Positions 1 through 64,000 of a stretch of DNA of 64,000 bases are shown here, one piece after another; position 1 is the first letter of the stretch; each line of letters begins with the position of its first letter. This DNA comes from Bacilli bacterium (GTDB lineage Bacteria > Bacillota_I > Bacilli_A > RF39 > UBA660), in the NCBI GenBank assembly GCA_017406955.1, contig JAFQXM010000007.1, forward strand, positions 144,729 through 208,728. Direction: 5' to 3'. A program made the translations under genes and the position numbers. The notes under the pieces are model-generated. The model saw only the letters and a list, made by a program, of their open reading frames with translations, was not told the DNA's origin and searched no databases.

Positions 1-510
1 CTTAATAAATTAGAAAACAAAAAAATAGATAGTTTAATCATTGATGTTAGATCAAATCCAGGTGGACACTTAAATCAAGTTACTAAAATACTAGAATTAT
101 TTATGAATAAGAAAAAAGTTTTATATCAAATAGAATTAAAAGGTAAGAGAATTAAAAAACATTCTAATACATCTGAAAAAAGGAATTATAAAGTAGGAGT
201 ATTAATAAATGAAGCTAGTGCTTCAGCATCCGAAATATTAGCAGGAGCTTTTAAAGAATCATATGATAATTCAGTATTAGTAGGTATCAAAACATATGGA
301 AAAGGAACAGTACAAAAAGCATATCAATTAACAACAGGTTCAAGCATAAAATATACAACAGAAAAATGGTTAACGCCAAAAGGTAATTGGATTGATAAAA
401 AAGGAATAGAACCTACAGAGAAAGTAGAATTAACAGAAGAATATAAGAATGATCCTAAAGATGAAAATGATTCACAATTACAAAAGGTAATAGAACTATT
501 AATAAAATAA
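1..510 (+). CDS. C-terminal processing peptidase (S41 family), 3' part; the gene begins upstream of the window
   Basis: Frame 1 is open from nt 1 (LNKLENKKIDSLIIDVRSNPGGHLNQ...). GVLINEASASASEILAGAF is the tail-specific protease catalytic Ser box, followed by the GKGTVQ motif. Confidence 0.75.
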   Translation, partial: LNKLENKKIDSLIIDVRSNPGGHLNQVTKILELFMNKKKVLYQIELKGKRIKKHSNTSEKRNYKVGVLINEASASASEILAGAFKESYDNSVLVGIKTYGKGTVQKAYQLTTGSSIKYTTEKWLTPKGNWIDKKGIEPTEKVELTEEYKNDPKDENDSQLQKVIELLIK

Positions 511-537
511 GAGTCTAATTATTAGACTCTTTTAATT
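511..537. terminator. Bidirectional rho-independent terminator between the convergent peptidase and sortase genes
   Basis: Hairpin agagtctaat/tattagactct followed by a T-run. Confidence 0.45.
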
Positions 538-1054
538 TACTGTTAATTATTAATTGTTTGTTATCATGAATTGGACTACATGTAGTTAAAACTAATTGTT
601 TATTATAATCTTTATTGATATTAATATACCCATTTTTATCTTGTTCCCAAATATTAGTAACTATATATACATATTTTATATTCTTATATATAAGAATTAT
701 ATTATCATTTATATGTAATTTATCTAAATATTTAAAATAAGAAATATCATCATCACCAGAATGAGCTGCGATAAACATAATACTATTAGTATTACTAGGT
801 TCAATAGAACCATCTAATATAGTAACATTTTCATCTACATTATTATGTTTACTATTAATAGAATATAAATCATTATTAATATTAATTTTATTTATTATAA
901 TTTTACCTATAGGTTTTTCCTTATATTTAGGAGTTAAACCATTAATTAATAAAGATTTAGATACTATAGAAGTCTTATTATTAGTATAAATAACATTACA
1001 TATAACTAAATATATAATTAGTATTATGATACAGTAACAAATTTTCTTAAACAT
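515..1054 (-). CDS. Small sortase (class D-like transpeptidase)
   Basis: N-terminal TM segment, FIAAHSG His box and LVLTTCSP (TLxTC catalytic Cys motif). Its start overlaps the 3' end of the upstream adhesin gene by 31 nt. Confidence 0.7.
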   Translation of the reverse strand: MFKKICYCIIILIIYLVICNVIYTNNKTSIVSKSLLINGLTPKYKEKPIGKIIINKININNDLYSINSKHNNVDENVTILDGSIEPSNTNSIMFIAAHSGDDDISYFKYLDKLHINDNIILIYKNIKYVYIVTNIWEQDKNGYININKDYNKQLVLTTCSPIHDNKQLIINSKLKESNN

Positions 1055-2460
1055 ATTAACATAATAATTTTAATTAATTTATCTAAAAAACTATTATTAC
1101 TCCTAGTATTTGGTACTTTAATTTTATAATCAGTTAAATTATATATTAAATTATCACTAGATAATACATCAATAAAGAAGTCTTCTACCTTATAATAACC
1201 ATCTTTAGAATTAAGTTGTTTTACTTTATATCTACCATAAGGAAGTATAACTTCTGCATATCCACTATTATCAGTAGTTATAGTAGTAATCAATTTATTA
1301 CTTTTATTATAAATATTAAATACTACATTACCCTCAGCATTATTACCCTCATAACTCTTATTAATAGCTACTTTAGCTTTTATTACTTTGTTTTCTAAAG
1401 TTAATTTTATATTAGGATCATTCTTAGAAATATTTACTTCATAAGTTTTATCATCTAAATTATATCCAATACCAGCTTTAATTTCTTTTAAATAATATTT
1501 ACCAAAAGATATATTTTCTATAAAACCAATAGAATTATTATCAATACTTATTTCTTTTAATTTATTCATATCAGTATCATATAATCCATAAATAGCTCCT
1601 TTTAATTCTGCATCCCCACTAGGTTTAGTAGTTTTAGTATCACTATCTATTTTAGTTATTTCAACACTAGTTTTAATAACATTTACTTTTAAGTTATAGC
1701 TTTTACTATCAATATCACCAGTTTCTACTAAATCTTGACTATTACTAGCTTGATAGAAAATAATAGGTCTATTATGAACTCTACTACTTCTAGTTAATTT
1801 TATATCATAAGAACCTTCTTTTAACTCATCAGATATTAATTTATTATTAGATATTTTAAATAAACTATTAGAAGAACTATAAGAGTTTAATATATTATTA
1901 GTATCAGTTATATTCAAACTTTCACCTTCAACAAGATCATATTCTTTATTAATAATGGAAGGTGAAATTTGATAATTATTAATTAAACTATTAATCTCAT
2001 TCATCTCACTAGTAAACTTTTGAACTCTAGTACCATTTAATCCTTCAGTAAAATAAAAATCACCATTAGGATCGGCAGTCTGCCATATCATAAATTGTGT
2101 AATCGCATACCACTTACTATCAGTATGAGAACCATATCCATAACCAAAGTGCGCAATCATAGAAATACGTGTTTTCTGATATGCAGATAAACTACTAGGA
2201 TTAATAGTGGACTGATATTGAGCACTTTCATTAAAGAAATTAAAAGGTTCTATACAATAAGCAAAGTCATTAGTACCACTTTGTCTAAAAAACCTAGCTT
2301 TTTGATAATAAATAGTATTACTCCCATTAGCTCTTTTATTCATGTAGATCCCATCAATATATTCCCCCTCATAAAAATTAACAGTACTTGCATATACATT
2401 AGTAGTTTTACATAATGTAATAGTAAGTATAAGCATTAAGAAAAATATAAACTTCTTCAA
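1024..2460 (-). CDS. Thioester-domain (TQXA-type) surface adhesin with Cna-B-like C-terminal domain and cell-wall sorting signal
   Basis: Signal peptide MKKFIFFLMLILTITLCKTTNVYA. Thioester motifs AYCIEPF (Cys) and TQFMIWQ (Gln). The C-terminus is VPNTRS followed by a hydrophobic stretch and RKF. Confidence 0.65.
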   Translation of the reverse strand: MKKFIFFLMLILTITLCKTTNVYASTVNFYEGEYIDGIYMNKRANGSNTIYYQKARFFRQSGTNDFAYCIEPFNFFNESAQYQSTINPSSLSAYQKTRISMIAHFGYGYGSHTDSKWYAITQFMIWQTADPNGDFYFTEGLNGTRVQKFTSEMNEINSLINNYQISPSIINKEYDLVEGESLNITDTNNILNSYSSSNSLFKISNNKLISDELKEGSYDIKLTRSSRVHNRPIIFYQASNSQDLVETGDIDSKSYNLKVNVIKTSVEITKIDSDTKTTKPSGDAELKGAIYGLYDTDMNKLKEISIDNNSIGFIENISFGKYYLKEIKAGIGYNLDDKTYEVNISKNDPNIKLTLENKVIKAKVAINKSYEGNNAEGNVVFNIYNKSNKLITTITTDNSGYAEVILPYGRYKVKQLNSKDGYYKVEDFFIDVLSSDNLIYNLTDYKIKVPNTRSNNSFLDKLIKIIMLICLRKFVTVS

Positions 2461-2666
2461 AAAATCCCTCCTTTTTTTCTTAATGGCTTAGATACTAACA
2501 CAATGATTTCTAATAAACAAATGCCAAAAAAAAGAAATTTGTAAGAAAAAATACTACAAAAAGAAAAAACTATAATACAAAAAATAAATTTAGTAGAATT
2601 TATAATACAAAAAATCAAGTTTAATATAATAAATTAATATGTTATAATTCTTCTAGAGGTGATAAT

Positions 2667-4169
2667 ATGGATAATATTATAGATATCGCATCACAAATAG
2701 GTATTAATAAAAAAAATTTAGTTTTATATGGAGATGATAAAGCCAAAATATTATCTAGAGGAAATAATAAAGATAGTAAACTTATTTTAGTAACTGCGAC
2801 AACTCCTACACCGTCTGGAGAAGGGAAAACAACTATTAGTATAGGTTTAGCAGATGCTTTAAGAAAATTAGATAAAAAAGTTATATTAACATTAAGAGAA
2901 CCATCATTAGGCCCAGTATTTGGAATGAAAGGTGGCGCAACTGGTGGAGGATTAGCTAAAGTTATACCAGAAGAAGATATAAACCTACATTTTACTGGGG
3001 ATTTTCATGCGATTACCACTGCGAATAATCTAATATCAGCTGCCATAGATAATCATATTTATAATGGTAATAAACTAAATATAAAAGAGGTATTATTTAA
3101 AAGATGTTTAGATATTAATGATAGAAGTCTAAGGGATAAAGGATTTAATATAACAGCCGCTAGCGAAATAATGAGTATTATATGCTTAGCGAATGATATA
3201 GATGATTTAAGAGATAGATTATCTAATATAATAATAGGTACAAATGATAATAATGAGTATATATACTTAAAAGAATTAAATATAGTTGGAACATTATTAG
3301 TAATATTAAAAGACGCAATAAAACCAAACTTAGTTCAAACATTAGAAGAAACTCCTACCATTATACATGGAGGACCATTTGCTAATATAGCTCATGGTTG
3401 TAATAGTGTCATTGCTACTAAAACAGCTCTAAGTTATGCAGACTATGTAGTAACAGAAGCAGGATTTGCCGCAGATTTAGGTGCAGAAAAATTCTTTGAT
3501 ATAAAATGCAGACAAAGTAATATAAAACCAGACTGCATAGTAATAACCACAACAATAAAATCATTAAAGCATAATAGAAAAGAGAATTTAAAAATACATT
3601 ATGAAAATATGAAAAAGTTTAATACTAATGTAGTAGTATGTTTAAATAAATTTGATAATGATAAAAAAGAAGAAATAGAAGAATTAAAAGATTACTGTAA
3701 TAAAGAAAATATTCCACTCACTATATGTGAATCATTTCAAAAAGGTAGTAAAGGAAGTATAGATTTAGCTAAATTAGTTTTAAAAGAATTAGAAAAAGAT
3801 AATAAATTTAAATTATTATATGATAACAGTCTAAGTATAAACGAAAAAATAGATATTATATCTAAAGAAATATATAGAGCTAATAATGTAATATATAGCG
3901 AAGAATCATTAAGAAAAATAGACACAATAAATAAAAATAACTTATCTTATCTTCCAATTTGTGTATCTAAAACACAATATTCATTATCTGATGATAAAAA
4001 TAATACAAAAAAAGATTATAATATTACAGTAACAGATATAAATATATATAATGGAGCAGGTTTCATCACAGTACTATTAGGAAGTGTTGTTACAATGCCA
4101 GGATTACCAAAAGAACCTAACTATGAAAATATAGATTTAATAGATAATAAAATAATAGGATTAAAATAA
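2667..4169 (+). CDS. fhs: Formate--tetrahydrofolate ligase
   Basis: TPTPSGEGKTTISIGLADAL P-loop and overall FTHFS collinearity; SD aggtga precedes the ATG. Confidence 0.93.
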   Translation: MDNIIDIASQIGINKKNLVLYGDDKAKILSRGNNKDSKLILVTATTPTPSGEGKTTISIGLADALRKLDKKVILTLREPSLGPVFGMKGGATGGGLAKVIPEEDINLHFTGDFHAITTANNLISAAIDNHIYNGNKLNIKEVLFKRCLDINDRSLRDKGFNITAASEIMSIICLANDIDDLRDRLSNIIIGTNDNNEYIYLKELNIVGTLLVILKDAIKPNLVQTLEETPTIIHGGPFANIAHGCNSVIATKTALSYADYVVTEAGFAADLGAEKFFDIKCRQSNIKPDCIVITTTIKSLKHNRKENLKIHYENMKKFNTNVVVCLNKFDNDKKEEIEELKDYCNKENIPLTICESFQKGSKGSIDLAKLVLKELEKDNKFKLLYDNSLSINEKIDIISKEIYRANNVIYSEESLRKIDTINKNNLSYLPICVSKTQYSLSDDKNNTKKDYNITVTDINIYNGAGFITVLLGSVVTMPGLPKEPNYENIDLIDNKIIGLK

Positions 4170-4196
4170 AAAGACATCAGTAGATGTCTTTATTCT
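4170..4196. terminator. Bidirectional terminator between fhs and the convergent gene
   Basis: Hairpin aagacatc/agt/agatgtctt followed by a T-run. Confidence 0.5.
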
Positions 4197-4846
4197 TTAG
4201 GCTTTTCTTTGTTCTCTGTATTATCTTTAGTAGTATTAGGTTCATATATATTAATAGTACCAGTATACATTCTATTTTTATATGTTAAACGATATTGATA
4301 ATTACCACTCTTTGCAGTATTAACTGCAGATAAATCTATAGTAGTATTCTTTTTAACTTCTTCATCTAATTGTTCAACTACATAAGTTTGTACATCTGTT
4401 GATAAAGAAGAACCTACTTCTAAATCTAAATCTTTTACTGTTATATTAGCATTAGGTAATTCTTTTTCTTTAACAACATAAGTTGCACTAAATTTTTTCT
4501 TTTTATAAGTTATTGTGTATGTATAACTACCAGCTTGATTAACATTAACCATAGAAGTATCTAATTTTAAGTTTTTAATTATATTCTCATCTATATCATC
4601 AGGATTTTCCAAAAAGTCTCTAATATTAACACTCATTGGTTTATTAACCTCTGACTCCATATCTTTAAGCTTTATTTCATTACTCTTAGAACTAGCGACA
4701 CGTTTTTGGACAACTTTTAAATTGATACTATCTGGATCAACTGGATTCTTAATATATGCCATACTAGTACCAGTACCAATTAAAGTAGTTCCCCATACAG
4801 CTAGTGCTATAGAAAAAATTTTCTTTTGCTGAATAGATACTTTCAT
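4190..4846 (-). CDS. Hypothetical secreted protein with two internal ~90-aa repeats
   Basis: Start reassigned to MKVSIQQKK, with SD agagg 7 nt upstream; this gives a signal peptide ending ...TSMA. The internal duplication is GSYTYTITYKKKKF vs GNYQYRLTYKNRMY. Confidence 0.5.
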   Translation of the reverse strand: MKVSIQQKKIFSIALAVWGTTLIGTGTSMAYIKNPVDPDSINLKVVQKRVASSKSNEIKLKDMESEVNKPMSVNIRDFLENPDDIDENIIKNLKLDTSMVNVNQAGSYTYTITYKKKKFSATYVVKEKELPNANITVKDLDLEVGSSLSTDVQTYVVEQLDEEVKKNTTIDLSAVNTAKSGNYQYRLTYKNRMYTGTINIYEPNTTKDNTENKEKPKE

Positions 4847-4944
4847 ACACATACCTCTTTCTTTAATAATTATAATATAAAAACACAATATAAACAATAA
4901 AATATATATTATATTTTATACTTTACACAGAATTTATACACAAT

Positions 4945-5889
4945 TTATTTCTGTATAGAAGACTTAATTCCTTGATAAGTATCTCTTTTAACCATTTCTT
5001 TATCTATATCATTTAAAACACAAAATTTCTTAATTAACCAAGTTGGTTCAATTAAATCTTTAGGATCAGGATCTCCAGTTATTCTATGAATTACTATTTC
5101 TTCTCTTAATAATTCTAGTTGACTAACTACTATATCTATATATTCTTCTTTAGAAAGTACTTTAAATTTCTTTTCTTTATATAACTTTTCTAAAGGAGTA
5201 TCTTTTAAAATACTTAACATATGTATCTTTATACCCCCAATATCTAATTTATTTAAATATCTAACTGTATTTAACATATCTTCTTTAGCCTCATAAGGTA
5301 ATCCATTTATAATATGAACAACTACATCTATATTTCTATTACGTAATTTTTCTACCATATCTTTAAAACAATCTAGAGAATGACATCTATTTATTAACTT
5401 GGATGTTTTGTCATTAATAGTTTGTAATCCTAATTCAATAGTTAAATAAGTCTTTTTATTTAATTCTTCTAAATAATCTAAACACTCATCAGTAATAGAA
5501 TCAGGTCTAGTCGCAATATTTAGTCCAACGACATTATCTTCTTCTAATATAGATTCATATAATTCTTTTAGTTTATCTACAGGCGCATAAGTATTAGTAC
5601 GAGCTTGAAAATAACCAATATATTTAGCTTTAGGCCATTTCTTATGCATCATATTTTTAATATCATTAAATTGTTTCTTAATAGAATCTTTTATATTACC
5701 TGCGAATTCTCCACTACCACTCTTAGAACAGTATATACAGCCACCATATCCAACGGTACCATCTATATTAGGACAAGAAAATCCTGCATTTAAACTGACT
5801 TTAAATACTTTAGAATTAAACTTATTCTTATAAAAATAATCTAAAGTATGATATCTTTTATTACTATTACTATACTTAAATTTATTCAT
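4945..5889 (-). CDS. Radical SAM protein, TIGR01212 (YhcC-like) family
   Basis: CPNIDGTVGYGGCIYCS cluster motif and full-length collinearity with the TIGR01212 family. Confidence 0.8.
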   Translation of the reverse strand: MNKFKYSNSNKRYHTLDYFYKNKFNSKVFKVSLNAGFSCPNIDGTVGYGGCIYCSKSGSGEFAGNIKDSIKKQFNDIKNMMHKKWPKAKYIGYFQARTNTYAPVDKLKELYESILEEDNVVGLNIATRPDSITDECLDYLEELNKKTYLTIELGLQTINDKTSKLINRCHSLDCFKDMVEKLRNRNIDVVVHIINGLPYEAKEDMLNTVRYLNKLDIGGIKIHMLSILKDTPLEKLYKEKKFKVLSKEEYIDIVVSQLELLREEIVIHRITGDPDPKDLIEPTWLIKKFCVLNDIDKEMVKRDTYQGIKSSIQK

Positions 5890-5958
5890 ATATACCTCAC
5901 TACTTCATGTATTATAGTACTTTTATGTCAAAAAAACAACAAAATATACAAAAAAGTA

Positions 5959-5987
5959 TTGAAAAATGTATAAAAATAGTATAAAAT
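5959..5987 (+). promoter_or_regulatory. Candidate sigma-A promoter for the fic gene
   Basis: TTGAAA, 17-nt spacer, TAAAAT. AT-rich background makes chance matches common. Confidence 0.3.
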
Positions 5988-6059
5988 ACACACTAATTCA
6001 CAAAAAAGTGTATAAATTTTATCTAAATGTGATATATTATAATAAAGGAGAGTGATAAT

Positions 6060-7139
6060 ATGGAACCATATAAAGCTAAACTATTACCTATTTCTTATGA
6101 GTTAGATAAAGAAACAATTAAATTATTAGGACAAGCAAATGATAAATATGGTCAATATAAATCATTATTAAAAGTATTTAAATTTGATCAAAAATTTTTC
6201 TTAGATTCTTTAGTACTAGGAGAAAGTATAAGATCATCAAGAATTGAAGGAACACAAATATCCCAAGATGATATGTATTATATGGATTACAAAGAAACAA
6301 ATGATAGTATTAAAGAAGTTAAAAATTTAAAGAAAATGTTGGAGTATGCAAATACTAAATTAAAAGATAAAGACTTTAGTATTGATATGATTAATAAAAT
6401 GCATAAAATTTTATTATCTGGAACTAGAGGTGAAGATAAATCACCTGGTAAAATACGTACAATACAAAACTATATTGGACTAAGAGGTTTAGGTAAAGAA
6501 GGCGCAACATTTGTTCCTCCTATTCCAGAAGAAGTTCCAGAATTATTAGATAATCTTATAGAATATATGAATAATATGTATAATGATGAAGCCTTTATAA
6601 AAGTGGCAATATCTCATGTACAATTTGAATCTATTCACCCATATAATGATGGTAATGGTAGAATGGGAAGAGCTCTAATGACTTTAGAATTAGCTAAATT
6701 AAAAGGTGATGAACCAATATTATTTTTATCAGAAGTAATAGAATTATTTAAAGCTAATTATTACAATACTTTAACTGAGTGTAGACATGGTAATGTAGAT
6801 GGCTTTATTAGATTTTTCTTACAATGTGTAGTAGACCAATGCACTAGAAATATTGGTAGAATAGAAAAGATAAATAGAGTTTATGAAGAAGATGAACAAA
6901 CTATAAAGGAAAATATGAGTGGTAGTATAGTAGTTAGAATGCATCCATTAATGATGAAAAAAATAGTATTTACTGCTCAAGATATGGCAGATGAATTAGA
7001 TGTTCATATTAATTCTATAAATAAAGTATTAAATCGTTTAATAGAATTAAATATAATAAAAAAAGAAAAGAAAGAAGGTACAAATAGGATAACATATAGA
7101 TATATTAGAGTCTATGATACCTTTGTAGAACAAATATAA
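6060..7139 (+). CDS. fic: Fic family protein (class II, N-terminal inhibitory motif) with C-terminal winged HTH
   Basis: HPYNDGNGRMGRAL matches the Fic motif HPFx(D/E)GNGR. SSRIEG matches the (S/T)xxxE(G/N) inhibitory helix. Confidence 0.85.
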   Translation: MEPYKAKLLPISYELDKETIKLLGQANDKYGQYKSLLKVFKFDQKFFLDSLVLGESIRSSRIEGTQISQDDMYYMDYKETNDSIKEVKNLKKMLEYANTKLKDKDFSIDMINKMHKILLSGTRGEDKSPGKIRTIQNYIGLRGLGKEGATFVPPIPEEVPELLDNLIEYMNNMYNDEAFIKVAISHVQFESIHPYNDGNGRMGRALMTLELAKLKGDEPILFLSEVIELFKANYYNTLTECRHGNVDGFIRFFLQCVVDQCTRNIGRIEKINRVYEEDEQTIKENMSGSIVVRMHPLMMKKIVFTAQDMADELDVHINSINKVLNRLIELNIIKKEKKEGTNRITYRYIRVYDTFVEQI

Positions 7140-7140
7140 A

Positions 7141-7172
7141 AAGCTAGTTTTTCATTTACTAGCTTTTTTATT
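7141..7172 (+). terminator. Rho-independent terminator after fic
   Basis: aagctagt...actagctt followed by tttta. Confidence 0.55.
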
Positions 7173-7203
7173 TAAATATGCTATAATTATATTAGGTGAT
7201 AAT

Positions 7204-8328
7204 ATGGCAGTAAGAAGAAAGTTTAAATTAAAACCTAACGCAATAATTCTACTAAAAAGAGTAGGTATAGTATTAGGTATATTACTAGCTATTTTTCTAT
7301 TTTATAGACACAATATTAATGAATTAAAGAAATTAGGTTATAGTGAAAAAGCCAGTAATACTATACTTTTTAAATTTAAGAAAAGTTATGTTATGGATAT
7401 AGGTAAAAATAAAACATTAAATGCTGCTTTTGAGAGTAAAGATTATAAAGAAAAGAACATAGATAATTATAGTAAAATTAAATATCAAAATCATAAACAT
7501 TTAATTAAACATATTAATTTATTATTAAAAAAAGGCTATCACAATAAAGATATATCTTTAATACTTGCACATGGTACTGATAATGATGTAGAAGAATTTA
7601 TAAAACATAAAAAAATCAGGTACATTGAAGAATTCTTTACTATAGATTGTGCTAAAATAAATAATTATGATAGATATATAGCTTATTCTGATGAAACAGG
7701 AGAAGATGAAGAAACAGTTGTTGTGTCAGTTAATCTAGATATGGATAAAGAACCATATAAAGAACCTCTTAAAATAAGAAAATATAATAAATATGTATTA
7801 GTAACTAAACATAGACAACTTATGAAAAGTTATAAACCAAAACTAGTTAATATTGATAAAAAATATGCATTAGATAGTAAACAGAAATCAGTAAAAGAAG
7901 CAAAAGATGCTTTTATTAAGATGTATAAGGCTGCAAAGAAAAAGGGTTATGAAATATATATTAATTCTAGTTATCGTAGTTATGAAGAACAAGAAAAAAT
8001 TTGTAATACATATTCTTCGCTATATGGACAGTCTTATATAGAAAAATATGTCGCAAAACCAGGATATTCAGAACATCAAACAGGTTTAGTATTTGATATA
8101 GCTAGTAAAAAGAATAAAATATTCGCAGAATCTAAAGAATATAAGTGGATGCAAGAAAATGCTTATAAATATGGATTTATTCAAAGATATCCTAAAGGGT
8201 ATGAAGAAATAACAGGATTTAGGGCAGAACAATGGCATTATAGGTATGTAGGTAAGAAAATAGCTAAGTATATTTATGATCATAAAATTACCTATGATGA
8301 GTATTATATTAGATTTTTAGATAAATAA
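7204..8328 (+). CDS. Membrane-anchored D-alanyl-D-alanine carboxypeptidase, VanY/M15 family
   Basis: N-terminal TM segment. SYRSYEEQ, GYSEHQTGLVFDI (SxHxxGxAxD) and EQWHYRYVG zinc-peptidase motifs. Confidence 0.75.
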   Translation: MAVRRKFKLKPNAIILLKRVGIVLGILLAIFLFYRHNINELKKLGYSEKASNTILFKFKKSYVMDIGKNKTLNAAFESKDYKEKNIDNYSKIKYQNHKHLIKHINLLLKKGYHNKDISLILAHGTDNDVEEFIKHKKIRYIEEFFTIDCAKINNYDRYIAYSDETGEDEETVVVSVNLDMDKEPYKEPLKIRKYNKYVLVTKHRQLMKSYKPKLVNIDKKYALDSKQKSVKEAKDAFIKMYKAAKKKGYEIYINSSYRSYEEQEKICNTYSSLYGQSYIEKYVAKPGYSEHQTGLVFDIASKKNKIFAESKEYKWMQENAYKYGFIQRYPKGYEEITGFRAEQWHYRYVGKKIAKYIYDHKITYDEYYIRFLDK

Positions 8329-8329
8329 A

Positions 8330-8353
8330 TGGTAGTTTTTCTACCATTTTTTA
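8330..8353 (+). terminator. Rho-independent terminator
   Basis: ggtag/tttttc/taccat followed by tttttt. Confidence 0.55.
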
Positions 8354-8398
8354 CTTTATTATGTTATTATGATATTAGGAAAATAAGAAGGTGTTGGT

Positions 8399-10819
8399 AT
8401 GTATCCACTTGGAAAACAATTTGAAGTAGATTATACTAGGGCTAGAAGTGATGATAAATCTATAGTACAAGGAAGTAACTTTAGGATAAGTATCATTACT
8501 GAGCGAATTGTAAGATTAGAATTTTCACCTAGTGGACAATTTATAGATAGACCTACACAGTTAGTTTCTAGAAGAGATCTAGGACTTGCTAATTTTAGAG
8601 TGACTCAAGATACAACTTATATAAATGTTTCAACCAAATATTTTGAATTAAAATACATTAAAAGAGCACCTTTTACTGGTACTAAAGTAGATCCTGCTAA
8701 GAATTTAAAAATAACACTTAATAGTAGAGAAAGAGATAGAAATAAAGATTGGTATTATGGACATCCAGAAGCAAGAAATATGTTAGGTAATATGATTAGT
8801 GTAGATATAAATGCTACTAAAGAATTATCTAGAGGATTATATTCACTAGATGGATTTGCTTCTATTGATGATTCTAAAAATAAAATAATAATGGAAGATG
8901 GTACATTAGCTAATCCACCAGAAGATCATATAGATATTTATGTATTTATGTATGATAAAGACTTTAAACAAGCTTTATTTGATTATTTTAAAATGACAGG
9001 TTCACCAGTATTAGTACCTAGATATGCATTAGGTAATTGGTGGAGTAGAAATATAACTTATACTGATGAAGATGTTAAAGAATTAGTAAAAAAAGCTGAA
9101 AAGAAAAAAATACCACTATCAGTAATATTATTTGATCATGATTGGCATTATAGAAATGTAGGAGATAAAAAAGATTTAAAGACAGGTTATACATTTAATA
9201 AAGAATTATTTAAAGATCCAAAATCTATGATAGAAAAACTACATAAAAGAGGTATAAGAGTAGGAGTAAATATAGATCCAGAAGGAGGATTTTATCCTCA
9301 TGAAGAAAACTATCAATATGTTAAACAATTTTTAGGATTAAATGACAATAAAATAGTATTATTTGATCCTCTAAATCCTAAACTATTAGATATTTTATTT
9401 AAAGTATTCCTACATCCATTAGAAGCATTAGGAGTAGACTTCTTCTGGAATGATTATAAAGGAGAAAAAGATATTCATAAACTATGGATTACTAATCATT
9501 ATATGTTCTTAGACTCAAAAAGAAATTTAAATAAAAGAGGACTAGTACTTGGACGTAATGGTATAGTTGCTCCTCATAGATATCCAATACTATATGGAGG
9601 AAGTAGTGAAATAAGTTGGGAAGAATTAAAAAAATTACCATTTAGGTATTTAAATGCTTCTAATATAGGAGTTAGTTTCTGGAGTCATGATGTAGGTGGA
9701 AATCATGGCGGTATAGAAGAAGGAGAACTATATATAAGATACTTAGAATTAAGTGTATTCTCTCCAATATTAAGATTCCATGGAGCTAGAAGTAAATATT
9801 ATAAAAAAGAACCTTGGTTATGGGATGTAACTACTACTGCGATTGCTGTTGATTACTTAAGACTTAGACATAGATTAATACCATATATTTATACAGAAGC
9901 ATATAATTATACAAAATCAGGAACTCCATTAATACAACCATTTTATTATAACTATATGTGGGTATATGATGATGAATTATATAAGAATCAATACTATTTT
10001 GGATCACAATTACTAGTATGTCCAATACTTACTAAAAAAGATCCAACCATGAATAGAACAGTACATAGATTCTTTATACCAGATGGTATTTGGTATGACT
10101 TTGTAACTGGTAAGAAATTCCCAGGAAATAAAAAATATATATCATTCTTTAAAGAAGAAGATTATCCAGTATTTGCCCATGCAGGTAGTATAATACCACT
10201 ATCTAATAGAAGTGATTATAATAATACAGGACTTCCTACAGACTTAGAAATACAAATATTCCCAGGAGTATCTAATACGTATACACTATATGAAGATGAT
10301 GGAATTACTTCTTTATATAAAGATGGATATTATTTAAAAACTTCAATTGATTATAACTACTTAAAAAATAACTACACAGTAATAATAAGAAGTATAGATG
10401 GTAAAAGTGGAATAGTACCAGAAAAAAGAAACTATAAAATGGTATTTAGAAACACAAAAGAAACTAATGATGTAGTAGCTTATTTCAATAATGAAAAAGT
10501 AAAAACAACATCATATGTAGATGGAAATGACTTTATAGTAGAAGTAAAAGACTGTCCTACTATAGGACAACTAACTATTAACTGTAAGGGTAAAGACATA
10601 GAAATAGATGCAGTTAGATTAATAAATGATGATGTTGGGAGTATATTAATGGATCTAAAAATAGAAACATATCTAAAAGAAGAAATAGATTCTATTATGT
10701 TTGGAGATCTACCCAATAATAAAAAAAGAATAGCTATTAGAAAACTAAAGAAAAAGAAATTATCAAAAGAATATATTAATCTATTCTTAAGATTATTAGA
10801 ATATATTAATGAATTTTAA
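8399..10819 (+). CDS. Glycoside hydrolase family 31 (alpha-glucosidase/alpha-xylosidase-like), cytoplasmic
   Basis: WWSRN, DHDWHY, GVDFFWNDY and FWSHDVGG motifs; no signal peptide. Confidence 0.85.
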   Translation: MYPLGKQFEVDYTRARSDDKSIVQGSNFRISIITERIVRLEFSPSGQFIDRPTQLVSRRDLGLANFRVTQDTTYINVSTKYFELKYIKRAPFTGTKVDPAKNLKITLNSRERDRNKDWYYGHPEARNMLGNMISVDINATKELSRGLYSLDGFASIDDSKNKIIMEDGTLANPPEDHIDIYVFMYDKDFKQALFDYFKMTGSPVLVPRYALGNWWSRNITYTDEDVKELVKKAEKKKIPLSVILFDHDWHYRNVGDKKDLKTGYTFNKELFKDPKSMIEKLHKRGIRVGVNIDPEGGFYPHEENYQYVKQFLGLNDNKIVLFDPLNPKLLDILFKVFLHPLEALGVDFFWNDYKGEKDIHKLWITNHYMFLDSKRNLNKRGLVLGRNGIVAPHRYPILYGGSSEISWEELKKLPFRYLNASNIGVSFWSHDVGGNHGGIEEGELYIRYLELSVFSPILRFHGARSKYYKKEPWLWDVTTTAIAVDYLRLRHRLIPYIYTEAYNYTKSGTPLIQPFYYNYMWVYDDELYKNQYYFGSQLLVCPILTKKDPTMNRTVHRFFIPDGIWYDFVTGKKFPGNKKYISFFKEEDYPVFAHAGSIIPLSNRSDYNNTGLPTDLEIQIFPGVSNTYTLYEDDGITSLYKDGYYLKTSIDYNYLKNNYTVIIRSIDGKSGIVPEKRNYKMVFRNTKETNDVVAYFNNEKVKTTSYVDGNDFIVEVKDCPTIGQLTINCKGKDIEIDAVRLINDDVGSILMDLKIETYLKEEIDSIMFGDLPNNKKRIAIRKLKKKKLSKEYINLFLRLLEYINEF

Positions 10820-10846
10820 AACTTAGTTAAAAACTAAGTTTTTTAA
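10820..10846 (+). terminator. Rho-independent terminator insulating GH31 from the downstream operon
   Basis: aacttagtt/aaa/aactaagtt followed by tttttt. Confidence 0.55.
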
Positions 10847-10856
10847 TGTCTAAAAA

Positions 10857-10886
10857 TTGACAATAATACCTGGGGGGGGGTATACT
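10857..10886 (+). promoter_or_regulatory. Sigma-A-type promoter with a G9 homopolymer in the -35/-10 spacer
   Basis: TTGACA (10857-10862), 18-nt spacer ataatacct plus nine G, then TATACT (10881-10886). SD AGGAG and ATG 10917 lie about 30 nt downstream. Confidence 0.6.
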
Positions 10887-10916
10887 ATATATAGTGTAAT
10901 AGTAGGAGTTATAGGT

Positions 10917-13900
10917 ATGAAAAAAGATGTAAAAGAAGTATTTAAGAAAGTAGTAAAAAAGACAAAAGAAATATTAAAAATGGATGTAAAAGATATAGTA
11001 AAAAAAAGAAAAGTACAAATATCTTTTTTAGTGATAGTAGGAATAAGTATAATAGCACTAGTATATAGTGCATTCTTTGCGCCAACAGCACTAAACAAAC
11101 TAGTAGCATCAAAACTATACAAATCTCCAGCAAATTCAGCTTTTAAAGACCAAAACTTCTATAACTGTGTAGTAGATGAATATAATACAGATAAAAGCGC
11201 CTCAGGCAAAGTAGCATATACGTATGAACTAAGTGATGAACAGTTAAGAACTGTAAATATGTTAAGCTGTAATGGTTCTGAAAAATCAGAAGATCAGAAA
11301 ATAAGTGATACAAGTGGTGTAGAAAAACTGACTAATTTAAAAAATTTGGAATTAATCTCTAATAATATAAGAAACATAGATTTAACAAACAATAGCAAAT
11401 TAGAAGACTTGTTTATCAGTTTCAACAAATTAGAGTACATAGATTTGTCATCAAACAGTAGTTTAGATTCAGTTTTTTTAGGAGGTAATAAACTGACTAA
11501 TCTTAGTTTGCCAGAGAATTTACGCTATTTATCTTTAGATACAACAGATTATGTTGACTTTTTTCCAAGTGTTAATAATGGTGGTATCAATAAAACTATA
11601 AGCAGAAACAGTCGTGAATTAACAAATAATATTGAATCACTTGATTTATCATCAATACATTCTCTGAGAGTATTGAGCGCTAAAAATATAGGTTTAAAAG
11701 AAATAAAACTAAATAATGAAATAAGTAACATTGAAATGCCAGATAACAATTTAGATAACAAGAATCTTAACTTATCAAATTTTCCTAATTTATGGCGTCT
11801 TAATGTATCAGGGACAGGAATTGAAAGTCTAAATGTATCAAATAGCAACAATTTAAAAGATTTGCAAGCCGTTAATAACAATATATCAAGCCTTAATGTA
11901 TCAGGCTGTAGTGCACTTAAAGAAGTATGGTTAGCTGATAATAATTTAAAAAGTATAAATTTAAATGATAATATTAATCTTGAAGAATTAAATTTATATG
12001 CAAATCCTTTAAAGCAACTAAATCTTTCAAATAATGTAAATTTAAAATCATTAGTAATAGGAACAGTTTTACCTTCAGATAATACACGTAAAACAGAAAT
12101 TACAGATTTAGATTTATCGCTACAAGAAAAATTAGAGTTAATTCATCTATACCCCTCAAATTTAGAACACATAAGTTTGAATGCTAACAATAATATTCAA
12201 ACATTTATGAGTAAAGAAAACCCACTTACCAGAAATGAGTTTATGGTCTTGTTTAATGAAAATTTAACAAATTTAGATATAAGATATCCTGGTTTTGAGT
12301 CAATTGATTTGTCAAACGTAATAAATTTAGAAGAATTAATAATAACAGGAGACAACAATTTAAAAAGTATAAATTTAAGAAATAATGTAGCTCTAAAAAA
12401 TTTGCAACTAGTATCTAATGGTCTAAACGATATAGATATAAGCCAAAATGTAAATCTCGAACGATTGTATTTAGGGAGTAATAAATTACATAATTTAGAT
12501 TTAAGTAGAAACACTAACTTAAAACATTTAGGTTTAGGAGATAATGACTTAAGTAGTATAGATGTAAGTCGAAACATAAACTTAGCAGGATTAAATTTAT
12601 ATAATAATAAACTAAGTAGTATTGATCTAACAAATAACACTGTATTAGAAGAAATTAACTTATCTGGTAATCCATTAAACAAAACTCAATCGTTGTTGCT
12701 GGGTAAAAAAACTATAATTGACTCACCAGTTAAGTTGCCAGAGACAAGTAATTTACCCACTAGTTGGTATAACACAACATATGAAGCAGAAGAAGGGTCA
12801 GGCGCAATCATAGAAGACAATAATGTTACTGCTAAAAAGTTAAAAGATTTTACTGTAAGAGAAGTTAATTCTAGGTATGCTGCTACTATTAATATGGAAG
12901 TGATAGCTTATTCATCAGACAAATATGATCTTAAAAAAGATTATATAGACATAGGTACAACTGAATTCAACATAGAAGATATAGAAGTTTCAGAATCATG
13001 TACAAAAGAAATTGTAACTGATGAAAATGGAAACAGAAGATTAGTAATTAAGTATGAGAATGAAGAAATAGGTTCATGGGATATAGTTAGTTATAAATCA
13101 ACTAAGTATAATTTGAATCAACCATATATACTTGTAGGATTAAATGATCTTAATTTGGATGATATAGAAGTATCTAATTGTACAAAAGAAATAGCTGGTA
13201 ATAAATTATTAATTAAATATGGAGATGAGATAAAGGATTATATAATCTTAAGTTATAAATCAGATAAATATGATTTAAGTAAAAATTATATTTATTTAGG
13301 AAATAATGACCTTAGTTTAGATAGTATAGAGACTTCTGGATTTGATAAACAAATAGAAGATAATAAGTTGGTATTAAAATATTATTTTGCAACAAAAGAA
13401 TATGATTTATTAACTTTAAGTTCTGATAAATACTTTATAAGTAAAACTGGAATATATTATGGAGAAGAACCTGTTAGTGTAGAAGAGTTTAAAAATAATA
13501 TAGAAACAGATTTAGAGATAAAAGTATTTAGAAATGATGTAGAGTTAACTACAGGAAATATTAGTTATGGAGATGTAGTAAAAGTATATAGTAATACATA
13601 TGGAGAAGTACATAGTTATACATTAGTAGAGGAATATTTAGATGTAAGTAAACTGGATATAGATAATAATGTAATAGAGAAAGTTAAAGTAGGAGATAGT
13701 TTTAAAGACATAAAAGACAAAATAGATACAACTGGTACTATAAAACTAATAGATAAAGATAATAACGAAGTAGAAGATACAACAGGAAGAAGTTTAAGAA
13801 CAGGAGATACAATAAGAATAGAATTAAGTAATGAAGTAGAAGAGTATCAAATAAGTATTAGTGGAGATGTAAATGGATCTGGTAAAATAGATGTTGGAGA

Positions 13901-14054
13901 TTTATCAAAAGTATTAACAGATGTAATGGATGTAGAGAAGATAGAAGGAGAATGTTATCAAAAAGCAGCAGACTACAATGAAGATGGAAGACTAGGTGTA
14001 GGAGATTTATCAAAACTATTAACAAAACTAATGGGAGGTGAGAGTAATGAATAA
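10917..14054 (+). CDS. Leucine-rich-repeat surface protein with C-terminal dockerin module
   Basis: Lys-rich N-terminus plus hydrophobic signal/anchor. About 20 tandem 22-aa LRRs (LxxLxxLxLxxNxLxxIDLSxN), four ~55-aa repeats, and a dockerin-type duplicated Ca-binding segment. The first loop (GDVNGSGKIDVGDLSKV) and the second (DYNEDGRLGVGDLSKL) are about 20 aa apart. SD aggag 8 nt upstream. Confidence 0.8.
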   Translation: MKKDVKEVFKKVVKKTKEILKMDVKDIVKKRKVQISFLVIVGISIIALVYSAFFAPTALNKLVASKLYKSPANSAFKDQNFYNCVVDEYNTDKSASGKVAYTYELSDEQLRTVNMLSCNGSEKSEDQKISDTSGVEKLTNLKNLELISNNIRNIDLTNNSKLEDLFISFNKLEYIDLSSNSSLDSVFLGGNKLTNLSLPENLRYLSLDTTDYVDFFPSVNNGGINKTISRNSRELTNNIESLDLSSIHSLRVLSAKNIGLKEIKLNNEISNIEMPDNNLDNKNLNLSNFPNLWRLNVSGTGIESLNVSNSNNLKDLQAVNNNISSLNVSGCSALKEVWLADNNLKSINLNDNINLEELNLYANPLKQLNLSNNVNLKSLVIGTVLPSDNTRKTEITDLDLSLQEKLELIHLYPSNLEHISLNANNNIQTFMSKENPLTRNEFMVLFNENLTNLDIRYPGFESIDLSNVINLEELIITGDNNLKSINLRNNVALKNLQLVSNGLNDIDISQNVNLERLYLGSNKLHNLDLSRNTNLKHLGLGDNDLSSIDVSRNINLAGLNLYNNKLSSIDLTNNTVLEEINLSGNPLNKTQSLLLGKKTIIDSPVKLPETSNLPTSWYNTTYEAEEGSGAIIEDNNVTAKKLKDFTVREVNSRYAATINMEVIAYSSDKYDLKKDYIDIGTTEFNIEDIEVSESCTKEIVTDENGNRRLVIKYENEEIGSWDIVSYKSTKYNLNQPYILVGLNDLNLDDIEVSNCTKEIAGNKLLIKYGDEIKDYIILSYKSDKYDLSKNYIYLGNNDLSLDSIETSGFDKQIEDNKLVLKYYFATKEYDLLTLSSDKYFISKTGIYYGEEPVSVEEFKNNIETDLEIKVFRNDVELTTGNISYGDVVKVYSNTYGEVHSYTLVEEYLDVSKLDIDNNVIEKVKVGDSFKDIKDKIDTTGTIKLIDKDNNEVEDTTGRSLRTGDTIRIELSNEVEEYQISISGDVNGSGKIDVGDLSKVLTDVMDVEKIEGECYQKAADYNEDGRLGVGDLSKLLTKLMGGESNE
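12900..13600 (+). repeat. Four tandem ~165-nt coding repeats (protein-level ~55-aa module: SYKSDKYDL..NYIYLG.NDL.LD.IE.S.C.KEI) inside the LRR-dockerin gene
   Basis: Repeated peptide blocks VIAYSSDKYDLKKDYIDIG / VSYKSTKYNLNQPYILVG / LSYKSDKYDLSKNYIYLG / LTLSSDKYFISKTGIYYG. Confidence 0.6.
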
Positions 14055-15768
14055 GATAAACAAAGTAGTATTAACCATTACTCTAACCTTAATCTTAGTT
14101 TTAACAATAACTATAGTAATACTAAATAGAGGTATTAGTTATGCCGCAGGAGAAAAGAGTGGAAGTATAAGCATAAATTGTCCAAGTACATTATCATCTG
14201 GATCTACTATGACATGTACATTAAACGGATCAATTACAGGTACAAATTATAAGGGAGTAGAAGCAGATGTAAGTATAAGTAGTAATTTAGAATTAGTGGA
14301 ATTTACTAATTCAATAGATGGAGCTTATGGAGGCTTAAATACTACAAGATTAACAACTGCTATATCTACAGAAAAATCTGGCTCATTTGAAATAGGAAAA
14401 ATAAAACTTAAAGGAAAGTCAGGAGTAAGTGGAGTAACAGAACAAATAAGTTTAAGTAATGTAGAGTTTTCAGATTCAGAAAATCAACAAATGCCAATAA
14501 GTAGTGCAAGTAGAACAGTAAGAATACCATCAACTAATAATAACTTATCAAGCTTAAGTGTAAGTGGAGCAAGTATATCATTTAATCCAAATACCACAAC
14601 ATATAATGTAACAGTAAATGCATCTAATACAACAATAAGTGCATCTTTAGCAGATAATAATTCAACATTAAGTGGAACAGGAACAAAGAGTCTAAACTAT
14701 GGAAAGAATACATATAAAGTAAATGTAAAAAGTGAAGCAGGAGTAACAAAAACATATACAATAAATATCACAAGACCAGATAATAGAAGTACTAATAACT
14801 ATTTATCAAGTCTAAGTTTAAGTAGTGGAAAAATATCATTCAAAAAAGGTACTACAAACTATAATGTAAGTATAGGAAGTTCAGTAAGTAGTGTTAAAAT
14901 AAGTGCATCAATAGAAGATAAAAAATCAAGTTATGTATCGGGATATAATCCAAGAACAGTAAAATTAAATAGTGGAACAACAAAAGCACAAATAAAAGTA
15001 ATGGCAGAAAATGGAAGTGTAAGAACATATACAATAAACATTACAAAAGCAGGAACAAAAGCAAGTAGTAATACAAAGAGTGGTACAAGTAAAAATAATA
15101 CAACAAAGAGTAATACACCTACAAAGAGTTCAGATAATAAACTAAAGACTTTGTATTTAAGTAATGGATATATAAACTTCAAGAGTGACAAAACAGAATA
15201 TAAAGTAGATGTATCTAATAAAGTAAAAGAATTAGATATAAAAGGAGATTTATCAAGCGATAAAGCAAAAGTAGAAGGTTTAGGAAAACAAGAATTAAAG
15301 GTAGGAGAAAATGTATTCAAGATAAAGGTAACTGCCGAAAATGGAGATGAAAAAACATATACATTAAGAATAAATAGAAAAGATAAAGAAAGTAGTAGTA
15401 ACTTAGATAGTAATAACTACTTAAAGAGTTTAAAAATAGAAGGATATAAAATAGAGTTTAGTAAAACAAAATATAAATATGAAGTAGACTTAAAAGGAAA
15501 TAAAAGATTAGAAATAGATGCCCAAGCATCATCAAAAGATGCAGATGTAACAATAATGGGAAATGAAAATCTAAAGAATAAAGATAAGATCAAAATAGTC
15601 GTAACAGCAGAGGATGGAACAAATAGAGTATATACAATAGAAGTAAAAGAAAATCATAATATAATGTATACAGCAATAGGAATATTTATAATAGGATTCT
15701 TATCATTATTAGTAGCCTTTGCCTATAAAAAGAAAAAAGATTCTAATGTAGAGTATGTATATGAATAA
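14047..15768 (+). CDS. Membrane-anchored cohesin-domain protein with four cadherin-like beta-sandwich repeats and C-terminal TM anchor
   Basis: Signal peptide ending ISYA/AGE. A ~130-aa cohesin-like module (GVEADVSISSNLELVEFTN ... SFEIGKIKLKGKSGVSGVTEQISLSNVEF). Four ~85-aa repeats of the NNYLSSLS..TYTINITR type with a Ser/Thr/Lys linker. C-terminal IMYTAIGIFIIGFLSLLVAFAYKKKKD. GGGAGG SD; the start overlaps the upstream gene by 8 nt. Confidence 0.75.
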   Translation: MNKINKVVLTITLTLILVLTITIVILNRGISYAAGEKSGSISINCPSTLSSGSTMTCTLNGSITGTNYKGVEADVSISSNLELVEFTNSIDGAYGGLNTTRLTTAISTEKSGSFEIGKIKLKGKSGVSGVTEQISLSNVEFSDSENQQMPISSASRTVRIPSTNNNLSSLSVSGASISFNPNTTTYNVTVNASNTTISASLADNNSTLSGTGTKSLNYGKNTYKVNVKSEAGVTKTYTINITRPDNRSTNNYLSSLSLSSGKISFKKGTTNYNVSIGSSVSSVKISASIEDKKSSYVSGYNPRTVKLNSGTTKAQIKVMAENGSVRTYTINITKAGTKASSNTKSGTSKNNTTKSNTPTKSSDNKLKTLYLSNGYINFKSDKTEYKVDVSNKVKELDIKGDLSSDKAKVEGLGKQELKVGENVFKIKVTAENGDEKTYTLRINRKDKESSSNLDSNNYLKSLKIEGYKIEFSKTKYKYEVDLKGNKRLEIDAQASSKDADVTIMGNENLKNKDKIKIVVTAEDGTNRVYTIEVKENHNIMYTAIGIFIIGFLSLLVAFAYKKKKDSNVEYVYE

Positions 15769-15771
15769 AAA

Positions 15772-15808
15772 AAGAAAGCATTTTTAATTAATTGCTTTCT
15801 TTTATTTT
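15772..15808 (+). terminator. Rho-independent terminator after the cohesin gene
   Basis: gaaagca...tgctttc hairpin followed by ttttatttt. Confidence 0.5.
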
Positions 15809-15810
15809 GA

Positions 15811-15870
15811 AAAAATTTCCAAAACTTGTCGATTTTTAGTAGTTTTGGAAAAACATTTCCAAAACTTGAC
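15811..15870 (+). promoter_or_regulatory. Array of three copies of TTTCCAAAAC (direct, inverted, direct) upstream of the ATPase gene
   Basis: atttccaaaacttg at 15815-15828, inverted gttttggaaa at 15842-15851, and atttccaaaacttg at 15855-15868. The copies can form mutually exclusive hairpins. Confidence 0.35.
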
Positions 15871-15913
15871 TTTATATAAAAATTAATATATACTTAACAC
15901 AGAGGTGAAAACT

Positions 15914-17122
15914 ATGATAGAAAGAACAGAATATCTTGAGCAATTAAAAAGATTTAAAGATAAAGATTTAATCAAAGTTGTTACTGGTATAAGAAGATGC
16001 GGGAAATCTACGTTATTTGAATTATTTATAAATTATTTAAAAGACAATAATATAAAAGATGATCAAATAATAAAGATAAATCTAGAAGATGTTGAATATA
16101 ATTTTAAAGATTATAAAGAACTATATGACTACGTAAATGTAAAGATAAATTCTAAGAAACAATATTACGTTTTCTTAGATGAAGTTCAAAATGTTCCTAA
16201 ATTTCAAAAGGCAGTAGATAGTTTATATATCAAGAAAAATGTTGATGTATATATAACTGGTTCAAATGCCTATTTATTATCTGGCGAACTTGCAACATTG
16301 CTATCTGGGAGATATATAGAAATAAAAATGTTACCGCTATCATTTAAAGAATATTTAAGTGCTTTTAATACCAACTCAGGTAAAAGTTGGTATGAGTATT
16401 TCCTAGATTATATGAGAAATGGCGGTATGCCAGGAAACATATCTATTTTAGAAGATAATCCTAATGATTTAGATATGTATTTAGAAGGAATATTCACGAC
16501 AATAGTATATAAAGATATTATCACAAGAAACAACATATCAGATAGGACGGTATTAGAGAATATATTAAAATTTATCTTTGATAGTATAGGTAGTCCAATA
16601 TCAACAAAAAAAATAAGTGATACATTAACTAGTAAAGGAATACAAACAAGCAATCATACTGTTGAAAACTATATATCTGCCTTTGTTGAAAGCTTTCTAA
16701 TATATAAAGCTGAAAGATTTGATGTTAAAGGAAAAAATTTGTTAGCCAGAGATTATAAATATTATGTTGTAGACTCAGGGTTAAGAAGTTATTTATTAGG
16801 TAAAAAAGCAGATAGTGACATGGGGCATATATTAGAAAATATAGTTTATCTTGAATTATTACGAAGAGGATATAAAGTTTATGTTGGTAAAGTAGATGAT
16901 TTAGAAGTTGATTTTGTCGCAAAAAATCGAGATGGCTTAAAATATTTTCAAGTTGCTTTATCCGTTAGAGATGAAACGGTATTAAATAGAGAACTTAGGT
17001 CATTACAAAAAACTGGAGATCATTATCCAAAATATTTATTGACATTGGATATGGATTTAGAAACAGATTATGATGGAATAACAAAAATAAATGTAGTTGA
17101 TTGGCTATTAAGTGATGAATAA
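15914..17122 (+). CDS. AAA-family ATPase with C-terminal DUF4143 domain
   Basis: GIRRCGKST Walker A, hhhhDE Walker B (YVFLDEVQ), DUF4143-like C-terminal half. SD agaggtga precedes ATG 15914. Confidence 0.75.
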   Translation: MIERTEYLEQLKRFKDKDLIKVVTGIRRCGKSTLFELFINYLKDNNIKDDQIIKINLEDVEYNFKDYKELYDYVNVKINSKKQYYVFLDEVQNVPKFQKAVDSLYIKKNVDVYITGSNAYLLSGELATLLSGRYIEIKMLPLSFKEYLSAFNTNSGKSWYEYFLDYMRNGGMPGNISILEDNPNDLDMYLEGIFTTIVYKDIITRNNISDRTVLENILKFIFDSIGSPISTKKISDTLTSKGIQTSNHTVENYISAFVESFLIYKAERFDVKGKNLLARDYKYYVVDSGLRSYLLGKKADSDMGHILENIVYLELLRRGYKVYVGKVDDLEVDFVAKNRDGLKYFQVALSVRDETVLNRELRSLQKTGDHYPKYLLTLDMDLETDYDGITKINVVDWLLSDE

Positions 17123-17207
17123 AAATAGTTGAATTGATTATATTTATATGATAAAGTGAATATAGAAGAGAAATCTTCATAAAATAAAAGTGGAATAGCC
17201 CCATGGG

Positions 17208-17342
17208 TTAGGTTCCAAATAAATGGTTTGTCCTAATCATTCTTAGAAGGATGATTAGGGTCTTTTTTATCTCAAAAATTATTACTAACTTTATTTGAAA
17301 ATTAAGACAAATTGAAATTATAAACAAAATCAACTCATTCAT
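17208..17342 (-). CDS. Candidate 44-aa hydrophobic small protein (MNELILFIISICLNFQIKLVIIFEIKKTLIILLRMIRTNHLFGT), very tentative
   Basis: GGAGGTGAT SD 7 nt upstream of the ATG. Below the 60-aa cutoff of the ORF track. Reads through the terminator hairpin. Confidence 0.25.
   Translation of the reverse strand: MNELILFIISICLNFQIKLVIIFEIKKTLIILLRMIRTNHLFGT
17230..17268. terminator. Strong rho-independent terminator (bidirectional potential)
   Basis: cctaatcattctt/ag/aaggatgattagg followed by tcttttttat. Confidence 0.65.
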
Positions 17343-17446
17343 AGTATCACCTCCAGAGTATCCCCCTGAAAATAATAATTTGAAACCTAACCATAGGTAT
17401 TCCTATTATATTATTAGAAAAAAATAATACTTTTCCCTAAAATAAC

Positions 17447-17475
17447 TTGAAAAAAGTATTAAAATTTAATATACT
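17447..17475 (+). promoter_or_regulatory. Candidate promoter of the leuS T-box leader
   Basis: TTGAAA, 17-nt spacer, TATACT. Confidence 0.35.
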
Positions 17476-17481
17476 ATGAAT

Positions 17482-17696
17482 AGATTTTTTAAATATTACT
17501 AGTAGTAGTAATAACTAATTTTATTTAAAGAGAGTTTACGGGTGGTGTAAGTAAATATAAAATGGTTATGAACTTGACTAGTTATAAGTATTTATGGGTA
17601 AGACCTATATCTCTATTAAGATGCATAGTATATACTATGAATTAAGGTGGTACCGCGAATATTTCGTCCTTATTTATATAAGGACTTTTTTTTGGA
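17482..17696 (+). promoter_or_regulatory. T-box riboswitch leader, Leu-specific
   Basis: Canonical T-box sequence aattaaggtggtaccgcgaa (17640-17660). Specifier context gaaCTTgac (CUU at 17573-17575). Terminator gtcctta/tttata/taaggac followed by T8. Confidence 0.8.
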
Positions 17697-17705
17697 GGAA
17701 ATTAT

Positions 17706-18053
17706 ATGAGACAAGTAATTTTATTTATACTTAGTTTTATAGTAACTTTAATAATTTATGAATTATTTGTAGTTAATAAAGCTAAGAAAAATAAGGAAAA
17801 TAGACCTATAGAGGTAAAATATTTAGTGAATAAATATAAGGTTGATTTAAAGAAAGCTAATTATAATCAGATGTTACAAATAATAGCTTTAATATCTTCT
17901 TTAGATATTGCGTTAATAGCGTTTATTGTTAGTTTTTTTAAAGGAATAAACATACAAATATTAGTTGGAGTTATTATTGTATTTCCAACTATAATAATTA
18001 GTTATATGTTTGTTGGTAATTTTTATAAAAAGAAAGGAATGATTAGAAAGTGA
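17706..18053 (+). CDS. Small three-TM membrane protein, first cistron of the T-box-controlled leuS operon
   Basis: GGAGG SD 7 nt upstream. The stop TGA overlaps the leuS GTG start (GTGA). It fills an otherwise 360-nt gap between the T-box terminator and leuS. Confidence 0.5.
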
Positions 18054-20446
18054 ATAATTTTAAAGAAATAGAAAAAAAATGGAGAAAGAAATGGGAAGAT
18101 GAAGAAGTATTTAAAACTGATTTAAGAGATTTTTCTAAACCTAAGTTTTATGCTTTAGATATGTTTCCATATCCAAGTGGTGTAGGATTACATGCTGGTC
18201 ATCCAGAAGGATATACTGCGACTGATATAGTTAGTCGTATGAAGAAAATGCAAGGATATAATGTACTTCACCCAATGGGATTTGATTCATTTGGACTTCC
18301 TGCAGAACAATATGCAATTAATACAGGTAATCATCCAGCTAAGTTTACTCATGAAAATATTAATACTTTTAGGGAACAATTAAAAAGATTAGGATTTTCT
18401 TATGATTGGAGCTTAGAAGTATCTACAAGTGAGCCCTCTTATTATAAATGGACTCAATGGATATTTAAAAAATTATATGAGGATGGTTTAGCTAAAGAAG
18501 TAGAAATGCCAGTTAATTGGTGTGAAGAATTAGGGACTGTTCTTGCTAATGATGAAGTAATAGATGGTAAAAGTGAACGTGGTGGATATCCTGTTATTCG
18601 TAAAATGATGAAGCAATGGGTTATAGATATACCTAAATATGCAGAAAGGTTACTTGAGGGATTAAATGAGATTGATTGGCCTGAAGGAACAAAAGAAATA
18701 CAAAGAAACTGGATTGGTAAATCAATTGGAGCCCATGTTGATTTTAAAGTAGATGGTTATGATGATAAATTCACAGTATTTACGACACGTTGTGATACAT
18801 TATTTGGCGCAACATATTGTGTATTATCACCAGAACATGAATTAGTTGATAAAATTACTACCTTTGATAAAAAAGAAGAAGTAGAAAGATATAAACAAGA
18901 AGCTGCCTCTAAGAGTGATTTAGAGCGTACAGAGCTTAATAAAGATAAAACAGGTGTATTTACTGGAGCTTATGCAATAAATCCTGTAAATGATACTAAA
19001 ATACCTATTTGGATAAGTGATTATGTACTTGCTAGTTATGGTACAGGTGCCATTATGGCAGTTCCTGCGCATGATGATAGAGACTATGAATTTGCGAAAA
19101 AATTTGATATAGATATTATTCAAGTATTAGAAGGTGGAGATATCTCTAAAGAAGCATGGACAGAAGATGGTATTCATATTAATTCAGGATTTTTAGATGG
19201 ATTAAATAAAGAAGATGCCATTGATAAGATGATAGAATTCTTAGAAGAGAACAAATGTGGAGAAAAACATATTAATTATCGAATAAGAGATTGGATTTTT
19301 GCACGTCAAAGATATTGGGGAGAACCAATTCCTATAGTACATTTTGAAGATGGAACTACTAAGGCTTTAAAAGATGAAGATTTACCATTAGTACTTCCAG
19401 AATTAGATGATTATGCACCTAGTAAAGATGGTAGTAGTCCATTAAATAAGGCAACTGACTGGATTAATGTAGAACTTGATGGTAAAAAAGGTAAATTAGA
19501 AACATCTACTATGCCAGGTTCTGCTGGATCAAGTTGGTATTTCTTGAGATATATAGATCCACATAATGATGAAGAATTCGCAAACTATGACTTATTAAAA
19601 CACTGGTTACCAGTTGATTTATATGTAGGTGGTCCAGAACATGCAGTAGGACATTTATTATATTCAAGAATGTGGAATAACTTCTTATATGATAAAGGTT
19701 TAGTACCTGTAAAAGAACCATTTAAAAAATTAGTTCATCAAGGTATGATATTAGGAGAAAATGGTATAAAGATGGGTAAAAGATATCCAGAATACTCAAT
19801 TAATCCTAATGATATAATTGATGAATATGGTGCAGATACTTTAAGATTCTATGAAATGTTTATGGGTCCATTAGAAGCAGATAAACCATGGAATAGTAAA
19901 GGTGTTGAAGGTAGTAAGAAATTTTTAGATCGTGTATATAGATTATATATAGAAGAAAATAAAATAAAAGATGAAGAAAATAAAGCTCTTGAAAAGATAT
20001 ATCATCAAACAGTTAAGAAAGTAACAGAAGATTTTGAAACATTAAACTTTAATACCGCTATATCTCAAATGATGATATTTATAAATGCAGTATATAAAGA
20101 AAATGTTTATCCTAAGGAATATGCAGAAAACTTCATTAAGTTATTAAACCCAATCGCACCATTTATAACAGAAGAAATATGGGAACAATTAGGTCATAGT
20201 AAAACAATTGCGAATGAATCTTGGCCTACATATGATGATTCTAAAATAGTAGAAGAAGAAAAAGAAATAGCTGTACAAGTAAATGGTAAAGTACGTGCTA
20301 CTATAAAAATAGGTATTAATGAAGAAGAAGATTCTATTAAAGAAAAAGCTTTAAGTGAAGAAAATGTTAAAAATCATACTAATGGTAAAGAAATAATTAA
20401 AGTAATTGTTATTAAAGGTCGTATAGTTAATATAGTAGTTAAATAG
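18050..20446 (+). CDS. leuS: Leucine--tRNA ligase
   Basis: Conserved N-terminus [17 protein letters not shown] (HIGH motif), KMGKR-like (KMSKS motif); 798 aa; GTG start. Confidence 0.95.
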
Positions 20447-20468
20447 AGATTAATCTCTATTTTTCTTT
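20445..20468 (+). terminator. Rho-independent terminator after leuS
   Basis: agagat/ta/atctct followed by atttttcttt. Confidence 0.55.
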
Positions 20469-20529
20469 GTAAATATTGATTTTTTTATAAAAATATGTTA
20501 TAATATGTCCAATTTTAAGGGGTGATATT

Positions 20530-21417
20530 ATGACTAAGGAGGAACTAAGAAAAAGAAGAGAAAGTGGTAATTATCCAATAGTAGATTTAAAAATATTTGA
20601 CTCAATAAATAATATTAAATTTACTGATTTTACCCTAGATCATATGAAAGATACTAAAGACTTATATGTTAATTATTTAGATCAAATATTTGAAATGAAA
20701 AATAATGATCAAAAGAGTTTCTTAAACACAATAAAGTCTATGGAAATAATTGATAATCAAGCTTTAGAAAAAGAAGATAGTTTTATGATGTCTTTATATA
20801 TGCAAGCTACTAAAGAAAATTCAATTGATTATTTATTAAAAAACACCTCTAAAAAATTAGATAAAAAGACATTTATAAATGGTCATAAAGTATTATTACA
20901 TGGAACTAGTAGTGATCAATTTTCTATTAATGATTATCGTAAGGATAATGAAAAATTTGTAGGTAGATATGAAAATCATGAACCTATTATTAGTTATTTT
21001 GTTCTTTCTAGTGATAATATAGAAGATGCAATAGATAAAATAATTGAGTTTTATAACTCATCTTTATATGAAGATAAATTATTTACTAAGTCACAAATAA
21101 TTCATGGATTAGTTAGTACTCTACAATTATTTGATGATGGTAATACTAGATATGCTAGATTATTACAAAATATTAAGCTATATGATTTAACTAAAAAAGA
21201 AATAAATGGATCTCTAAAAGCTCCCGCAATCTATGGAACTAGATCATATTTCCCATATAGAGGTAAGTATAGAGAATTAATAAGTAATTTAGCTATTAAT
21301 CCAGATAATGAAAATTGGAATAATTGGTTTAACTTTAATTTAAATAGATTTGAAGATCAAATATATTTCTTAGAAGAAAAATTAGAAAAATTTAAAAAAT
21401 TACAAAAGAAAAAATAA
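20530..21417 (+). CDS. Hypothetical protein with degenerate Fic-like motif
   Basis: QLFDDGNTRYARLL aligns to HPFxDGNGRxxRLL but with His->Gln and Pro->Leu. The rest shows no recognisable similarity. Confidence 0.5.
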   Translation: MTKEELRKRRESGNYPIVDLKIFDSINNIKFTDFTLDHMKDTKDLYVNYLDQIFEMKNNDQKSFLNTIKSMEIIDNQALEKEDSFMMSLYMQATKENSIDYLLKNTSKKLDKKTFINGHKVLLHGTSSDQFSINDYRKDNEKFVGRYENHEPIISYFVLSSDNIEDAIDKIIEFYNSSLYEDKLFTKSQIIHGLVSTLQLFDDGNTRYARLLQNIKLYDLTKKEINGSLKAPAIYGTRSYFPYRGKYRELISNLAINPDNENWNNWFNFNLNRFEDQIYFLEEKLEKFKKLQKKK

Positions 21418-21446
21418 AATTCCACAATTTTTGTGGATTTTTATTT
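21418..21446 (+). terminator. Rho-independent terminator
   Basis: tccacaa/ttt/ttgtgga followed by tttttattttt. Confidence 0.6.
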
Positions 21447-21468
21447 TTATAATTAATCTGGTGATTAT

Positions 21469-21648
21469 ATGAGAGTAAAAATATTTGATTTTGAAGATGA
21501 AAAAGACTTAGAAGATGAAGTAAATGAATTTTTAGAGGGGGTAGAAGGAGAAGTTATAGATATAAAATACCAAGTTAGTGTTAGTATATATAGTGAAGAA
21601 CAAATATTTTGTTTTTCAGCTATGATTGTTTATGACGAAGTAAAATAG
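21469..21648 (+). CDS. Cse60-like small sporulation protein (59 aa), missed by the >=60 aa ORF track
   Basis: MRVKIFDFEDEKDLEDEVNEFLEG..VIDIKYQVSVSIYSEEQIFCFSAMIVY matches the Cse60/YteV family pattern as remembered. SD ggtga upstream. Confidence 0.5.
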   Translation: MRVKIFDFEDEKDLEDEVNEFLEGVEGEVIDIKYQVSVSIYSEEQIFCFSAMIVYDEVK

Positions 21649-21706
21649 AGTACATTGCAATATAAAAACAAATAATATATAATTAAACTATAATATAGGT
21701 GATTAT

Positions 21707-23029
21707 ATGAAACTAAAAAAGAAAAGAAATATATATTTACTAATAGTATTTGTAGTAGCCCTAGTAATAGGAATAGGATACGCTATTTTAAGCAGTAGTT
21801 TAAATATTGCAGGAAGTACAAATATAAAAGATAATACATGGGATGTACATTTTGAAAATATAAATGTAACAACAGGAAGTGTAGAGGCAATTACACCAAC
21901 AATAAGTAATGGAACAAATATAACTTATACAGCAACTTTAGTAGAGCCAAAAGATTATTATGAATTTACAGTAGATGTAAAAAATAGTGGAAGTATAGAT
22001 GCAATGATTGAAAATATATCAAATACAGGGCTAACTTCAGAACAAAAGAAATATATGGAATATAATGCAACATATGACTCAGGAGTAGATATATCAGAAA
22101 AACAAGAATTAAAAGCAAATTCTAAGGAAAAGATAAGAGTAACAGTAAGATATAAAGATGATATAAATGCTAGTGATTTACCAACAGAAGCAAAAACAAT
22201 AAATCTAACATTAATTATTAATTATGCTCAAGCGAATAATACAGCTATAGAGGTAAATCATTCAACCTGTAGAAGAGCAACAACTCTTCATACTGAAATA
22301 TGTACCAATACAGAAGAATATGCATGTGCTTATTCTGGTAGTCAATATTCTGGAGGATATTCAAGTGGAGATAAAATAGAGTATGGAAACTATGGAACAA
22401 AAGGTACTTTAACGAGCGGAGATGCCTTTGATTGTGATGTAAATGGAGATGGAAGTTATAATTCATCTACAGAAAGATTCTATTATGTATCAGCTTTAGA
22501 TACTAATGCTAACTATGGAGTATTAATATATTATAGTAACGTATCAGCTGGGCAACCAAATAGTAATACAGCTTATGAATATGACTCAAATGATAATCCT
22601 AGAGAAAATGGTCCTATAACATTGTTACCACAGTTACCAACAACTTCTGGGTGGAAAAATGTAAGTTTATATAACACAACAAGAAAAATAAAGGATCAGA
22701 ATCATACAGAATATGCAGATTTTTCATATTCAGGGTATGCAAGTAGATTATTAACAGTTCAAGAGATTGAGAGTGCTTGTAATATTTCAGTAGGGACGTA
22801 CACAACAGGGGAATTAGATACATGTAGATATTTATTAGAAAATTCAGATTATTCCTCAAGTTCATTATTAGATGGATGGTGGCTAGAAAACGTTCTTTCT
22901 TATAATGCAGCTTATGTGTGGAGCGTACGAGGTCATGGTCGTCGAGTAAACGATAGTAATGCCTCATCATCTAGTAGTCGTGGAGTTCGACCAGCAATAG
23001 AAGTACCTAAATCTAAGATAAATTATTAA
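21707..23029 (+). CDS. Exported/cell-surface hypothetical protein with Cys-rich middle region
   Basis: N-terminal MKLKKKRNIYLLIVFVVALVIGIGYAILSSSLNIAGS signal/anchor; numerous Cys in residues 180-260; unusually GC-rich 3' patch. Confidence 0.55.
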   Translation: MKLKKKRNIYLLIVFVVALVIGIGYAILSSSLNIAGSTNIKDNTWDVHFENINVTTGSVEAITPTISNGTNITYTATLVEPKDYYEFTVDVKNSGSIDAMIENISNTGLTSEQKKYMEYNATYDSGVDISEKQELKANSKEKIRVTVRYKDDINASDLPTEAKTINLTLIINYAQANNTAIEVNHSTCRRATTLHTEICTNTEEYACAYSGSQYSGGYSSGDKIEYGNYGTKGTLTSGDAFDCDVNGDGSYNSSTERFYYVSALDTNANYGVLIYYSNVSAGQPNSNTAYEYDSNDNPRENGPITLLPQLPTTSGWKNVSLYNTTRKIKDQNHTEYADFSYSGYASRLLTVQEIESACNISVGTYTTGELDTCRYLLENSDYSSSSLLDGWWLENVLSYNAAYVWSVRGHGRRVNDSNASSSSSRGVRPAIEVPKSKINY

Positions 23030-23092
23030 GAAGAGTAATCTTCTTTTTTCTTTTATTAAAATATGTTATTATATTTATAGTAGGAGATAAGT

Positions 23093-24742
23093 ATGAAGAA
23101 AGATAAATCTATGAGAAAAAACAACTTTATAACTGGTGCTTTTATTGCGACATTAGGTATTGTAATTACTAAGATACTAGGTATTTTATATGTAATACCA
23201 TTTCACTCTATTATAGGTGATAAAGGTGGAGCTTTATATGGTTATGCTTATACTATATATTTATTCTTTATGTCTATATCAACTGCAGGAATACCACTAG
23301 CTATTAGTAATATAGTATCTGAATATCAAACTCTAGGTTATTATAATGCTAAAAGAAGAGCTTTTATTATAGGTAAAAGAGTAGCTTTATTGTTAGGTTT
23401 TATATCTTTTCTAATACTTATGTTATGTGCTCCAATACTAGCTAAATTTATATTAGGTGATTTAACTGGAGGAAATACTATAGAAGATGTTACTTTAGTT
23501 ATTAGAGTAATATCTACTGCGATACTAGTGGTTCCAGTATTAAGTATATATAGAGGATATTTTGAAGGACATAGATTTATGATTGCGCCTTCTATATCGC
23601 AAGTTATAGAACAATTATTTAGGATAACTATTATTCTTTTAGGTAGTTATTTATCATTAAAAGTATTTAAACAATCACTTTCTACTGCAGTAGGAATTGC
23701 GGTTTTTGGCGCAACTGCGGGTGCTATTATTTCATATTTATATTTACTACATAAAAGAATAAGAAATAGAAAGAAATTTAATGAAAGAATAAGACCAGTA
23801 AATGAACCTATAATTACTAATAAACAAATACTAAGAAAAATAGTCTTTTATGCAGTACCATTTATAATGATAGATTTATTTAAATCATTATATAGTTGTA
23901 TAGATATGGTTACTGTAGTAAAGGGATTAGTAAAGTATGCTAAATTTAAAACTAGTAATGCAGAAGTTATAATGAGTATGTTATCTACATGGGCTGCTAA
24001 GTTTAATATGATTATTGCATCTATTTCTGCAGGAGTAATAGTTAGTTTAATACCTAATTTAACTAAAAGTTATGTAGATAAAGATAGTAAAGATATGAAT
24101 AAAAAGATAAATCAATCTATTAGTATAGTTTTATTCTTAGCTCTACCAATAGCCTTAGGAATTAGTTTTTTATCTAAATCTATTTGGATGTTATTCTATG
24201 GTAAAAGTATTTATGGACCTAGTGTATTATCATATTCTATATTTATAGGTTTATTTATGTCATTATTTACAGTAGTAATATCTGTTATGCAAGTATTTAA
24301 AAACTATAAAGCTATACTTATTAGTTTATTATCTGGAGTAATAGTTAAAATATTACTTAATAACTATTTAATTAAATTATTCCATCAATTAGGACTTCCA
24401 GAATATCACGGAATAATAACTGCGACTATACTAGGTTATTTATTATCATTTATAATATGTCTAGTTGTATTAAGAAAGAAATATAAAGTAAACTATGATG
24501 AATTAGTTAAAAATTTCTTTGATATATTATGTGGATCTATATTAATGGTTATAGTCTTATATTTATTTAAATTTGTAATGCCAATATATTCAGATATTAG
24601 AATAATGAATCTATTAATTATTATAATATATGGAATTATAGGCGTATTAATATATTTTATATATACATATAAAACAAAAACTATTATAAATATATTTGGT
24701 AAAAGTTTCTTAAAGAAGTTTAAAATAAAAAAAGAAAAGTAA
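23093..24742 (+). CDS. MOP-superfamily polysaccharide/lipid-II flippase (MurJ/YtgP/SpoVB-like), 14 TM
   Basis: Polytopic membrane protein whose N-terminal region (GAFIATLGIVITKILGILYVIPF...YGYAYTIY) is typical of the MviN/SpoVB family. Confidence 0.7.
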   Translation: MKKDKSMRKNNFITGAFIATLGIVITKILGILYVIPFHSIIGDKGGALYGYAYTIYLFFMSISTAGIPLAISNIVSEYQTLGYYNAKRRAFIIGKRVALLLGFISFLILMLCAPILAKFILGDLTGGNTIEDVTLVIRVISTAILVVPVLSIYRGYFEGHRFMIAPSISQVIEQLFRITIILLGSYLSLKVFKQSLSTAVGIAVFGATAGAIISYLYLLHKRIRNRKKFNERIRPVNEPIITNKQILRKIVFYAVPFIMIDLFKSLYSCIDMVTVVKGLVKYAKFKTSNAEVIMSMLSTWAAKFNMIIASISAGVIVSLIPNLTKSYVDKDSKDMNKKINQSISIVLFLALPIALGISFLSKSIWMLFYGKSIYGPSVLSYSIFIGLFMSLFTVVISVMQVFKNYKAILISLLSGVIVKILLNNYLIKLFHQLGLPEYHGIITATILGYLLSFIICLVVLRKKYKVNYDELVKNFFDILCGSILMVIVLYLFKFVMPIYSDIRIMNLLIIIIYGIIGVLIYFIYTYKTKTIINIFGKSFLKKFKIKKEK

Positions 24743-24766
24743 TTTAATTACTTTTTCTTTTTTATA
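24729..24766. terminator. Bidirectional terminator palindrome shared by the 3' coding ends of two convergent genes
   Basis: aaagaaaagtaatt/t/aattactttttcttt spans the stop codons of the flippase gene (24742) and the fem gene (24748). Confidence 0.5.
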
Positions 24767-26043
24767 TTCTTTAATTTATGATATAATCCAAAAGCTATAT
24801 TATAAGTAAAGTACCAGAACTTACTTATAACTAAATCATATTCTCCTAATAATTCAACTACATGTCCACCAAAACTTTTTTTAAATAGATATAGTCCATA
24901 TAATGGATTAGAAGGATTAAAATCTCCAGTAATACCATAGAAGTTATATCTTTTATATTTATTTTCTACCGCGTATTTAACACCTGCATAATGTATTGTA
25001 TAAGCTGATTTAAATTTCATCACATCATCAAGTGTACCTCCTAGTAAAGATAATACTTCATTACCATATACTAAGAATAATATTCCTCCTAATACTTTTT
25101 TATCTCCGAATTTCTTTTTATACTCTTTAATCTTATCTAAATCTTTATTTAATCTGTTAATTGCTTCTTCATCTTGTTTATTACTAGATTTATATTTTTT
25201 CTCATTCATTTTTAATAAATTATTATCATGTTTATAAACTCTATCCTCTAAAGCATTTTTATGAGTATCTAATTCATCTTTAGTATTTGCCTCATATATA
25301 TTAAAATCAATTTCTCCAATTAATATTTTTAAAATGCCTAGATCATGTAGATTATCCCACATCGCTTCATAATAAGAAAATGGTCTATCAATAAACTCTC
25401 TTCTATCAGAAGTCTTCTGCATTATTTCTTTAAATACTTTTAACTCATCTTTATCTATTTCCCTAGTAGTAATACCACAACGATCATTCTTACGAAGTAT
25501 TTGTCTAGTTTTAGAATCCATTTTACTATTAACTTCATCTATAGATTTATTATCGGTTTCAATTACATGCATCCATCTAGGTTGTAGAGTATCCTGCATA
25601 ACATTAAAACCAAAATGTTTATAGCCTAAATCTATTAAGTTTTTATGAGCTTTTTTGTTATTATTACCTTTATCTACAATATCTCCATTATTATCTCTTT
25701 CTTGATATTCTAAGTATGGATCTATTTTAATAAATATAGCGTTATTTTCTTTCGCAAATTCTTTTATCTTCTCAGTAAAAGTCTTTAATAACTTCTTATC
25801 ATTATAATCTATTAAAAAACCTCTAGGAGAATAAAACATAGCTTTTTTAACTATAGGTAAATTCTTCTTTAAAAGTAATGCACAAGCTTTAATTTCTTTA
25901 TTGTTTTTAAGCCCTATATAGTATGGAGTCCATCCAGTCTTATCTTTTAAATTAGCCCATGCTTCTGTTTGATGAAAAGTAATTTGAGGACTTTTATCTG
26001 CATACTTTTTAAATTCTTTCTTACTTAGTTCCACTAGTTCCAT
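24748..26043 (-). CDS. FemABX-family peptidoglycan aminoacyltransferase, paralog 3
   Basis: FemAB fold signature (YYIGLKNNKEIKACALLL...FYSPRGFLIDYND) with coiled-coil insertion. The start overlaps paralog 2 by 23 nt. Confidence 0.8.
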   Translation of the reverse strand: MELVELSKKEFKKYADKSPQITFHQTEAWANLKDKTGWTPYYIGLKNNKEIKACALLLKKNLPIVKKAMFYSPRGFLIDYNDKKLLKTFTEKIKEFAKENNAIFIKIDPYLEYQERDNNGDIVDKGNNNKKAHKNLIDLGYKHFGFNVMQDTLQPRWMHVIETDNKSIDEVNSKMDSKTRQILRKNDRCGITTREIDKDELKVFKEIMQKTSDRREFIDRPFSYYEAMWDNLHDLGILKILIGEIDFNIYEANTKDELDTHKNALEDRVYKHDNNLLKMNEKKYKSSNKQDEEAINRLNKDLDKIKEYKKKFGDKKVLGGILFLVYGNEVLSLLGGTLDDVMKFKSAYTIHYAGVKYAVENKYKRYNFYGITGDFNPSNPLYGLYLFKKSFGGHVVELLGEYDLVISKFWYFTYNIAFGLYHKLKNIKKKK

Positions 26044-27301
26044 CTTTAATCACCTTTTTTCTTTTAATCTTTCTATATATAGGAATTAATCTTTTATAAA
26101 CAAAATATAATAATTTATTAGTAATTAAATCAAATTCTCCAATTAATTCAATATATTCCCCACCAAGTCTTTTCTTAAAAGAGTGAATTCCATATATAGG
26201 ATTACTTTTATCAGGATTAGCTATTCCACAAGTACCAAAACAATCTACATATTTATATCCTTCACTATTGGCATCTTTTATTATCTTCCAATAACACTCA
26301 TAATTACCATTAAGTCTCATTAATTTAGAATTATTCCCTCCATGTACAGTCCATACAGTATCTTTGTATTTAACAGTAATTATAGAAGATAATACTACTT
26401 CTTTTTCTTTAATACTCTTAATTTCATCTAACTCTTTATTTAACTTGTTAACTTTATTATTTAAGTCATTAATTTTACCTTTATTTTTATCTTTATTCTT
26501 ACTTAAATTATCTATTCTATTATTAATATCATTAATATTAGCTTTAATAGTATCTTTTAATTTCTTGATATTAGCTTTAACTATATATAAATCACTTAAA
26601 TTATCTTTATTAAATATTTCATAGAAGTTTTTATAATAGTTAATATTAGCTTGCAATATACCTTCTCTTTTAGAAGTTTCCTTCATAGTAATATAGAAGT
26701 CTTCTATATCATTAATATCTCCTTTATATATATCTAAATTATATTGATTATTCTTATTTAAAATCTTTCTAGTAGTAGGATGCATACCTTTTAATACATC
26801 TTTTATATCTTTATCTATATCAATTTTATAAGTAAATCTAGGTTGTTCTTTAGAAAAATCTATATTAAAACCTAAATGCTTATAACCTATCGTTTTCAAA
26901 TAATTAATTAATAGATAATTATTATCACTACCTATAACATTTCCGTCTATATCTAAATTATGTCTTTTAATAGCGGGATCTATCTTAATAAAAATAGCCT
27001 TATTTTTCTTCGCAAATTTCTTTAACTCTGAAGTAAAAGTTTTTATAAGATCTTTGTTATTATAATCTATTATATATCCTCTAGGAGAATAATAATATGA
27101 ATATCCTAGTAGTAGTTTTTTCTCTAGTAATAATGCAGTACAAACAAGTTTTTTTCCTTTTCTAAGACCAATATATATTGGATTAAAGTTCTTCTCTTTT
27201 CTTATTTGTCCAAAGTCGTATGACTGCATAAAATGACTATAACTACTATTTCTAACAAATTCTTCATATTCATCTTTTTCAATATAGTCTAACTTATACA
27301 T
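26021..27301 (-). CDS. FemABX-family peptidoglycan aminoacyltransferase, paralog 2
   Basis: IYIGLRKGKKLVCTALLL...YYSPRGYIIDYNN and a long coiled-coil insert. SD agaggtgaag upstream. Confidence 0.8.
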   Translation of the reverse strand: MYKLDYIEKDEYEEFVRNSSYSHFMQSYDFGQIRKEKNFNPIYIGLRKGKKLVCTALLLEKKLLLGYSYYYSPRGYIIDYNNKDLIKTFTSELKKFAKKNKAIFIKIDPAIKRHNLDIDGNVIGSDNNYLLINYLKTIGYKHLGFNIDFSKEQPRFTYKIDIDKDIKDVLKGMHPTTRKILNKNNQYNLDIYKGDINDIEDFYITMKETSKREGILQANINYYKNFYEIFNKDNLSDLYIVKANIKKLKDTIKANINDINNRIDNLSKNKDKNKGKINDLNNKVNKLNKELDEIKSIKEKEVVLSSIITVKYKDTVWTVHGGNNSKLMRLNGNYECYWKIIKDANSEGYKYVDCFGTCGIANPDKSNPIYGIHSFKKRLGGEYIELIGEFDLITNKLLYFVYKRLIPIYRKIKRKKVIKDGTSGTK

Positions 27302-27319
27302 AACTTCACCTCTAAATAA

Positions 27320-28618
27320 TTATAACATGTTTTTATTTTTCTTTGTCTTTTTGTATTTATGATTTCTATATATTGGAACTAACCTCTTAAATATAAAATA
27401 TATTAACTTATTAGTAACATAAGTAAATTCTCCAATAAACTCTACATAATCTCCACCAAACTTCTTCTTAAACTCATGTACACCAAGTCTAGGATTATCT
27501 TTAGAAAAATCACCAATCGCACCAAACTGATCATATATATCTAATTTCTCATTCTTAGCGTATTTTATATGTTCAAAATAAGTATGATAATTAACATAAG
27601 TTTCAGTTAGTATATTATGATTACCCGCAAATAAGACCCATGCTTTATTACCGTATTGAACTATAAAATGAGCACTTAAAGTTAAATTATTTCCATATTT
27701 ATCTTTGTATTCTTTAAATTTTATAATTTCACTTTGTAGATGTTCTTTTTGTTTAGTTAATTCTTTTAATTTGTTTTTTGCGCTCTTACTTAAATTATCA
27801 ATAGGAAGTATTGATATTTGATTACTAACTCTTTTTAAGTCTTTACTAAGAGTTTTAATAGTTTTATCTAAATTAACTTTACCTAAAAATAAAATAGCTT
27901 TAGTATTTTTATTGCCATTAAATACATCATATAAAGTTTCATAATAATCTTCGTCATAAGAGATAAAATCTTTTCTAACCTCAGTTAAAGACATTAAATT
28001 ATTAAAAGTTTTTATATCTTTTTTAGTACCTATCTCAACACTAGTATTTAATTTTTTAGACTTTTCTATACGTTTTTTAGTAGTTTTAGAAAAATGATTC
28101 TTAATATCTTCTATATCTTGTCCTAAATCAATTCTAAAAGAATATCTAGGTTGTCTAGTTTCAAAATTCTTAGTGAAACCTAAATGTTTATATCCTAAAT
28201 CTTTAAGATTATTAAATATTTTTTTATAATTATAATCTAGTTTTATTTGTTCATCTAAATAATTATATTTTTTAATTATAATATCAGGATCAATAACAAA
28301 GAAAATAGATTTTTTACTTTTAGTAAACTTAATAATTTCTCTAGTCATAATCTTAACTAATTTAGAGTCATTATAATCAATTATAAATCCTCTAGGAGAG
28401 TAGAAATAATAGTAATTTAGAAATACATATTTTTGTAGTAATAAACATGCCGCGACTATTTTATTATTACTATCTACAAGTCCTAAATAATAAGGAGTAA
28501 CATCTTTTTTAGCTTTACAGAATTCTCCCCATGAATAAGATTGTAAGAAATGCGATTTATTATGACTTTTTACAAAATTATCATATTTAGTTTTATCTAA
28601 AGTAATTAATTTATACAT
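27320..28618 (-). CDS. FemABX-family peptidoglycan aminoacyltransferase, paralog 1
   Basis: YYLGLVDSNNKIVAACLLL...FYSPRGFIIDYND. Start moved to MYKLITLD, which has SD gaggatga. Confidence 0.8.
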   Translation of the reverse strand: MYKLITLDKTKYDNFVKSHNKSHFLQSYSWGEFCKAKKDVTPYYLGLVDSNNKIVAACLLLQKYVFLNYYYFYSPRGFIIDYNDSKLVKIMTREIIKFTKSKKSIFFVIDPDIIIKKYNYLDEQIKLDYNYKKIFNNLKDLGYKHLGFTKNFETRQPRYSFRIDLGQDIEDIKNHFSKTTKKRIEKSKKLNTSVEIGTKKDIKTFNNLMSLTEVRKDFISYDEDYYETLYDVFNGNKNTKAILFLGKVNLDKTIKTLSKDLKRVSNQISILPIDNLSKSAKNKLKELTKQKEHLQSEIIKFKEYKDKYGNNLTLSAHFIVQYGNKAWVLFAGNHNILTETYVNYHTYFEHIKYAKNEKLDIYDQFGAIGDFSKDNPRLGVHEFKKKFGGDYVEFIGEFTYVTNKLIYFIFKRLVPIYRNHKYKKTKKNKNML

Positions 28619-28684
28619 ATAAATCATCCTCATTATTAGTATACCACAATCTATTTACTTCAACAAAAAAAGAACATAAAGTTC

Positions 28685-28867
28685 TTAAAGCATATATAAT
28701 CCATCATCTTTTTTTAAATAATTATCTTTCTTATTCTCTTCTAAAGCTTTAACTTTTTCTTCTAAATCTTTAATTCTTTTATTAATTATTATAATTTGTC
28801 TTTCTATGTTTTCATTATTCATAGGTATATATGGATATGGTATATATGGTACTTGGAAGTTATTCAT
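28685..28867 (-). CDS. Small protein (60 aa) with YIPYPYIP motif and coiled-coil tail
   Basis: AAGGAG SD 7 nt upstream of MNNFQVPYIPYPYIP. Confidence 0.4.
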   Translation of the reverse strand: MNNFQVPYIPYPYIPMNNENIERQIIIINKRIKDLEEKVKALEENKKDNYLKKDDGLYML

Positions 28868-28944
28868 ACTATTCTCCTTTACTGTCATTTTATTATATGA
28901 GATAGATTTAAATTATGTTAAAATATAGATATAAGGAGATTTAT

Positions 28945-29586
28945 ATGAGACTTAGAAATGTCAAAAATAAAGAAGAAATTTTAAATAATTCTAAATACTT
29001 AGTAAAAGACTATAATAAATATTTTGGTAAGTGGAAAACTTTATTCAAAAATAATAATCCTATATACATAGAAATAGGTATGGGTAAAGGTAAATTTATA
29101 AGAGAAAACGCAATTAAATATCCTAATATTAATTTTATAGGTATAGAAAAATATGACAGTGTAGTTGCGAAATGTTTACCTAAAATAGAAGGTGATATTA
29201 ATAATCTATTAATTATTAGAATGGATGCATTAGATATTGATAAAGTATTTGATCATGAAATAGATAGAATTTATTTAAACTTTTCTGATCCTTGGCCAAA
29301 AAAAAGACATCATTTGCGTAGACTTTCTAGTAAAGTGTTTTTAGATAAATATAATAATATATTTAAGAATAATAAAGAAATACATATGAGAACAGATAAT
29401 AAAGAATTATTCGAATATTCATTAATATCTTTATCCAAGAAAGGATATATATTAGAAGATGTTAGCCTAGACTTACATAGTAAAAATGAAGAAATAATAA
29501 CTACTGAATATGAAGATAAATTTTCATCACTTGGCATGCCTATATATAGTTTAAAAGCTATTAAAAGTGTCAAAAATAATAAATAG
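28945..29586 (+). CDS. trmB: tRNA (guanine46-N7)-methyltransferase
   Basis: IEIGMGKGKF SAM motif, FSDPWPKKRHHLRRL; AAGGAG SD before MRLRN. Confidence 0.85.
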   Translation: MRLRNVKNKEEILNNSKYLVKDYNKYFGKWKTLFKNNNPIYIEIGMGKGKFIRENAIKYPNINFIGIEKYDSVVAKCLPKIEGDINNLLIIRMDALDIDKVFDHEIDRIYLNFSDPWPKKRHHLRRLSSKVFLDKYNNIFKNNKEIHMRTDNKELFEYSLISLSKKGYILEDVSLDLHSKNEEIITTEYEDKFSSLGMPIYSLKAIKSVKNNK

Positions 29587-29649
29587 TAGTAAAATATTTT
29601 TCAATTTATAAAAAATCTGATATAATGAAAGAAGAAGAGTAGGTGAATT

Positions 29650-30309
29650 ATGAAAAAAATAGTTGTATTACTCTCTAGTGTATTAATTTTAGTATCTGGT
29701 TGTAGTATATATACATTAAGTGATTCTAATATATCAAAAAATATAAATACAATATTATCTAGTAAAACTAATTTAAATAATGTTAGTTTTGAAGGGTATA
29801 AGTATTATGTTCCGAAAGGATTAAAATTTATAAATAAGAATGACTATAACGCATTACTTAAAGATAAAAATAATAATACTTATTATTTCTATATTGATGT
29901 AATTAGTTATTACAATAATATAAAGAATAATTACAAAGTAAATAAAAAAGCATATTATTCTAAAAAACTAAATTATAATAATAAAAATGGGTATATAGAA
30001 ATAAATAAAGTAAAAAACAAATATTTTATAGAATTTGTATTTAATTATAGTAAAGTAGAAGCATATGTATCTAAGAAAGATTTAATACCTACTATTAATA
30101 ATATCTGTTATTTAGTTAAATCAGTTAAATATAATGATAAAGTACTAAGTAGTATAGTAGGTGAAAACGTATTAGATTATAAGGAAGAGGATTTTAATAT
30201 CTTTAATTCTAAATCTAATGATAATGATTTCTTAGAATATGTTAAAGAATATGATAGTAAGAAAAAAAATACTGATGAAGAAACAATAGATGTAAATAAT
30301 GAAGATTAG
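29650..30309 (+). CDS. Lipoprotein, function unknown
   Basis: Lipobox LVSGC after signal peptide MKKIVVLLSSVLI. Confidence 0.55.
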   Translation: MKKIVVLLSSVLILVSGCSIYTLSDSNISKNINTILSSKTNLNNVSFEGYKYYVPKGLKFINKNDYNALLKDKNNNTYYFYIDVISYYNNIKNNYKVNKKAYYSKKLNYNNKNGYIEINKVKNKYFIEFVFNYSKVEAYVSKKDLIPTINNICYLVKSVKYNDKVLSSIVGENVLDYKEEDFNIFNSKSNDNDFLEYVKEYDSKKKNTDEETIDVNNED

Positions 30310-30324
30310 TTAAGAGGTGAACAT

Positions 30325-31284
30325 ATGGGTGTTTTTGAGAAACTAAAGAATGCTCTTTTTGAAGAAGAATATGTAGAAGTAGAAGAAAAGACAAAAAAGG
30401 AAAAACCAAAAAGAGAAAAATCAAAGAAGAAAAATAATAAAGAAGAAAGTCCTATAGCTAAGAAAGTGGTTATACCAGATAAAAAAGAAGAAGTTGAAGA
30501 GATTGATCCAGTGGTTGAAAAACCATTAGATGAAGATTTTGATGTAGAACCACTTACACATACTGAAGATCATAGATTTAATTTTCCAATAGTAGATGAT
30601 ACAGAGTTTGAAGAAAACAAAGATTATTCTTTTGAAGAAGAAAAAGAACCAGAATTGATTAAACCAGATGAAGAGGAAGAAATTAAGCCTTTATATACTC
30701 ATGATAAAGAAAAGCATAACTTATATGGTATTGATGAAAGTAATACTATAAATGTTATGGATTATGGCAGTTATGAACAAGAAAAAAAGGTGTTTAGGCC
30801 TTCACCAATTATTTCACCAATTTATGGAGTTTTAGATAAAAATTATAAAAAGGAAGAAATAGTTAATAAAAAAGAAGTTAGACTGACTAGTAGTTATGCG
30901 AAAGAAAACTTATCTGTAGATGATGTTAGAAATAAAGCTTATGGAGCTTCTGTTGAAGAAGAAAAACCAAAGCATGTATCAAAAGAAGTAGAAGAACAAG
31001 ACGATTTATTAGTAGATTTAAGTTCAAATAGTGATAAGCCAGAAGTAAAAGAAATTACTGTTGGTGATGCAGAAGAATATTTTAATGATTTAGGGTTAGA
31101 ATATAATAATGATTATAAAGATGTTAGTAAAGAAAAGGCAACAGGAAGAAGAGCAAAGAAGGAAGAAGTAAAAGAAGATAAATCAGCAGAAAAACAAGAA
31201 GAAGTAAAAGAAACAAAAGAAGAAAATAGTGATGATAATTTATTTGATCTAATAGATTCTATGTATGATGAAAATAATGAATAA
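30325..31284 (+). CDS. Highly acidic Glu/Lys-rich protein with SepF-like N-terminal amphipathic helix
   Basis: MGVFEKLKNALFEEEYVEVEE resembles the membrane-targeting N-terminus of SepF but no SepF core domain is present. Central FRPSPIISPIYG motif. Confidence 0.5.
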   Translation: MGVFEKLKNALFEEEYVEVEEKTKKEKPKREKSKKKNNKEESPIAKKVVIPDKKEEVEEIDPVVEKPLDEDFDVEPLTHTEDHRFNFPIVDDTEFEENKDYSFEEEKEPELIKPDEEEEIKPLYTHDKEKHNLYGIDESNTINVMDYGSYEQEKKVFRPSPIISPIYGVLDKNYKKEEIVNKKEVRLTSSYAKENLSVDDVRNKAYGASVEEEKPKHVSKEVEEQDDLLVDLSSNSDKPEVKEITVGDAEEYFNDLGLEYNNDYKDVSKEKATGRRAKKEEVKEDKSAEKQEEVKETKEENSDDNLFDLIDSMYDENNE

Positions 31285-31297
31285 AGAGGTGTAGTTT

Positions 31298-31600
31298 ATG
31301 GAAGCATTAAATATTACATTATCAGTGTTATTATCTATATTTGGTATCATATTATTAATAGTATTAATTATTTTAGGAATAAGATTAATTCAAGTAATTA
31401 ATAAAGTTGATAAAGCAGTAGATGATACAATTGAAAAAGTTAATGCCTTTAATGATGCATTAAATATAGTAACAAAAGCTGCATATGCGATAAACAAAGT
31501 AGGAGATAAGGCAATTAATGGCATAGCAAATACTGTTTCTAAAGTATTTAATAAAAAAGATAAAGAAAATGAAGATGAGGAGGAAGATTATTATGAGTAA
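31298..31600 (+). CDS. DUF948 (YtxG-like) membrane protein
   Basis: N-terminal TM followed by a coiled-coil region; gene pair with the downstream YtxH-like gene, as in the B. subtilis ytxGH operon. Confidence 0.55.
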   Translation: MEALNITLSVLLSIFGIILLIVLIILGIRLIQVINKVDKAVDDTIEKVNAFNDALNIVTKAAYAINKVGDKAINGIANTVSKVFNKKDKENEDEEEDYYE

Positions 31601-32000
31601 AAAGAAATCAAAATTAGGTTTTCTTGCAGGAATAGGTTTAGGTGCAGGATTAGGAGTTTTATTTGCTCCTAAAAAAGGAAGTGAAACAAGAGCTGAACTA
31701 AAAGCTAAGTTAATTGATTTTACTAAACAAATCAAAGAAATAGACGTAGAAGAAGTAAAAGAAGAGTTTAATAAGAAAGTAACTGAAATAAAAAAAGAAC
31801 TAAATGACTTAGATAAAGAAAAAGCTTTAAAGATTGCGAAACAAAAAGGAAAAGACTTAGCTAAGAAATCTCAAGAGTTAGTAGATTTAGCCATAGAAAA
31901 AGGAACACCTATATTAAGAGATGCTGCTGAAGAATTAAAAGAAAAAGTTTTAGTTGTATCTAAAGAAGTAGTTAAAAAATTAGAAAAAGAAGATAAATAG
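31593..32000 (+). CDS. YtxH-like general stress protein
   Basis: MSKKKSKLGFLAGIGLGAGLGVLFAPKKGSETRAELK is the hallmark YtxH N-terminus. GAGGAGGA SD. Confidence 0.65.
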   Translation: MSKKKSKLGFLAGIGLGAGLGVLFAPKKGSETRAELKAKLIDFTKQIKEIDVEEVKEEFNKKVTEIKKELNDLDKEKALKIAKQKGKDLAKKSQELVDLAIEKGTPILRDAAEELKEKVLVVSKEVVKKLEKEDK

Positions 32001-32039
32001 TCTTCTTTTTTTTAATAATTTATGTTATATTAAACATAT

Positions 32040-32252
32040 AAATTTTCTGTGATTAATAAATTAGTAATAATAGTTATTTAATATAAGAGATTTAGTGGTT
32101 GGTGAAAACTAAAAAATAATTATCTATGAAATACAATATTAGGAGAAAATTCGTTTATCGCGTTAAGATATTAGAGAGTATAAGTTTTACTTATAAATTA
32201 AGGTGGTACCGCGAACTATTCGTCCTTATTGGAGGGGTAGTTTTTATTTTTA
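32040..32252 (+). promoter_or_regulatory. T-box riboswitch leader, Tyr-specific
   Basis: The same 20-mer T-box sequence, aattaaggtggtaccgcgaa (32197-32216). Candidate specifier ...gaaaUACaa (32132-32134). Terminator acuauucgucc/uuauu/ggagggguagu followed by a T-run. Confidence 0.75.
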
Positions 32253-32264
32253 GGAGGTTTATTT

Positions 32265-33497
32265 ATGAATTTATATGAAGATTTAAAATGGAGAGGTTTA
32301 ATAAAAGATGTTGCAGGAGAAGATTTAGAAGATAAATTAAATAATGAAAAGATTACTTTTTATTGGGGAACAGATCCTACTGCAGATAGCTTACACATAG
32401 GACATTACTCTAGCTTAGTAACAGCCAAAAGATTAGCTAAAGCTGGACATAAACCTATTTTACTATGTGGAGGGGCTACTGGTCTTATCGGAGATCCAAG
32501 ACCAACCGCAGAACGTGAAATTATTTCTAAAGAGACTTTAAATAAGAACTTAGAAGGTATATCAAAACAAGTATCAGAAATATTTGATGGTAAAGCAGAA
32601 GTTGTTAATAATTATGATTGGTTTAAAGGCTATGAGTTTATAGACTTTTTAAGAGATGCAGGTAAATATATTAATGTTAATTATATGTTAGATAAAGACA
32701 TAATTAAAAGAAGGCTAGAAACAGGTATTACATTTGCAGAATTTGCATATACTCTAATACAAGGTTATGACTTTTTATGGTTATATAAGAATAAAAACTG
32801 TATTATGCAAGTAGAAGGTTCTGATCAATGGGGTAATATTACTACTGGTATTGAACTAATTAGAAAAAAATTAGATAAACAAGCATATGCTTTCACCATG
32901 CCATTAGTAGTAGATAAATATGGTAATAAATTTGGTAAAAGTGAAGGTAATGCCCTATGGTTAGATAGAAATAAAACATCTAGTTATGAACTATATCAAT
33001 TTTTAATTAATGTAGACGACGAAATGGTAATTGATTATTTAAAAATATTTACATTCTTAACTAAAGAAGAAATAGAGACATTAGAAAAATCTAATAATGA
33101 AAATCCACATCTAAGAGAAGCTCATAAAGCTTTAGCTAAAGAAATAATTACTGATTTACATGGTGAAGAAGCATATCTTGAAGCAGTTAAGATAAGTGAA
33201 TCTTTATTTAAAGGAAATATTAAAGACTTAACAGTAAAACAAATAGAAGATGCATTTAAAGGAATAGAACCATTTAAAATTAATGAAGATAAATTATTAT
33301 TAGATATATTAGTAGATAATAAAATATGCTCTAGTAAGAGAGAAGCTAGAGAGTTTATAAGTAATAATTCTATTAGTTTTAATGGTGAAAAAGTAACAGA
33401 TTTAGACTTTCTTGTTACTAAAAATGTATTAATAGGACAAAAATATATAGTTATAAGAAGAGGTAAAAAGAAATATTATATAGGAATTTATGAATAG
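32265..33497 (+). CDS. tyrS: Tyrosine--tRNA ligase
   Basis: HIGHY (HIGH motif), KFGKS (KMSKS motif), C-terminal S4-like domain. Confidence 0.95.
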   Translation: MNLYEDLKWRGLIKDVAGEDLEDKLNNEKITFYWGTDPTADSLHIGHYSSLVTAKRLAKAGHKPILLCGGATGLIGDPRPTAEREIISKETLNKNLEGISKQVSEIFDGKAEVVNNYDWFKGYEFIDFLRDAGKYINVNYMLDKDIIKRRLETGITFAEFAYTLIQGYDFLWLYKNKNCIMQVEGSDQWGNITTGIELIRKKLDKQAYAFTMPLVVDKYGNKFGKSEGNALWLDRNKTSSYELYQFLINVDDEMVIDYLKIFTFLTKEEIETLEKSNNENPHLREAHKALAKEIITDLHGEEAYLEAVKISESLFKGNIKDLTVKQIEDAFKGIEPFKINEDKLLLDILVDNKICSSKREAREFISNNSISFNGEKVTDLDFLVTKNVLIGQKYIVIRRGKKKYYIGIYE

Positions 33498-33537
33498 TAT
33501 AAGATTACTTCTTTTTATTCATTAAGGAGTTAGATAT

Positions 33538-34746
33538 ATGAAAAAAAGAAGAAAAAAGAAACAAAATAAAAATAATAAAACTTTAAAGATTATTAGAATA
33601 ATATCTTTAGTGTGTGTTTTTATACTATGTTTAGAATTTAGTTATTTAGTTATTAGACATTATTTTAATAATAATAAAAAACAATACTTTAATGGTACTA
33701 ATGATTATATATATGTAGATAATAATTATATAACTATTGGTAGTGATAATAATAATGATAAAATGTTAGAAAAAGCTAAAATATCTAAATACAACGAAAA
33801 AAAAGAAGAAGAGTGGACAGAAATCTATAATAAATCTAATACTAGTTCTTATCTAGGAGTAGATATTGATAATGAAGATAATATACTAGTAGTAGGTAAT
33901 TATACTAATAAAAAGAATTCTAAAAAAGCCTTACTAATTAAATATAATAAAGATGGAGAAGTACTATTAGAAAAAAATTATAAGGAACTTGATAATACAG
34001 AATTTACTAATATCAAAGTAGTAGAAGATGGTTATATAGTTACAGGTACTACTATATATGATGAAAAAACATTAGGTAATAAACCAGGTGGAGCTTTATT
34101 AATTAAATATGATAAAGAAGGAAAATTAGTTTGGAAACAAAATTTCGGAAATAATAAAAATGCTATTTATAATGATTTATTAGTATATAATAATTATATT
34201 TATACAGTAGGAAAGTACTCTAATAATGTTGGGATAGTTTCCAAATACAGTTTAGATGGAGAATTAATTTCATATGAAACATTTAATAATATAGATGAAT
34301 TTGGTTTTACAGGTATTACAATAAATAATGATAATTTAGTAATTAGTGGTGGTAAAGTTAATAATTCTTCAAATACTGATGGAGTATTAATTAAATTAGA
34401 TTTAGATTGTGATTATATAGATCAAGTATTATATAAAGAAAAAACTAAAGATAGATTTAATAAAGTAATTACTGATAGTTATAATAATATAGTAGTTATT
34501 GGTTCTAGAGCTGTTAATAATAAAAGAAATATTTATAATTATAAAGGACTTATAGGTAAATACAAAAGTAATTTAAAAAAGATAGATGTAATAGAATATG
34601 GAGATAATAAAGATGATCATTTTACTCAGATAAGAGAAGTGAATAATAATTATTTAGTTAGTGGATATTCATTATATAAAGAAGAAGGTTATTTATCTAA
34701 ATTTATTACTTATAGTGATGCCCTAAAAGTACTGGAGGTAAGATAA
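33538..34746 (+). CDS. Membrane-anchored protein with beta-propeller-like repeats, function unknown
   Basis: Lys-rich N-terminus plus TM segment. Recurring blade-like segments (GYIVTGTT, YIYTVGKYS, LVISGGKVN, VVIGSRAV, YLVSGYSLYKE). Confidence 0.5.
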   Translation: MKKRRKKKQNKNNKTLKIIRIISLVCVFILCLEFSYLVIRHYFNNNKKQYFNGTNDYIYVDNNYITIGSDNNNDKMLEKAKISKYNEKKEEEWTEIYNKSNTSSYLGVDIDNEDNILVVGNYTNKKNSKKALLIKYNKDGEVLLEKNYKELDNTEFTNIKVVEDGYIVTGTTIYDEKTLGNKPGGALLIKYDKEGKLVWKQNFGNNKNAIYNDLLVYNNYIYTVGKYSNNVGIVSKYSLDGELISYETFNNIDEFGFTGITINNDNLVISGGKVNNSSNTDGVLIKLDLDCDYIDQVLYKEKTKDRFNKVITDSYNNIVVIGSRAVNNKRNIYNYKGLIGKYKSNLKKIDVIEYGDNKDDHFTQIREVNNNYLVSGYSLYKEEGYLSKFITYSDALKVLEVR

Positions 34747-35282
34747 TGAATATAACTTTAGTAAGACATGGAGAAACTGATAATAATAAAAAAGGTATAA
34801 TGCAGGGTCTAAGTAATGAATTAATGAATGATAGAGGAAGAAGACAATGTAAGAAGTTAAGAGGAGAATTAAAAGATAAACATTTTGATATTTGTTATAT
34901 GTCTCCATTAGTTAGATGTGTAGAAACAGCTATGATACTAGTAGGAGATAGAGTACCTATAGTAAAAGATAGAAGACTAATAGAAAGAAATTTAGGAGAA
35001 CTTGAGGGTAAAAGTAGAGATTGTTATGATATAGATAAGTATTGGAACTATAAATTGAATTCTAACGATCAAGGAGTAGAACCTATACAAGATATAGAAA
35101 AAAGAGTAAAAAGCTTTTTAGGATATATATCCAATAAACAAGAACAAGATATTTTGATAGTTACACATGCTTCTGTTTTTAGAATGTTATATCATATCTT
35201 AAAGAACGAAGATTTATCCAAAAATTTAAAACATATTAAAGTAGATAATTGTGCTTATAAAGAGATAGAAACAAAAAAATAA
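34746..35282 (+). CDS. Histidine phosphatase family protein (phosphoglycerate mutase-like)
   Basis: LVRHGETDNN catalytic RHG motif. Confidence 0.75.
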   Translation: MNITLVRHGETDNNKKGIMQGLSNELMNDRGRRQCKKLRGELKDKHFDICYMSPLVRCVETAMILVGDRVPIVKDRRLIERNLGELEGKSRDCYDIDKYWNYKLNSNDQGVEPIQDIEKRVKSFLGYISNKQEQDILIVTHASVFRMLYHILKNEDLSKNLKHIKVDNCAYKEIETKK

Positions 35283-35304
35283 AGGTTTAAAACCTTTATT
35301 TTAT
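35279..35304. terminator. Bidirectional terminator between the phosphatase gene and rpsD
   Basis: aaaggttt/aa/aaccttt flanked by an A-run and a T-run. Confidence 0.5.
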
Positions 35305-35903
35305 TTGTTATAAAATTCAACTATTAATGATTCATTAATATCAGCATTAAGCTCATTTCTCTCTGGAAGTCTTACATAAGTACATTCCATCTTCTTCTCA
35401 TCATATTTAATAAATTCAACTCTTTTAGTAACCTTAGATAAACTTTCAGCCACTACTTTTAAGTTCTTATCTTTTTCTCTTAAAGAAATAACATCTCCAA
35501 CTTTAACTTGATATGAAGGAATATCAACTTTTTTACCATTAACAGTAACATGTCCATGGTTAACAAGTTGTCTTGCTCCACGTCTAGTTGAAGCAAATCC
35601 TGTACGATAAACTAAGTTATCTAAGCGAGATTCAAGTAATCTTAAGAAGTTAGTACCCTTAACACCTTTAATCTTTTCAGCTTTCTTAAAAGTATTTTTG
35701 AATTGTCTTTCATTAAGTCCATACATAAAACGTACTTTTTGTTTTTCTTTTAATTGTACCCCATAGTCAGATAATTTACCTCTACGGCTATTACCATGTT
35801 GACCAGGTCCATATGGGCGACGAGCTAATTCTTTTCCACTTTCAAGTAAAGAAAATCCAACACGACGAGCTTGTTTATAACTTGATCCAGTATATCTTGC
35901 CAT
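35301..35903 (-). CDS. rpsD: 30S ribosomal protein S4
   Basis: [19 protein letters not shown] and full-length S4 collinearity. Start moved to MARY; the ORF-track start lies upstream of the SD. Confidence 0.95.
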
Positions 35904-36202
35904 AATTTTCTCCTTTCTATAAATTATACACTTCACCCAATTGATTTAGTCATACTTTAGGGAGTTTTTCTTACTCTTTCGCGTAAACAGCAATTGTTAC
36001 TCAAATTACTTTGAAAAACACGTTAAAATATTCTAAATCTGCTGTTAAGTGAATTGCAGTATTAATTATATTAAAAAAACCTTTATATGTCAAGGATTAT
36101 AATAGATTAGAATAATGTTTTTCTTTTTATTTTCTAATTTTGTAGAAATTTGTCTACTAGTTGTGATAGAATATAATTAGGAGATAATCGGAGGTGAAGT
36201 AT

Positions 36203-37915
36203 ATGCAAGGACAAATATTAGTAGTAAGTACTTTTATTCTTGTAAGTATAATGCTTATTTTTCTTATTGTGTACTTCACTAGAAAGATATTAGATAATAG
36301 CTATCGTAAAAAAGTTAGTGACTTAGAAGTTAAAAAGAACTTAGTAGCTTCTACTCCAGTATTATTAGAATTATCTAAAGTAGAACCAATTATTAAAAAT
36401 GATAAAATGGAAGAAAAATATAATAATTGGAATAATAAATTTATTAGTTTAAAAGAAAATGAATTAGTACAAATAGATGATATGTTAATAGATTTAGATA
36501 TGTATATAGAAAAAGGTGATTATAAAACCTGTACATATAGAATAGCTAAAACAGAAATGGAAATTTATAAAGCTAAAGAAATAGCTGAAACTATATTAGA
36601 AGAAGTAAAAGAAATAACTTTAAGTGAAGAAAAATATAGATCTATAGTTACTAAATTAAAAGCTAAATATAGAAAACTTACTAATGATTTTAATAATCAT
36701 AAAGAAATGTATGATGATATGCAAGAAGCAGTCGCATTACAATTAGAAAACATAGAAAAAAGATTCTTAGATTTTGAAAAAGTAATGGATAAGAATGAAT
36801 ATACAGAAGTAGTTCATATAGTAAAAGCTCTAGATACTATGATAGATCATATGGGTATAGTAGTAGAAGAAGTACCAGATATATTATTAATGTCTAGACA
36901 AATTATACCTAATAGAATGAAAGAAATAAAAGCAACTGCTGATAGTATGGTAAAAGAAGGATTCCCTATAGAATATTTAAATATAGATTATAATATAGAA
37001 GAATCTAAGAAAAACATTAATACTATAATTGATAAAGTAAAAGTATTAAACTTAGAAGATTGTATGTTTGAGCTTAAGACTATGCTTGAATATTTAGATA
37101 GTTTATTCGTAGATTTTGAAAAAGAAAGATTATCTAGAAAAGTATATGAAGAAATAGAAAAAGATTTTTCTAAAAAATTAAATAATACTAATAAGGTAGT
37201 AGATGATATTTATAATCAATTAGAAGATATAAAGAATATGTATGACTTAGATGAAGATGATATAGATATAATACATGATGTTAAAAAGACATTAGTAGTT
37301 ATAAATGATGATTATAAGAAATTACTAGCTAAAGAGAAAGCATCTTCTACACCATATTCTATATTACATAAAGAAATAGATGCTTTAACTAAAAGATTAA
37401 AGACTATGGAAGAAGATTTAGATGTAGCCTTAAAATCATTAGGTAATATGAAAGATGATGAAGAAAGAGCTAGAGAACAACTAGATGAAATAAAAGATTT
37501 CTTAAAACAATGTAAAGAGAAAATGAGAACTTATAAATTACCAATAATTACAGATAATTACTTTGTAGAGCTATCAGAAGCTAATGAGGCTATTGATGAA
37601 ATAATTAAAGAATTACAAAGAAAACCAATAGTTATTAAAACATTAAATACTAGAGTAGATACTGCTAGAGATTTAGTATTAAAACTATATAATACAACTA
37701 ATGAAATGATAAAGACTGCAAAGTTAGCTGAAATGGCTATAGTATATGGTAATAGATATAGATCTTTCTATGAAGAAGTAGATTTAGGATTATTAGATGC
37801 AGAAGATTTCTTTGCTAAAGGAGACTATAAAGGAGCTCTTGATATTTCTATAAAATCAACTTCTATTGTAGAAAAAGATATATATCAAAAATTACTTGAT
37901 ATTTATGATAATTAA
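36203..37915 (+). CDS. ezrA: Septation ring formation regulator EzrA
   Basis: Single N-terminal TM, about 560-aa coiled-coil protein. Position downstream of rpsD and upstream of thiI as in Bacillus. Confidence 0.8.
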   Translation: MQGQILVVSTFILVSIMLIFLIVYFTRKILDNSYRKKVSDLEVKKNLVASTPVLLELSKVEPIIKNDKMEEKYNNWNNKFISLKENELVQIDDMLIDLDMYIEKGDYKTCTYRIAKTEMEIYKAKEIAETILEEVKEITLSEEKYRSIVTKLKAKYRKLTNDFNNHKEMYDDMQEAVALQLENIEKRFLDFEKVMDKNEYTEVVHIVKALDTMIDHMGIVVEEVPDILLMSRQIIPNRMKEIKATADSMVKEGFPIEYLNIDYNIEESKKNINTIIDKVKVLNLEDCMFELKTMLEYLDSLFVDFEKERLSRKVYEEIEKDFSKKLNNTNKVVDDIYNQLEDIKNMYDLDEDDIDIIHDVKKTLVVINDDYKKLLAKEKASSTPYSILHKEIDALTKRLKTMEEDLDVALKSLGNMKDDEERAREQLDEIKDFLKQCKEKMRTYKLPIITDNYFVELSEANEAIDEIIKELQRKPIVIKTLNTRVDTARDLVLKLYNTTNEMIKTAKLAEMAIVYGNRYRSFYEEVDLGLLDAEDFFAKGDYKGALDISIKSTSIVEKDIYQKLLDIYDN

Positions 37916-37982
37916 AATATATAGATTTATTGATTTATATATTTTTTTTTGATAAAATATTTACGTTATTTGGGGTGATATT

Positions 37983-39167
37983 ATGGATAAAATAATACTT
38001 ATTAAGTATGGGGAATTAAATACTAAAAAAGGTAATAGAAATTTTTTTATAAATACTTTATATAAGAATGTTTTAAATAGTTTAAAAGATTATGATGTTA
38101 AAATATCTAAAGATAGAGCTCGTATGTATATAGAGTTTAAAGATGAAGATTTAGATAGTATTAAAAGTATTATAGATAAAATATTTGGTATTTATAAGTA
38201 TCATATTGCTTATATTGTTAATACTAATATTGAAGATATTAAATCTAAAGTATTAGAAATAGTTAAAAAAGAAGACTTTAATACTTTTAAAGTTGAAAGT
38301 AATAGAAGTTATAAAGAATTCCCTCTTAATAGTTTAGAATTATCTAAAACTTTAGGTGGAGTAATTCTCAAAAATATAGATAGTATTAAAGTAGATGTCC
38401 ATAATCCAGAACTTTTAGTAAATGTAGAAGTTAGAGAAAAGAAAAGTTATATATATTTAAATAGTTATATGGGTAGTGGAGGATATCCTGTTGGTGTTCA
38501 ACCTAAAGGTATGCTTATGCTCAGTGGAGGAATAGATTCTCCAGTTGCGGGATATCTTGCTTTAAAAAGAGGTATGACTTTGGATGCAGTTTATTTTGAA
38601 GCTATTCCACATACTAGTATAGAAGCTCGTAATAAAGTTATTACATTAGCTAAAAAATTACTTCCATATGGTACTAATATAAATTTACATATAGTTAATT
38701 TTACTAAAATACAAGAAGCAATATATAAAAATTGTCATTCTAATTATGTTATTACTATTATGCGTAGAATGATGTATCGTATTATGGAAAAAATTGTTAA
38801 TAAGTATAATGGTTATGTAATAGTTAATGGAGAATCTATTGGACAAGTAGCTTCTCAAACATTAACTAGTATGAAAGTTATTAATGATGTAACTAGTATT
38901 CCAGTAATAAGACCAGTTGCTTGTCTAGATAAATTAGAAATAATAGATATTGCGAAAAAAATAGATACATATGAGACTAGTATTTTACCATATGAAGATT
39001 GTTGTACTGTGTTTGTTCCTAAACATCCAGTAATTAATCCTACTATAGAAGCTTCAGAGATAGAAGAGAATGAATTTAATTATGAAGAAATGATTAATGA
39101 AGCAGTAAATTCTATAGAAACAATTAAGATAAAAAAAGATGAAAAAGAGTTTAGTTCTTTGTTATAA
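37983..39167 (+). CDS. thiI: tRNA 4-thiouridine synthase ThiI
   Basis: THUMP region and PP-loop SGGIDSPVAGY. Confidence 0.9.
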   Translation: MDKIILIKYGELNTKKGNRNFFINTLYKNVLNSLKDYDVKISKDRARMYIEFKDEDLDSIKSIIDKIFGIYKYHIAYIVNTNIEDIKSKVLEIVKKEDFNTFKVESNRSYKEFPLNSLELSKTLGGVILKNIDSIKVDVHNPELLVNVEVREKKSYIYLNSYMGSGGYPVGVQPKGMLMLSGGIDSPVAGYLALKRGMTLDAVYFEAIPHTSIEARNKVITLAKKLLPYGTNINLHIVNFTKIQEAIYKNCHSNYVITIMRRMMYRIMEKIVNKYNGYVIVNGESIGQVASQTLTSMKVINDVTSIPVIRPVACLDKLEIIDIAKKIDTYETSILPYEDCCTVFVPKHPVINPTIEASEIEENEFNYEEMINEAVNSIETIKIKKDEKEFSSLL

Positions 39168-39237
39168 TTTACCAGTAGAAATTACGTATTATTTGTAGAA
39201 TTTTTCACAACCTATAAGTGTATAGGAGGTGAAACAC

Positions 39238-39450
39238 ATGAATAACAACTCTAATAATACAATGAAGATGAGAGTTCCAGGAGCTAAACAAGCTATCGAT
39301 AAAATGAAATATGAAATAGCTAACGAATTTGGTGTTAATTTAGGACCAGATGCTAGTAGTCGTGCTAACGGATCAGTTGGTGGTGAAATTACTAGACGTT
39401 TAGTTCAAAATGGATTAAACCAAGTTAGTGGAAGCTATAACAATAAATAA
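39238..39450 (+). CDS. Small acid-soluble spore protein, alpha/beta type
   Basis: [23 protein letters not shown]...[24 protein letters not shown]. Confidence 0.85.
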
Positions 39451-39462
39451 GTGTAGCTTAAA

Positions 39463-39487
39463 AGATAGGTAAATCCTATCTTTTTTG
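39463..39487 (+). terminator. Rho-independent terminator after the SASP gene
   Basis: agatagg/taaat/cctatct followed by tttttg. Confidence 0.55.
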
Positions 39488-39555
39488 TTTAAATTAATTG
39501 ACTTTTATTTCTAGGTTTGTTAATATACATTTAGTTTTGGAAAAGAGGTATGTAT

Positions 39556-40746
39556 ATGAAATTATTAGCAATTAATGCAGGAAGTAGTTCATTAAAATTT
39601 AGTTTATTTGATATGAGTAATGAATCTATCATTGCTTCTGGTTTATTTGAACGTATTGGTGATACTGGTTCTTGTTATAGTATTAAATTTAATGGAGAAA
39701 AAATCAAAGAAACTATTGAAATGAATGATCATAATATTGCAGTTAAGATTCTATTAGATAGACTTATTAATAATAAAATAGTTGATTCTCTAGAAGAAAT
39801 TGAAGCTGTAGGACATAGAATTGTTCATGGAGCAGATAAGTATTCTGAAAGTGTAAAAATTACAGATGAAGTAATTAAAGATATAGAAGCTTTTAAGGAT
39901 TTAGCACCATTACACAACCCAGCTGGATTAAAGGGAATAGAAGCTTTTAAAGAAAATATTCCAGATGCTAATATGGTAGCTTGTTTTGATACAGCATTCC
40001 ATCAAACTATGGATGAGACTAGTTTTCTATATCCAGTACCATATGAATGGTATGAAGAAAATGGAGTACGCAAATATGGATTCCATGGATTAAGTCATAA
40101 ATATATTAGTGAAAAAATGTGTGATGTATTAGGTAAAAAAGCAAACTTAATTATATGTCATATTGGTAGTGGAGCGTCTATTTCAGCAGTTAAGGAAGGT
40201 AAGTGTATAGATACTTCTATGGGGCTTTCTACTAATGCTGGTATTATGATGGGAACTCGTTCTGGAGATATAGATTATTCTATTATTACACACATTATGA
40301 GAGAAAGAAATATGACTTTTGATGAAGTATTAGATGCTTTAAATAAGAAAAGTGGATTACAAGGTATTGCGGGAGCAAATGATTTACGTGATATAGATGA
40401 AGGATTTGAGAAAGGTGATCCTAAAACAGTACTTGCAGTTAATATGTACGTTAAAAGAATAGCTGAATATATTGCTAAATACTATGTTGTTGGATTAAAT
40501 GGAGAAGTTGACGCTATATGCTTTACTGCAGGTGGTGGAGAAAACGATCCTCTTATCAGAAAAGAAGTATTAAATAAATTAACTTCATTAGGAATTAATG
40601 TTGATGAAGCTAAGAATGAAGAAACTGTAGTACGTAAAGATAAAGAAGGACTTATTACTACAGATGATTCTAAAGTTCCAGTATATGTATTTGGAACAGA
40701 TGAAGAATTAATGATAGCTAGAGATACTAATGTATTAAGTAAATAA
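39556..40746 (+). CDS. ackA: Acetate kinase, paralog 1
   Basis: LAINAGSSSLKF, GFHGLSHKY, CHIGSGASI motifs. Confidence 0.9.
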   Translation: MKLLAINAGSSSLKFSLFDMSNESIIASGLFERIGDTGSCYSIKFNGEKIKETIEMNDHNIAVKILLDRLINNKIVDSLEEIEAVGHRIVHGADKYSESVKITDEVIKDIEAFKDLAPLHNPAGLKGIEAFKENIPDANMVACFDTAFHQTMDETSFLYPVPYEWYEENGVRKYGFHGLSHKYISEKMCDVLGKKANLIICHIGSGASISAVKEGKCIDTSMGLSTNAGIMMGTRSGDIDYSIITHIMRERNMTFDEVLDALNKKSGLQGIAGANDLRDIDEGFEKGDPKTVLAVNMYVKRIAEYIAKYYVVGLNGEVDAICFTAGGGENDPLIRKEVLNKLTSLGINVDEAKNEETVVRKDKEGLITTDDSKVPVYVFGTDEELMIARDTNVLSK

Positions 40747-40768
40747 AGACTGAAGTCTTTATTTTTTT
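40745..40768 (+). terminator. Rho-independent terminator after ackA paralog 1
   Basis: aaagac/tgaa/gtcttt followed by atttttttg. Confidence 0.55.
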
Positions 40769-40835
40769 GTTATTTGACATACAAACAATTGTATGATATT
40801 GTGAAGTTATACATTACATATAAAGGGGGATTCGT

Positions 40836-41720
40836 ATGAATAATGTAGTTGAAAAACAAACAAAAATAGAAGATATGATTTATGAAATTAGAGGAAAGCA
40901 AGTAATGTTAGATTCGGATTTGGCCAATCTCTATAAATGTGTTAATGGGACTAAAGATATAAATAAAGCTGTTAAAAGAAATGAAGAAAGATTTCCAGAT
41001 AATTATATGTTTCAATTAACTGAAGAAGAATATAATTCTTTAAGGTTCCAAATTGGAACCTTAAAAGGTGGTAGAGGACAACATGTTAAGTATTTACCAC
41101 ATGTATTTACAGAGCAAGGCATAGCTATGTTATCAAGTGTACTCCATACTGAAAGAGCAATAAAAACAAGTATTAAAATAATTAATACATTTGTTTCCAT
41201 GAGAAAGTATATTTCAACTAATTTGATTGAACAAAAATATATAAATAATCAAGTATTAAAAAATACTGAAGATATTAAATTATTACAAGAATCATTTAAT
41301 AAATTGGAAGAAAAAAGAAAAGTTAACGAAATATATTTTAATGGCCAAATATATGATGCATATTCTAAAGTGTTAGAAATATTTAACGAAGCTAAAGATA
41401 GGCTAATAATAGTAGATTCTTATGCAGATAATACTATTTTAGATATTGTAAAAAGATTAAAAGTAAAAGTTATAATTATAACTAAACCTAATAACTTATT
41501 AACTAAACAAGATATTAATAAATATAACAAACAATATCATAATTTAAAAGTAATACATAACAATACATTTCATGATAGGTATTTTGTGTTAGATAATAAA
41601 AAAGTATATCATTGTGGAGCTAGTATAAATAGAATTGGTTATAAAACATTTTCTATTAATTTAATTAGTGATATAGATGCTTGTAATCTTTTAATAGAAT
41701 TAATAAATAATATGATATAA
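40836..41720 (+). CDS. ORF6N-domain protein (phage antirepressor-like; ORF6N plus C-terminal domain)
   Basis: IRGKQVMLDSDLANLY...ERFPDNYMFQLTEEE...KYLPHVFTEQGIAMLSSVL is the ORF6N signature. Confidence 0.8.
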   Translation: MNNVVEKQTKIEDMIYEIRGKQVMLDSDLANLYKCVNGTKDINKAVKRNEERFPDNYMFQLTEEEYNSLRFQIGTLKGGRGQHVKYLPHVFTEQGIAMLSSVLHTERAIKTSIKIINTFVSMRKYISTNLIEQKYINNQVLKNTEDIKLLQESFNKLEEKRKVNEIYFNGQIYDAYSKVLEIFNEAKDRLIIVDSYADNTILDIVKRLKVKVIIITKPNNLLTKQDINKYNKQYHNLKVIHNNTFHDRYFVLDNKKVYHCGASINRIGYKTFSINLISDIDACNLLIELINNMI

Positions 41721-41737
41721 TATAATAGAGGTGTTTA

Positions 41738-42112
41738 ATGAAAAAAGGAAAAGTGATAAATAAATTATATTGGATGAGTATAGTTTTGTGGATTTTATTA
41801 TCTTTATATAATATTTGGAAAAACTATTATATTAATTTATGTAACCATAAATGTTATGGTTATGATTGTGGTGCATATACTTTGCCATATAGAATTAATG
41901 AAGGTAGTGCAATTTGTATTAATAATAAGTTAGATTTATTTTATAACAATAACTATTATTTAATTGATAGGTTCTTTGGTATTTTAGGATTAATAACACT
42001 CATACTTAGTGTTGTTTTATTAATAACCTTTATTAAGAGGAAAGATATAAAGAAAGTAGTAAGTATAATAATTTTTCCTATAATTATATTTTTTATATTA
42101 ATGTTTAGATAG
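41738..42112 (+). CDS. Small membrane protein, unknown
   Basis: Two or three TM segments; SD aggtg upstream. Confidence 0.4.
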   Translation: MKKGKVINKLYWMSIVLWILLSLYNIWKNYYINLCNHKCYGYDCGAYTLPYRINEGSAICINNKLDLFYNNNYYLIDRFFGILGLITLILSVVLLITFIKRKDIKKVVSIIIFPIIIFFILMFR

Positions 42113-42180
42113 TTTAACTATCTTTTCTTTTGGACCTTTTTATAGTATAATACTAATAGATTTAGAAAAGAGGTTGATTT

Positions 42181-43362
42181 ATGAAAATTATATCAATTAA
42201 TACAGGAAGTAGTTCATTAAAATTTAGTTTATTTGATATGAGTAATGATACTGTTATTGCGTCTGGTCTTTTTGAACGTATTGGTATAGATGGTAGTTGT
42301 TATACTATCAAGTTTAATGGTGAAAAAATAGAAGAAGAAATAGAGATGAATTCTCATGTAGATGCAGTTAAGTTATTATTAGATAAATTAATTAGTTTAG
42401 AAATAATAAACTCTTTAAATGAAATAAATGGAGTAGGACATAGACTTGCTCATGGTAAAGAAAAATATAAAGAATCAGTTATAATTACTGATGAAGTAGT
42501 AGAAGATTTAAAATCTTTTACAGATTTTGCACCTCTACATATACCTGCTAATATATTAGGTATCAATGCTTTTAGAGAAGTATTACCTGAAGTTAAAATG
42601 GTAGGAGTATTTGATACTACATTCCATCAATCACTAGATAAAGAAACATATCTTTATCCAGTACCATATCATTGGTATGAAAAGTATGGAGTTCGTAAAT
42701 ATGGATTCCATGGTACTTCTCATAGATATATATCTAAAAAGGTAAAAGAATTACTTGGAAGAGATGAATTTAAATTAATTAGTTGTCATATAGGTAGTGG
42801 TGGTAGTATTGCAGCTATCAAAGATGGTAAGAGTGTTGATACTACTATGGGATTTACTCCTTTACCAGGTATTGTTATGTGTACTAGAAGTGGCGATATA
42901 GATCCTTCTATAGTTCCTTATATTATGGAGAAAGAAGGTAAGAATGCCGGAGAAGTATTTGAAGATCTAAATACTGTTAGTGGTGTTTTAGGATTAAGTG
43001 AATATAGTAGTGATATGAGAGATATAGTTGCTAAAGCAGAAGAGGGCGATGAAAAAGCAATTATTGCTAAGAATAAATTTGTAAGAAGCGTGGTTAATTA
43101 TATAGCTCAGTATTATGTATTACTAGGAGGAGCGGATATTATAGTATTAACTGCGGGTATTGGTGAGAATAATGCTTTAATTAGAAAACAAATTTGTGAT
43201 GAATTAGAGTGTCTTGGGGTAAAAATAGATGAAGATGCTAATAATAAACGTGGAGAGTTTATTAAACTTAGTACAGAAGATTCTAAAATATTAGTATATG
43301 TAATACCTACAGATGAAGAGTTAATGATTGCTAGAGATACTCTAAATTTAATAAATAGATAG
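42181..43362 (+). CDS. ackA: Acetate kinase, paralog 2
   Basis: ISINTGSSSLKF, GFHGTSHRY, CHIGSGGSI. About 60% identity to paralog 1 over the whole protein, higher at the N-terminus. Confidence 0.9.
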   Translation: MKIISINTGSSSLKFSLFDMSNDTVIASGLFERIGIDGSCYTIKFNGEKIEEEIEMNSHVDAVKLLLDKLISLEIINSLNEINGVGHRLAHGKEKYKESVIITDEVVEDLKSFTDFAPLHIPANILGINAFREVLPEVKMVGVFDTTFHQSLDKETYLYPVPYHWYEKYGVRKYGFHGTSHRYISKKVKELLGRDEFKLISCHIGSGGSIAAIKDGKSVDTTMGFTPLPGIVMCTRSGDIDPSIVPYIMEKEGKNAGEVFEDLNTVSGVLGLSEYSSDMRDIVAKAEEGDEKAIIAKNKFVRSVVNYIAQYYVLLGGADIIVLTAGIGENNALIRKQICDELECLGVKIDEDANNKRGEFIKLSTEDSKILVYVIPTDEELMIARDTLNLINR

Positions 43363-43365
43363 GAA

Positions 43366-44319
43366 ATGAATATGTATAAAGAAATATATAAGAAAATAAA
43401 AAAATATAATAATATAGTGATTGCTAGACATATAGGACCAGATCCAGATGCTTTAGCGAGTCAAATAGCTTTAAGAGATTCTATTAAGTTAACTTTTCCT
43501 GAAAAAAAAGTTTTGGCTGTTGGTAGTGGTAGTAGTAAGTTTTCTTTTATTGGATCATTAGACAAAGTAGAAGAATTAGATAACGCATTACTTATTGTTA
43601 CTGATACACCTGATATAAAACGTGTTGATGGAATAGATTTATCTAATTTTAGTTATAAAATAAAAATAGATCACCATCCATTTATTGAAAAGTTTTGCGA
43701 TATAGAATTTATTGATGATAGTAGATCTTCTGCATGTGAAATTATCATGGATTTAATTTTAAATACTAAATTAAGATGTAATAAGAGTATTGCTAAAACA
43801 TTATATACTGGATTAGTATCTGATTCTAATAGATTCTTATTTAATAGTTGTACTCCTAAGACATTTAAGTTAGTATCTGAGTATTTATCTAATTATAAAT
43901 TTGATATATCTAAAATATATCAAAAACTATATGCTAGACCTCTAAATGAAATAAGATTAGAAGGATATATTTCTTCTAATATGGAAGTTACTAAGAATGG
44001 TTTAGGTTATATTAAAATAACTGATAAAGTAGTTAAAGAATATGGAGTAGATGCAGCTTCTGCAGGTAACATGGTAAATAACTATAATTTTATAGAAGAA
44101 GTATTAGTATGGGTTACTATGACTGAAGATATTAATAATGATCAAATTAGAATATCTATTAGATCCAGAGGCCCTGCAGTTAATAAAGTTGCTGAAAAGT
44201 ATAATGGTGGAGGTCATAAACTTGCATCTGGCGTTAAAGCTAAAACATTTACGGAAGCTAATAAATTAATAAAAGATTTAGATAGATTACTTGAGGATTA
44301 TAATAAGGAGAGTGAATAA
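43366..44319 (+). CDS. DHH/DHHA1 family phosphoesterase (NrnA-like oligoribonuclease/pAp phosphatase)
   Basis: ARHIGPDPDALAS (DHH motif I), DHH at IKIDHHP, C-terminal GGGH (DHHA1). Confidence 0.8.
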   Translation: MNMYKEIYKKIKKYNNIVIARHIGPDPDALASQIALRDSIKLTFPEKKVLAVGSGSSKFSFIGSLDKVEELDNALLIVTDTPDIKRVDGIDLSNFSYKIKIDHHPFIEKFCDIEFIDDSRSSACEIIMDLILNTKLRCNKSIAKTLYTGLVSDSNRFLFNSCTPKTFKLVSEYLSNYKFDISKIYQKLYARPLNEIRLEGYISSNMEVTKNGLGYIKITDKVVKEYGVDAASAGNMVNNYNFIEEVLVWVTMTEDINNDQIRISIRSRGPAVNKVAEKYNGGGHKLASGVKAKTFTEANKLIKDLDRLLEDYNKESE

Positions 44320-44320
44320 T

Positions 44321-44911
44321 ATGGTAATTAAAAGCGCTAACTTAGAAGTCATTGCTACAAGACGTAGCCAATATCCTACTACTTCAAAAAGTGAGTTTCT
44401 ACTTGTAGGAAGAAGTAATGTAGGTAAAAGTAGTTTTATAAATGCAATACTTTCTAGAAAAAATTTAGCTTATACATCATCTCGTCCCGGAAAGACTCAA
44501 ACACTAAATTTTTATTGTGTTAATAATAACTTCTATTTAATAGATGTTCCTGGATATGGATATGCACAAGTTGATAAAAAAACACAAGCTAAGTTTGGTA
44601 TGATGATAGAAGATTACTTAGAAAAAAGAAAAGAATTAAAAAGAGTGTTTATGCTTGTTGACTTCAGACATAAACCTACTGAAGATGACTTACTTATGTA
44701 TAATTTCTTAAAATATTATAACCTTCCAGTAACAGTAATTGCTACTAAAGCTGACAAAGTAGGTGGAAGTAAAAAACAAAAACATTTAAAAGATATACTT
44801 GATACTCTAGATTTAGTAGTAGGAGATGATTTAATAGTTTTCTCTAGTAATACTAAATTAGGAGTAAAAGAAGTACTAAGTAAAATAGAAAGTCTAATTG
44901 AAACAAATTAG
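44321..44911 (+). CDS. engB: Ribosome biogenesis GTP-binding protein YihA/YsxC
   Basis: GRSNVGKSS G1 motif and DVPGYG. Start reset to MVIKS, which has an AAGGAG SD. Confidence 0.85.
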   Translation: MVIKSANLEVIATRRSQYPTTSKSEFLLVGRSNVGKSSFINAILSRKNLAYTSSRPGKTQTLNFYCVNNNFYLIDVPGYGYAQVDKKTQAKFGMMIEDYLEKRKELKRVFMLVDFRHKPTEDDLLMYNFLKYYNLPVTVIATKADKVGGSKKQKHLKDILDTLDLVVGDDLIVFSSNTKLGVKEVLSKIESLIETN

Positions 44912-44942
44912 TCTTTTTTCATATATTAAATTAGGTGAATAT

Positions 44943-45392
44943 ATGAAAATAGAAATAATAGATAAAGATAGTGTATATTTTTTTATAAATAGTATGTATA
45001 TATCTAATATAGATTTAAATTCTAAAGAAGATATTATTTCCTTTGTAAAAAAATTAATAATTAAATACCATAAAAAATTAAATATGAAAGGTTTTTATAA
45101 GGCTATAGTATATACTAATAAAAAAGTAGGTTTATTCATAGAAGTATCTAAAATAGATGATAGTTTGTATATGAACTCTTTAGATTTAAAAATAATAGTA
45201 AATATGAATGAAAAAGTATATTTTAAAACAAAAGAATATAATATATTACCTAATAATAAAAAATATTATTATAATAAATACTTTTATTGTGATGTTTCAA
45301 GTGTAAATAAAATTATAGATATAGTAGATTATGGAGTTTTTATATATGGAAATGAATTAGATAATATTAGAAATAAATTAATTACTATTTAG
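44943..45392 (+). CDS. Hypothetical protein
   Basis: ORF with aggtga SD; no recognisable motif. Confidence 0.4.
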   Translation: MKIEIIDKDSVYFFINSMYISNIDLNSKEDIISFVKKLIIKYHKKLNMKGFYKAIVYTNKKVGLFIEVSKIDDSLYMNSLDLKIIVNMNEKVYFKTKEYNILPNNKKYYYNKYFYCDVSSVNKIIDIVDYGVFIYGNELDNIRNKLITI

Positions 45393-45439
45393 CTTTAAAT
45401 TAAATTATTTATCTAGTATAATATAATTAGGTGAGTAGT

Positions 45440-46123
45440 ATGAATAAGAATAAAAAGATGATGGTAATACTTATAAGTTTAATATTTACTATATTTCTAT
45501 TAACAGGTTACTTTATAGTAAGTAGTGTAGTTGAGTTAAAAACATTTAATGGTGAAATAAATAAATTAGAAAAATTTGATATTACAAAAGATAATAAAAT
45601 GGTTATTAAAACACATGGTAATTATAAAAAAGTAGAAAAAAGTATAAAAAGTTATTTATATAATTGTTCTAAAGATTATAAAAGTATTACAAATATCACA
45701 AATAATAAAGAGTTTAAAAAAGTTTTATCTGCAGAGAATTATAAAAAAGATGGACCAGAGTTTAATAATAGTATACAACTAATAAATAAGTTAGAAAAAG
45801 AGTATGAAAACAATTCTAAGAAATTAAGTGCTTGTCATAGTAATAAAAAATTAAAAGATAATATAAAAAATATTAATAAAAAAGACTTATCTTTATATAA
45901 TGAAGCTATGTATAATAGTGATATTATAACTAACTTAGATAAATCACTAAAGAAAGCTAATAAATCTAAAGAACATACAAAACAAGTATTAGATAATACT
46001 TTAGAAGTAATAAATTTATTAAAGAGTAATAAAGATAAATGGGAGATCAAAAAGAATAAAATAGTATTTAATGATTATAAGGTATACGAGAAGTATAATG
46101 AATTGATAAAAAGAGTCAAATAA
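45440..46123 (+). CDS. Hypothetical N-terminally anchored membrane protein
   Basis: TM MMVILISLIFTIFLLTGYFIV followed by a Lys-rich helical region. Confidence 0.45.
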   Translation: MNKNKKMMVILISLIFTIFLLTGYFIVSSVVELKTFNGEINKLEKFDITKDNKMVIKTHGNYKKVEKSIKSYLYNCSKDYKSITNITNNKEFKKVLSAENYKKDGPEFNNSIQLINKLEKEYENNSKKLSACHSNKKLKDNIKNINKKDLSLYNEAMYNSDIITNLDKSLKKANKSKEHTKQVLDNTLEVINLLKSNKDKWEIKKNKIVFNDYKVYEKYNELIKRVK

Positions 46124-46138
46124 AAAAGAGGTTTCCCT

Positions 46139-47614
46139 CTAAATTACAATAGCAATCATATTATTAGAACCTTTATTTACTACTTTTGATAGAGTGGTTT
46201 GTAGTTTAAATCTAATGTTTTCTGGCATTAGGTTTATTTTTGATTGGATACCTTCTTGTACTATAGAATCTAGACTTCTACCAAATATTTCACTTTTCCA
46301 TATTTCTGTTACATCTTTAGCTTTATCTTTAGTTAAGCTATCTATTAATTCTTTACATTGTACTTCACTACCTATTATTGGTTCAAAAGTGGATTCTACA
46401 TCTACTCTTATCATATGAATAGAAGGGGCAACAGCTTTTAATTTAACTCCATATCTAGGACCTTGTTTAATTATTTCAGGTTTATCTAGCTTCATATCTT
46501 CAATAGCAGGGGTAGCCACTCCATAACCAGTTTGTTTAACCATCTTTAATGCATATTTGATTCCATCATATTCTTTTTTCGCAATATTAAAGTCTTGGAA
46601 CAGTGATAATAAATCAGCTTTGTTTTTAACATCTATTTTTATTATATCAGTAAGTGTTTTATCATATAAATCTTTTGGGGCAGTTAAATTAACAGTTATA
46701 ATACCAGTAGATGGATCTACATCAGATAAATAAGCTTTTTCTATTAAGTCGTTTGTTAAAAATTTATTAGTAATATTATCTACATCTCTAAGTTTATCTA
46801 TTTCTACAACACTATCTCTAATAGAACTTACATAACTTTCTTTAACTGGATGATCATGATTTAGTATGGCAATCCATTCAGGCATATTAATTTTTACTTC
46901 TAATACTGGAAATTCATATAAAGCCTCTCTTAGAATATCATACATATCTTTTTCATTCATTGCTTCTATATTAACAGGAAGAGTCGCAACATTATATTCA
47001 TCCTTAATAGATTCTACTATTTTAGTAGTCTCAGGTAGAGTAGGATGAGTAGTATTTACTATTACAATAAATGGTTTATTCATACTACTTAACTCATTAA
47101 TAACACGTTTTTCTGCATCTACATAGTCACTTCTATTAAATTCTCCAATTGATCCGTCTGTAGTAACTACAATACCTATAGTAGAATGATCTTTAATAAC
47201 TTTCTCAGTACCAACCTCGGCAGCTTCTACAAAAGGTATTTCTTCGCTATACCAAGGAGTTTTTACCATTCTAGGACCATTTTCATCAGTAGCTCCAATT
47301 GCATTATCAATCATATAACCAACACAATCAATTAATTTAATATTACAACTAAAGTCATCAATATCTATTTTAGCTGTATTATTAGGAACAAATTTAGGTT
47401 CTGTAGTCATAATAGTTTTACCAGCTGCACTTTGAGGAATCTCATCTAAAGCACGTTTTTTCTCATACTCATCAGAAATATTAGGAACAATTAAAGTTTC
47501 TACCATTCTTTTAATAAAAGTAGATTTACCAGTACGTACTGCACCAACTACACCTAGATATATATCACCATTACCTCTAGCAGCTATATTTTTAATAATT
47601 TCTTGTTTATCCAT
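46139..47614 (-). CDS. spoIVA: Stage IV sporulation protein A (spore coat morphogenetic ATPase)
   Basis: IYLGVVGAVRTGKSTFIKRM Walker A and full-length collinearity; AAGGAG SD before MDKQ. Confidence 0.9.
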   Translation of the reverse strand: MDKQEIIKNIAARGNGDIYLGVVGAVRTGKSTFIKRMVETLIVPNISDEYEKKRALDEIPQSAAGKTIMTTEPKFVPNNTAKIDIDDFSCNIKLIDCVGYMIDNAIGATDENGPRMVKTPWYSEEIPFVEAAEVGTEKVIKDHSTIGIVVTTDGSIGEFNRSDYVDAEKRVINELSSMNKPFIVIVNTTHPTLPETTKIVESIKDEYNVATLPVNIEAMNEKDMYDILREALYEFPVLEVKINMPEWIAILNHDHPVKESYVSSIRDSVVEIDKLRDVDNITNKFLTNDLIEKAYLSDVDPSTGIITVNLTAPKDLYDKTLTDIIKIDVKNKADLLSLFQDFNIAKKEYDGIKYALKMVKQTGYGVATPAIEDMKLDKPEIIKQGPRYGVKLKAVAPSIHMIRVDVESTFEPIIGSEVQCKELIDSLTKDKAKDVTEIWKSEIFGRSLDSIVQEGIQSKINLMPENIRFKLQTTLSKVVNKGSNNMIAIVI

Positions 47615-47686
47615 ATACATTCTCCTTTATTCATAATAAATTTATGTTAATTACAATTTATATATTCCAATAAAAAAATAAAATGT

Positions 47687-47926
47687 CTAAAACATTTTAT
47701 CTATATTTTTAGGTATTTTATCTCCAATAATAGAATCAACTATTTTATCTTCTTTCTCTTTAGAAATATTTTTACCAGTAATATCACTAATTTCTTTAAT
47801 AACATCTCTAATACTATTTTCATCTTTCATATTACCATTTTGTAATCTCTGGGCTAAAGAAAGAATTGTATTTTTATTTACATTAGTTTTATTTTCTACT
47901 CTTTTAAAGAAATTATCTCCAAACAT
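47687..47926 (-). CDS. SpoVIF-like small sporulation protein (tentative)
   Basis: MFGDNFFKRVENKTNV...LAQRLQNGNMKDE..IRDVI resembles the YjcC/SpoVIF pattern. Confidence 0.45.
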   Translation of the reverse strand: MFGDNFFKRVENKTNVNKNTILSLAQRLQNGNMKDENSIRDVIKEISDITGKNISKEKEDKIVDSIIGDKIPKNIDKMF

Positions 47927-47968
47927 AAAAAACCTCCTACCATATTATATGTAAGAGATTATTTTTAG

Positions 47969-48256
47969 TTATTTTTTATTTTTTAAAGCCTTAGCTTTCT
48001 TTTTCCCTATTTCTTTACATTTCTTGTTAAACTCATCAGCACTAATAAGTTTTTTTTGATATCTTTCTTTTAACATTGCTAATGATTTATCATACATTGC
48101 AATTTCATCATTAGCACTAGTATGAGAATAATTAGACAAATCTTCAGTGAATCCAAAGTTGTTATTAGGCCCTGCATGATTAGAATGTTGACTTTTTAAA
48201 GTATTCATTAATTTAGCGCTTTTACTACCAAGATTATTATTGTTTCCGATAATCAT
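47969..48256 (-). CDS. SHOCT-domain small protein
   Basis: C-terminal KKLISADEFNKKCKEI resembles the SHOCT motif. The start codon abuts the der stop codon. Confidence 0.45.
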   Translation of the reverse strand: MIIGNNNNLGSKSAKLMNTLKSQHSNHAGPNNNFGFTEDLSNYSHTSANDEIAMYDKSLAMLKERYQKKLISADEFNKKCKEIGKKKAKALKNKK

Positions 48257-49564
48257 TTAATCATCTCCATTTCTATTTTTAAACTTTAATACAATAGGTG
48301 TTCCTTCTAAGTCAAAGTTTTCTCTAAGTTTGTTTTCTAAATATCTTTCATATGAGAAATGTATAAGACCTTTATTATTTACTCTAATAGTAAACTTAGG
48401 AGGTTTTATATCGGTTTGTGATGAGAAAAATATTTTTAATCTTCTTCCCTTATATGAAGGAGGTATATTTAAGTTATAAGCATCTAATATTACATTATTT
48501 AAAATACTTGTAGGTATTTCTTTCTTTATATTTTCTCCAACTTTAATTATTTCTGGCATTAAAGTATGAATTCTTTTTTTAGTTAAAGCTGATAAAAATA
48601 CAATAGGTGCATAAGTTGCGAATTGAAATTCTGCTCTCATTAGTTTCTTATAATCATTAATAGTAGTATCTTTAACTGTATCCCATTTATTAACTACAAA
48701 TATCAATCCTTTACCTCTCTCTATTGTATAACCTGTAATATGTTTATCATGCTCTGTTATACCTTGTTCTGCATCTATTACGACTAAGCAAATATCACTT
48801 CTATCAATAGATTTCAAAGATCTAAGTAAACTATATTTTTCAACTGATTCAAATATTTTACCCTTTTTTCTCATACCAGCAGTATCTATCATTACATATT
48901 CTTCACCATGATATTTTAATATAGAGTCTACTGAATCTCTAGTAGTACCCGCAACATCTGATACAACAACTCTTTCTTCATTTAATAAAGCATTCATTAA
49001 ACTACTTTTACCTACATTAGGTCTTCCAATAATAGAAAACTTTAATCTATTATCTTCTTTTTCTTCTACTTCACTAAACTTATTAGTTACCCTATCCATA
49101 AGATCTATAAAACCAATATTATGAACACTACTAATAGGTATATAATCATCAAAACCTAATTCATAGAAATCATATATATTTTCTTTAGCTTTTTTAGTAT
49201 CCATTTTATTAATCGCAACAACAACTTCTTTTTTACTTCGTCTTAATATATCTCTAACTACTAAATCATTACTAGTAATACCTTCTTTACCATCAACCAT
49301 AAATATAACAATATCAGCATCTTCAATGGCAATTTCAGCTTGCATCTTAATCTCATTATTAAACTTCATTTTAGCTTCATCAATACCACCAGTATCAATC
49401 AAATAAAAAGGCTTGTTGTTGTATGTTGCTTGTTGATATATTCTATCTCTTGTTACTCCGGGGATATCTTCTATAATAGATACTTTACGACCAACTATTT
49501 TATTAAAAAGAGTTGATTTCCCGACATTAGGTCTTCCAACTAAAGCTACTGTAGGTATATTCAT
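48257..49564 (-). CDS. der: Ribosome-associated GTPase Der/EngA (two GTPase domains plus KH-like)
   Basis: GRPNVGKSTLFN and a second GRPNVGKSSLMN G1 motif. Confidence 0.92.
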   Translation of the reverse strand: MNIPTVALVGRPNVGKSTLFNKIVGRKVSIIEDIPGVTRDRIYQQATYNNKPFYLIDTGGIDEAKMKFNNEIKMQAEIAIEDADIVIFMVDGKEGITSNDLVVRDILRRSKKEVVVAINKMDTKKAKENIYDFYELGFDDYIPISSVHNIGFIDLMDRVTNKFSEVEEKEDNRLKFSIIGRPNVGKSSLMNALLNEERVVVSDVAGTTRDSVDSILKYHGEEYVMIDTAGMRKKGKIFESVEKYSLLRSLKSIDRSDICLVVIDAEQGITEHDKHITGYTIERGKGLIFVVNKWDTVKDTTINDYKKLMRAEFQFATYAPIVFLSALTKKRIHTLMPEIIKVGENIKKEIPTSILNNVILDAYNLNIPPSYKGRRLKIFFSSQTDIKPPKFTIRVNNKGLIHFSYERYLENKLRENFDLEGTPIVLKFKNRNGDD

Positions 49565-49688
49565 ATATTATCCCCTCCAATCTAGCCTTATTATATCACA
49601 TGGGTATAAAATTAGAAAGAAAAGATATTTCTTTAATGTAAATCAAAAATAATGTGCTATAATAAATTTGAATAGGAGGATATAAATT

Positions 49689-50453
49689 ATGAATAAAAAG
49701 GAAGATATGAGTATTAGTTGGTTAGATAATCCCAATATAGTAACTAACATTATAATAGGACTGATCATAGTAATGGTTTTTCAAAGCCAATCTTATTTAG
49801 TTAATAATAATTTAAATACATATGAAGTATTTAGGAATGTCATTAATTATAATAGTATCTATTTAATTATGTTAGTTTATTTTATAGCTATAAAAACAAA
49901 AATAGGTAAGAAATATTTCAATTACTTAAATTTATTTTTAATAATTCTATATTTAATTAATAGTATCACATCATGTCTAATAATATTTCAATCATTCACT
50001 TTAATATCACTAATTAATTTTATACTTAATGTATCAATTTTTACTTATTTGTTTCACATATTTTTTAGAAAAACAGGTATATGGAAAGAATTTAAACTAG
50101 AGAAATCTCCATTTAATGAAGTTAGTAATGAATCATACTTTTATATAGTAGTTATATTGATTGTTATTTATCTAGCTCTAAATTTAATTGAAATAAATTC
50201 TATGAAGAGTATATTCTTATTACTATTAGAATCAATATATTTAATGATGTTTACTAGATATATATATTTATATGGATTACATTTATATAAAGGAAAAGAA
50301 AAGAAATATACCTCTTTAAAAGAAAAAGCTGAAGATATAAAGAATGAAATAATTTCTGATATCAAAGAAACATCTGATGAAATAAAAGAAGAAATAACAA
50401 ATAAAGAAAAAAATAAAAAGAAAAAGACAACTAAGAATAGAGGTGTTAAATAA
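49689..50453 (+). CDS. Polytopic membrane protein with Lys/Glu-rich tail, unknown
   Basis: Five to six TM segments. Confidence 0.45.
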   Translation: MNKKEDMSISWLDNPNIVTNIIIGLIIVMVFQSQSYLVNNNLNTYEVFRNVINYNSIYLIMLVYFIAIKTKIGKKYFNYLNLFLIILYLINSITSCLIIFQSFTLISLINFILNVSIFTYLFHIFFRKTGIWKEFKLEKSPFNEVSNESYFYIVVILIVIYLALNLIEINSMKSIFLLLLESIYLMMFTRYIYLYGLHLYKGKEKKYTSLKEKAEDIKNEIISDIKETSDEIKEEITNKEKNKKKKTTKNRGVK

Positions 50454-50454
50454 T

Positions 50455-50784
50455 ATGAATATGTTTGATGAAATAGATAAATTGAAAATAGATCTTCCAA
50501 AGTTTAAACAACTTAATAAAGAAATAAAAATTAAAAGTTTTAATAACTACCAACAATTCGCAATAGTAGTGTTAATAATTGGTTTAATAATAGGTGTTGT
50601 ATTAGGGAATATGTTTACTGTATGCGGTAGTGTTTCTAATTTTTATTCTAGTTGTAGTTCTAAAGAGTTTAATTTTGTTTTAATGACAGTAGTGTGGAGT
50701 ATAAGTTTACTAACCAGTGTGTTTTTATTCTGGATGGGGCACATTATTCAACTATTAAAAAGTATAGATAGGAAGTTAAAATAA
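50455..50784 (+). CDS. Small membrane protein, unknown
   Basis: agaggtg SD; two to three TM segments. Confidence 0.4.
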   Translation: MNMFDEIDKLKIDLPKFKQLNKEIKIKSFNNYQQFAIVVLIIGLIIGVVLGNMFTVCGSVSNFYSSCSSKEFNFVLMTVVWSISLLTSVFLFWMGHIIQLLKSIDRKLK

Positions 50785-50916
50785 CTTCTTTTTTCTTTTT
50801 AAAGTAAAAAAAGTGTAGTTTTTTTGTTATTTTTATTGTAATTTTACTAAAATTATGGTAAATTTTAATTACAAGCATAGATTGTGCTTAATTAATCAAT
50901 GGGAGGTATAATGATT

Positions 50917-51189
50917 ATGAAAAAAGTTGAATTAGTAGAAGCTGTAGCTGATGCTGCTGGATTAACTAAAGCAGATGCTACTAGAGCTATCGATGCTACT
51001 TTAGATGCTATTAAAGGAGCTTTAGTGAAAGGAGATAAAGTACCACTAGTTGGATTTGGAACTTTCGCTACTTCTAAGAGAGCTGCACGTGAAGGACGTA
51101 ATCCTAGAACTGGAGAAACAGTTAAGATTGCTGCTAGAACTGCAGTTACATTTAAAGCTGGTTCTGCATTAAAAGATGCTGTAAACTAA
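50917..51189 (+). CDS. hup: DNA-binding protein HU
   Basis: MKKVELVEAVA...GFGTFATSKRAAREGRNPRTGE arm motif; GGGAGG SD. Confidence 0.92.
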   Translation: MKKVELVEAVADAAGLTKADATRAIDATLDAIKGALVKGDKVPLVGFGTFATSKRAAREGRNPRTGETVKIAARTAVTFKAGSALKDAVN

Positions 51190-51199
51190 TTTAAATTTG

Positions 51200-51224
51200 A
51201 AAGCCTAATTATAGGCTTTTTTAT
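51200..51224 (+). terminator. Rho-independent terminator after hup
   Basis: aagcctaat/t/ataggctt followed by ttttat. Confidence 0.6.
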
Positions 51225-51270
51225 TTGTATAAAATATTATGTGATATAATTTAAATAGGTGATGTTATTT

Positions 51271-52359
51271 ATGTTAGATAGTGCTATAAAGATACTTAAA
51301 AAACTTAATGATAATAATTATAATGCTTACATAGTAGGTGGTTTTGTTAGAGATCATTTACTAGGATTAAAATCTAATGATATTGATATTACTACTAACG
51401 CAAAACCTAAAGAAATATTAAAATTATTTGAAGATGCAGAACTATCAAGTAAAGATTATGGTACAGTTACTGTTACTAGAAACGGATATAGATTTGAAAT
51501 AACCACTTTTCGTAAAGAAATTAATTATAAAGATCATAGACACCCAGATGAAATAGAATATATAGATGATTTATATGAAGATTTATTAAGAAGAGATTTT
51601 ACTGTTAATACCATATGTATGGATAAAGATGAACAGATTATAGATTTATTAGAAGGTAGAAAAGATTTAAATAAAAAAATTATTAAGACAGTAGGAGAAT
51701 CAGATATAAGATTCAAAGAAGATGCATTAAGAATATTACGAGCTATTAGGTTTTCTACAAGTTTAAAATTTTCTTTAGATAAAGACATAGAAAAAGCTAT
51801 ATATAATAATAAATATTTATTAAATAAAATTTCTTATAATAGAAAAAAAGCTGAATTAGATAAGATATTTACTAGTAATAATTCAGATAAAGGAATTGAA
51901 TTATTATTAAAGTATGATTTAGATAAAGAATTAAATTTAAATAGATTATCTAAAGTAGTACCAAATAGTGATTTAATTGGAATATGGAGTATATTAGATG
52001 TTACTGATATATATCCGTTTACTAGTGGAGAAAAAGATATAATAAAAAAGGTAAATAAGGCTTTATTAGAAGATTATAGTAGTATGAGACTTTATAAATA
52101 TGGATTATATGTAAATAGTGTAATAGCGGATATAAAAGGACTAGATAAAAAGAAAGTTACAGAGGATTATAATGCTCTTCCCATACATACTAGAAATGAC
52201 TTAGACATAACTAGTGAAGAGATAATGAAATTATTAAATAAGGAACCAGGGGGGTATTTAACAGAAATATATAATGATTTGATAGAAAAAGTATTATATA
52301 GAAAAATAGAAAACAAAAATAATATATTAACTAATTATATTATTACTAATTATAAGTAA
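51271..52359 (+). CDS. cca: CCA-adding tRNA nucleotidyltransferase
   Basis: GGFVRDHLLGLKSNDIDITT nucleotidyltransferase motif and RRDFTVN. Confidence 0.85.
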   Translation: MLDSAIKILKKLNDNNYNAYIVGGFVRDHLLGLKSNDIDITTNAKPKEILKLFEDAELSSKDYGTVTVTRNGYRFEITTFRKEINYKDHRHPDEIEYIDDLYEDLLRRDFTVNTICMDKDEQIIDLLEGRKDLNKKIIKTVGESDIRFKEDALRILRAIRFSTSLKFSLDKDIEKAIYNNKYLLNKISYNRKKAELDKIFTSNNSDKGIELLLKYDLDKELNLNRLSKVVPNSDLIGIWSILDVTDIYPFTSGEKDIIKKVNKALLEDYSSMRLYKYGLYVNSVIADIKGLDKKKVTEDYNALPIHTRNDLDITSEEIMKLLNKEPGGYLTEIYNDLIEKVLYRKIENKNNILTNYIITNYK

Positions 52360-52413
52360 CTATTAATTTTATTTAATTTATGATATTATAAATTTCAAGT
52401 GGAGATGATAAGT

Positions 52414-53073
52414 ATGGATATGTCTAATATTATAGAAATATTTCAAGATAGAAATATAGTTATACCACTATATTTATTTAAGAGAATAAAAGAGTTTAAA
52501 TTAAAGACTGATGAGTTTATGTTTTTAATGTACTTGTATAATTTAGGAGATAAATTTGTTTTTGATCCTAATCGTTTTTCAAATGATTTAAATATAAGTA
52601 ATAATAAAGTTATGAAGTATATTGAAACTCTTACAGAAAAACATTTTATAAGAGTAGAAGTATTAAAAAATGATAAAGGCTTAATGGAAGAAGTAGTTTT
52701 ATTAGAAGATTTTTATAATAAAATATCATTAAAAACTATATCTAATAATATAGACAAACAGGATTCTAATATTTTTGAAATTATTGAAAAAGAATTTGGA
52801 AGGACTTTAAGTCCTATGGAATATGAAATTATAAAAGCTTGGTTAGATAATAATATAAAAGAAGAATTAATAAAAGAAGCTATAAAAGAAGCTACTTTTA
52901 ATGGAGTGTCTAATTTAAGATATATAGATAAAATATTATATGAATGGGGTAAAAAGGGCATCAAAAATTCTAAAGATGTAGAAAACAATAGGAAAAAGAG
53001 AAATAATAAAAAAGAAGATAATAATGATGTTGATTTAGATATAGTTGATTGGAATTGGTTTGATGAAGAATGA
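52414..53073 (+). CDS. dnaD: DnaD-domain replication initiation/membrane attachment protein
   Basis: N-terminal wHTH-like region and C-terminal DnaD/DDBH2 domain (LSPMEYEIIKAWLDN..EELIKEAIKEA); conserved position upstream of nth. Confidence 0.7.
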   Translation: MDMSNIIEIFQDRNIVIPLYLFKRIKEFKLKTDEFMFLMYLYNLGDKFVFDPNRFSNDLNISNNKVMKYIETLTEKHFIRVEVLKNDKGLMEEVVLLEDFYNKISLKTISNNIDKQDSNIFEIIEKEFGRTLSPMEYEIIKAWLDNNIKEELIKEAIKEATFNGVSNLRYIDKILYEWGKKGIKNSKDVENNRKKRNNKKEDNNDVDLDIVDWNWFDEE

Positions 53074-53689
53074 AAAGATAATTAATTACTTAGATGAACT
53101 ATTTCCTAATCCTAAATGTGAATTAACATATTTTAATGACTATAGTTTATTAATGGCAATTGTATTAAGCGCTCAATGCACTGACAAAAGAGTAAATATG
53201 GTTACTCCAATTATTTTTAAAAAATATAAAAGTTTAGAAGAATTAAGTAATGCAGATGTTAAAGATTTAGAGGATATAATTAGGCCGGTAGGATCTTTTA
53301 GAAAAAAAAGTGTATACTTAAAAGAAATAGCTAAACTATTATTAGAAAAATATGATGGTAAAGTTCCAATAGATAAACATCTATTAGAACAATTTCCTGG
53401 TGTTGGTAGGAAGACAGCAAACGTATTTTTAAGTGAGTTTTATAACTATACTGCTATTGCGGTAGATACACATGTAGATAGAGTTTCTAAGAGGTTAAAA
53501 TTAGCTTATAGTAATGATAGTGTTAATAAAGTAGAAGAAAAATTGATGAAGAAGTTTCCTAAAGATAAGTGGGCTAAATTACATTTGCAATTAGTTCTAT
53601 TTGGAAGGTACTATTGTAAGGCTATCAAACCAGAGTGTACTAATTGTAAATTGAAAGATTTATGTAGATACAAAGGAAGAGATAAATGA
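53063..53689 (+). CDS. nth: Endonuclease III
   Basis: HhH-GPD fold (LPGVGRKTANVFL) and 4Fe-4S cluster CKAIKPECTNCKLKDLC. Overlaps dnaD by 11 nt. Confidence 0.9.
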   Translation: MKNEKIINYLDELFPNPKCELTYFNDYSLLMAIVLSAQCTDKRVNMVTPIIFKKYKSLEELSNADVKDLEDIIRPVGSFRKKSVYLKEIAKLLLEKYDGKVPIDKHLLEQFPGVGRKTANVFLSEFYNYTAIAVDTHVDRVSKRLKLAYSNDSVNKVEEKLMKKFPKDKWAKLHLQLVLFGRYYCKAIKPECTNCKLKDLCRYKGRDK

Positions 53690-54399
53690 AGTTAAAAAGA
53701 ATTGTATATATATTAATTGAATTAGTTTTTTTAGTACTAATAATTATTTCTATTATTATGATTTATAAATGGTTTAATGAAAAAAGAAAAGTAAATAAAG
53801 AATTAGAACAAATTACAAATAAAGTTATTATAGGAAAAGAAAATAATAAAGAAATAAACTTTAAAAAACTAAAAACAATAAATAATGATACAGTAGGATG
53901 GTTAAAAATAAATAATACAAACATAGATTATCCGGTAGTACAATCTAAAGATAATAGTTTTTATTTAAATCATTCTTTTAACAAGAAACAAAACAATGCT
54001 GGTTGGATCTTTATGGACTATAACAATAAATTAGATGGTACAGATAAAAATATTATTATATATGGGCATAATAGATTAGATAACATCATGTTTGGAACAT
54101 TAAAGGAAACCTTAGATAAAGATTGGTATAGTAATAATGATAATTTAAAAATAAAATTTATTACACAAGATGAAGAGGTTACATATAAAATATTTTCTAT
54201 TTATAAAATAAAAGAAGAAACATATTATTTAAAAACAAATTTCAATAGTATAAACTATTTAAAATTTATTAATACATTAAAAAAACGTAGCATTCATGAT
54301 TTTGATATAAATTTGAATGATACAAAACAAATACTAACATTATCAACTTGTTCAGGAATGAATAATTATAGATTGGTTATTCATGCCAAAAAAATATAG
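53686..54399 (+). CDS. srtB: Class B sortase
   Basis: TVGWLKINNTNIDYPVVQSKDNSFYLNHSFN, YGHN and TLSTCS, near-collinear with staphylococcal SrtB. N-terminal TM. Confidence 0.85.
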   Translation: MKLKRIVYILIELVFLVLIIISIIMIYKWFNEKRKVNKELEQITNKVIIGKENNKEINFKKLKTINNDTVGWLKINNTNIDYPVVQSKDNSFYLNHSFNKKQNNAGWIFMDYNNKLDGTDKNIIIYGHNRLDNIMFGTLKETLDKDWYSNNDNLKIKFITQDEEVTYKIFSIYKIKEETYYLKTNFNSINYLKFINTLKKRSIHDFDINLNDTKQILTLSTCSGMNNYRLVIHAKKI

Positions 54400-54406
54400 A
54401 AATATA

Positions 54407-54450
54407 AAAAGATTGTACCTGGAAATTACAGGTTACAATCTTTTTTTGTT
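54407..54450. terminator. Bidirectional terminator between srtB and ponA
   Basis: aagattgtacctg/...../caggttacaatctt followed by a T-run. Confidence 0.5.
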
Positions 54451-57058
54451 ATTCTGTTTCAGTTGGACTAGGAGTAGTAGTTGGTGAAGTTGTAGGACTA
54501 GGAGAAGGTGTAGTTGTTTCTGGTTGTTTTAATGTGAATGATGCCGCACCACTTTGAGCACCACTATAACTCTTATAAGTAGCTATAACTCTATATACAC
54601 CATATGGTGAACCAGAGGAAGCTACATAAGTATATGTTGTTTTATTTGTAAATGATAATAATGTTGAACCAAAATATACATTATAACCAAAATCTCCATA
54701 ACTAGAATCTGCATCTTTAAGTGGATTAACAGCACTCCAACTTATAGTAACAGTATTAGTGCTAGAATTGTAACTAGCTTGAAGTCCAGAAGGAGTATTT
54801 AATTTATCACTTACAGCTTCTCCTTTACCACTTGGTTCATGTCCTTTTTTAAAGTATTCATAAACAATATTTCCTCCCTCACCAGTTGCTATTTTTGGAG
54901 GATTAGATCCTGCTATTATTCCTAATTTAACAACACTAGATGGTTGTTTAAATGCTGATCGTCTTGATTCCATAGCTCCAGAGGATACTAAAGCATTAAA
55001 CAATCTATCTTTTTGCATAGTAGCAGGTAAATTTCTTAAACAATATTCTTTATCAATAAAGTCATATCCATACCACATACCAACAACAGTTTTTGTAGAA
55101 TATCCAATTACCCAAGAATCTCTAATTGCATCTGCTGGTAAATGATTTCTAGTAATTGTAGTTGAATCATAGTTAGTAGTACCAGTTTTACAAGCTACAT
55201 TATTAGGAGTACCACCAGTTAATTGAACATCTTGTAGTACACTTGAAATCATAAATGCTGTAGCATCAGACATAACTCGTTTTTTGTTTGATTTATGTTC
55301 CCTAGTAGTACCATTGCTTCTAAGTACAATTTTGCTAACACTATATGGTTCATTATAATAACCACCGTTTGAGAATGCTGCATATGCTGCACTCATTTGT
55401 AATGGACTAACACCAGTAAATGCTCCAATTGAATGAGCCTCATGAATCCTACCATTTTCTATTTCAGGTTTAATACCTAAACTAGTAACAAATTTAATAA
55501 TTTTTTTATTATCAACTTGTTGGAAAGCTTTTAATGCAGGTATATTTCGTGATGCTGATAAAGCTCTTCTTAAAGTAATAGTACCGAAATAACCACGATC
55601 CCAGTTGTTTATTGTTTTACCATTAGAATAATGATATGGAGAATCATCAAACAATTGATAAGTAGACCAGTTATTATATTCTATACCAGGTCCATAATCA
55701 AATAATGGTTTAGCAGAAGAACCAGGTTGTCTTTTTATTTGTGTTGCGTAATTATAACTATTAGCACCTTTTCTATTTCTACCGCTACCAATAGCTAATA
55801 TCTTACCAGTTTCAGAATCTAATACTGAAACTCCAGTTTGGACTTTATCATTAATCCAATTGTATTTGTCTCCATTTAACACAGCATTAACTGCATCTTG
55901 TTTATCAGAATCCATATTAGTATAGATTAATAATGGAGTAGTATAAGCATTAACTTTATATTTTTCTTTAACTTCTTCAACAACAGTATCAATATAACCT
56001 TGATATTTGTTTTCTTTTTCTTCTTTAGCTTCACTAGTTAATGTTTCAATAGGGACTTTATTAGCAGTTTCTTCTTCTTCTTTTGTAATATAACCATGTT
56101 TTCTCATTAAGTATAAAACAGTTTTTCTTCTAGCTGTTGCATTTTTAGGATTAACAGTAGGTCTATAATAGTTAGGAGATTTAAACATTCCAGCTAAAAC
56201 AGCAGCTTCACTTAAATTTAACTCACTAACATCTTTTCCAAAATAATTTTTAGCAGCCTCTTGAACACCATATATATTTCCGCCTAAGAAATGGTTATTA
56301 ACATAAAACTCAACTATTTCTTCTTTAGTATATTGTTTTTCTAACTTAAATACAGCTAAATATATATCAGTAAATTTACGAATAATACCTTTAATACCAG
56401 TTGATTCAGTAGAAGTAAAACTATTTTTTATAACTTGCATTGACAAAGTAGAAGCTCCACCAGCATCACTATTACCACCAAGTTGTCCAGCAGACGCTTT
56501 TAAGAATCTAGCTGCATCAAACCCATTATGTTGAAAGAATCTTGAATCTTCAGTAGCTACAATTGCATCAACTAATACTTGAGGAAGCTGATCATAGGTA
56601 ACTTTTTCCCTCATTTCAGATCCTAGTTTCGCAACTTGTTTTTTATCTTTATTATAAATAATTGTAACCTCACTAGTATCAAGTCTTGATTTATCAAATT
56701 TAGGAGCACTAACAGTAATAAACATCAAGAATATCGCTAGTAGTACAAGTCCTAAAATACCTAGGCTCAAGACTACTATTAAGAAAATATTTAAAGCTTT
56801 CTTTTTCTTTTTATCATTTTTATACTTTTTTAATAGATGAGCAACATATACAATTACTCCAATACCTAAACCCGTAATTATTGTAATAAATAATCCAAGT
56901 TTTAAATAACATAAAAGTAATAATGCAACAAAACCTATCCAACATGCTATTTCAATATTTTGTTCGTTTTTACTTTTAGGTATTGACCTATGTTTCATAT
57001 AGCCCCTCTTATTATTTGAACTTCTTCTAATTTTTTTCCCCATTTTATTTACCTCCAA
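54449..57058 (-). CDS. ponA: Penicillin-binding protein 1A (bifunctional glycosyltransferase/transpeptidase) with Pro/Thr/Ser-rich C-terminal tail
   Basis: GT51 motifs (EDSRFFQHNGFD, RKF), transpeptidase SxxK (SSAKP) and KTGT. Tail PETTTPSPSPTTSPTTTPSPTETE. Confidence 0.9.
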   Translation of the reverse strand: MEVNKMGKKIRRSSNNKRGYMKHRSIPKSKNEQNIEIACWIGFVALLLLCYLKLGLFITIITGLGIGVIVYVAHLLKKYKNDKKKKKALNIFLIVVLSLGILGLVLLAIFLMFITVSAPKFDKSRLDTSEVTIIYNKDKKQVAKLGSEMREKVTYDQLPQVLVDAIVATEDSRFFQHNGFDAARFLKASAGQLGGNSDAGGASTLSMQVIKNSFTSTESTGIKGIIRKFTDIYLAVFKLEKQYTKEEIVEFYVNNHFLGGNIYGVQEAAKNYFGKDVSELNLSEAAVLAGMFKSPNYYRPTVNPKNATARRKTVLYLMRKHGYITKEEEETANKVPIETLTSEAKEEKENKYQGYIDTVVEEVKEKYKVNAYTTPLLIYTNMDSDKQDAVNAVLNGDKYNWINDKVQTGVSVLDSETGKILAIGSGRNRKGANSYNYATQIKRQPGSSAKPLFDYGPGIEYNNWSTYQLFDDSPYHYSNGKTINNWDRGYFGTITLRRALSASRNIPALKAFQQVDNKKIIKFVTSLGIKPEIENGRIHEAHSIGAFTGVSPLQMSAAYAAFSNGGYYNEPYSVSKIVLRSNGTTREHKSNKKRVMSDATAFMISSVLQDVQLTGGTPNNVACKTGTTNYDSTTITRNHLPADAIRDSWVIGYSTKTVVGMWYGYDFIDKEYCLRNLPATMQKDRLFNALVSSGAMESRRSAFKQPSSVVKLGIIAGSNPPKIATGEGGNIVYEYFKKGHEPSGKGEAVSDKLNTPSGLQASYNSSTNTVTISWSAVNPLKDADSSYGDFGYNVYFGSTLLSFTNKTTYTYVASSGSPYGVYRVIATYKSYSGAQSGAASFTLKQPETTTPSPSPTTSPTTTPSPTETE

Positions 57059-57614
57059 TAACTAGATCAATTATCTTTAAATAATCAATTCTAGGATTAT
57101 AATTTTCTTTTAATAAGTAAGCTTTCTTTTTAAAAAAGTCTAATGGAATTGATTTTCTAGAATTATTATTTATGAAATCAATAAAATCTTTTCCTAATAA
57201 TAAATAAGTTTCATTTATAATTGTAAATCTTATAATCAAAAAAACTATTCCATTATGATTATAAATATTTTTTATATGTTCTATTTGGTGTGAATGAATA
57301 TTAGCTAAAGGAAAAGAAGTTTTATTCTTGGTCTCTTTAGCTTCAAAATCTATATATTTTCCCTTATATATACCATTATAGTCTGTAGTAGATGGTACTG
57401 TAAAAAACGCTTCTTTGATAACAGCTTTATCCCTAGATGGATAATCTACCTTAGTAATTTTAATAGGTGTAGGCTTTTTATAAATATATGCTTTATTAAT
57501 ACTCCTATAATATTCATTAGTCTGATTAAGCTCAGATTCTAAAGTCATACCTCTATTTTTATAACTAATATTTGAAATAGATTTAATCTTTTTTATACCA
57601 CTAGGATATTTCAT
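57045..57614 (-). CDS. recU: Holliday junction resolvase RecU
   Basis: RecU collinearity (NRGMTLESELN..., DFEAKET). Overlaps the ponA start by 14 nt, the classic recU-ponA operon arrangement. Confidence 0.88.
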   Translation of the reverse strand: MKYPSGIKKIKSISNISYKNRGMTLESELNQTNEYYRSINKAYIYKKPTPIKITKVDYPSRDKAVIKEAFFTVPSTTDYNGIYKGKYIDFEAKETKNKTSFPLANIHSHQIEHIKNIYNHNGIVFLIIRFTIINETYLLLGKDFIDFINNNSRKSIPLDFFKKKAYLLKENYNPRIDYLKIIDLVIGGK

Positions 57615-57876
57615 TACATCACCTATTCTTAATTATACTATAACTTTATATTTTTTTCTATATTTATAGTTAATTTAATTTAAAAAAATATTCTAGTTTT
57701 GTCGGATTTATGATTTTATATTAAAAATAAGTTATATTCTTAATTATAAAAGAAAGGAGATAATAAAAAAACATGAATAATTTTGAAATAATAAGACTAT
57801 TAAATAATATGATTGATGATGTTCGATATATAAAAATAAAGAGTAAAAGTGATTATATAAATAAGAGGTTAGGTGA

Positions 57877-57905
57877 TTGACAAAAGGTAGTAATGATGCC
57901 ATAAT
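57877..57905 (+). promoter_or_regulatory. Candidate sigma-A promoter for gpsB
   Basis: TTGACA, 17-nt spacer, CATAAT, 25 nt before the gpsB ATG. Confidence 0.4.
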
Positions 57906-57930
57906 ATTACTGTAAGGGATTGGTGATAAA

Positions 57931-58269
57931 ATGTATCAAAATAAGATTGCACTTATGCCACAAGATATTTTAGAGAAAGAATTTAAAATAGATACCAGAG
58001 GGTATAGATTAAAAGAAGTTGATCAGTTTTTAGATATTATTATTAATGATTATGAACAATTTTTAAATATTATTAATAATCTAGAAAAAGAAAAAGCTGA
58101 TTTACTTGGAGAAATTATGAGTTTAAAACAAGAACTTAGAAACTCTAAAATGAACATAGAAGTTGCGAAAGAGAATAATGATGTTCCAGAGGTTACTAAT
58201 GTTGATATTTTAAGACGTCTTTCTCAACTTGAAAAGATGGTTTATGGAGCGATAAATAAAGACAATTAA
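57931..58269 (+). CDS. gpsB: Cell-cycle protein GpsB (DivIVA-domain)
   Basis: LMPQDILEKEFKIDTRGYRLKEVDQFLDIIINDYE matches the GpsB N-terminal domain. Confidence 0.85.
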   Translation: MYQNKIALMPQDILEKEFKIDTRGYRLKEVDQFLDIIINDYEQFLNIINNLEKEKADLLGEIMSLKQELRNSKMNIEVAKENNDVPEVTNVDILRRLSQLEKMVYGAINKDN

Positions 58270-58615
58270 TATATAGACAAACGCTGGCATTTTTTAATGT
58301 TAGAGGAAAGTCCATGCTCGCACGGTTCTGAGATGAACGTAGTGTTTGTGCTTAGGGAAAAAATAACCTAAGGTAGAGAAATCTAACGGCTGATGATAAT
58401 CTAAGTCTTCGGATATGATTTAGTCTGTAAAAGTGCCACAGTGACGATATTTTAGGAAACTAAAAAGTGAAACGTGGTAAACCCCGCAAGCGAGAAACCC
58501 AAATTTGGTAGGGGAATTCTAACGAAAGAAATGAATGGAGTTGGAAACTGAGAAGTCAGTAGATAAATGTTTGTCGCCTAGTAATAGGTACAGAACATGG
58601 CTTATTTATATTTAT
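58270..58615 (+). ncRNA. rnpB: RNase P RNA, Bacillus-type (type B)
   Basis: AGAGGAAAGTCCATGCTCGCACGG, AAGTGCCACAGTGACGA, GTAAACCCC..GCGAGAAACCCAAATTTGGTAGGGGAA and ACATGGCTTA blocks match Bacillus rnpB almost base for base. Ends are approximate (+/- 15 nt). Confidence 0.88.
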
Positions 58616-58638
58616 TGTTATTGTAGTGAGGTGATATA

Positions 58639-59133
58639 TTGAAAGAATTAGGACAGTATTTAAAAAAATCACGAATTAGTAATGGTGTTAGTCTCGAAGA
58701 AGCAGCGGATGATTTAGAACTTTCAGCATCTCAACTTGAAAATATAGAAAGTGGTAACACTAAAGCTTTTAAAGATGTTTATGACATGAAAGAATGTATT
58801 AAAGGATATGCTAAATACTTAGGACTTGACTATGATGTAGTAATGGATGAATTTAATAATTTTTTATTTGAACACACTTCAAAAATATCACTAGATGATA
58901 TAAAGGAGGCACAAAAAAAACAAGAAGAAAAAGAAGAAAAGAAAATTAAATCTCCATATACAAAAGAGTATAAAGATAAATTTAATTTTTGGCCAATCAT
59001 TTATATAGTACTAGGTATTTTAGTAATAGTTACTGTAGCGTACTTAACATTTATTAGTACAAGAAAAACTACTACTAGAGAATCAGAACTTAAGTCAATA
59101 GGAAAGGAGAATATATATGAATTTACCTACTAA
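58639..59133 (+). CDS. rodZ: RodZ-like HTH (XRE) membrane protein, short form lacking the extracellular domain
   Basis: HTH SLEEAADDLELSASQLENIESGN, single TM near the C-terminus, position upstream of pgsA as B. subtilis ymfM. TTG start. Confidence 0.6.
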   Translation: MKELGQYLKKSRISNGVSLEEAADDLELSASQLENIESGNTKAFKDVYDMKECIKGYAKYLGLDYDVVMDEFNNFLFEHTSKISLDDIKEAQKKQEEKEEKKIKSPYTKEYKDKFNFWPIIYIVLGILVIVTVAYLTFISTRKTTTRESELKSIGKENIYEFTY

Positions 59134-59722
59134 ACTTACAGTATTTAGATTATTTTTAACAGTTGTTATTATTACACTTCTTTGCTTTCCATTTTATGAT
59201 GTAGGTATAAACTTTCCTACTTTTACAGTTAGTGGAGTAATGATAGAACTTGAATATGTAATTGCAGGAGGAATATTTATATTAGCTAGTTTTACTGATT
59301 TTCTAGATGGGTATTTAGCGAGAAAAAATAATCAAGTAACAGATTTAGGTAAAATGCTAGATGCGATTGCTGATAAAGTGTTAGTTGATTCAATATTAAT
59401 AATATTAGCTGTACATGGTTTTATTAATGTAATTATTCCAGTAATTATAGTCTTAAGAGATATAGTAGTAGATGCTATTAAGATGGATTCAGCTAGTAAA
59501 GGTAGAGTAGTAGCAGCTATAGGATCAGGTAAGCTAAAAACAGCATGTTTAATGATAGGAATTGTATTAACATTTTTCTATAACTTACCATTTGAGCTTA
59601 TAAAAATAAATGTTGCAGAAATACTTCTTTATATCGCAGCTGTTTTATCAATAGTTTCTGCAGTACAATATTTTAATGCAAATAAAAAACTAAAAACAGA
59701 AATTAATAATTACGGGCAATAG
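59117..59722 (+). CDS. pgsA: CDP-diacylglycerol--glycerol-3-phosphate 3-phosphatidyltransferase
   Basis: CDP-alcohol phosphatidyltransferase motif DFLDGYLARKNNQVTDLGKMLDAIADK. Confidence 0.85.
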   Translation: MNLPTKLTVFRLFLTVVIITLLCFPFYDVGINFPTFTVSGVMIELEYVIAGGIFILASFTDFLDGYLARKNNQVTDLGKMLDAIADKVLVDSILIILAVHGFINVIIPVIIVLRDIVVDAIKMDSASKGRVVAAIGSGKLKTACLMIGIVLTFFYNLPFELIKINVAEILLYIAAVLSIVSAVQYFNANKKLKTEINNYGQ

Positions 59723-59797
59723 TTAATCAAAAAGTTCTTTTTTACTAAGAGCTTTTTTATTTTTGGTAAAAAAAGAAAGTGTAAAATAATAAAACAA

Positions 59798-59842
59798 ATG
59801 TTTGAAAAATGCTTGACAATTGTTTTTTTAATAGGTAAAATA
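59798..59842 (+). promoter_or_regulatory. recA promoter (TTGACA, 17 nt, TAAAAT) preceded by a degenerate LexA/Cheo-like box AAACAAATGTTT
   Basis: -35 at 59814-59819. Palindromic AAC-N4-GTT core at 59798-59809. Confidence 0.35.
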
Positions 59843-59881
59843 TAATTGTAAGTTATTTAATAGGAGGAATTATAAAAAGAT

Positions 59882-60895
59882 ATGAAAGCAAAAAAAGATA
59901 AAGATTTAGAATCAGTATTAAAAGATATTGAAAAACAATTTGGTAAAGGTTCAATTATGAAACTTGGAGATAGTAAGCATATGAAAGTAGATGTAGTATC
60001 AAGTGGTTGCCTATCACTAGATATTGCCTTAGGAGTAGGTGGATATCCAAGGGGTAGAATTGTTGAAATATATGGACCAGAATCAAGTGGTAAAACTACT
60101 TTTGCTCTTCAAGCAATAGCTGAAGTACAAAAAACTGGAGGAACGGCTGCATTTATCGATGCAGAACATGCACTTGATCCAGTATATGCTGAAAGACTAG
60201 GAGTAAATATAGATGAGTTACTATTATCACAACCTGATACAGGAGAACAAGCGTTAGAAATATGTGAAGCTTTGGTTAGAAATGAAGCAGTAAATATTGT
60301 AGTAATTGATTCTGTTGCGGCACTAGTGCCACAAGCAGAAATAGATGGTGAGATGGGAGATTCTCATGTAGGATTACAAGCTAGGCTTATGTCTCAAGCA
60401 CTAAGAAAACTATCTGGTACAATTAATAAAACTAATACAATTGCGATATTTATAAATCAATTACGTGAAAAAGTAGGAGTTATGTTTGGTAATCCTGAAA
60501 CTACTACTGGAGGAAGAGCTTTAAAATTTTATTCAACTATTAGACTTGATATAAGACGTAAAGAAAGTTTAAAAATGGGAGATGGAATTGTAGGTAATAA
60601 AACATCTATTAAAGTAGTTAAAAATAAGGTTGCACCCCCATTTAAAACAGCTGAAGTTGATATTATGTATGGAGAAGGAGTATCTCGTGAAGGAGAAATT
60701 ATTGATTTGGCAGCTGAGGCTAATATTATAGAAAAAACTGGTGCTTGGTATGCATATCAAGGAGAAAAGCTAGGACAGGGAAAAGAAAATGTTAAGCTTT
60801 TACTAAAAGATACACCAGAATTAAAAGATGAATTAGAACAAAAAGTAAGAGAATATTATGATATAAATATTGAAGATAATAAGAAAGAGAAATAA
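59882..60895 (+). CDS. recA: Recombinase A
   Basis: GPESSGKTT Walker [11 protein letters not shown]2 loop; 337 aa. Confidence 0.97.
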
Positions 60896-60907
60896 TCTCT
60901 TTTTTTG
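60886..60907 (+). terminator. Rho-independent terminator after recA
   Basis: agaga/aataa/tctct followed by ttttttt. Confidence 0.5.
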
Positions 60908-61003
60908 AATTTAATAATTTAATTTGTTACCTTGACAATAACTAAAAATAAAATTACAATAGAGTTAGATTTAGTTAAAACCTAAGTCTAGATGGAGGAG
61001 TAT

Positions 61004-62557
61004 ATGAATAGTTTAGTATTCTCCATTTTACTTGTAGTTATTGGATTACTAATAGGGCTTTTTGTAGCGTTTGTTATAAATAGTTTAAAAGGAAGCATGG
61101 CTTCCAAAAAAGCAGAATCTATAATTAATAGTGCTAAAAAAGAAGTGGATAAAATAAAAAGAGATGCCGCTATAGAACAAAAAGAAGAAGCACATAAATT
61201 AAAGATGGATTTAGACAAAGAAATACGTGAAAAGAAAAACGAAATGAAAGAATCTGAAGCTAGACTTTTACAAAGAGAAGCTAGTATAGATAAAAGAGAT
61301 GAGTTGTTTCAAAAAAGAGAAACAGCACTAGATGAGCGTGAAGAAAAATTAGAAGCTCGTCAATTAGAAATTCAGAACGAAAAAAGTAAAGTGGAAGACA
61401 TAAGAAAAGAACAACTAGACTTACTACAAAAAATTTCGGGGTTTAGTAAAGAAAAGGCTCGTAAAGAAGTTATGAGTCATGTAAAAGAAAACATGAGTAA
61501 AGAAATTGCTGAATACATTAAAGAACGTGAAGATGAAGCTAAATTAACTGCTGATAAAACAGCTAGAGAATTAATAGTTACATCTATGCAAAAGTATGCA
61601 GCAGACATAGCTAGTGATCAAACAGTTACAGTAGTAGATCTACCTAATGATGAAATGAAGGGTAGAATAATTGGTCGTGAAGGACGTAATATTAGAACTA
61701 TAGAAGCTATAACAGGAGTTGATTTAATAATTGATGATACTCCAGAAGCAGTAGTTTTATCTAGTTTTGATCCATTACGTCGTGAGATTGCTAGAGTCAC
61801 TTTAGAAACTTTAATTAAAGATGGAAGAATCCATCCAACAAGAATTGAAGAGTTATATGATAAAGTTTGTAAAGATATGAAACAAAAGATTATTGATTAT
61901 GGACATGATACAACAGTAGAATTAGGCCTTACAAAGTTTGATCCAGGTCTAATTGAAACAATTGGTAAATTACACTTTAGAACAAGTTATGGACAAAATG
62001 CCTTACAACATTCTAGGGAAGTTGCAGAACTTTCAGGTATTTTAGCAGGAGAACTTGGAGAAAATGTAACACTTGCCAAAAGAGCAGGTCTACTACATGA
62101 TATTGGTAAAGCAATTGACCATGAAGTAGAAGGAAGTCATGTTGATATTGGTGTTGATATAGCTAAGAAATATAAAGAAGATAAAACGGTTATTAATGCT
62201 ATCGCATCACATCATGGTGATACTGCTGCTACTAGTGTAATTTCTACAATAGTTGCTATTGCTGATGCTTTATCTGCATCACGTCCAGGAGCTAGAAATG
62301 ACTCATTAGAAAACTATATCAAAAGGCTTACTCAACTTGAAGAAGTTGGTAATAATATGGATGGTGTTGAAAAAACATTCGCTGTTCAAGCAGGTAGAGA
62401 ATTACGTGTAATTGTTAAACCTGAAGAGGTAGATGATTTAGAAGCACATAAGATAGCTCGTGAAGTTAAAGAAAAGATAGAAGAGACTATGAAATATCCT
62501 GGTACAATAAAAATTACAGTTGTTCGTGAAACAAGAGCACAAGAAGAAGCTAAATAA
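61004..62557 (+). CDS. rny: Ribonuclease Y
   Basis: N-terminal TM, coiled coil, KH ([12 protein letters not shown]) and HD domain (HSREVA..LLHDIGK). Start set at MNSLVFS after the GGAGGA SD. Confidence 0.9.
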
Positions 62558-62571
62558 CTTCTTCTTTTTTT
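62543..62571 (+). terminator. Rho-independent terminator after rny
   Basis: gaagaag/...../cttcttc followed by ttttttt. Confidence 0.5.
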
Positions 62572-62956
62572 GTAGATTATTTTTATTTGTTGATAATAAT
62601 ATAAAAGAGGAGATGATTTTATCAATAACCAGCTTTTTTTATTTTGGAAGATTGGTAAATACGTATTTAAATATCACAAATATGAAGAAAATATAATTAC
62701 TAATATATCTAATTATTATTCTTATAAGTATGGACTTTCTTCTACTTATTCATTTGATAATATAAATAATATGAAATTATTTTATATTTGTTTTCCAGTA
62801 TATTATAACTATATAAACAAATTATCTTGGGATTATTATTTAGAATTAATTAAAATAAAAAATAGAAATATTAGAAACTTCTATTTTAAAGTTTGCATAT
62901 TTTGTGATTTATCAATTGATGAATTAGTTTATATTAAGAATATTAATTACTATAAA

Positions 62957-64000
62957 TTATTTATCTCTCTTAATATCTAATATTACAGGTAGAATAATTG
63001 GTTTTCTACCAGTTAATTCATCTATAAATGGATATAATTCCTCAGTGATATTATTTTTAAGTATCGCAAAAGTTGTCTTTGGATTAGATAGACTTTTTCT
63101 AATTACTGCTTCTGCCTTTTCTTCAATTTTTCTAATTAGTTCTTCATTTTCATTCACTAAGATAAATCCTCTAGTAGTAATATTAGGTTTAATTAATAGT
63201 TCTCTTTTTTTCATATCAACATTAATTATTACTACTAATATTCCATCATTAGACATTATCTTTCTATCCTTAATAACAACACTACCTATTTCTCCGATAC
63301 GATTACCATCTACATAAACATCTTGTCCAGAATAACTTTCACCTTTAGTAATTACATGATTCTTTATATTTAGAGAATCACCATTTTTTAAGATAAAAGT
63401 ATTTTCTTTAGGTATACCACAGTTTATTCCAATGTCAGCTTGCTTTTTAAGCATTCTATAATCACCATGAAATGGCATTAAATATTTAGGTTTAATTAAT
63501 CTAATCATTAACTTTATTTCTTCTTCATTCGCATGTCCAGAAGTATGTAGGTCTACTAATGATTTATTAGTATATACTTTTACACCTTTTAAATATAATT
63601 TATTAATAGTTTTCGCAATACTTAAAGCATTACCTGGAATAGCACTTGATGAAAATATCACTACATCATCTGGTCTTAATTTTATTTGTTTATGAGTACC
63701 ATTTGATATTCTAGATAAAGCCGCAAGTGGTTCTCCTTGTGATCCGGTACATAAAATAGTTACTTCTCCAGGTTTTAAATTATTAGCTTCTTCTGGAGTT
63801 ACTAATAATTCTTTATGATCAATATACCCTCCATTAATAGAAATATTGATATTGTTTTCCATTGATCTACCAAATATACATATTTTTCTATTATGTTTAT
63901 AACATGTCTCAAAAATATGTTTAACACGATATATATTAGAAGCGAATGTTGCGATAATTATTCTATTGTTTTTACAATTATCAAACATTTCTCCTAAAGT
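62957..64000 (-). CDS. rnj: Ribonuclease J (metallo-beta-lactamase/beta-CASP), C-terminal part; the gene continues past the window end
   Basis: beta-CASP motifs (HTSGHA, FHGDYRM) and RNase J C-terminal domain. The minus-strand ORF is open to nt 64000. Confidence 0.8.
   Translation of the reverse strand, partial: TLGEMFDNCKNNRIIIATFASNIYRVKHIFETCYKHNRKICIFGRSMENNINISINGGYIDHKELLVTPEEANNLKPGEVTILCTGSQGEPLAALSRISNGTHKQIKLRPDDVVIFSSSAIPGNALSIAKTINKLYLKGVKVYTNKSLVDLHTSGHANEEEIKLMIRLIKPKYLMPFHGDYRMLKKQADIGINCGIPKENTFILKNGDSLNIKNHVITKGESYSGQDVYVDGNRIGEIGSVVIKDRKIMSNDGILVVIINVDMKKRELLIKPNITTRGFILVNENEELIRKIEEKAEAVIRKSLSNPKTTFAILKNNITEELYPFIDELTGRKPIILPVILDIKRDK

Follow-up and report, generated by a model that had tools for sequence, protein, structure and literature searches.

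A predicted Class II thioester adhesin and its overlapping glutamine-type sortase in a reduced-genome gut Bacilli bacterium

Class D sortases, such as B. anthracis SrtD (with LPNTA) and B. subtilis YhcS (with YhcR), are small enzymes that serve one or a few substrates, are often encoded alongside them, and act on signals whose P2 residue is Asn or Asp and whose P1' residue is not Gly. A His-Cys-Arg catalytic triad has been stated to be common to all sortases, and in those that have been studied replacement of the Arg by Ala abolishes or strongly lowers activity (PMC13257024). Among thioester adhesins, the closest described proteins are the TIE proteins, including B. anthracis BaTIE (6fwv), S. 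aureus SaTIE (6fx6) and E. faecium EfmTIE86, which combine a signal peptide, an N-terminal Class II thioester domain (TED), a CnaB stalk and a C-terminal sortase signal; their signals are of the LPXTG type (LPATG in BaTIE), and they are described as sortase-anchored (PMC6194298, PMC8092201). A further comparison is offered by S. pyogenes Cpa, a TED adhesin with a VP-initial motif (VPPTG) that is joined to the pilus by Spy0129, a specialised sortase of the same locus (PMC3019223). The TEDs of Cpa are of Class I (PMC6194298).

The adhesin–sortase gene pair described here lies in a 64,000-nucleotide stretch of a Bacilli bacterium assembly (GCA_017406955.1, contig JAFQXM010000007.1; hereafter ‘the window’). 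The adhesin has the overall layout of the TIE proteins and shares their Cys, TQXXΦW helper motif and distal Gln; its identity to them is low (17–19% in fold alignments). It differs from them in its VP[N/D/E]T-x signal with almost no Gly at P1', its short tail, the lack of an unstructured linker, and an overlapping, private sortase gene. The pair resembles Cpa and Spy0129 in joining a VP-initial motif to a specialised sortase in one locus; however, Cpa is attached to a major pilin, whereas this adhesin has no pilin partner and its P1' residue is not Gly, and Spy0129 is a class B enzyme with the usual Arg, where the present sortase has Gln. With class D systems it shares a small dedicated sortase beside its substrate, a P2 of Asn or Asp and a P1' other than Gly, but P4 is Val or Ile rather than Leu, the catalytic Arg appears to be exchanged for Gln, and class D models score far below their cut-offs. 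Relative to the canonical sortases of classes A–F, the fold, the His on an AAHSG loop, the Cys ending an LxLTTC strand and the N-terminal membrane anchor are alike, while an invariant Gln at the Arg position, an invariant Lys140 and the VPxT-x motif set it apart.

Organisation of the locus

The two open reading frames, both on the minus strand, encode an adhesin of 478 amino acids (window positions 1024..2460) and a sortase of 179 amino acids (515..1054). They had been described in an earlier, sequence-only reading of the window, and their coordinates, lengths and 31-nt overlap (1024..1054), together with the strings AYCIEP, TQFMIW, KIKVPNTR and LVLTTCS, were all confirmed against the DNA. That reading had also placed the pair next to a phase-variable dockerin system; no dockerin family was found in the 22 window ORFs scanned at E<=1e-5. 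All features of the two genes given below lie on the minus strand.

The adhesin gene starts with a TTG codon, and a Shine-Dalgarno-like sequence (AAGGAGGG, 2466–2473) ends 5 nt before it. The upstream intergenic region (2461..2666, minus strand, read from the sequence) is common to the adhesin gene and a divergent formate-tetrahydrofolate ligase gene. The adhesin promoter was not located there: the scan returned 26 sites versus 24.3 expected in this AT-rich DNA, no better than shuffled sequence. The sortase ATG, at 1054, opens 31 nt ahead of the final base of the stop codon of the adhesin gene (1024), and no Shine-Dalgarno-like sequence precedes this ATG. Beyond the sortase gene is a 10-pair hairpin with flanking T-runs on both strands (509..531, not assigned to a strand); the terminator scan gave 2 sites versus 0.1 expected, and the hairpin is likely a bidirectional terminator common to the sortase gene and a convergent S41 peptidase gene. 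The best reading of this arrangement is that the adhesin and sortase genes form a two-gene operon, with the S41 peptidase and formate-tetrahydrofolate ligase genes as its neighbours, that would encode a covalent surface adhesin together with its private sortase.

The adhesin and its predicted thioester site

Domain matches for both proteins were far above chance. The adhesin matched the Pfam TED family PF08341 over residues 67–151 (36.6 bits; cut-off 22) and the Pfam SpaA family PF17802 in two stretches (78.5 bits; cut-off 23.1). We found 725 adhesin homologues at E<=0.001 from 8000 scored candidates, and both families were present in 120/120 homologues among the matches listed. A profile built from 28 homologues and compared with solved structures matched BaTIE (6fwv, E 3.9e-32) and the SaTIE TED (6fx6, E 1.3e-11). 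The AlphaFold2 (AF2) model of the adhesin (mean pLDDT 83.3) likewise had BaTIE 6fwv as its best fold match (E 6.8e-23 over 472 aligned columns) and aligned to the SaTIE TED with a TMt of 0.58. These results bear out the original description of a thioester-domain adhesin with a Cna-B-like domain, and show two CnaB-type domains.

Residues 1–24 (2389..2460) form a predicted Sec signal peptide, read from the sequence as MKK, a hydrophobic helix and the junction NVYA-ST; the AF2 model places a helix at residues 2–16. The thioester domain (residues about 26–262; 1675..2385) was delimited from PF08341 and an alignment to SaTIE-TED 6fx6 that spans residues 63–262. It is followed by a stalk of two prealbumin-like SpaA/CnaB domains (residues about 265–358 and 361–446; 1123..1668), defined by PF17802, AF2 strands and matches to the CnaB domains of BaTIE. 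The first contains Lys270, Glu326 and Asn357, and the second Lys368 and Asp444, with Gln415 in place of the first domain's Glu326; we infer the roles of these Lys, Glu, Asn and Asp residues from their pattern.

Only two TED residues are reported to be universally conserved, the bond-forming Cys (in [YFL]CΦζ) and the bond-forming Gln (in ΦQζΦΦ); in Class II domains, which carry a β-sandwich insert, the latter motif is weak and lies about 170–200 residues past the Cys, and the Gln and Trp of TQXXΦW adjoin the thioester bond and are dispensable for it (Miller et al. 2018, PMC6194298). The internal Cys-Gln site was initially proposed to pair the Cys of AYCIEP with the Gln of TQFMIW. The Cys holds: Cys69 (codon 2254–2256), in AYCIEP at residues 67–72, falls on the SaTIE Cys in the 6fx6 alignment, and YCIE matches the Cys motif. 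The proposed partner does not, since TQFMIW (residues 121–126, with the codon of Gln122 at 2095–2097) corresponds to the helper motif. Gln242 (codon 1735–1737, in SNSQDLV) aligns instead with 6fx6 chain residue 218, which is Gln467 of SaTIE by our count, and the Cys296–Gln467 pair of SaTIE is bonded in crystals (PMC6194298). The spacing from Cys69 to Gln242 is 173, versus 171 in SaTIE. SQDLV follows the Gln motif, except that its first position is a non-hydrophobic Ser. Because of the alignment with SaTIE Gln467, and because the Gln of TQXXΦW is non-essential (PMC6194298), the bond-forming residue is most likely Gln242 rather than Gln122. Cys69, Gln122, Trp126 and Gln242 are invariant among the 28 homologues. 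From these sequence and fold comparisons we assign the domain to the Class II TEDs.

The TQXA model TIGR03934 (cut-off 30.4 bits), suggested earlier as a check, gave no match on the adhesin gene at E<=0.1; across the whole genome at E<=1 its sole match was to a different TED gene, located on contig 8 (17.9 bits). We rejected this miss as a refutation of the thioester domain, given that the Pfam TED family, the profile matches to PDB structures and the fold are all concordant.

The sortase and the residue at the arginine position

The sortase consists of an N-terminal membrane helix and a catalytic domain, and ends at residue 179, right past its last strand, without a C-terminal membrane helix. 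It matched PF04203 (Pfam Sortase) at 49.5 bits (cut-off 26.6) and TIGR01076 at 39.9 bits, just above the cut-off of 39.35, and 1011 of 1096 candidates were scored as its homologues. The AF2 model (pLDDT 88.4) aligned to class A and class C sortases in Foldseek with TM scores of 0.55–0.77 and E values of about 1e-9. Among solved sortases, the best sequence matches were pilus class C enzymes (GBS SrtC1, 4d7w, E 4e-12; an Ebp class C sortase, E 2.4e-9), and the class D NMR structure 2ln7 was the second-best profile match (E 1.6e-9).

The sortase fits no class-specific model. Its scores with the class D models NF033746 (39.3 bits versus a cut-off of 165) and NF058671 (40.7 versus 140) were matched by that with the class C model NF033745 (40.1 versus 160). 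The class D, LPNTA-like character attributed to the sorting signal at first sight was therefore not upheld, as the 39–41 bits reached with the class D models lie far under their cut-offs of 140–165 and the class C score is the same. Assignments to classes D, C and E were all rejected on model scores.

His98 (codon 761–763) is on the AAHSG loop, and Cys159 (578–580) closes the LxLTTC strand (LVLTTCS; strand 152–159 of the model). The position of the catalytic Arg appears to be taken by Gln167 (554–556), within strand 166–178, so that the site departs from His-Cys-Arg. Among 193 distinct family members, His98 is present in 193, Cys159 in 192 and Gln167 in 192, and no alignment column holds Arg in at least 85% of these 193 sequences. 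The library search gave 6398 matches in all, and the best 150 of its 612 representatives at E<=1e-30 have His in 150, Cys in 150 and Gln in 148. Lys140, which follows strand 126–139, is also invariant in the family.

HMMER aligned the QLII of the sortase to the RLLV strand of GBS SrtC1. In the nearest Arg-bearing relatives (L093, TCKKGDNTKRIVI; L105 and L108) the Arg lies eight residues past the Cys, the same spacing as that of Gln167. Since MAFFT, run on six paralogues, put Lys166 rather than Gln167 under the Arg, the probable equivalence of Gln167 to the Arg rests on the HMMER alignment, spacing and conservation. A tree of 35 HMM matches, less L094 and L112 (which have no recognisable TLxTC-like strand), placed L093, L105 and L108 and the Gln types together in a single clade (support 98/97), and the Gln label mapped to one change.

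In the portions of the literature that we searched, there was no description of an Arg-less or Gln-type sortase, nor of a VPNT/VPDT-x motif; the pilus papers gave only VPPTG (Cpa) and VPDTG. Because the exchange of Arg for Ala cripples the sortases studied (PMC13257024), an Arg-less sortase may be slow, or may do something else. The fixation of Gln in a large natural clade that keeps His and Cys (612 representative clusters at E<=1e-30) offers a direct test of whether the Arg acts through charge or through hydrogen bonding, and if Gln-type sortases are active, the catalytic Arg would not be indispensable to sortase chemistry.

Sorting signal, gene pairing and proposed anchoring

The C-terminal sorting signal of the adhesin (1027..1116) begins with VPNT (1105–1116; residues 449–452), followed by Arg453 at P1' and a tail of 25 residues that includes a short hydrophobic helix. 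The sequence KIKVPNTR (residues 446–453) continues into the tail SNNSFLDKLIKIIMLICLRKFVTVS, where AF2 places a helix at residues 458–477. With VPNT-R the signal departs from the canonical cell wall type, which has LPXTG, about 15–20 hydrophobic residues and a Lys/Arg-rich tail. Among the 28 homologues V449, P450 and T452 do not vary, and N451 is at least 90% conserved. The atypical motif, recognised already in the sequence-only reading, proved to be conserved in the family: a strict pattern detected VPxT or IPxT in 188 of 195 distinct homologues, and six more have the motif in another context. Those 188 signals have diverse residues at P1' (K 52, R 34, H 34, S 32, N 17, Y 8, G 5) and short tails after the Thr (median 19 residues, mode 18), 65 of which have no Lys or Arg in their last six residues. 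VPNT comes directly after the last CnaB strand, without a wall-spanning linker, a layout more like that of a pilin than of a wall-anchored protein. An enzyme that takes VPxT-x without a Gly at P1' could broaden sortase-mediated ligation.

HMM searches covered 80 related loci of uncultured gut Bacilli; in 77 a sortase gene lies immediately downstream of the adhesin gene and on the same strand, and 71 of these 77 pairs overlap, by 4–52 nt. Of the three loci without such a sortase gene, two are truncated by the end of the locus, and the third (L018, 7.4 kb) showed no sortase. This synteny and overlap support the view, proposed from the start, that the sortase is a dedicated partner of the adhesin. 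Of 16 loci with a Gln-type sortase in the source genome and its relatives, 12 have an upstream ORF that ends with VP[N/D/S]T-x followed by a hydrophobic tail. Arg-type sortases in related genomes are class C-like beside LPETG or LPTTG and class B-like beside NPKTG. Gln-type sortases thus co-vary with VPxT-x substrates, and Arg types with LPxTG or NPxTG. LPXTG-based surveys will miss the VPxT substrates of these Bacilli, and the sortase escapes class-specific models too.

We consider it fairly probable that the adhesin is a covalent one and is attached to the wall, through the VPNT signal, by a His-Cys-Gln sortase dedicated to it. The adhesin would be exported via Sec, and its Class II TED would form an internal Cys69–Gln242 thioester, with Gln122 and Trp126 of TQFMIW packed alongside the bond. 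Attack on the thioester by an amine of the target would then create a covalent link, with the two CnaB/SpaA domains serving as a short stalk. The signal, L-x-D-Y-K-I-x-V-P-[N/D/E]-T-x with a hydrophobic tail of about 15 residues, would keep the precursor at the membrane, where the co-translated membrane sortase (His98, Cys159, Gln167) may cut after Thr452 and transfer the acyl group to an amine (the likeliest acceptor is the lipid II cross-bridge), placing the adhesin on peptidoglycan. In this reaction Gln167 would replace the function of the catalytic Arg through hydrogen bonding. A broader proposal, on which we are evenly divided, is that the sortase family is a further, undescribed class with a natural His-Cys-Gln site, a V-P-x-T motif in which P1' is free (no Gly needed) and one substrate per enzyme, specialised for the thioester adhesins of reduced-genome gut Bacilli, and that this class had a single origin among Arg-bearing ancestors, with the motif changing at the same time.

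The linker-less VPNT, the pilus class C enzymes at the top of the solved-sortase matches and the precedent of Cpa, a VP-motif TED adhesin joined to its pilus by Spy0129 (PMC3019223), could also indicate a pilus-type ligase, which would join Thr452 to a lysine of another protein (an adhesin copy or other surface protein) instead of lipid II and make the adhesin a tip or polymer unit. We regard this as unlikely: the operon has no second pilin gene, no YPKN-like pilin motif was seen by eye among the invariant lysines of 28 homologues, and the genome pattern is one sortase per substrate gene, while the sortase itself lacks a C-terminal membrane helix and falls far short of the class C model. An even less likely explanation is that the Gln-type sortase is chiefly a processing protease that cuts VPNT and, without Arg, does not complete transpeptidation, leaving the adhesin released to the medium or held non-covalently. 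The short, weakly charged tail, the unconstrained P1' of the 188 signals and the impairment of studied sortases by loss of the Arg (PMC13257024) are compatible with such a role; against it, the strict conservation of His, Cys, the TLxTC-like strand and Gln167 points to a maintained active site, a released covalent adhesin could not tether the cell to its target, and paralogous Gln-sortase substrates in the same genome have canonical membrane-spanning tails with KKSKK ends after VPNT or VPDT.

Wall anchoring by the sortase could also hold as proposed with a different target, another bacterium (a mating-pair or partner cell) rather than an animal host. Plasmid pLS20 has a Class II TED adhesin that it requires to conjugate efficiently in liquid medium (PMC8092201), and an organism with a 1.14-Mb genome may depend on partners. 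We nevertheless consider a bacterial target improbable, since no conjugation genes flank the operon, the adhesin gene is chromosomal and is kept in 5/5 other genomes of the genus, and other TEDs, such as that of SfbI, bind a host protein covalently (PMC4450167).

Two further pairs of a TED substrate and a Gln-type sortase are encoded in the source genome; their signals are VPNTF and VPDTS, and their tails are canonical. Covalent attachment looks central to gut persistence in these Bacilli, because four TED genes and as many Gln-type sortases are retained in a genome of only about 1 Mb. Genes for wall synthesis are present: the genome gave 5 matches of PBP type and 4 to Mur ligases, and the window contains three FemAB genes and one class A PBP.

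The adhesin operon and its thioester domain

The adhesin ORF (478 aa; window 1024-2460, minus strand) begins with a TTG codon, with AAGGAGGG positioned 5 nt upstream of that start, and the sortase ORF (179 aa; 515-1054, minus strand) opens with an ATG located 31 nt before the end of the adhesin gene. All sequence strings quoted in the sequence-only reading are present in the DNA. The operon is closed against a convergent S41 peptidase gene by a 10-bp hairpin with T-runs on both strands (509-531), and is preceded by a divergent formate-tetrahydrofolate ligase-like gene (2667-4169), the identity of which was read from its translation only. Upstream of the adhesin gene (2565-2612, minus strand) there are two copies of the 14-mer TTTTTTGTATTATA, spaced 34 nt apart, which may represent a promoter or operator element or have arisen by chance in AT-rich DNA. 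Two genes upstream of the operon lies a gene for a 235-aa membrane-anchored protein (4190-4897, minus strand) that may be another surface protein; its Ig-like matches (Bact_surface_Ig-like and Big_3) are weak and all under their cut-offs.

In Pfam searches the adhesin scored 36.6 bits against PF08341 (thioester domain; cut-off 22) and 78.5 bits against PF17802, which marks two SpaA/CnaB-type domains. A profile built from an alignment of 28 adhesin homologues and run against solved structures gave hits at E 3.9e-32 to 6fwv, the full-length Bacillus anthracis TIE protein, and at E 1.3e-11 to 6fx6, the thioester domain of Staphylococcus aureus SaTIE. The best fold match of an AlphaFold2 model of the adhesin (mean pLDDT 83.3) was to BaTIE (E 6.8e-23 across 472 aligned columns), with a TMt of 0.58 against the SaTIE thioester domain. 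The Pfam domains, solved relatives and fold match together place the adhesin, at the level of sequence and model, among TIE-type proteins and its thioester domain in Class II. The first stalk domain carries the usual pattern of Lys270, Glu326 and Asn357 (with Asn or Asp at position 357 across the family), while the second contains Lys368, an invariant Asp444, and an invariant Gln415 where domain 1 carries Glu326.

The sequence-only reading had paired Cys69 (in AYCIEP) with Gln122 (in TQFMIW). As described by Miller et al. (2018, PMC6194298), a [YFL]CΦζ motif and a weak ΦQζΦΦ motif hold the bond-forming residues of thioester domains; the TQXXΦW Gln and Trp belong to a helix next to the bond, which does not require them; and the bonding Gln of Class II domains is far downstream (Cys296 and Gln467 in SaTIE, Cys88 and Gln292 in EfmTIE86). 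A phmmer alignment against 6fx6 set Cys69 on the SaTIE Cys and Gln242 (SNSQDLV) on chain residue Gln218, which corresponds to Gln467 when counted from the Cys at chain index 47 (Cys296). Cys69, Gln122, Trp126 and Gln242 are all invariant among the 28 homologues. Given this alignment and the invariance of both residues, the predicted thioester bond joins Cys69 to Gln242, 173 residues apart; the proposed Cys is thus retained and Gln122 gives way as its partner. The TIGR03934 TQXA model, also put forward in that reading, gave no match to the adhesin gene, which, in light of the other evidence for a thioester domain, we read as a limit of a 42-position model and not as a refutation.

A sortase family with Gln at the catalytic Arg position

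The 179-aa sortase matched the Pfam Sortase model above its cut-off (49.5 bits) and TIGR01076 by a narrow margin (39.9 against 39.35), and was far under the cut-offs of the class C, D, E and GN sortase models. Its AlphaFold2 model (pLDDT 88.4) comprises an N-terminal helix and a sortase barrel, in which Cys159 is the last residue of strand 152-159 and Gln167 lies within the following strand (166-178); Foldseek matches of this model to class A sortases were roughly as good as those to class C.

All sortases share a His-Cys-Arg triad, according to a 2026 paper (PMC13257024). In an alignment of 27 library homologues of the sortase, every sequence carries His98, Cys159 and Gln167, and no Arg position is shared by all. 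Among 193 distinct family sequences, His98 was found in all 193, Cys159 and Gln167 in 192 each, and Lys140 in 191, with no column containing Arg in at least 85% of them. A profile of four Gln-type paralogue groups, searched against 1.84 billion representatives, produced 6398 matches at E<=1e-3, of which 1365 had E<=1e-10 and 612 had E<=1e-30; in the best 150 of these 6398, His, Cys and Lys140 were each present in all 150 and Gln in 148. In one library representative (P0255, 623 aa), the same ORF encodes a full adhesin (..YDYKIDVPNTSKN..) and continues into a Gln-type sortase domain; this is either a natural fusion or a frameshift or assembly artefact.

HMMER set ...TTCSPIHDNK-QLII on ...TCTPYMINSHRLLV of GBS SrtC1, with Gln167 over the Arg; a MAFFT alignment of six paralogues placed Lys166, rather than Gln167, under the Arg. 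Lys166 is variable and Gln167 invariant. A Pfam search of 41 related genomes returned 35 sortase ORFs in 35 loci, in which the nearest Arg-bearing sortases read TCKKGDNTKRIVI (locus L093), TCKFGYVDKRIVV (L105) and TCSEKDNRYRLIV (L108). In L093 and L105, just as with Gln167, the Arg lies eight residues past the Cys and the same hydrophobic strand comes after it. These Arg-bearing relatives provide the clearest sequence evidence for Gln167 occupying the Arg position. In a tree of 41 sortases (L094 and L112, which contain no TLxTC-like strand, were left out), a single clade (98/97) held all 24 Gln types, the three Arg types L093, L105 and L108, and the Tyr-type L114, with 13 class B-, C- and D/E-like Arg sortases falling outside it. 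The Gln label required one change on this tree, although support for a branch uniting the Gln types is only 64/86. The L105 and L108 sortases are preceded by ORFs whose ends read ..KLPFLG.. or ..ELPQLY.. and then a hydrophobic tail; this may represent an LPxL-type signal without Thr.

The sorting signal and its pairing with the enzyme

We compiled 195 distinct adhesin homologues (120 library proteins and 80 locus ORFs, with duplicates removed), of which 188 match L-x-[D/N]-[Y/L]-K-I-x-[V/I]-P-x-T (VPNT in 142, VPDT in 23, VPET in 17 and IPxT in 6). Six of the seven others contain VP[N/D]T in another context and one is truncated. Within the 188, the residue after the Thr is K in 52, R in 34, H in 34, S in 32, N in 17, Y in 8, G in 5 and others in 6; the tail past the Thr has a median of 19 residues and a mode of 18, and 65 tails display no Lys or Arg in their last six residues. 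By these sequence features the adhesin signal is non-canonical, unlike LPXTG.

In 77 of 80 loci from species genomes (the best 80 of 241 encoding a relative), the sortase gene directly follows the adhesin gene on the same strand. The loci belong to MAGs of uncultured Bacilli, Tenericutes, Mollicutes and Erysipelotrichaceae, including Candidatus Faecimonas, from human, ruminant, rabbit and chicken gut. The other three comprise L017 and L059, both truncated by the locus end, and L018, in which no sortase is visible. The genes overlap by 4-52 nt in 71 of the 77 pairs; the sortase ORF is shortened in four of the six separated pairs.

The source genome (1.136 Mb, 25.9% GC, 93.7% complete) encodes six sortase-like genes: four Gln types and two class B-like with Arg. 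Outside the window, it contains two more operons of a thioester-domain protein directly followed by an overlapping Gln-type sortase (contig C5, 396681-400020 and 231135-232950). Their 910-aa and 400-aa proteins end, respectively, in VPNTF with a canonical membrane tail bearing KKSKKSNKK and in VPDTS with a canonical membrane tail. Across the source genome and its relatives, 12 of 16 Gln-type loci have, upstream of the sortase, an ORF with VP[N/D/S]T-x and a hydrophobic tail at its end; in the remaining four the gene there is unrelated. Class C-like Arg sortases adjoin LPETG or LPTTG, one class B-like enzyme adjoins NPKTG, and the Tyr-type sortase adjoins LPNTL. Judged from these pairings of Gln types with VP[N/D/S]T-x and of Arg types with LPETG, LPTTG or NPKTG, the active-site change and the motif change go together.

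A further Gln-type sortase (L081; C4, 9136-9801) has no upstream substrate gene in the source genome, G002 or G003; its orthologues in G001, G004 and G005 (L097, L098 and L100) do follow a VPDT-ending gene. A fourth thioester-domain protein (C8, from 36280 to the contig end, where it runs off) contains YAYCITP and LATQIAIW, and these are followed by seven or more Cys-rich repeats with the pattern C..H.CE..GD.YFGK.G..V. The second sortase in the window (53686-54399, plus strand; 237 aa) resembles class B and has the usual Arg (TLSTCSGMNNYRLVIH); it adjoins a class A PBP gene (54449-57058, minus strand), with no evident substrate gene directly upstream.

Wall attachment, target and conservation

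FemAB enzymes make the peptidoglycan cross-bridge that is the usual sortase acceptor. The window contains three tandem FemAB genes (431, 426 and 437 aa; 24748-28633, minus strand; E 1e-96 to 3e-80) adjoining a Polysacc_synt/MurJ-like flippase gene (23093-24742), which together suggest a multi-residue cross-bridge in a 1.1-Mb genome. The window also encodes a VanY carboxypeptidase and a class A PBP, and the source genome has five PBP transpeptidase and four Mur ligase matches; from this gene content, the cell would in principle be able to anchor proteins to its wall. In the favoured mechanism the sortase would attach the adhesin to the wall; the main alternative is that it joins the adhesin to a lysine side chain on a protein, as pilus sortases do. 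That reaction would fit a sorting signal without a linker (the VPNT motif comes directly after the final CnaB strand) and the resemblance of the sortase to class C sequences, but the operon has no pilin partner, and we consider it unlikely relative to anchoring of the adhesin to the wall.

Class I thioester domains bind host fibrinogen. Covalent host binding by a thioester domain has been reported (PMC4450167), as has a Class II thioester adhesin that serves plasmid conjugation (PMC8092201).

Thioester adhesins and dedicated sortases are already known; in the open-access literature searched, we found no account of a clade of sortases carrying Gln in place of the catalytic Arg, nor of a VPxT-x signal with a free P1'. 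A full-length adhesin orthologue is present in all five other genomes of the genus, a conservation that argues for function. Elsewhere in the window of this reduced genome are two Fic/DOC-family genes (6060-7139 and 20530-21417, plus strand) and a SpoIVA sporulation gene (46139-47620, minus strand).

Follow-up and report, generated by a model that had tools for sequence, protein, structure and literature searches.

A G8/G9 homopolymer in the core promoter of a predicted surface operon of uncultured, spore-forming gut Bacilli, a probable slipped-strand expression switch

A run of nine G residues lies between the -35 and -10 hexamers of a candidate promoter, ahead of a two-gene operon for predicted surface proteins in an uncultured lineage of the Bacilli, and in another assembly of the same clone the run has eight. 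This run is probably a hypermutable simple-sequence repeat in the core promoter of the operon, with slippage setting its expression. We infer that the promoter is active here, that tract length governs how strongly it is transcribed, and that it switches often and reversibly. Very probably this is a slippage-driven expression switch of a known kind, operating in a group without a prior description of one; the kind of mechanism is familiar, and what is new is the unstudied lineage and the unusual cargo. Throughout, the window means the whole 64-kb stretch of DNA that was analysed, which has a GC content of 25.5%. The region around the tract is laid out as follows.

8399-10819, + strand: GH31 gene, the upstream neighbour, ending at the terminator hairpin
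10818-10845, + strand: intrinsic-terminator-like hairpin and U run that end the GH31 gene (RNA fold; stem 10818-10842)
10857-10862, + strand: -35 hexamer TTGACA (read directly)
10863-10880, + strand: spacer, ATAATACCT followed by nine G, 18 nt in total (read directly)
10872-10880, + strand: G9 homopolymer, the variable element, in the 3' half of the spacer and abutting the -10 (read directly)
10881-10886, + strand: -10 hexamer TATACT (read directly), aligning with the syntenic -10 of the relative L004, TGG-TATATT
10904-10908, + strand: Shine-Dalgarno sequence AGGAG, 8 nt before ATG 10917 (read directly)
10917, + strand: ATG start codon of gene 1 (read directly)

Direct reading bears out the coordinates given for the hexamers, spacer, Shine-Dalgarno sequence and start codon in a preliminary description of this DNA. 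The terminator hairpin that it placed upstream folds at -10 kcal/mol with z = -3.6, none of 200 shuffled sequences folding equally well, and its U run extends to 10845; lying where it does, this terminator isolates the promoter as the operon's own. The whole candidate promoter, TTGACA-9 nt-G9-TATACT, sits downstream of the terminator and 30 nt ahead of the Shine-Dalgarno/ATG. The same description had called the G9 run improbable and without equal in the window, and the counts agree. The window holds four C5, two G5, one G6 and one G9 among G/C runs of at least 5 nt, which makes G9 the longest and the sole one above 6, with the next-longest, the G6 at 52249, falling within the gene for the CCA-adding enzyme. 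Under a first-order Markov model of the window, runs of such length are expected 0.0017 times per window, and one of 300 simulated windows contained one.

The hexamer pair is the best promoter match in 9500-12500, agreeing with the sigma-70 consensus at 11 of 12 positions. In AT-rich DNA, matches of this quality arise at chance level, both in the scan of 9500-12500 and across the window, where 7 matches of at least 11/12 were observed vs 10.9 expected from Markov simulations, and so the promoter assignment draws on position, orthology and recurrence rather than on consensus alone. On this point the reasoning of the preliminary description needs to be corrected. Five of the seven best matches in the window have a gene start 54-157 nt downstream in the correct orientation, four of them starting TTGACAA, and these gene-upstream matches have a 17-nt spacer in every case but the G9 promoter. 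It is placement, not similarity to the consensus, that is informative about such matches in the window. An Rfam search gave no match at the G9 promoter locus.

The operon that this promoter would drive consists of two overlapping genes and a closing terminator.

10917-14054, + strand: gene 1, 1045 aa, with an N-terminal signal anchor, leucine-rich repeats and a C-terminal type I dockerin (Pfam LRR_4, Dockerin_1)
14047-15768, + strand: gene 2, 573 aa, with a signal peptide, a cohesin-fold domain at aa 28-170, four cadherin-like beta-sandwich domains and a C-terminal membrane anchor (four Pfam Cadherin-like matches; AF2)
15770-15808, + strand: terminator-like hairpin and U run closing the two-gene operon (RNA fold, -12.3 kcal/mol, z -3.2)

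The N-terminus of gene 1 is lysine-rich and continues into one hydrophobic helix. Its dockerin (PF00404, Dockerin_1) scores 25.0 bits vs a cut-off of 22.9 when the C-terminal 119 aa are scanned alone, and it is of type I, with duplicated calcium-binding segments in which the motifs DVNGSGKIDVGDLSKV and DYNEDGRLGVGDLSKL are found; homologues of gene 1 also carry PF00404. The two genes overlap by 8 nt. No cohesin HMM matched the N-terminal domain of gene 2 (aa 28-170), and the N-terminus returned nothing from a sequence search of the PDB or from a word-based homologue search. A single-sequence AF2 model of the same residues (pLDDT 75) matches PDB structures at TM 0.6-0.70, with E = 2e-6, and the top 3 and 15 of the top 25 matches are cohesin modules, led by those of C. 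perfringens (2vo8 and 2jh2), R. flavefaciens ScaB and C. acetobutylicum CohA2, with 5n5p also among them. The model thus points to a cohesin fold, and a cohesin identity, taken from the fold, is a reasonable reading of it. The label first given to the locus, an LRR-dockerin/cohesin operon, is reasonable in the same sense: its dockerin stands above the Pfam cut-off with the C-terminus scanned by itself, and its cohesin part comes from the predicted fold only. The claim that this is a surface locus agrees with the sequence of both products, which have predicted signal or anchor segments alongside the LRR and dockerin of the first and the cohesin fold and cadherin-like domains of the second.

Comparison of tract length between assemblies, which the preliminary description had suggested as a check, gave a positive result. 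Five assemblies of the locus, all one clone, were compared: the window, L001/L234 (ENA ERZ28019072), L002 (Logan SRR12529046), L003 (Logan SRR12529053) and L235 (ENA ERZ28654782, sample SAMN15829916). A homologue search with the LRR protein gave nothing above 35% identity, which makes strain comparison by way of that protein impossible, and L235 was located only through the conserved GH31 gene upstream. The tract is G9 in L001/L234, L002 and L003, which match the window at every position over 7-15 kb. Over 5,421 nt, the alignment of L235 to window positions 6899-12320 is free of mismatches, and its one gap falls in the tract, leaving G8 and a 17-nt spacer at the level of assembly consensus. 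Ten A/T runs of 7-8 nt are unchanged between L235 and the window, and contig L223, from the same ENA assembly, is identical to an NCBI MAG over 7,323 nt except for an artefact at the contig end; both controls argue against an assembler artefact as the source of the G8 allele. We therefore report a G8/G9 polymorphism at this locus, consisting of a one-G difference in a single variant assembly and read from consensus sequences. Pattern scans with exact flanks and any tract length found no match to the window locus among GTDB species representatives or JGI metagenomes; the species is rare and is not among the representative genomes.

These alleles fit a simple scheme in which slipped-strand mispairing at replication would add or remove G residues, and each change in their number would alter the distance and the rotational phase between TTGACA and TATACT. 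G8 would give the canonical 17 nt and presumably full expression, and the G9 state of the window, at 18 nt, would presumably lower expression without abolishing it. With G10 or more, or with G7 or fewer, the operon would be largely silenced. A clonal population would then contain cells that display differing amounts of the adhesin-like complex. The equation of G8 with 17-nt spacing, already made in the preliminary description, is matched by L235, and 17 nt is also the spacing of the other strong promoters in the window and of the orthologous promoters in relatives. The effect of going from G8 to G9 may be modest rather than ON/OFF, an 18-nt spacer usually being still functional, and spacers among the metagenome matches listed below have their mode at 18-19 nt, contrary to a simple model with a 17-nt optimum, which also leaves the almost constant contact between run and -10 without explanation. 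A G run in contact with the -10 also always supplies G at -13 and -14, the latter being the key base of an extended -10 element. It is conceivable that this supply of an extended -10 G might buffer expression, so that the tract would act as a rheostat rather than as a strict ON/OFF switch.

Two other forms of switch were considered and rejected. An inverton would need inverted repeats bracketing 10857-10886, and there are none; the GH31 terminator hairpin aside (I6, 88%), the inverted-repeat search returned only short AT-rich matches that are 71-93% complementary. An intragenic frameshift switch does not fit the position of the run, which ends 36 nt before ATG 10917, and no Shine-Dalgarno sequence precedes the in-frame TTG at 10857.

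The GH31 gene retrieved 79 species representatives at 65-86% identity, and the LRR/cohesin operon follows it only in the nearest relatives; in most others examined GH31 runs directly into another gene or into the T-box leader of leuS. An equivalent of the GH31 terminator hairpin is also present in L004/L007, L008 and L010. At the position of the G9 promoter, L004/L007 have TTGTTT-17-TATATT with TGG ahead of the -10, and L008/L010 have TTGAAT-17-TATTAT with TGA ahead of the -10, neither with a G run. No G tract was found in the homologous LRR operons of L004/L007, L005, L006, L008 and L010, which rules out the tract as a conserved feature of this LRR gene family. When the window is aligned to L004, its -10 falls over that of L004 and the G9 takes the place of the GG in the extended -10. 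That the syntenic promoters have TGG or TGA and no tract suggests that the run grew from the GG of an extended -10 element, and the G tract would therefore be a lineage-specific expansion within a promoter otherwise spaced at 17 nt.

Over window positions 7204-20446, identities to L004 are 86% for GH31, 67% for VanY, 56% for a small membrane protein, 54% for the cohesin/cadherin protein, 50% for leuS and 35% for the LRR-dockerin protein. The GH31 gene is the outlier, through unusual conservation or recent exchange, and of the six syntenic genes that for the LRR protein has diverged most. To call the LRR protein hypervariable would go too far, since its 35% identity stands beside just 50% for leuS, with GH31 the outlier at 86%. 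Between the operon and the leuS leader lies an AAA_14/DUF4143 ATPase gene with its own promoter (window 15905-17122), which is absent from this position in L004 and located elsewhere in L006, and looks like a mobile or variable insertion. Logan contigs L002 and L003 both stop at 17186, just past the ATPase gene, where no repeat is obvious.

Related loci amounting to about 1.03 Mb contain a single further G or C run of at least 7 nt, in L024 from the rabbit-gut MAG GCA_947600015.1, where the order is a terminator, TTGACA-AAATTGTA-G12-TATAAT, GGAGG and the ATG of a 439-aa signal-anchored protein. This protein belongs to a large uncharacterised family (2,690 matches) and has a weak match to DUF6273. 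The rabbit MAG has five paralogous genes for signal-anchored proteins of ~440 aa, each behind a cassette of the form terminator-TTGACA-AAAT[T/C]GTA-Gn-TATAAT-GGAGG, with the following G runs.

L024 3333-3344: G12
L087 2446-2456: G11
L088 1-7: at least 7 G, the contig starting inside the run
L099 about 2946-2957: G12
L100 about 2945-2956: G12

With one homopolymer per gene, the rabbit MAG family is formally a vlp-like multigene arrangement, by analogy of layout. Surface proteins of this family (~440-600 aa), which have G-tract promoters in relatives, are absent from the window, and no tract is present in those ruminant relatives that carry P0184.

A human-gut relative (26% GC) carries the same family in another design, in which a promoter and Shine-Dalgarno sequence precede a short leader ORF, ATGGTTAACAAAATGTTAAAATG-Gn, then a terminator-like hairpin and the main gene. 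The design is conserved in two diverged variants. The leader-ORF G runs lie at these positions.

L089-L098: first cassette 2403-2411; second cassette 5607-5616
L224-L233: first cassette 3897-3905; second cassette 7100-7108

In the first cassette the tract is G9 in 12 assemblies, G10 in 4 and G7 in 2, and within each locus set these variants of 7, 9 and 10 precede an identical downstream protein; the second cassette has G9 or G10. Only G8 and G11, neither of them observed, would open a leader of 42-43 codons across the hairpin, ending in ATGA on the main start codon. From its sequence, the leader-ORF tract may be a switch by frame-dependent attenuation or translational coupling.

The same promoter design recurs in metagenomes. 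We scanned with the pattern TTGACAA-N6-9-G8-N0-5-TATAMT, in which the hexamers are forced and the gap between G run and -10 may be 0-5 nt. At least 120 loci (L101-L220), at 24-65% GC and from many unrelated projects, many of them human gut, match it, with G runs among the matches listed of the form TTGACAA-N-G8-13-TATA(A/C)T. Despite the allowed gap of 0-5, the run abuts the -10 in 106 of the 123 matches listed (86%), and the spacers of the matches listed are 15-22 nt long, most often 18-19 rather than 17. Downstream genes among the matches listed, in gut Firmicutes, encode lipoproteins, prepilins (KGFTLIELL), wall-anchored proteins and Tat-signal proteins. By a crude heuristic, and again among the matches listed, N-termini resembling signal peptides, lipoprotein signals or prepilin leaders are enriched, with 67 of 101 downstream genes having one vs 139 of 545 for the remaining ORFs of these loci (p = 7e-15). 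One downstream gene, named Eubacterium sp. or Lachnospiraceae in NCBI, is on at least 1,000 contigs. One target of the scan is a methyltransferase of an abundant Eubacterium/Lachnospiraceae species.

Among the matches listed there are also allele series, from G8 to G13, whose flanks are 97-100% identical and which differ in the number of G alone. L152, L110 and L155 have G8, G9 and G10, with 600 of 600 downstream positions identical between the G8 and G10 members; L146 and L151 have G10 and G12, L124 and L187 have G9 and G10, and one lipoprotein locus runs from G10 to G13. This suggests that G-tract promoters are common ahead of genes for surface proteins in gut Firmicutes and differ from sample to sample. 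A broader proposition, which could equally well prove right or wrong, is that poly-G set against the -10 of sigma-A promoters constitutes a contingency switch that is widespread and has gone unrecognised as a class, serving the secreted and surface proteins of gut Firmicutes, with vlp-like family and leader-ORF forms as well in low-GC spore-forming Bacilli, and with the G8/G9 promoter of the window as one instance. Such a class would span lipoproteins, prepilins, wall-anchored proteins and dockerin/cohesin systems, and in its leader-ORF form the reading frame would decide whether ribosomes pass over the terminator hairpin and couple into the main gene.

Other explanations of the tract have to be weighed against slippage acting through promoter spacing. 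The run could be a fixed, lineage-specific insertion without switching, with the G8 of L235 either an error of sequencing or consensus calling or else an indel that is rare and neutral, and with the operon under ordinary regulation. Such an account would sit comfortably with the agreement on G9 of four out of five assemblies of one clone, with the general functionality of both 17- and 18-nt spacers, and with relatives that do without the tract. We nonetheless find it unlikely, as it would leave a run expected ~0.002 times per window to fall exactly in a core promoter, and the tract to be the only difference in 5.4 kb for an assembly that is error-free over 7.3 kb elsewhere. The identical design is moreover present at other loci with G8-G13 alleles in near-identical flanks, and with G11 and G12 among paralogous cassettes.

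Alternatively, the tract could act by a route other than spacer length, through the G at -14/-13 of an extended -10, regulator binding, DNA melting or the transcribed leader, as has been proposed for T. pallidum tprL or N. meningitidis opc. Poly-G effects independent of spacing have been described (PMC7864442), and several observations point the same way: the run abuts the -10 in 106 of the 123 matches listed, metagenome spacers among those matches peak at 18-19 rather than 17 nt, the tract replaces the TGG/TGA extended -10 of relatives, and one relative has its G tracts in a leader ORF, not in the promoter. Against this stand the location of the run between two near-consensus hexamers downstream of a terminator, the missing ribosome-binding site of the ORF that includes it (TTG 10857), and the fact that any change in length unavoidably changes the spacing, and we judge a route of this kind, taken by itself, to be quite improbable. 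That the poly-G is a two-colour Illumina artefact or a misassembly can be dismissed as hardly credible, for although poly-G artefacts are common in raw reads and are trimmed by pipelines (for example, PMC13484286), this run is internal, has unique flanks on both sides and was recovered by independent assemblies and pipelines (ENA megahit, Logan and the XIEF21 scaffolds of ENA). NCBI also has the LRR protein on record, and many unrelated projects contain the same design.

Slippage acting through promoter spacing has well-studied precedents. Repeat-driven switches are textbook material for Neisseria, Haemophilus, Campylobacter, Helicobacter, Treponema and Mycoplasma, and for the gut microbiota, work on phase variation has dealt chiefly with the invertible promoters of Bacteroidales and with epigenetic switches. 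In Mycoplasma hyorhinis, the vlp genes each have a poly-A tract in the promoter spacer. As there, promoter-spacer homopolymers would independently switch the members of a surface family, and the rabbit-gut relative with its five cassettes is a close formal parallel; unlike vlp, with its poly-A tracts, lipoproteins and wall-less organism, the window has one such promoter and no paralogue family. A 2025 review names the Vlp system and lists Neisseria and Haemophilus for switching driven by repeats; for Helicobacter and Campylobacter it has genomic analyses of phase variation, and it takes its gut examples from the invertible promoters of Bacteroidales (PMC11868660). Among the open-access papers searched, none described repeat-driven switches, those with poly-G in a promoter spacer included, for gut Firmicutes or the present Bacilli, an absence that is no proof of novelty.

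The preliminary description had called the mechanism established, naming Neisseria and Mycoplasma vlp, and this is sound in that porA and T. pallidum tp0126 are of the same kind, each an established poly-G promoter mechanism with a 17-nt optimum (PMC7864442). In Neisseria meningitidis porA the G run likewise lies between -35 and -10 ahead of a surface product, with expression hinging on 17-nt spacing (PMC7864442), but porA encodes an outer-membrane porin in a Gram-negative pathogen, whereas here the run abuts the -10 of a two-gene dockerin/cohesin operon in uncultured spore-forming gut Bacilli. The promoter of tp0126, an OmpW homologue, also has poly-G between -35 and -10, with an optimum of 17 nt and lengths that vary within isolates (PMC7864442); it differs in belonging to a spirochaete whose GC content of 53% makes a G run much less unlikely, and in having been followed by fragment analysis, against assembly consensus here. 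Campylobacter jejuni contingency loci resemble the present case in belonging to an AT-rich genome with G/C homopolymers of 8-11 nt that are strikingly over-represented at genes for surface structures and differ from isolate to isolate (PMC8355987, PMC6321876), but those tracts are mostly intragenic and act by frameshift, and this one is in a promoter.

For the cargo, the likeness is to the glycosidase complexes of Clostridium perfringens and the scaffoldin complexes of Ruminococcus flavefaciens, with which the operon shares a type I dockerin and whose cohesins (2vo8, 2jh2, 5n5p) are closest to the predicted fold of gene 2. Unlike in those complexes there is no enzyme cargo, the dockerin being on an LRR protein, and the cohesin-like domain, which matches no cohesin HMM, is combined with cadherin-like domains and a membrane helix. 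A pairing of the two proteins is a candidate interaction.

If the G8/G9 promoter is a real switch, then an uncultured spore former varies, within clonal populations, the display of an LRR/dockerin-cohesin adhesin, which would bear on colonisation, on escape from immunity or phages, and on how 'strain' variation in metagenomes is read. The interest lies less in the single promoter than in the wider set of G-tract promoters that followed from it. Their recurrence makes the idea testable without culture, through tract lengths per sample at hundreds of promoters in existing read archives. There is also a practical warning, that homopolymer length at such sites should not be 'polished away' in MAGs.

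The organism itself is recorded, for the LRR protein, as 'MAG: Bacilli bacterium' in NCBI. Relatives matched by GH31 are labelled as uncultured Bacilli, Tenericutes, Mollicutes, Erysipelotrichaceae or Candidatus Faecimonas; the guts in which they were found are those of ruminants, rabbits, chickens, mice and humans. One gene in the window bears directly on sporulation.

46139-47620, - strand: spoIVA (TIGR02836, 667 bits vs a curated cut-off of 460)

The window also encodes a class A penicillin-binding protein and FemX-like enzymes, and CotE and YlbD are encoded in relatives. Despite the Tenericutes and Mollicutes labels, the spoIVA score together with the CotE and YlbD of relatives supports the earlier designation of the host as a Gram-positive spore former, with which the class A penicillin-binding protein agrees, and suggests that this 'Mollicutes-like' lineage of uncultured Bacilli forms endospores.

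Several further features of the window were recorded in passing. A second surface adhesin locus (515-2460, - strand) consists of a 478-aa thioester-domain and SpaA-type protein followed by a sortase, and has no homopolymer tract. A T-box leader at 17492-17674 precedes a 115-aa membrane protein and leuS, and a class B RNase P RNA lies at 58268-58609. There are two Fic-domain genes (6060-7139 and 20530-21417) and two acetate-kinase paralogues (39550-40746 and 42181-43362). Three tandem ORFs of 426-437 aa occupy 24748-28633, and the first of them (24748-26043) matches a FemX-like enzyme at a score far below the curated cut-off.
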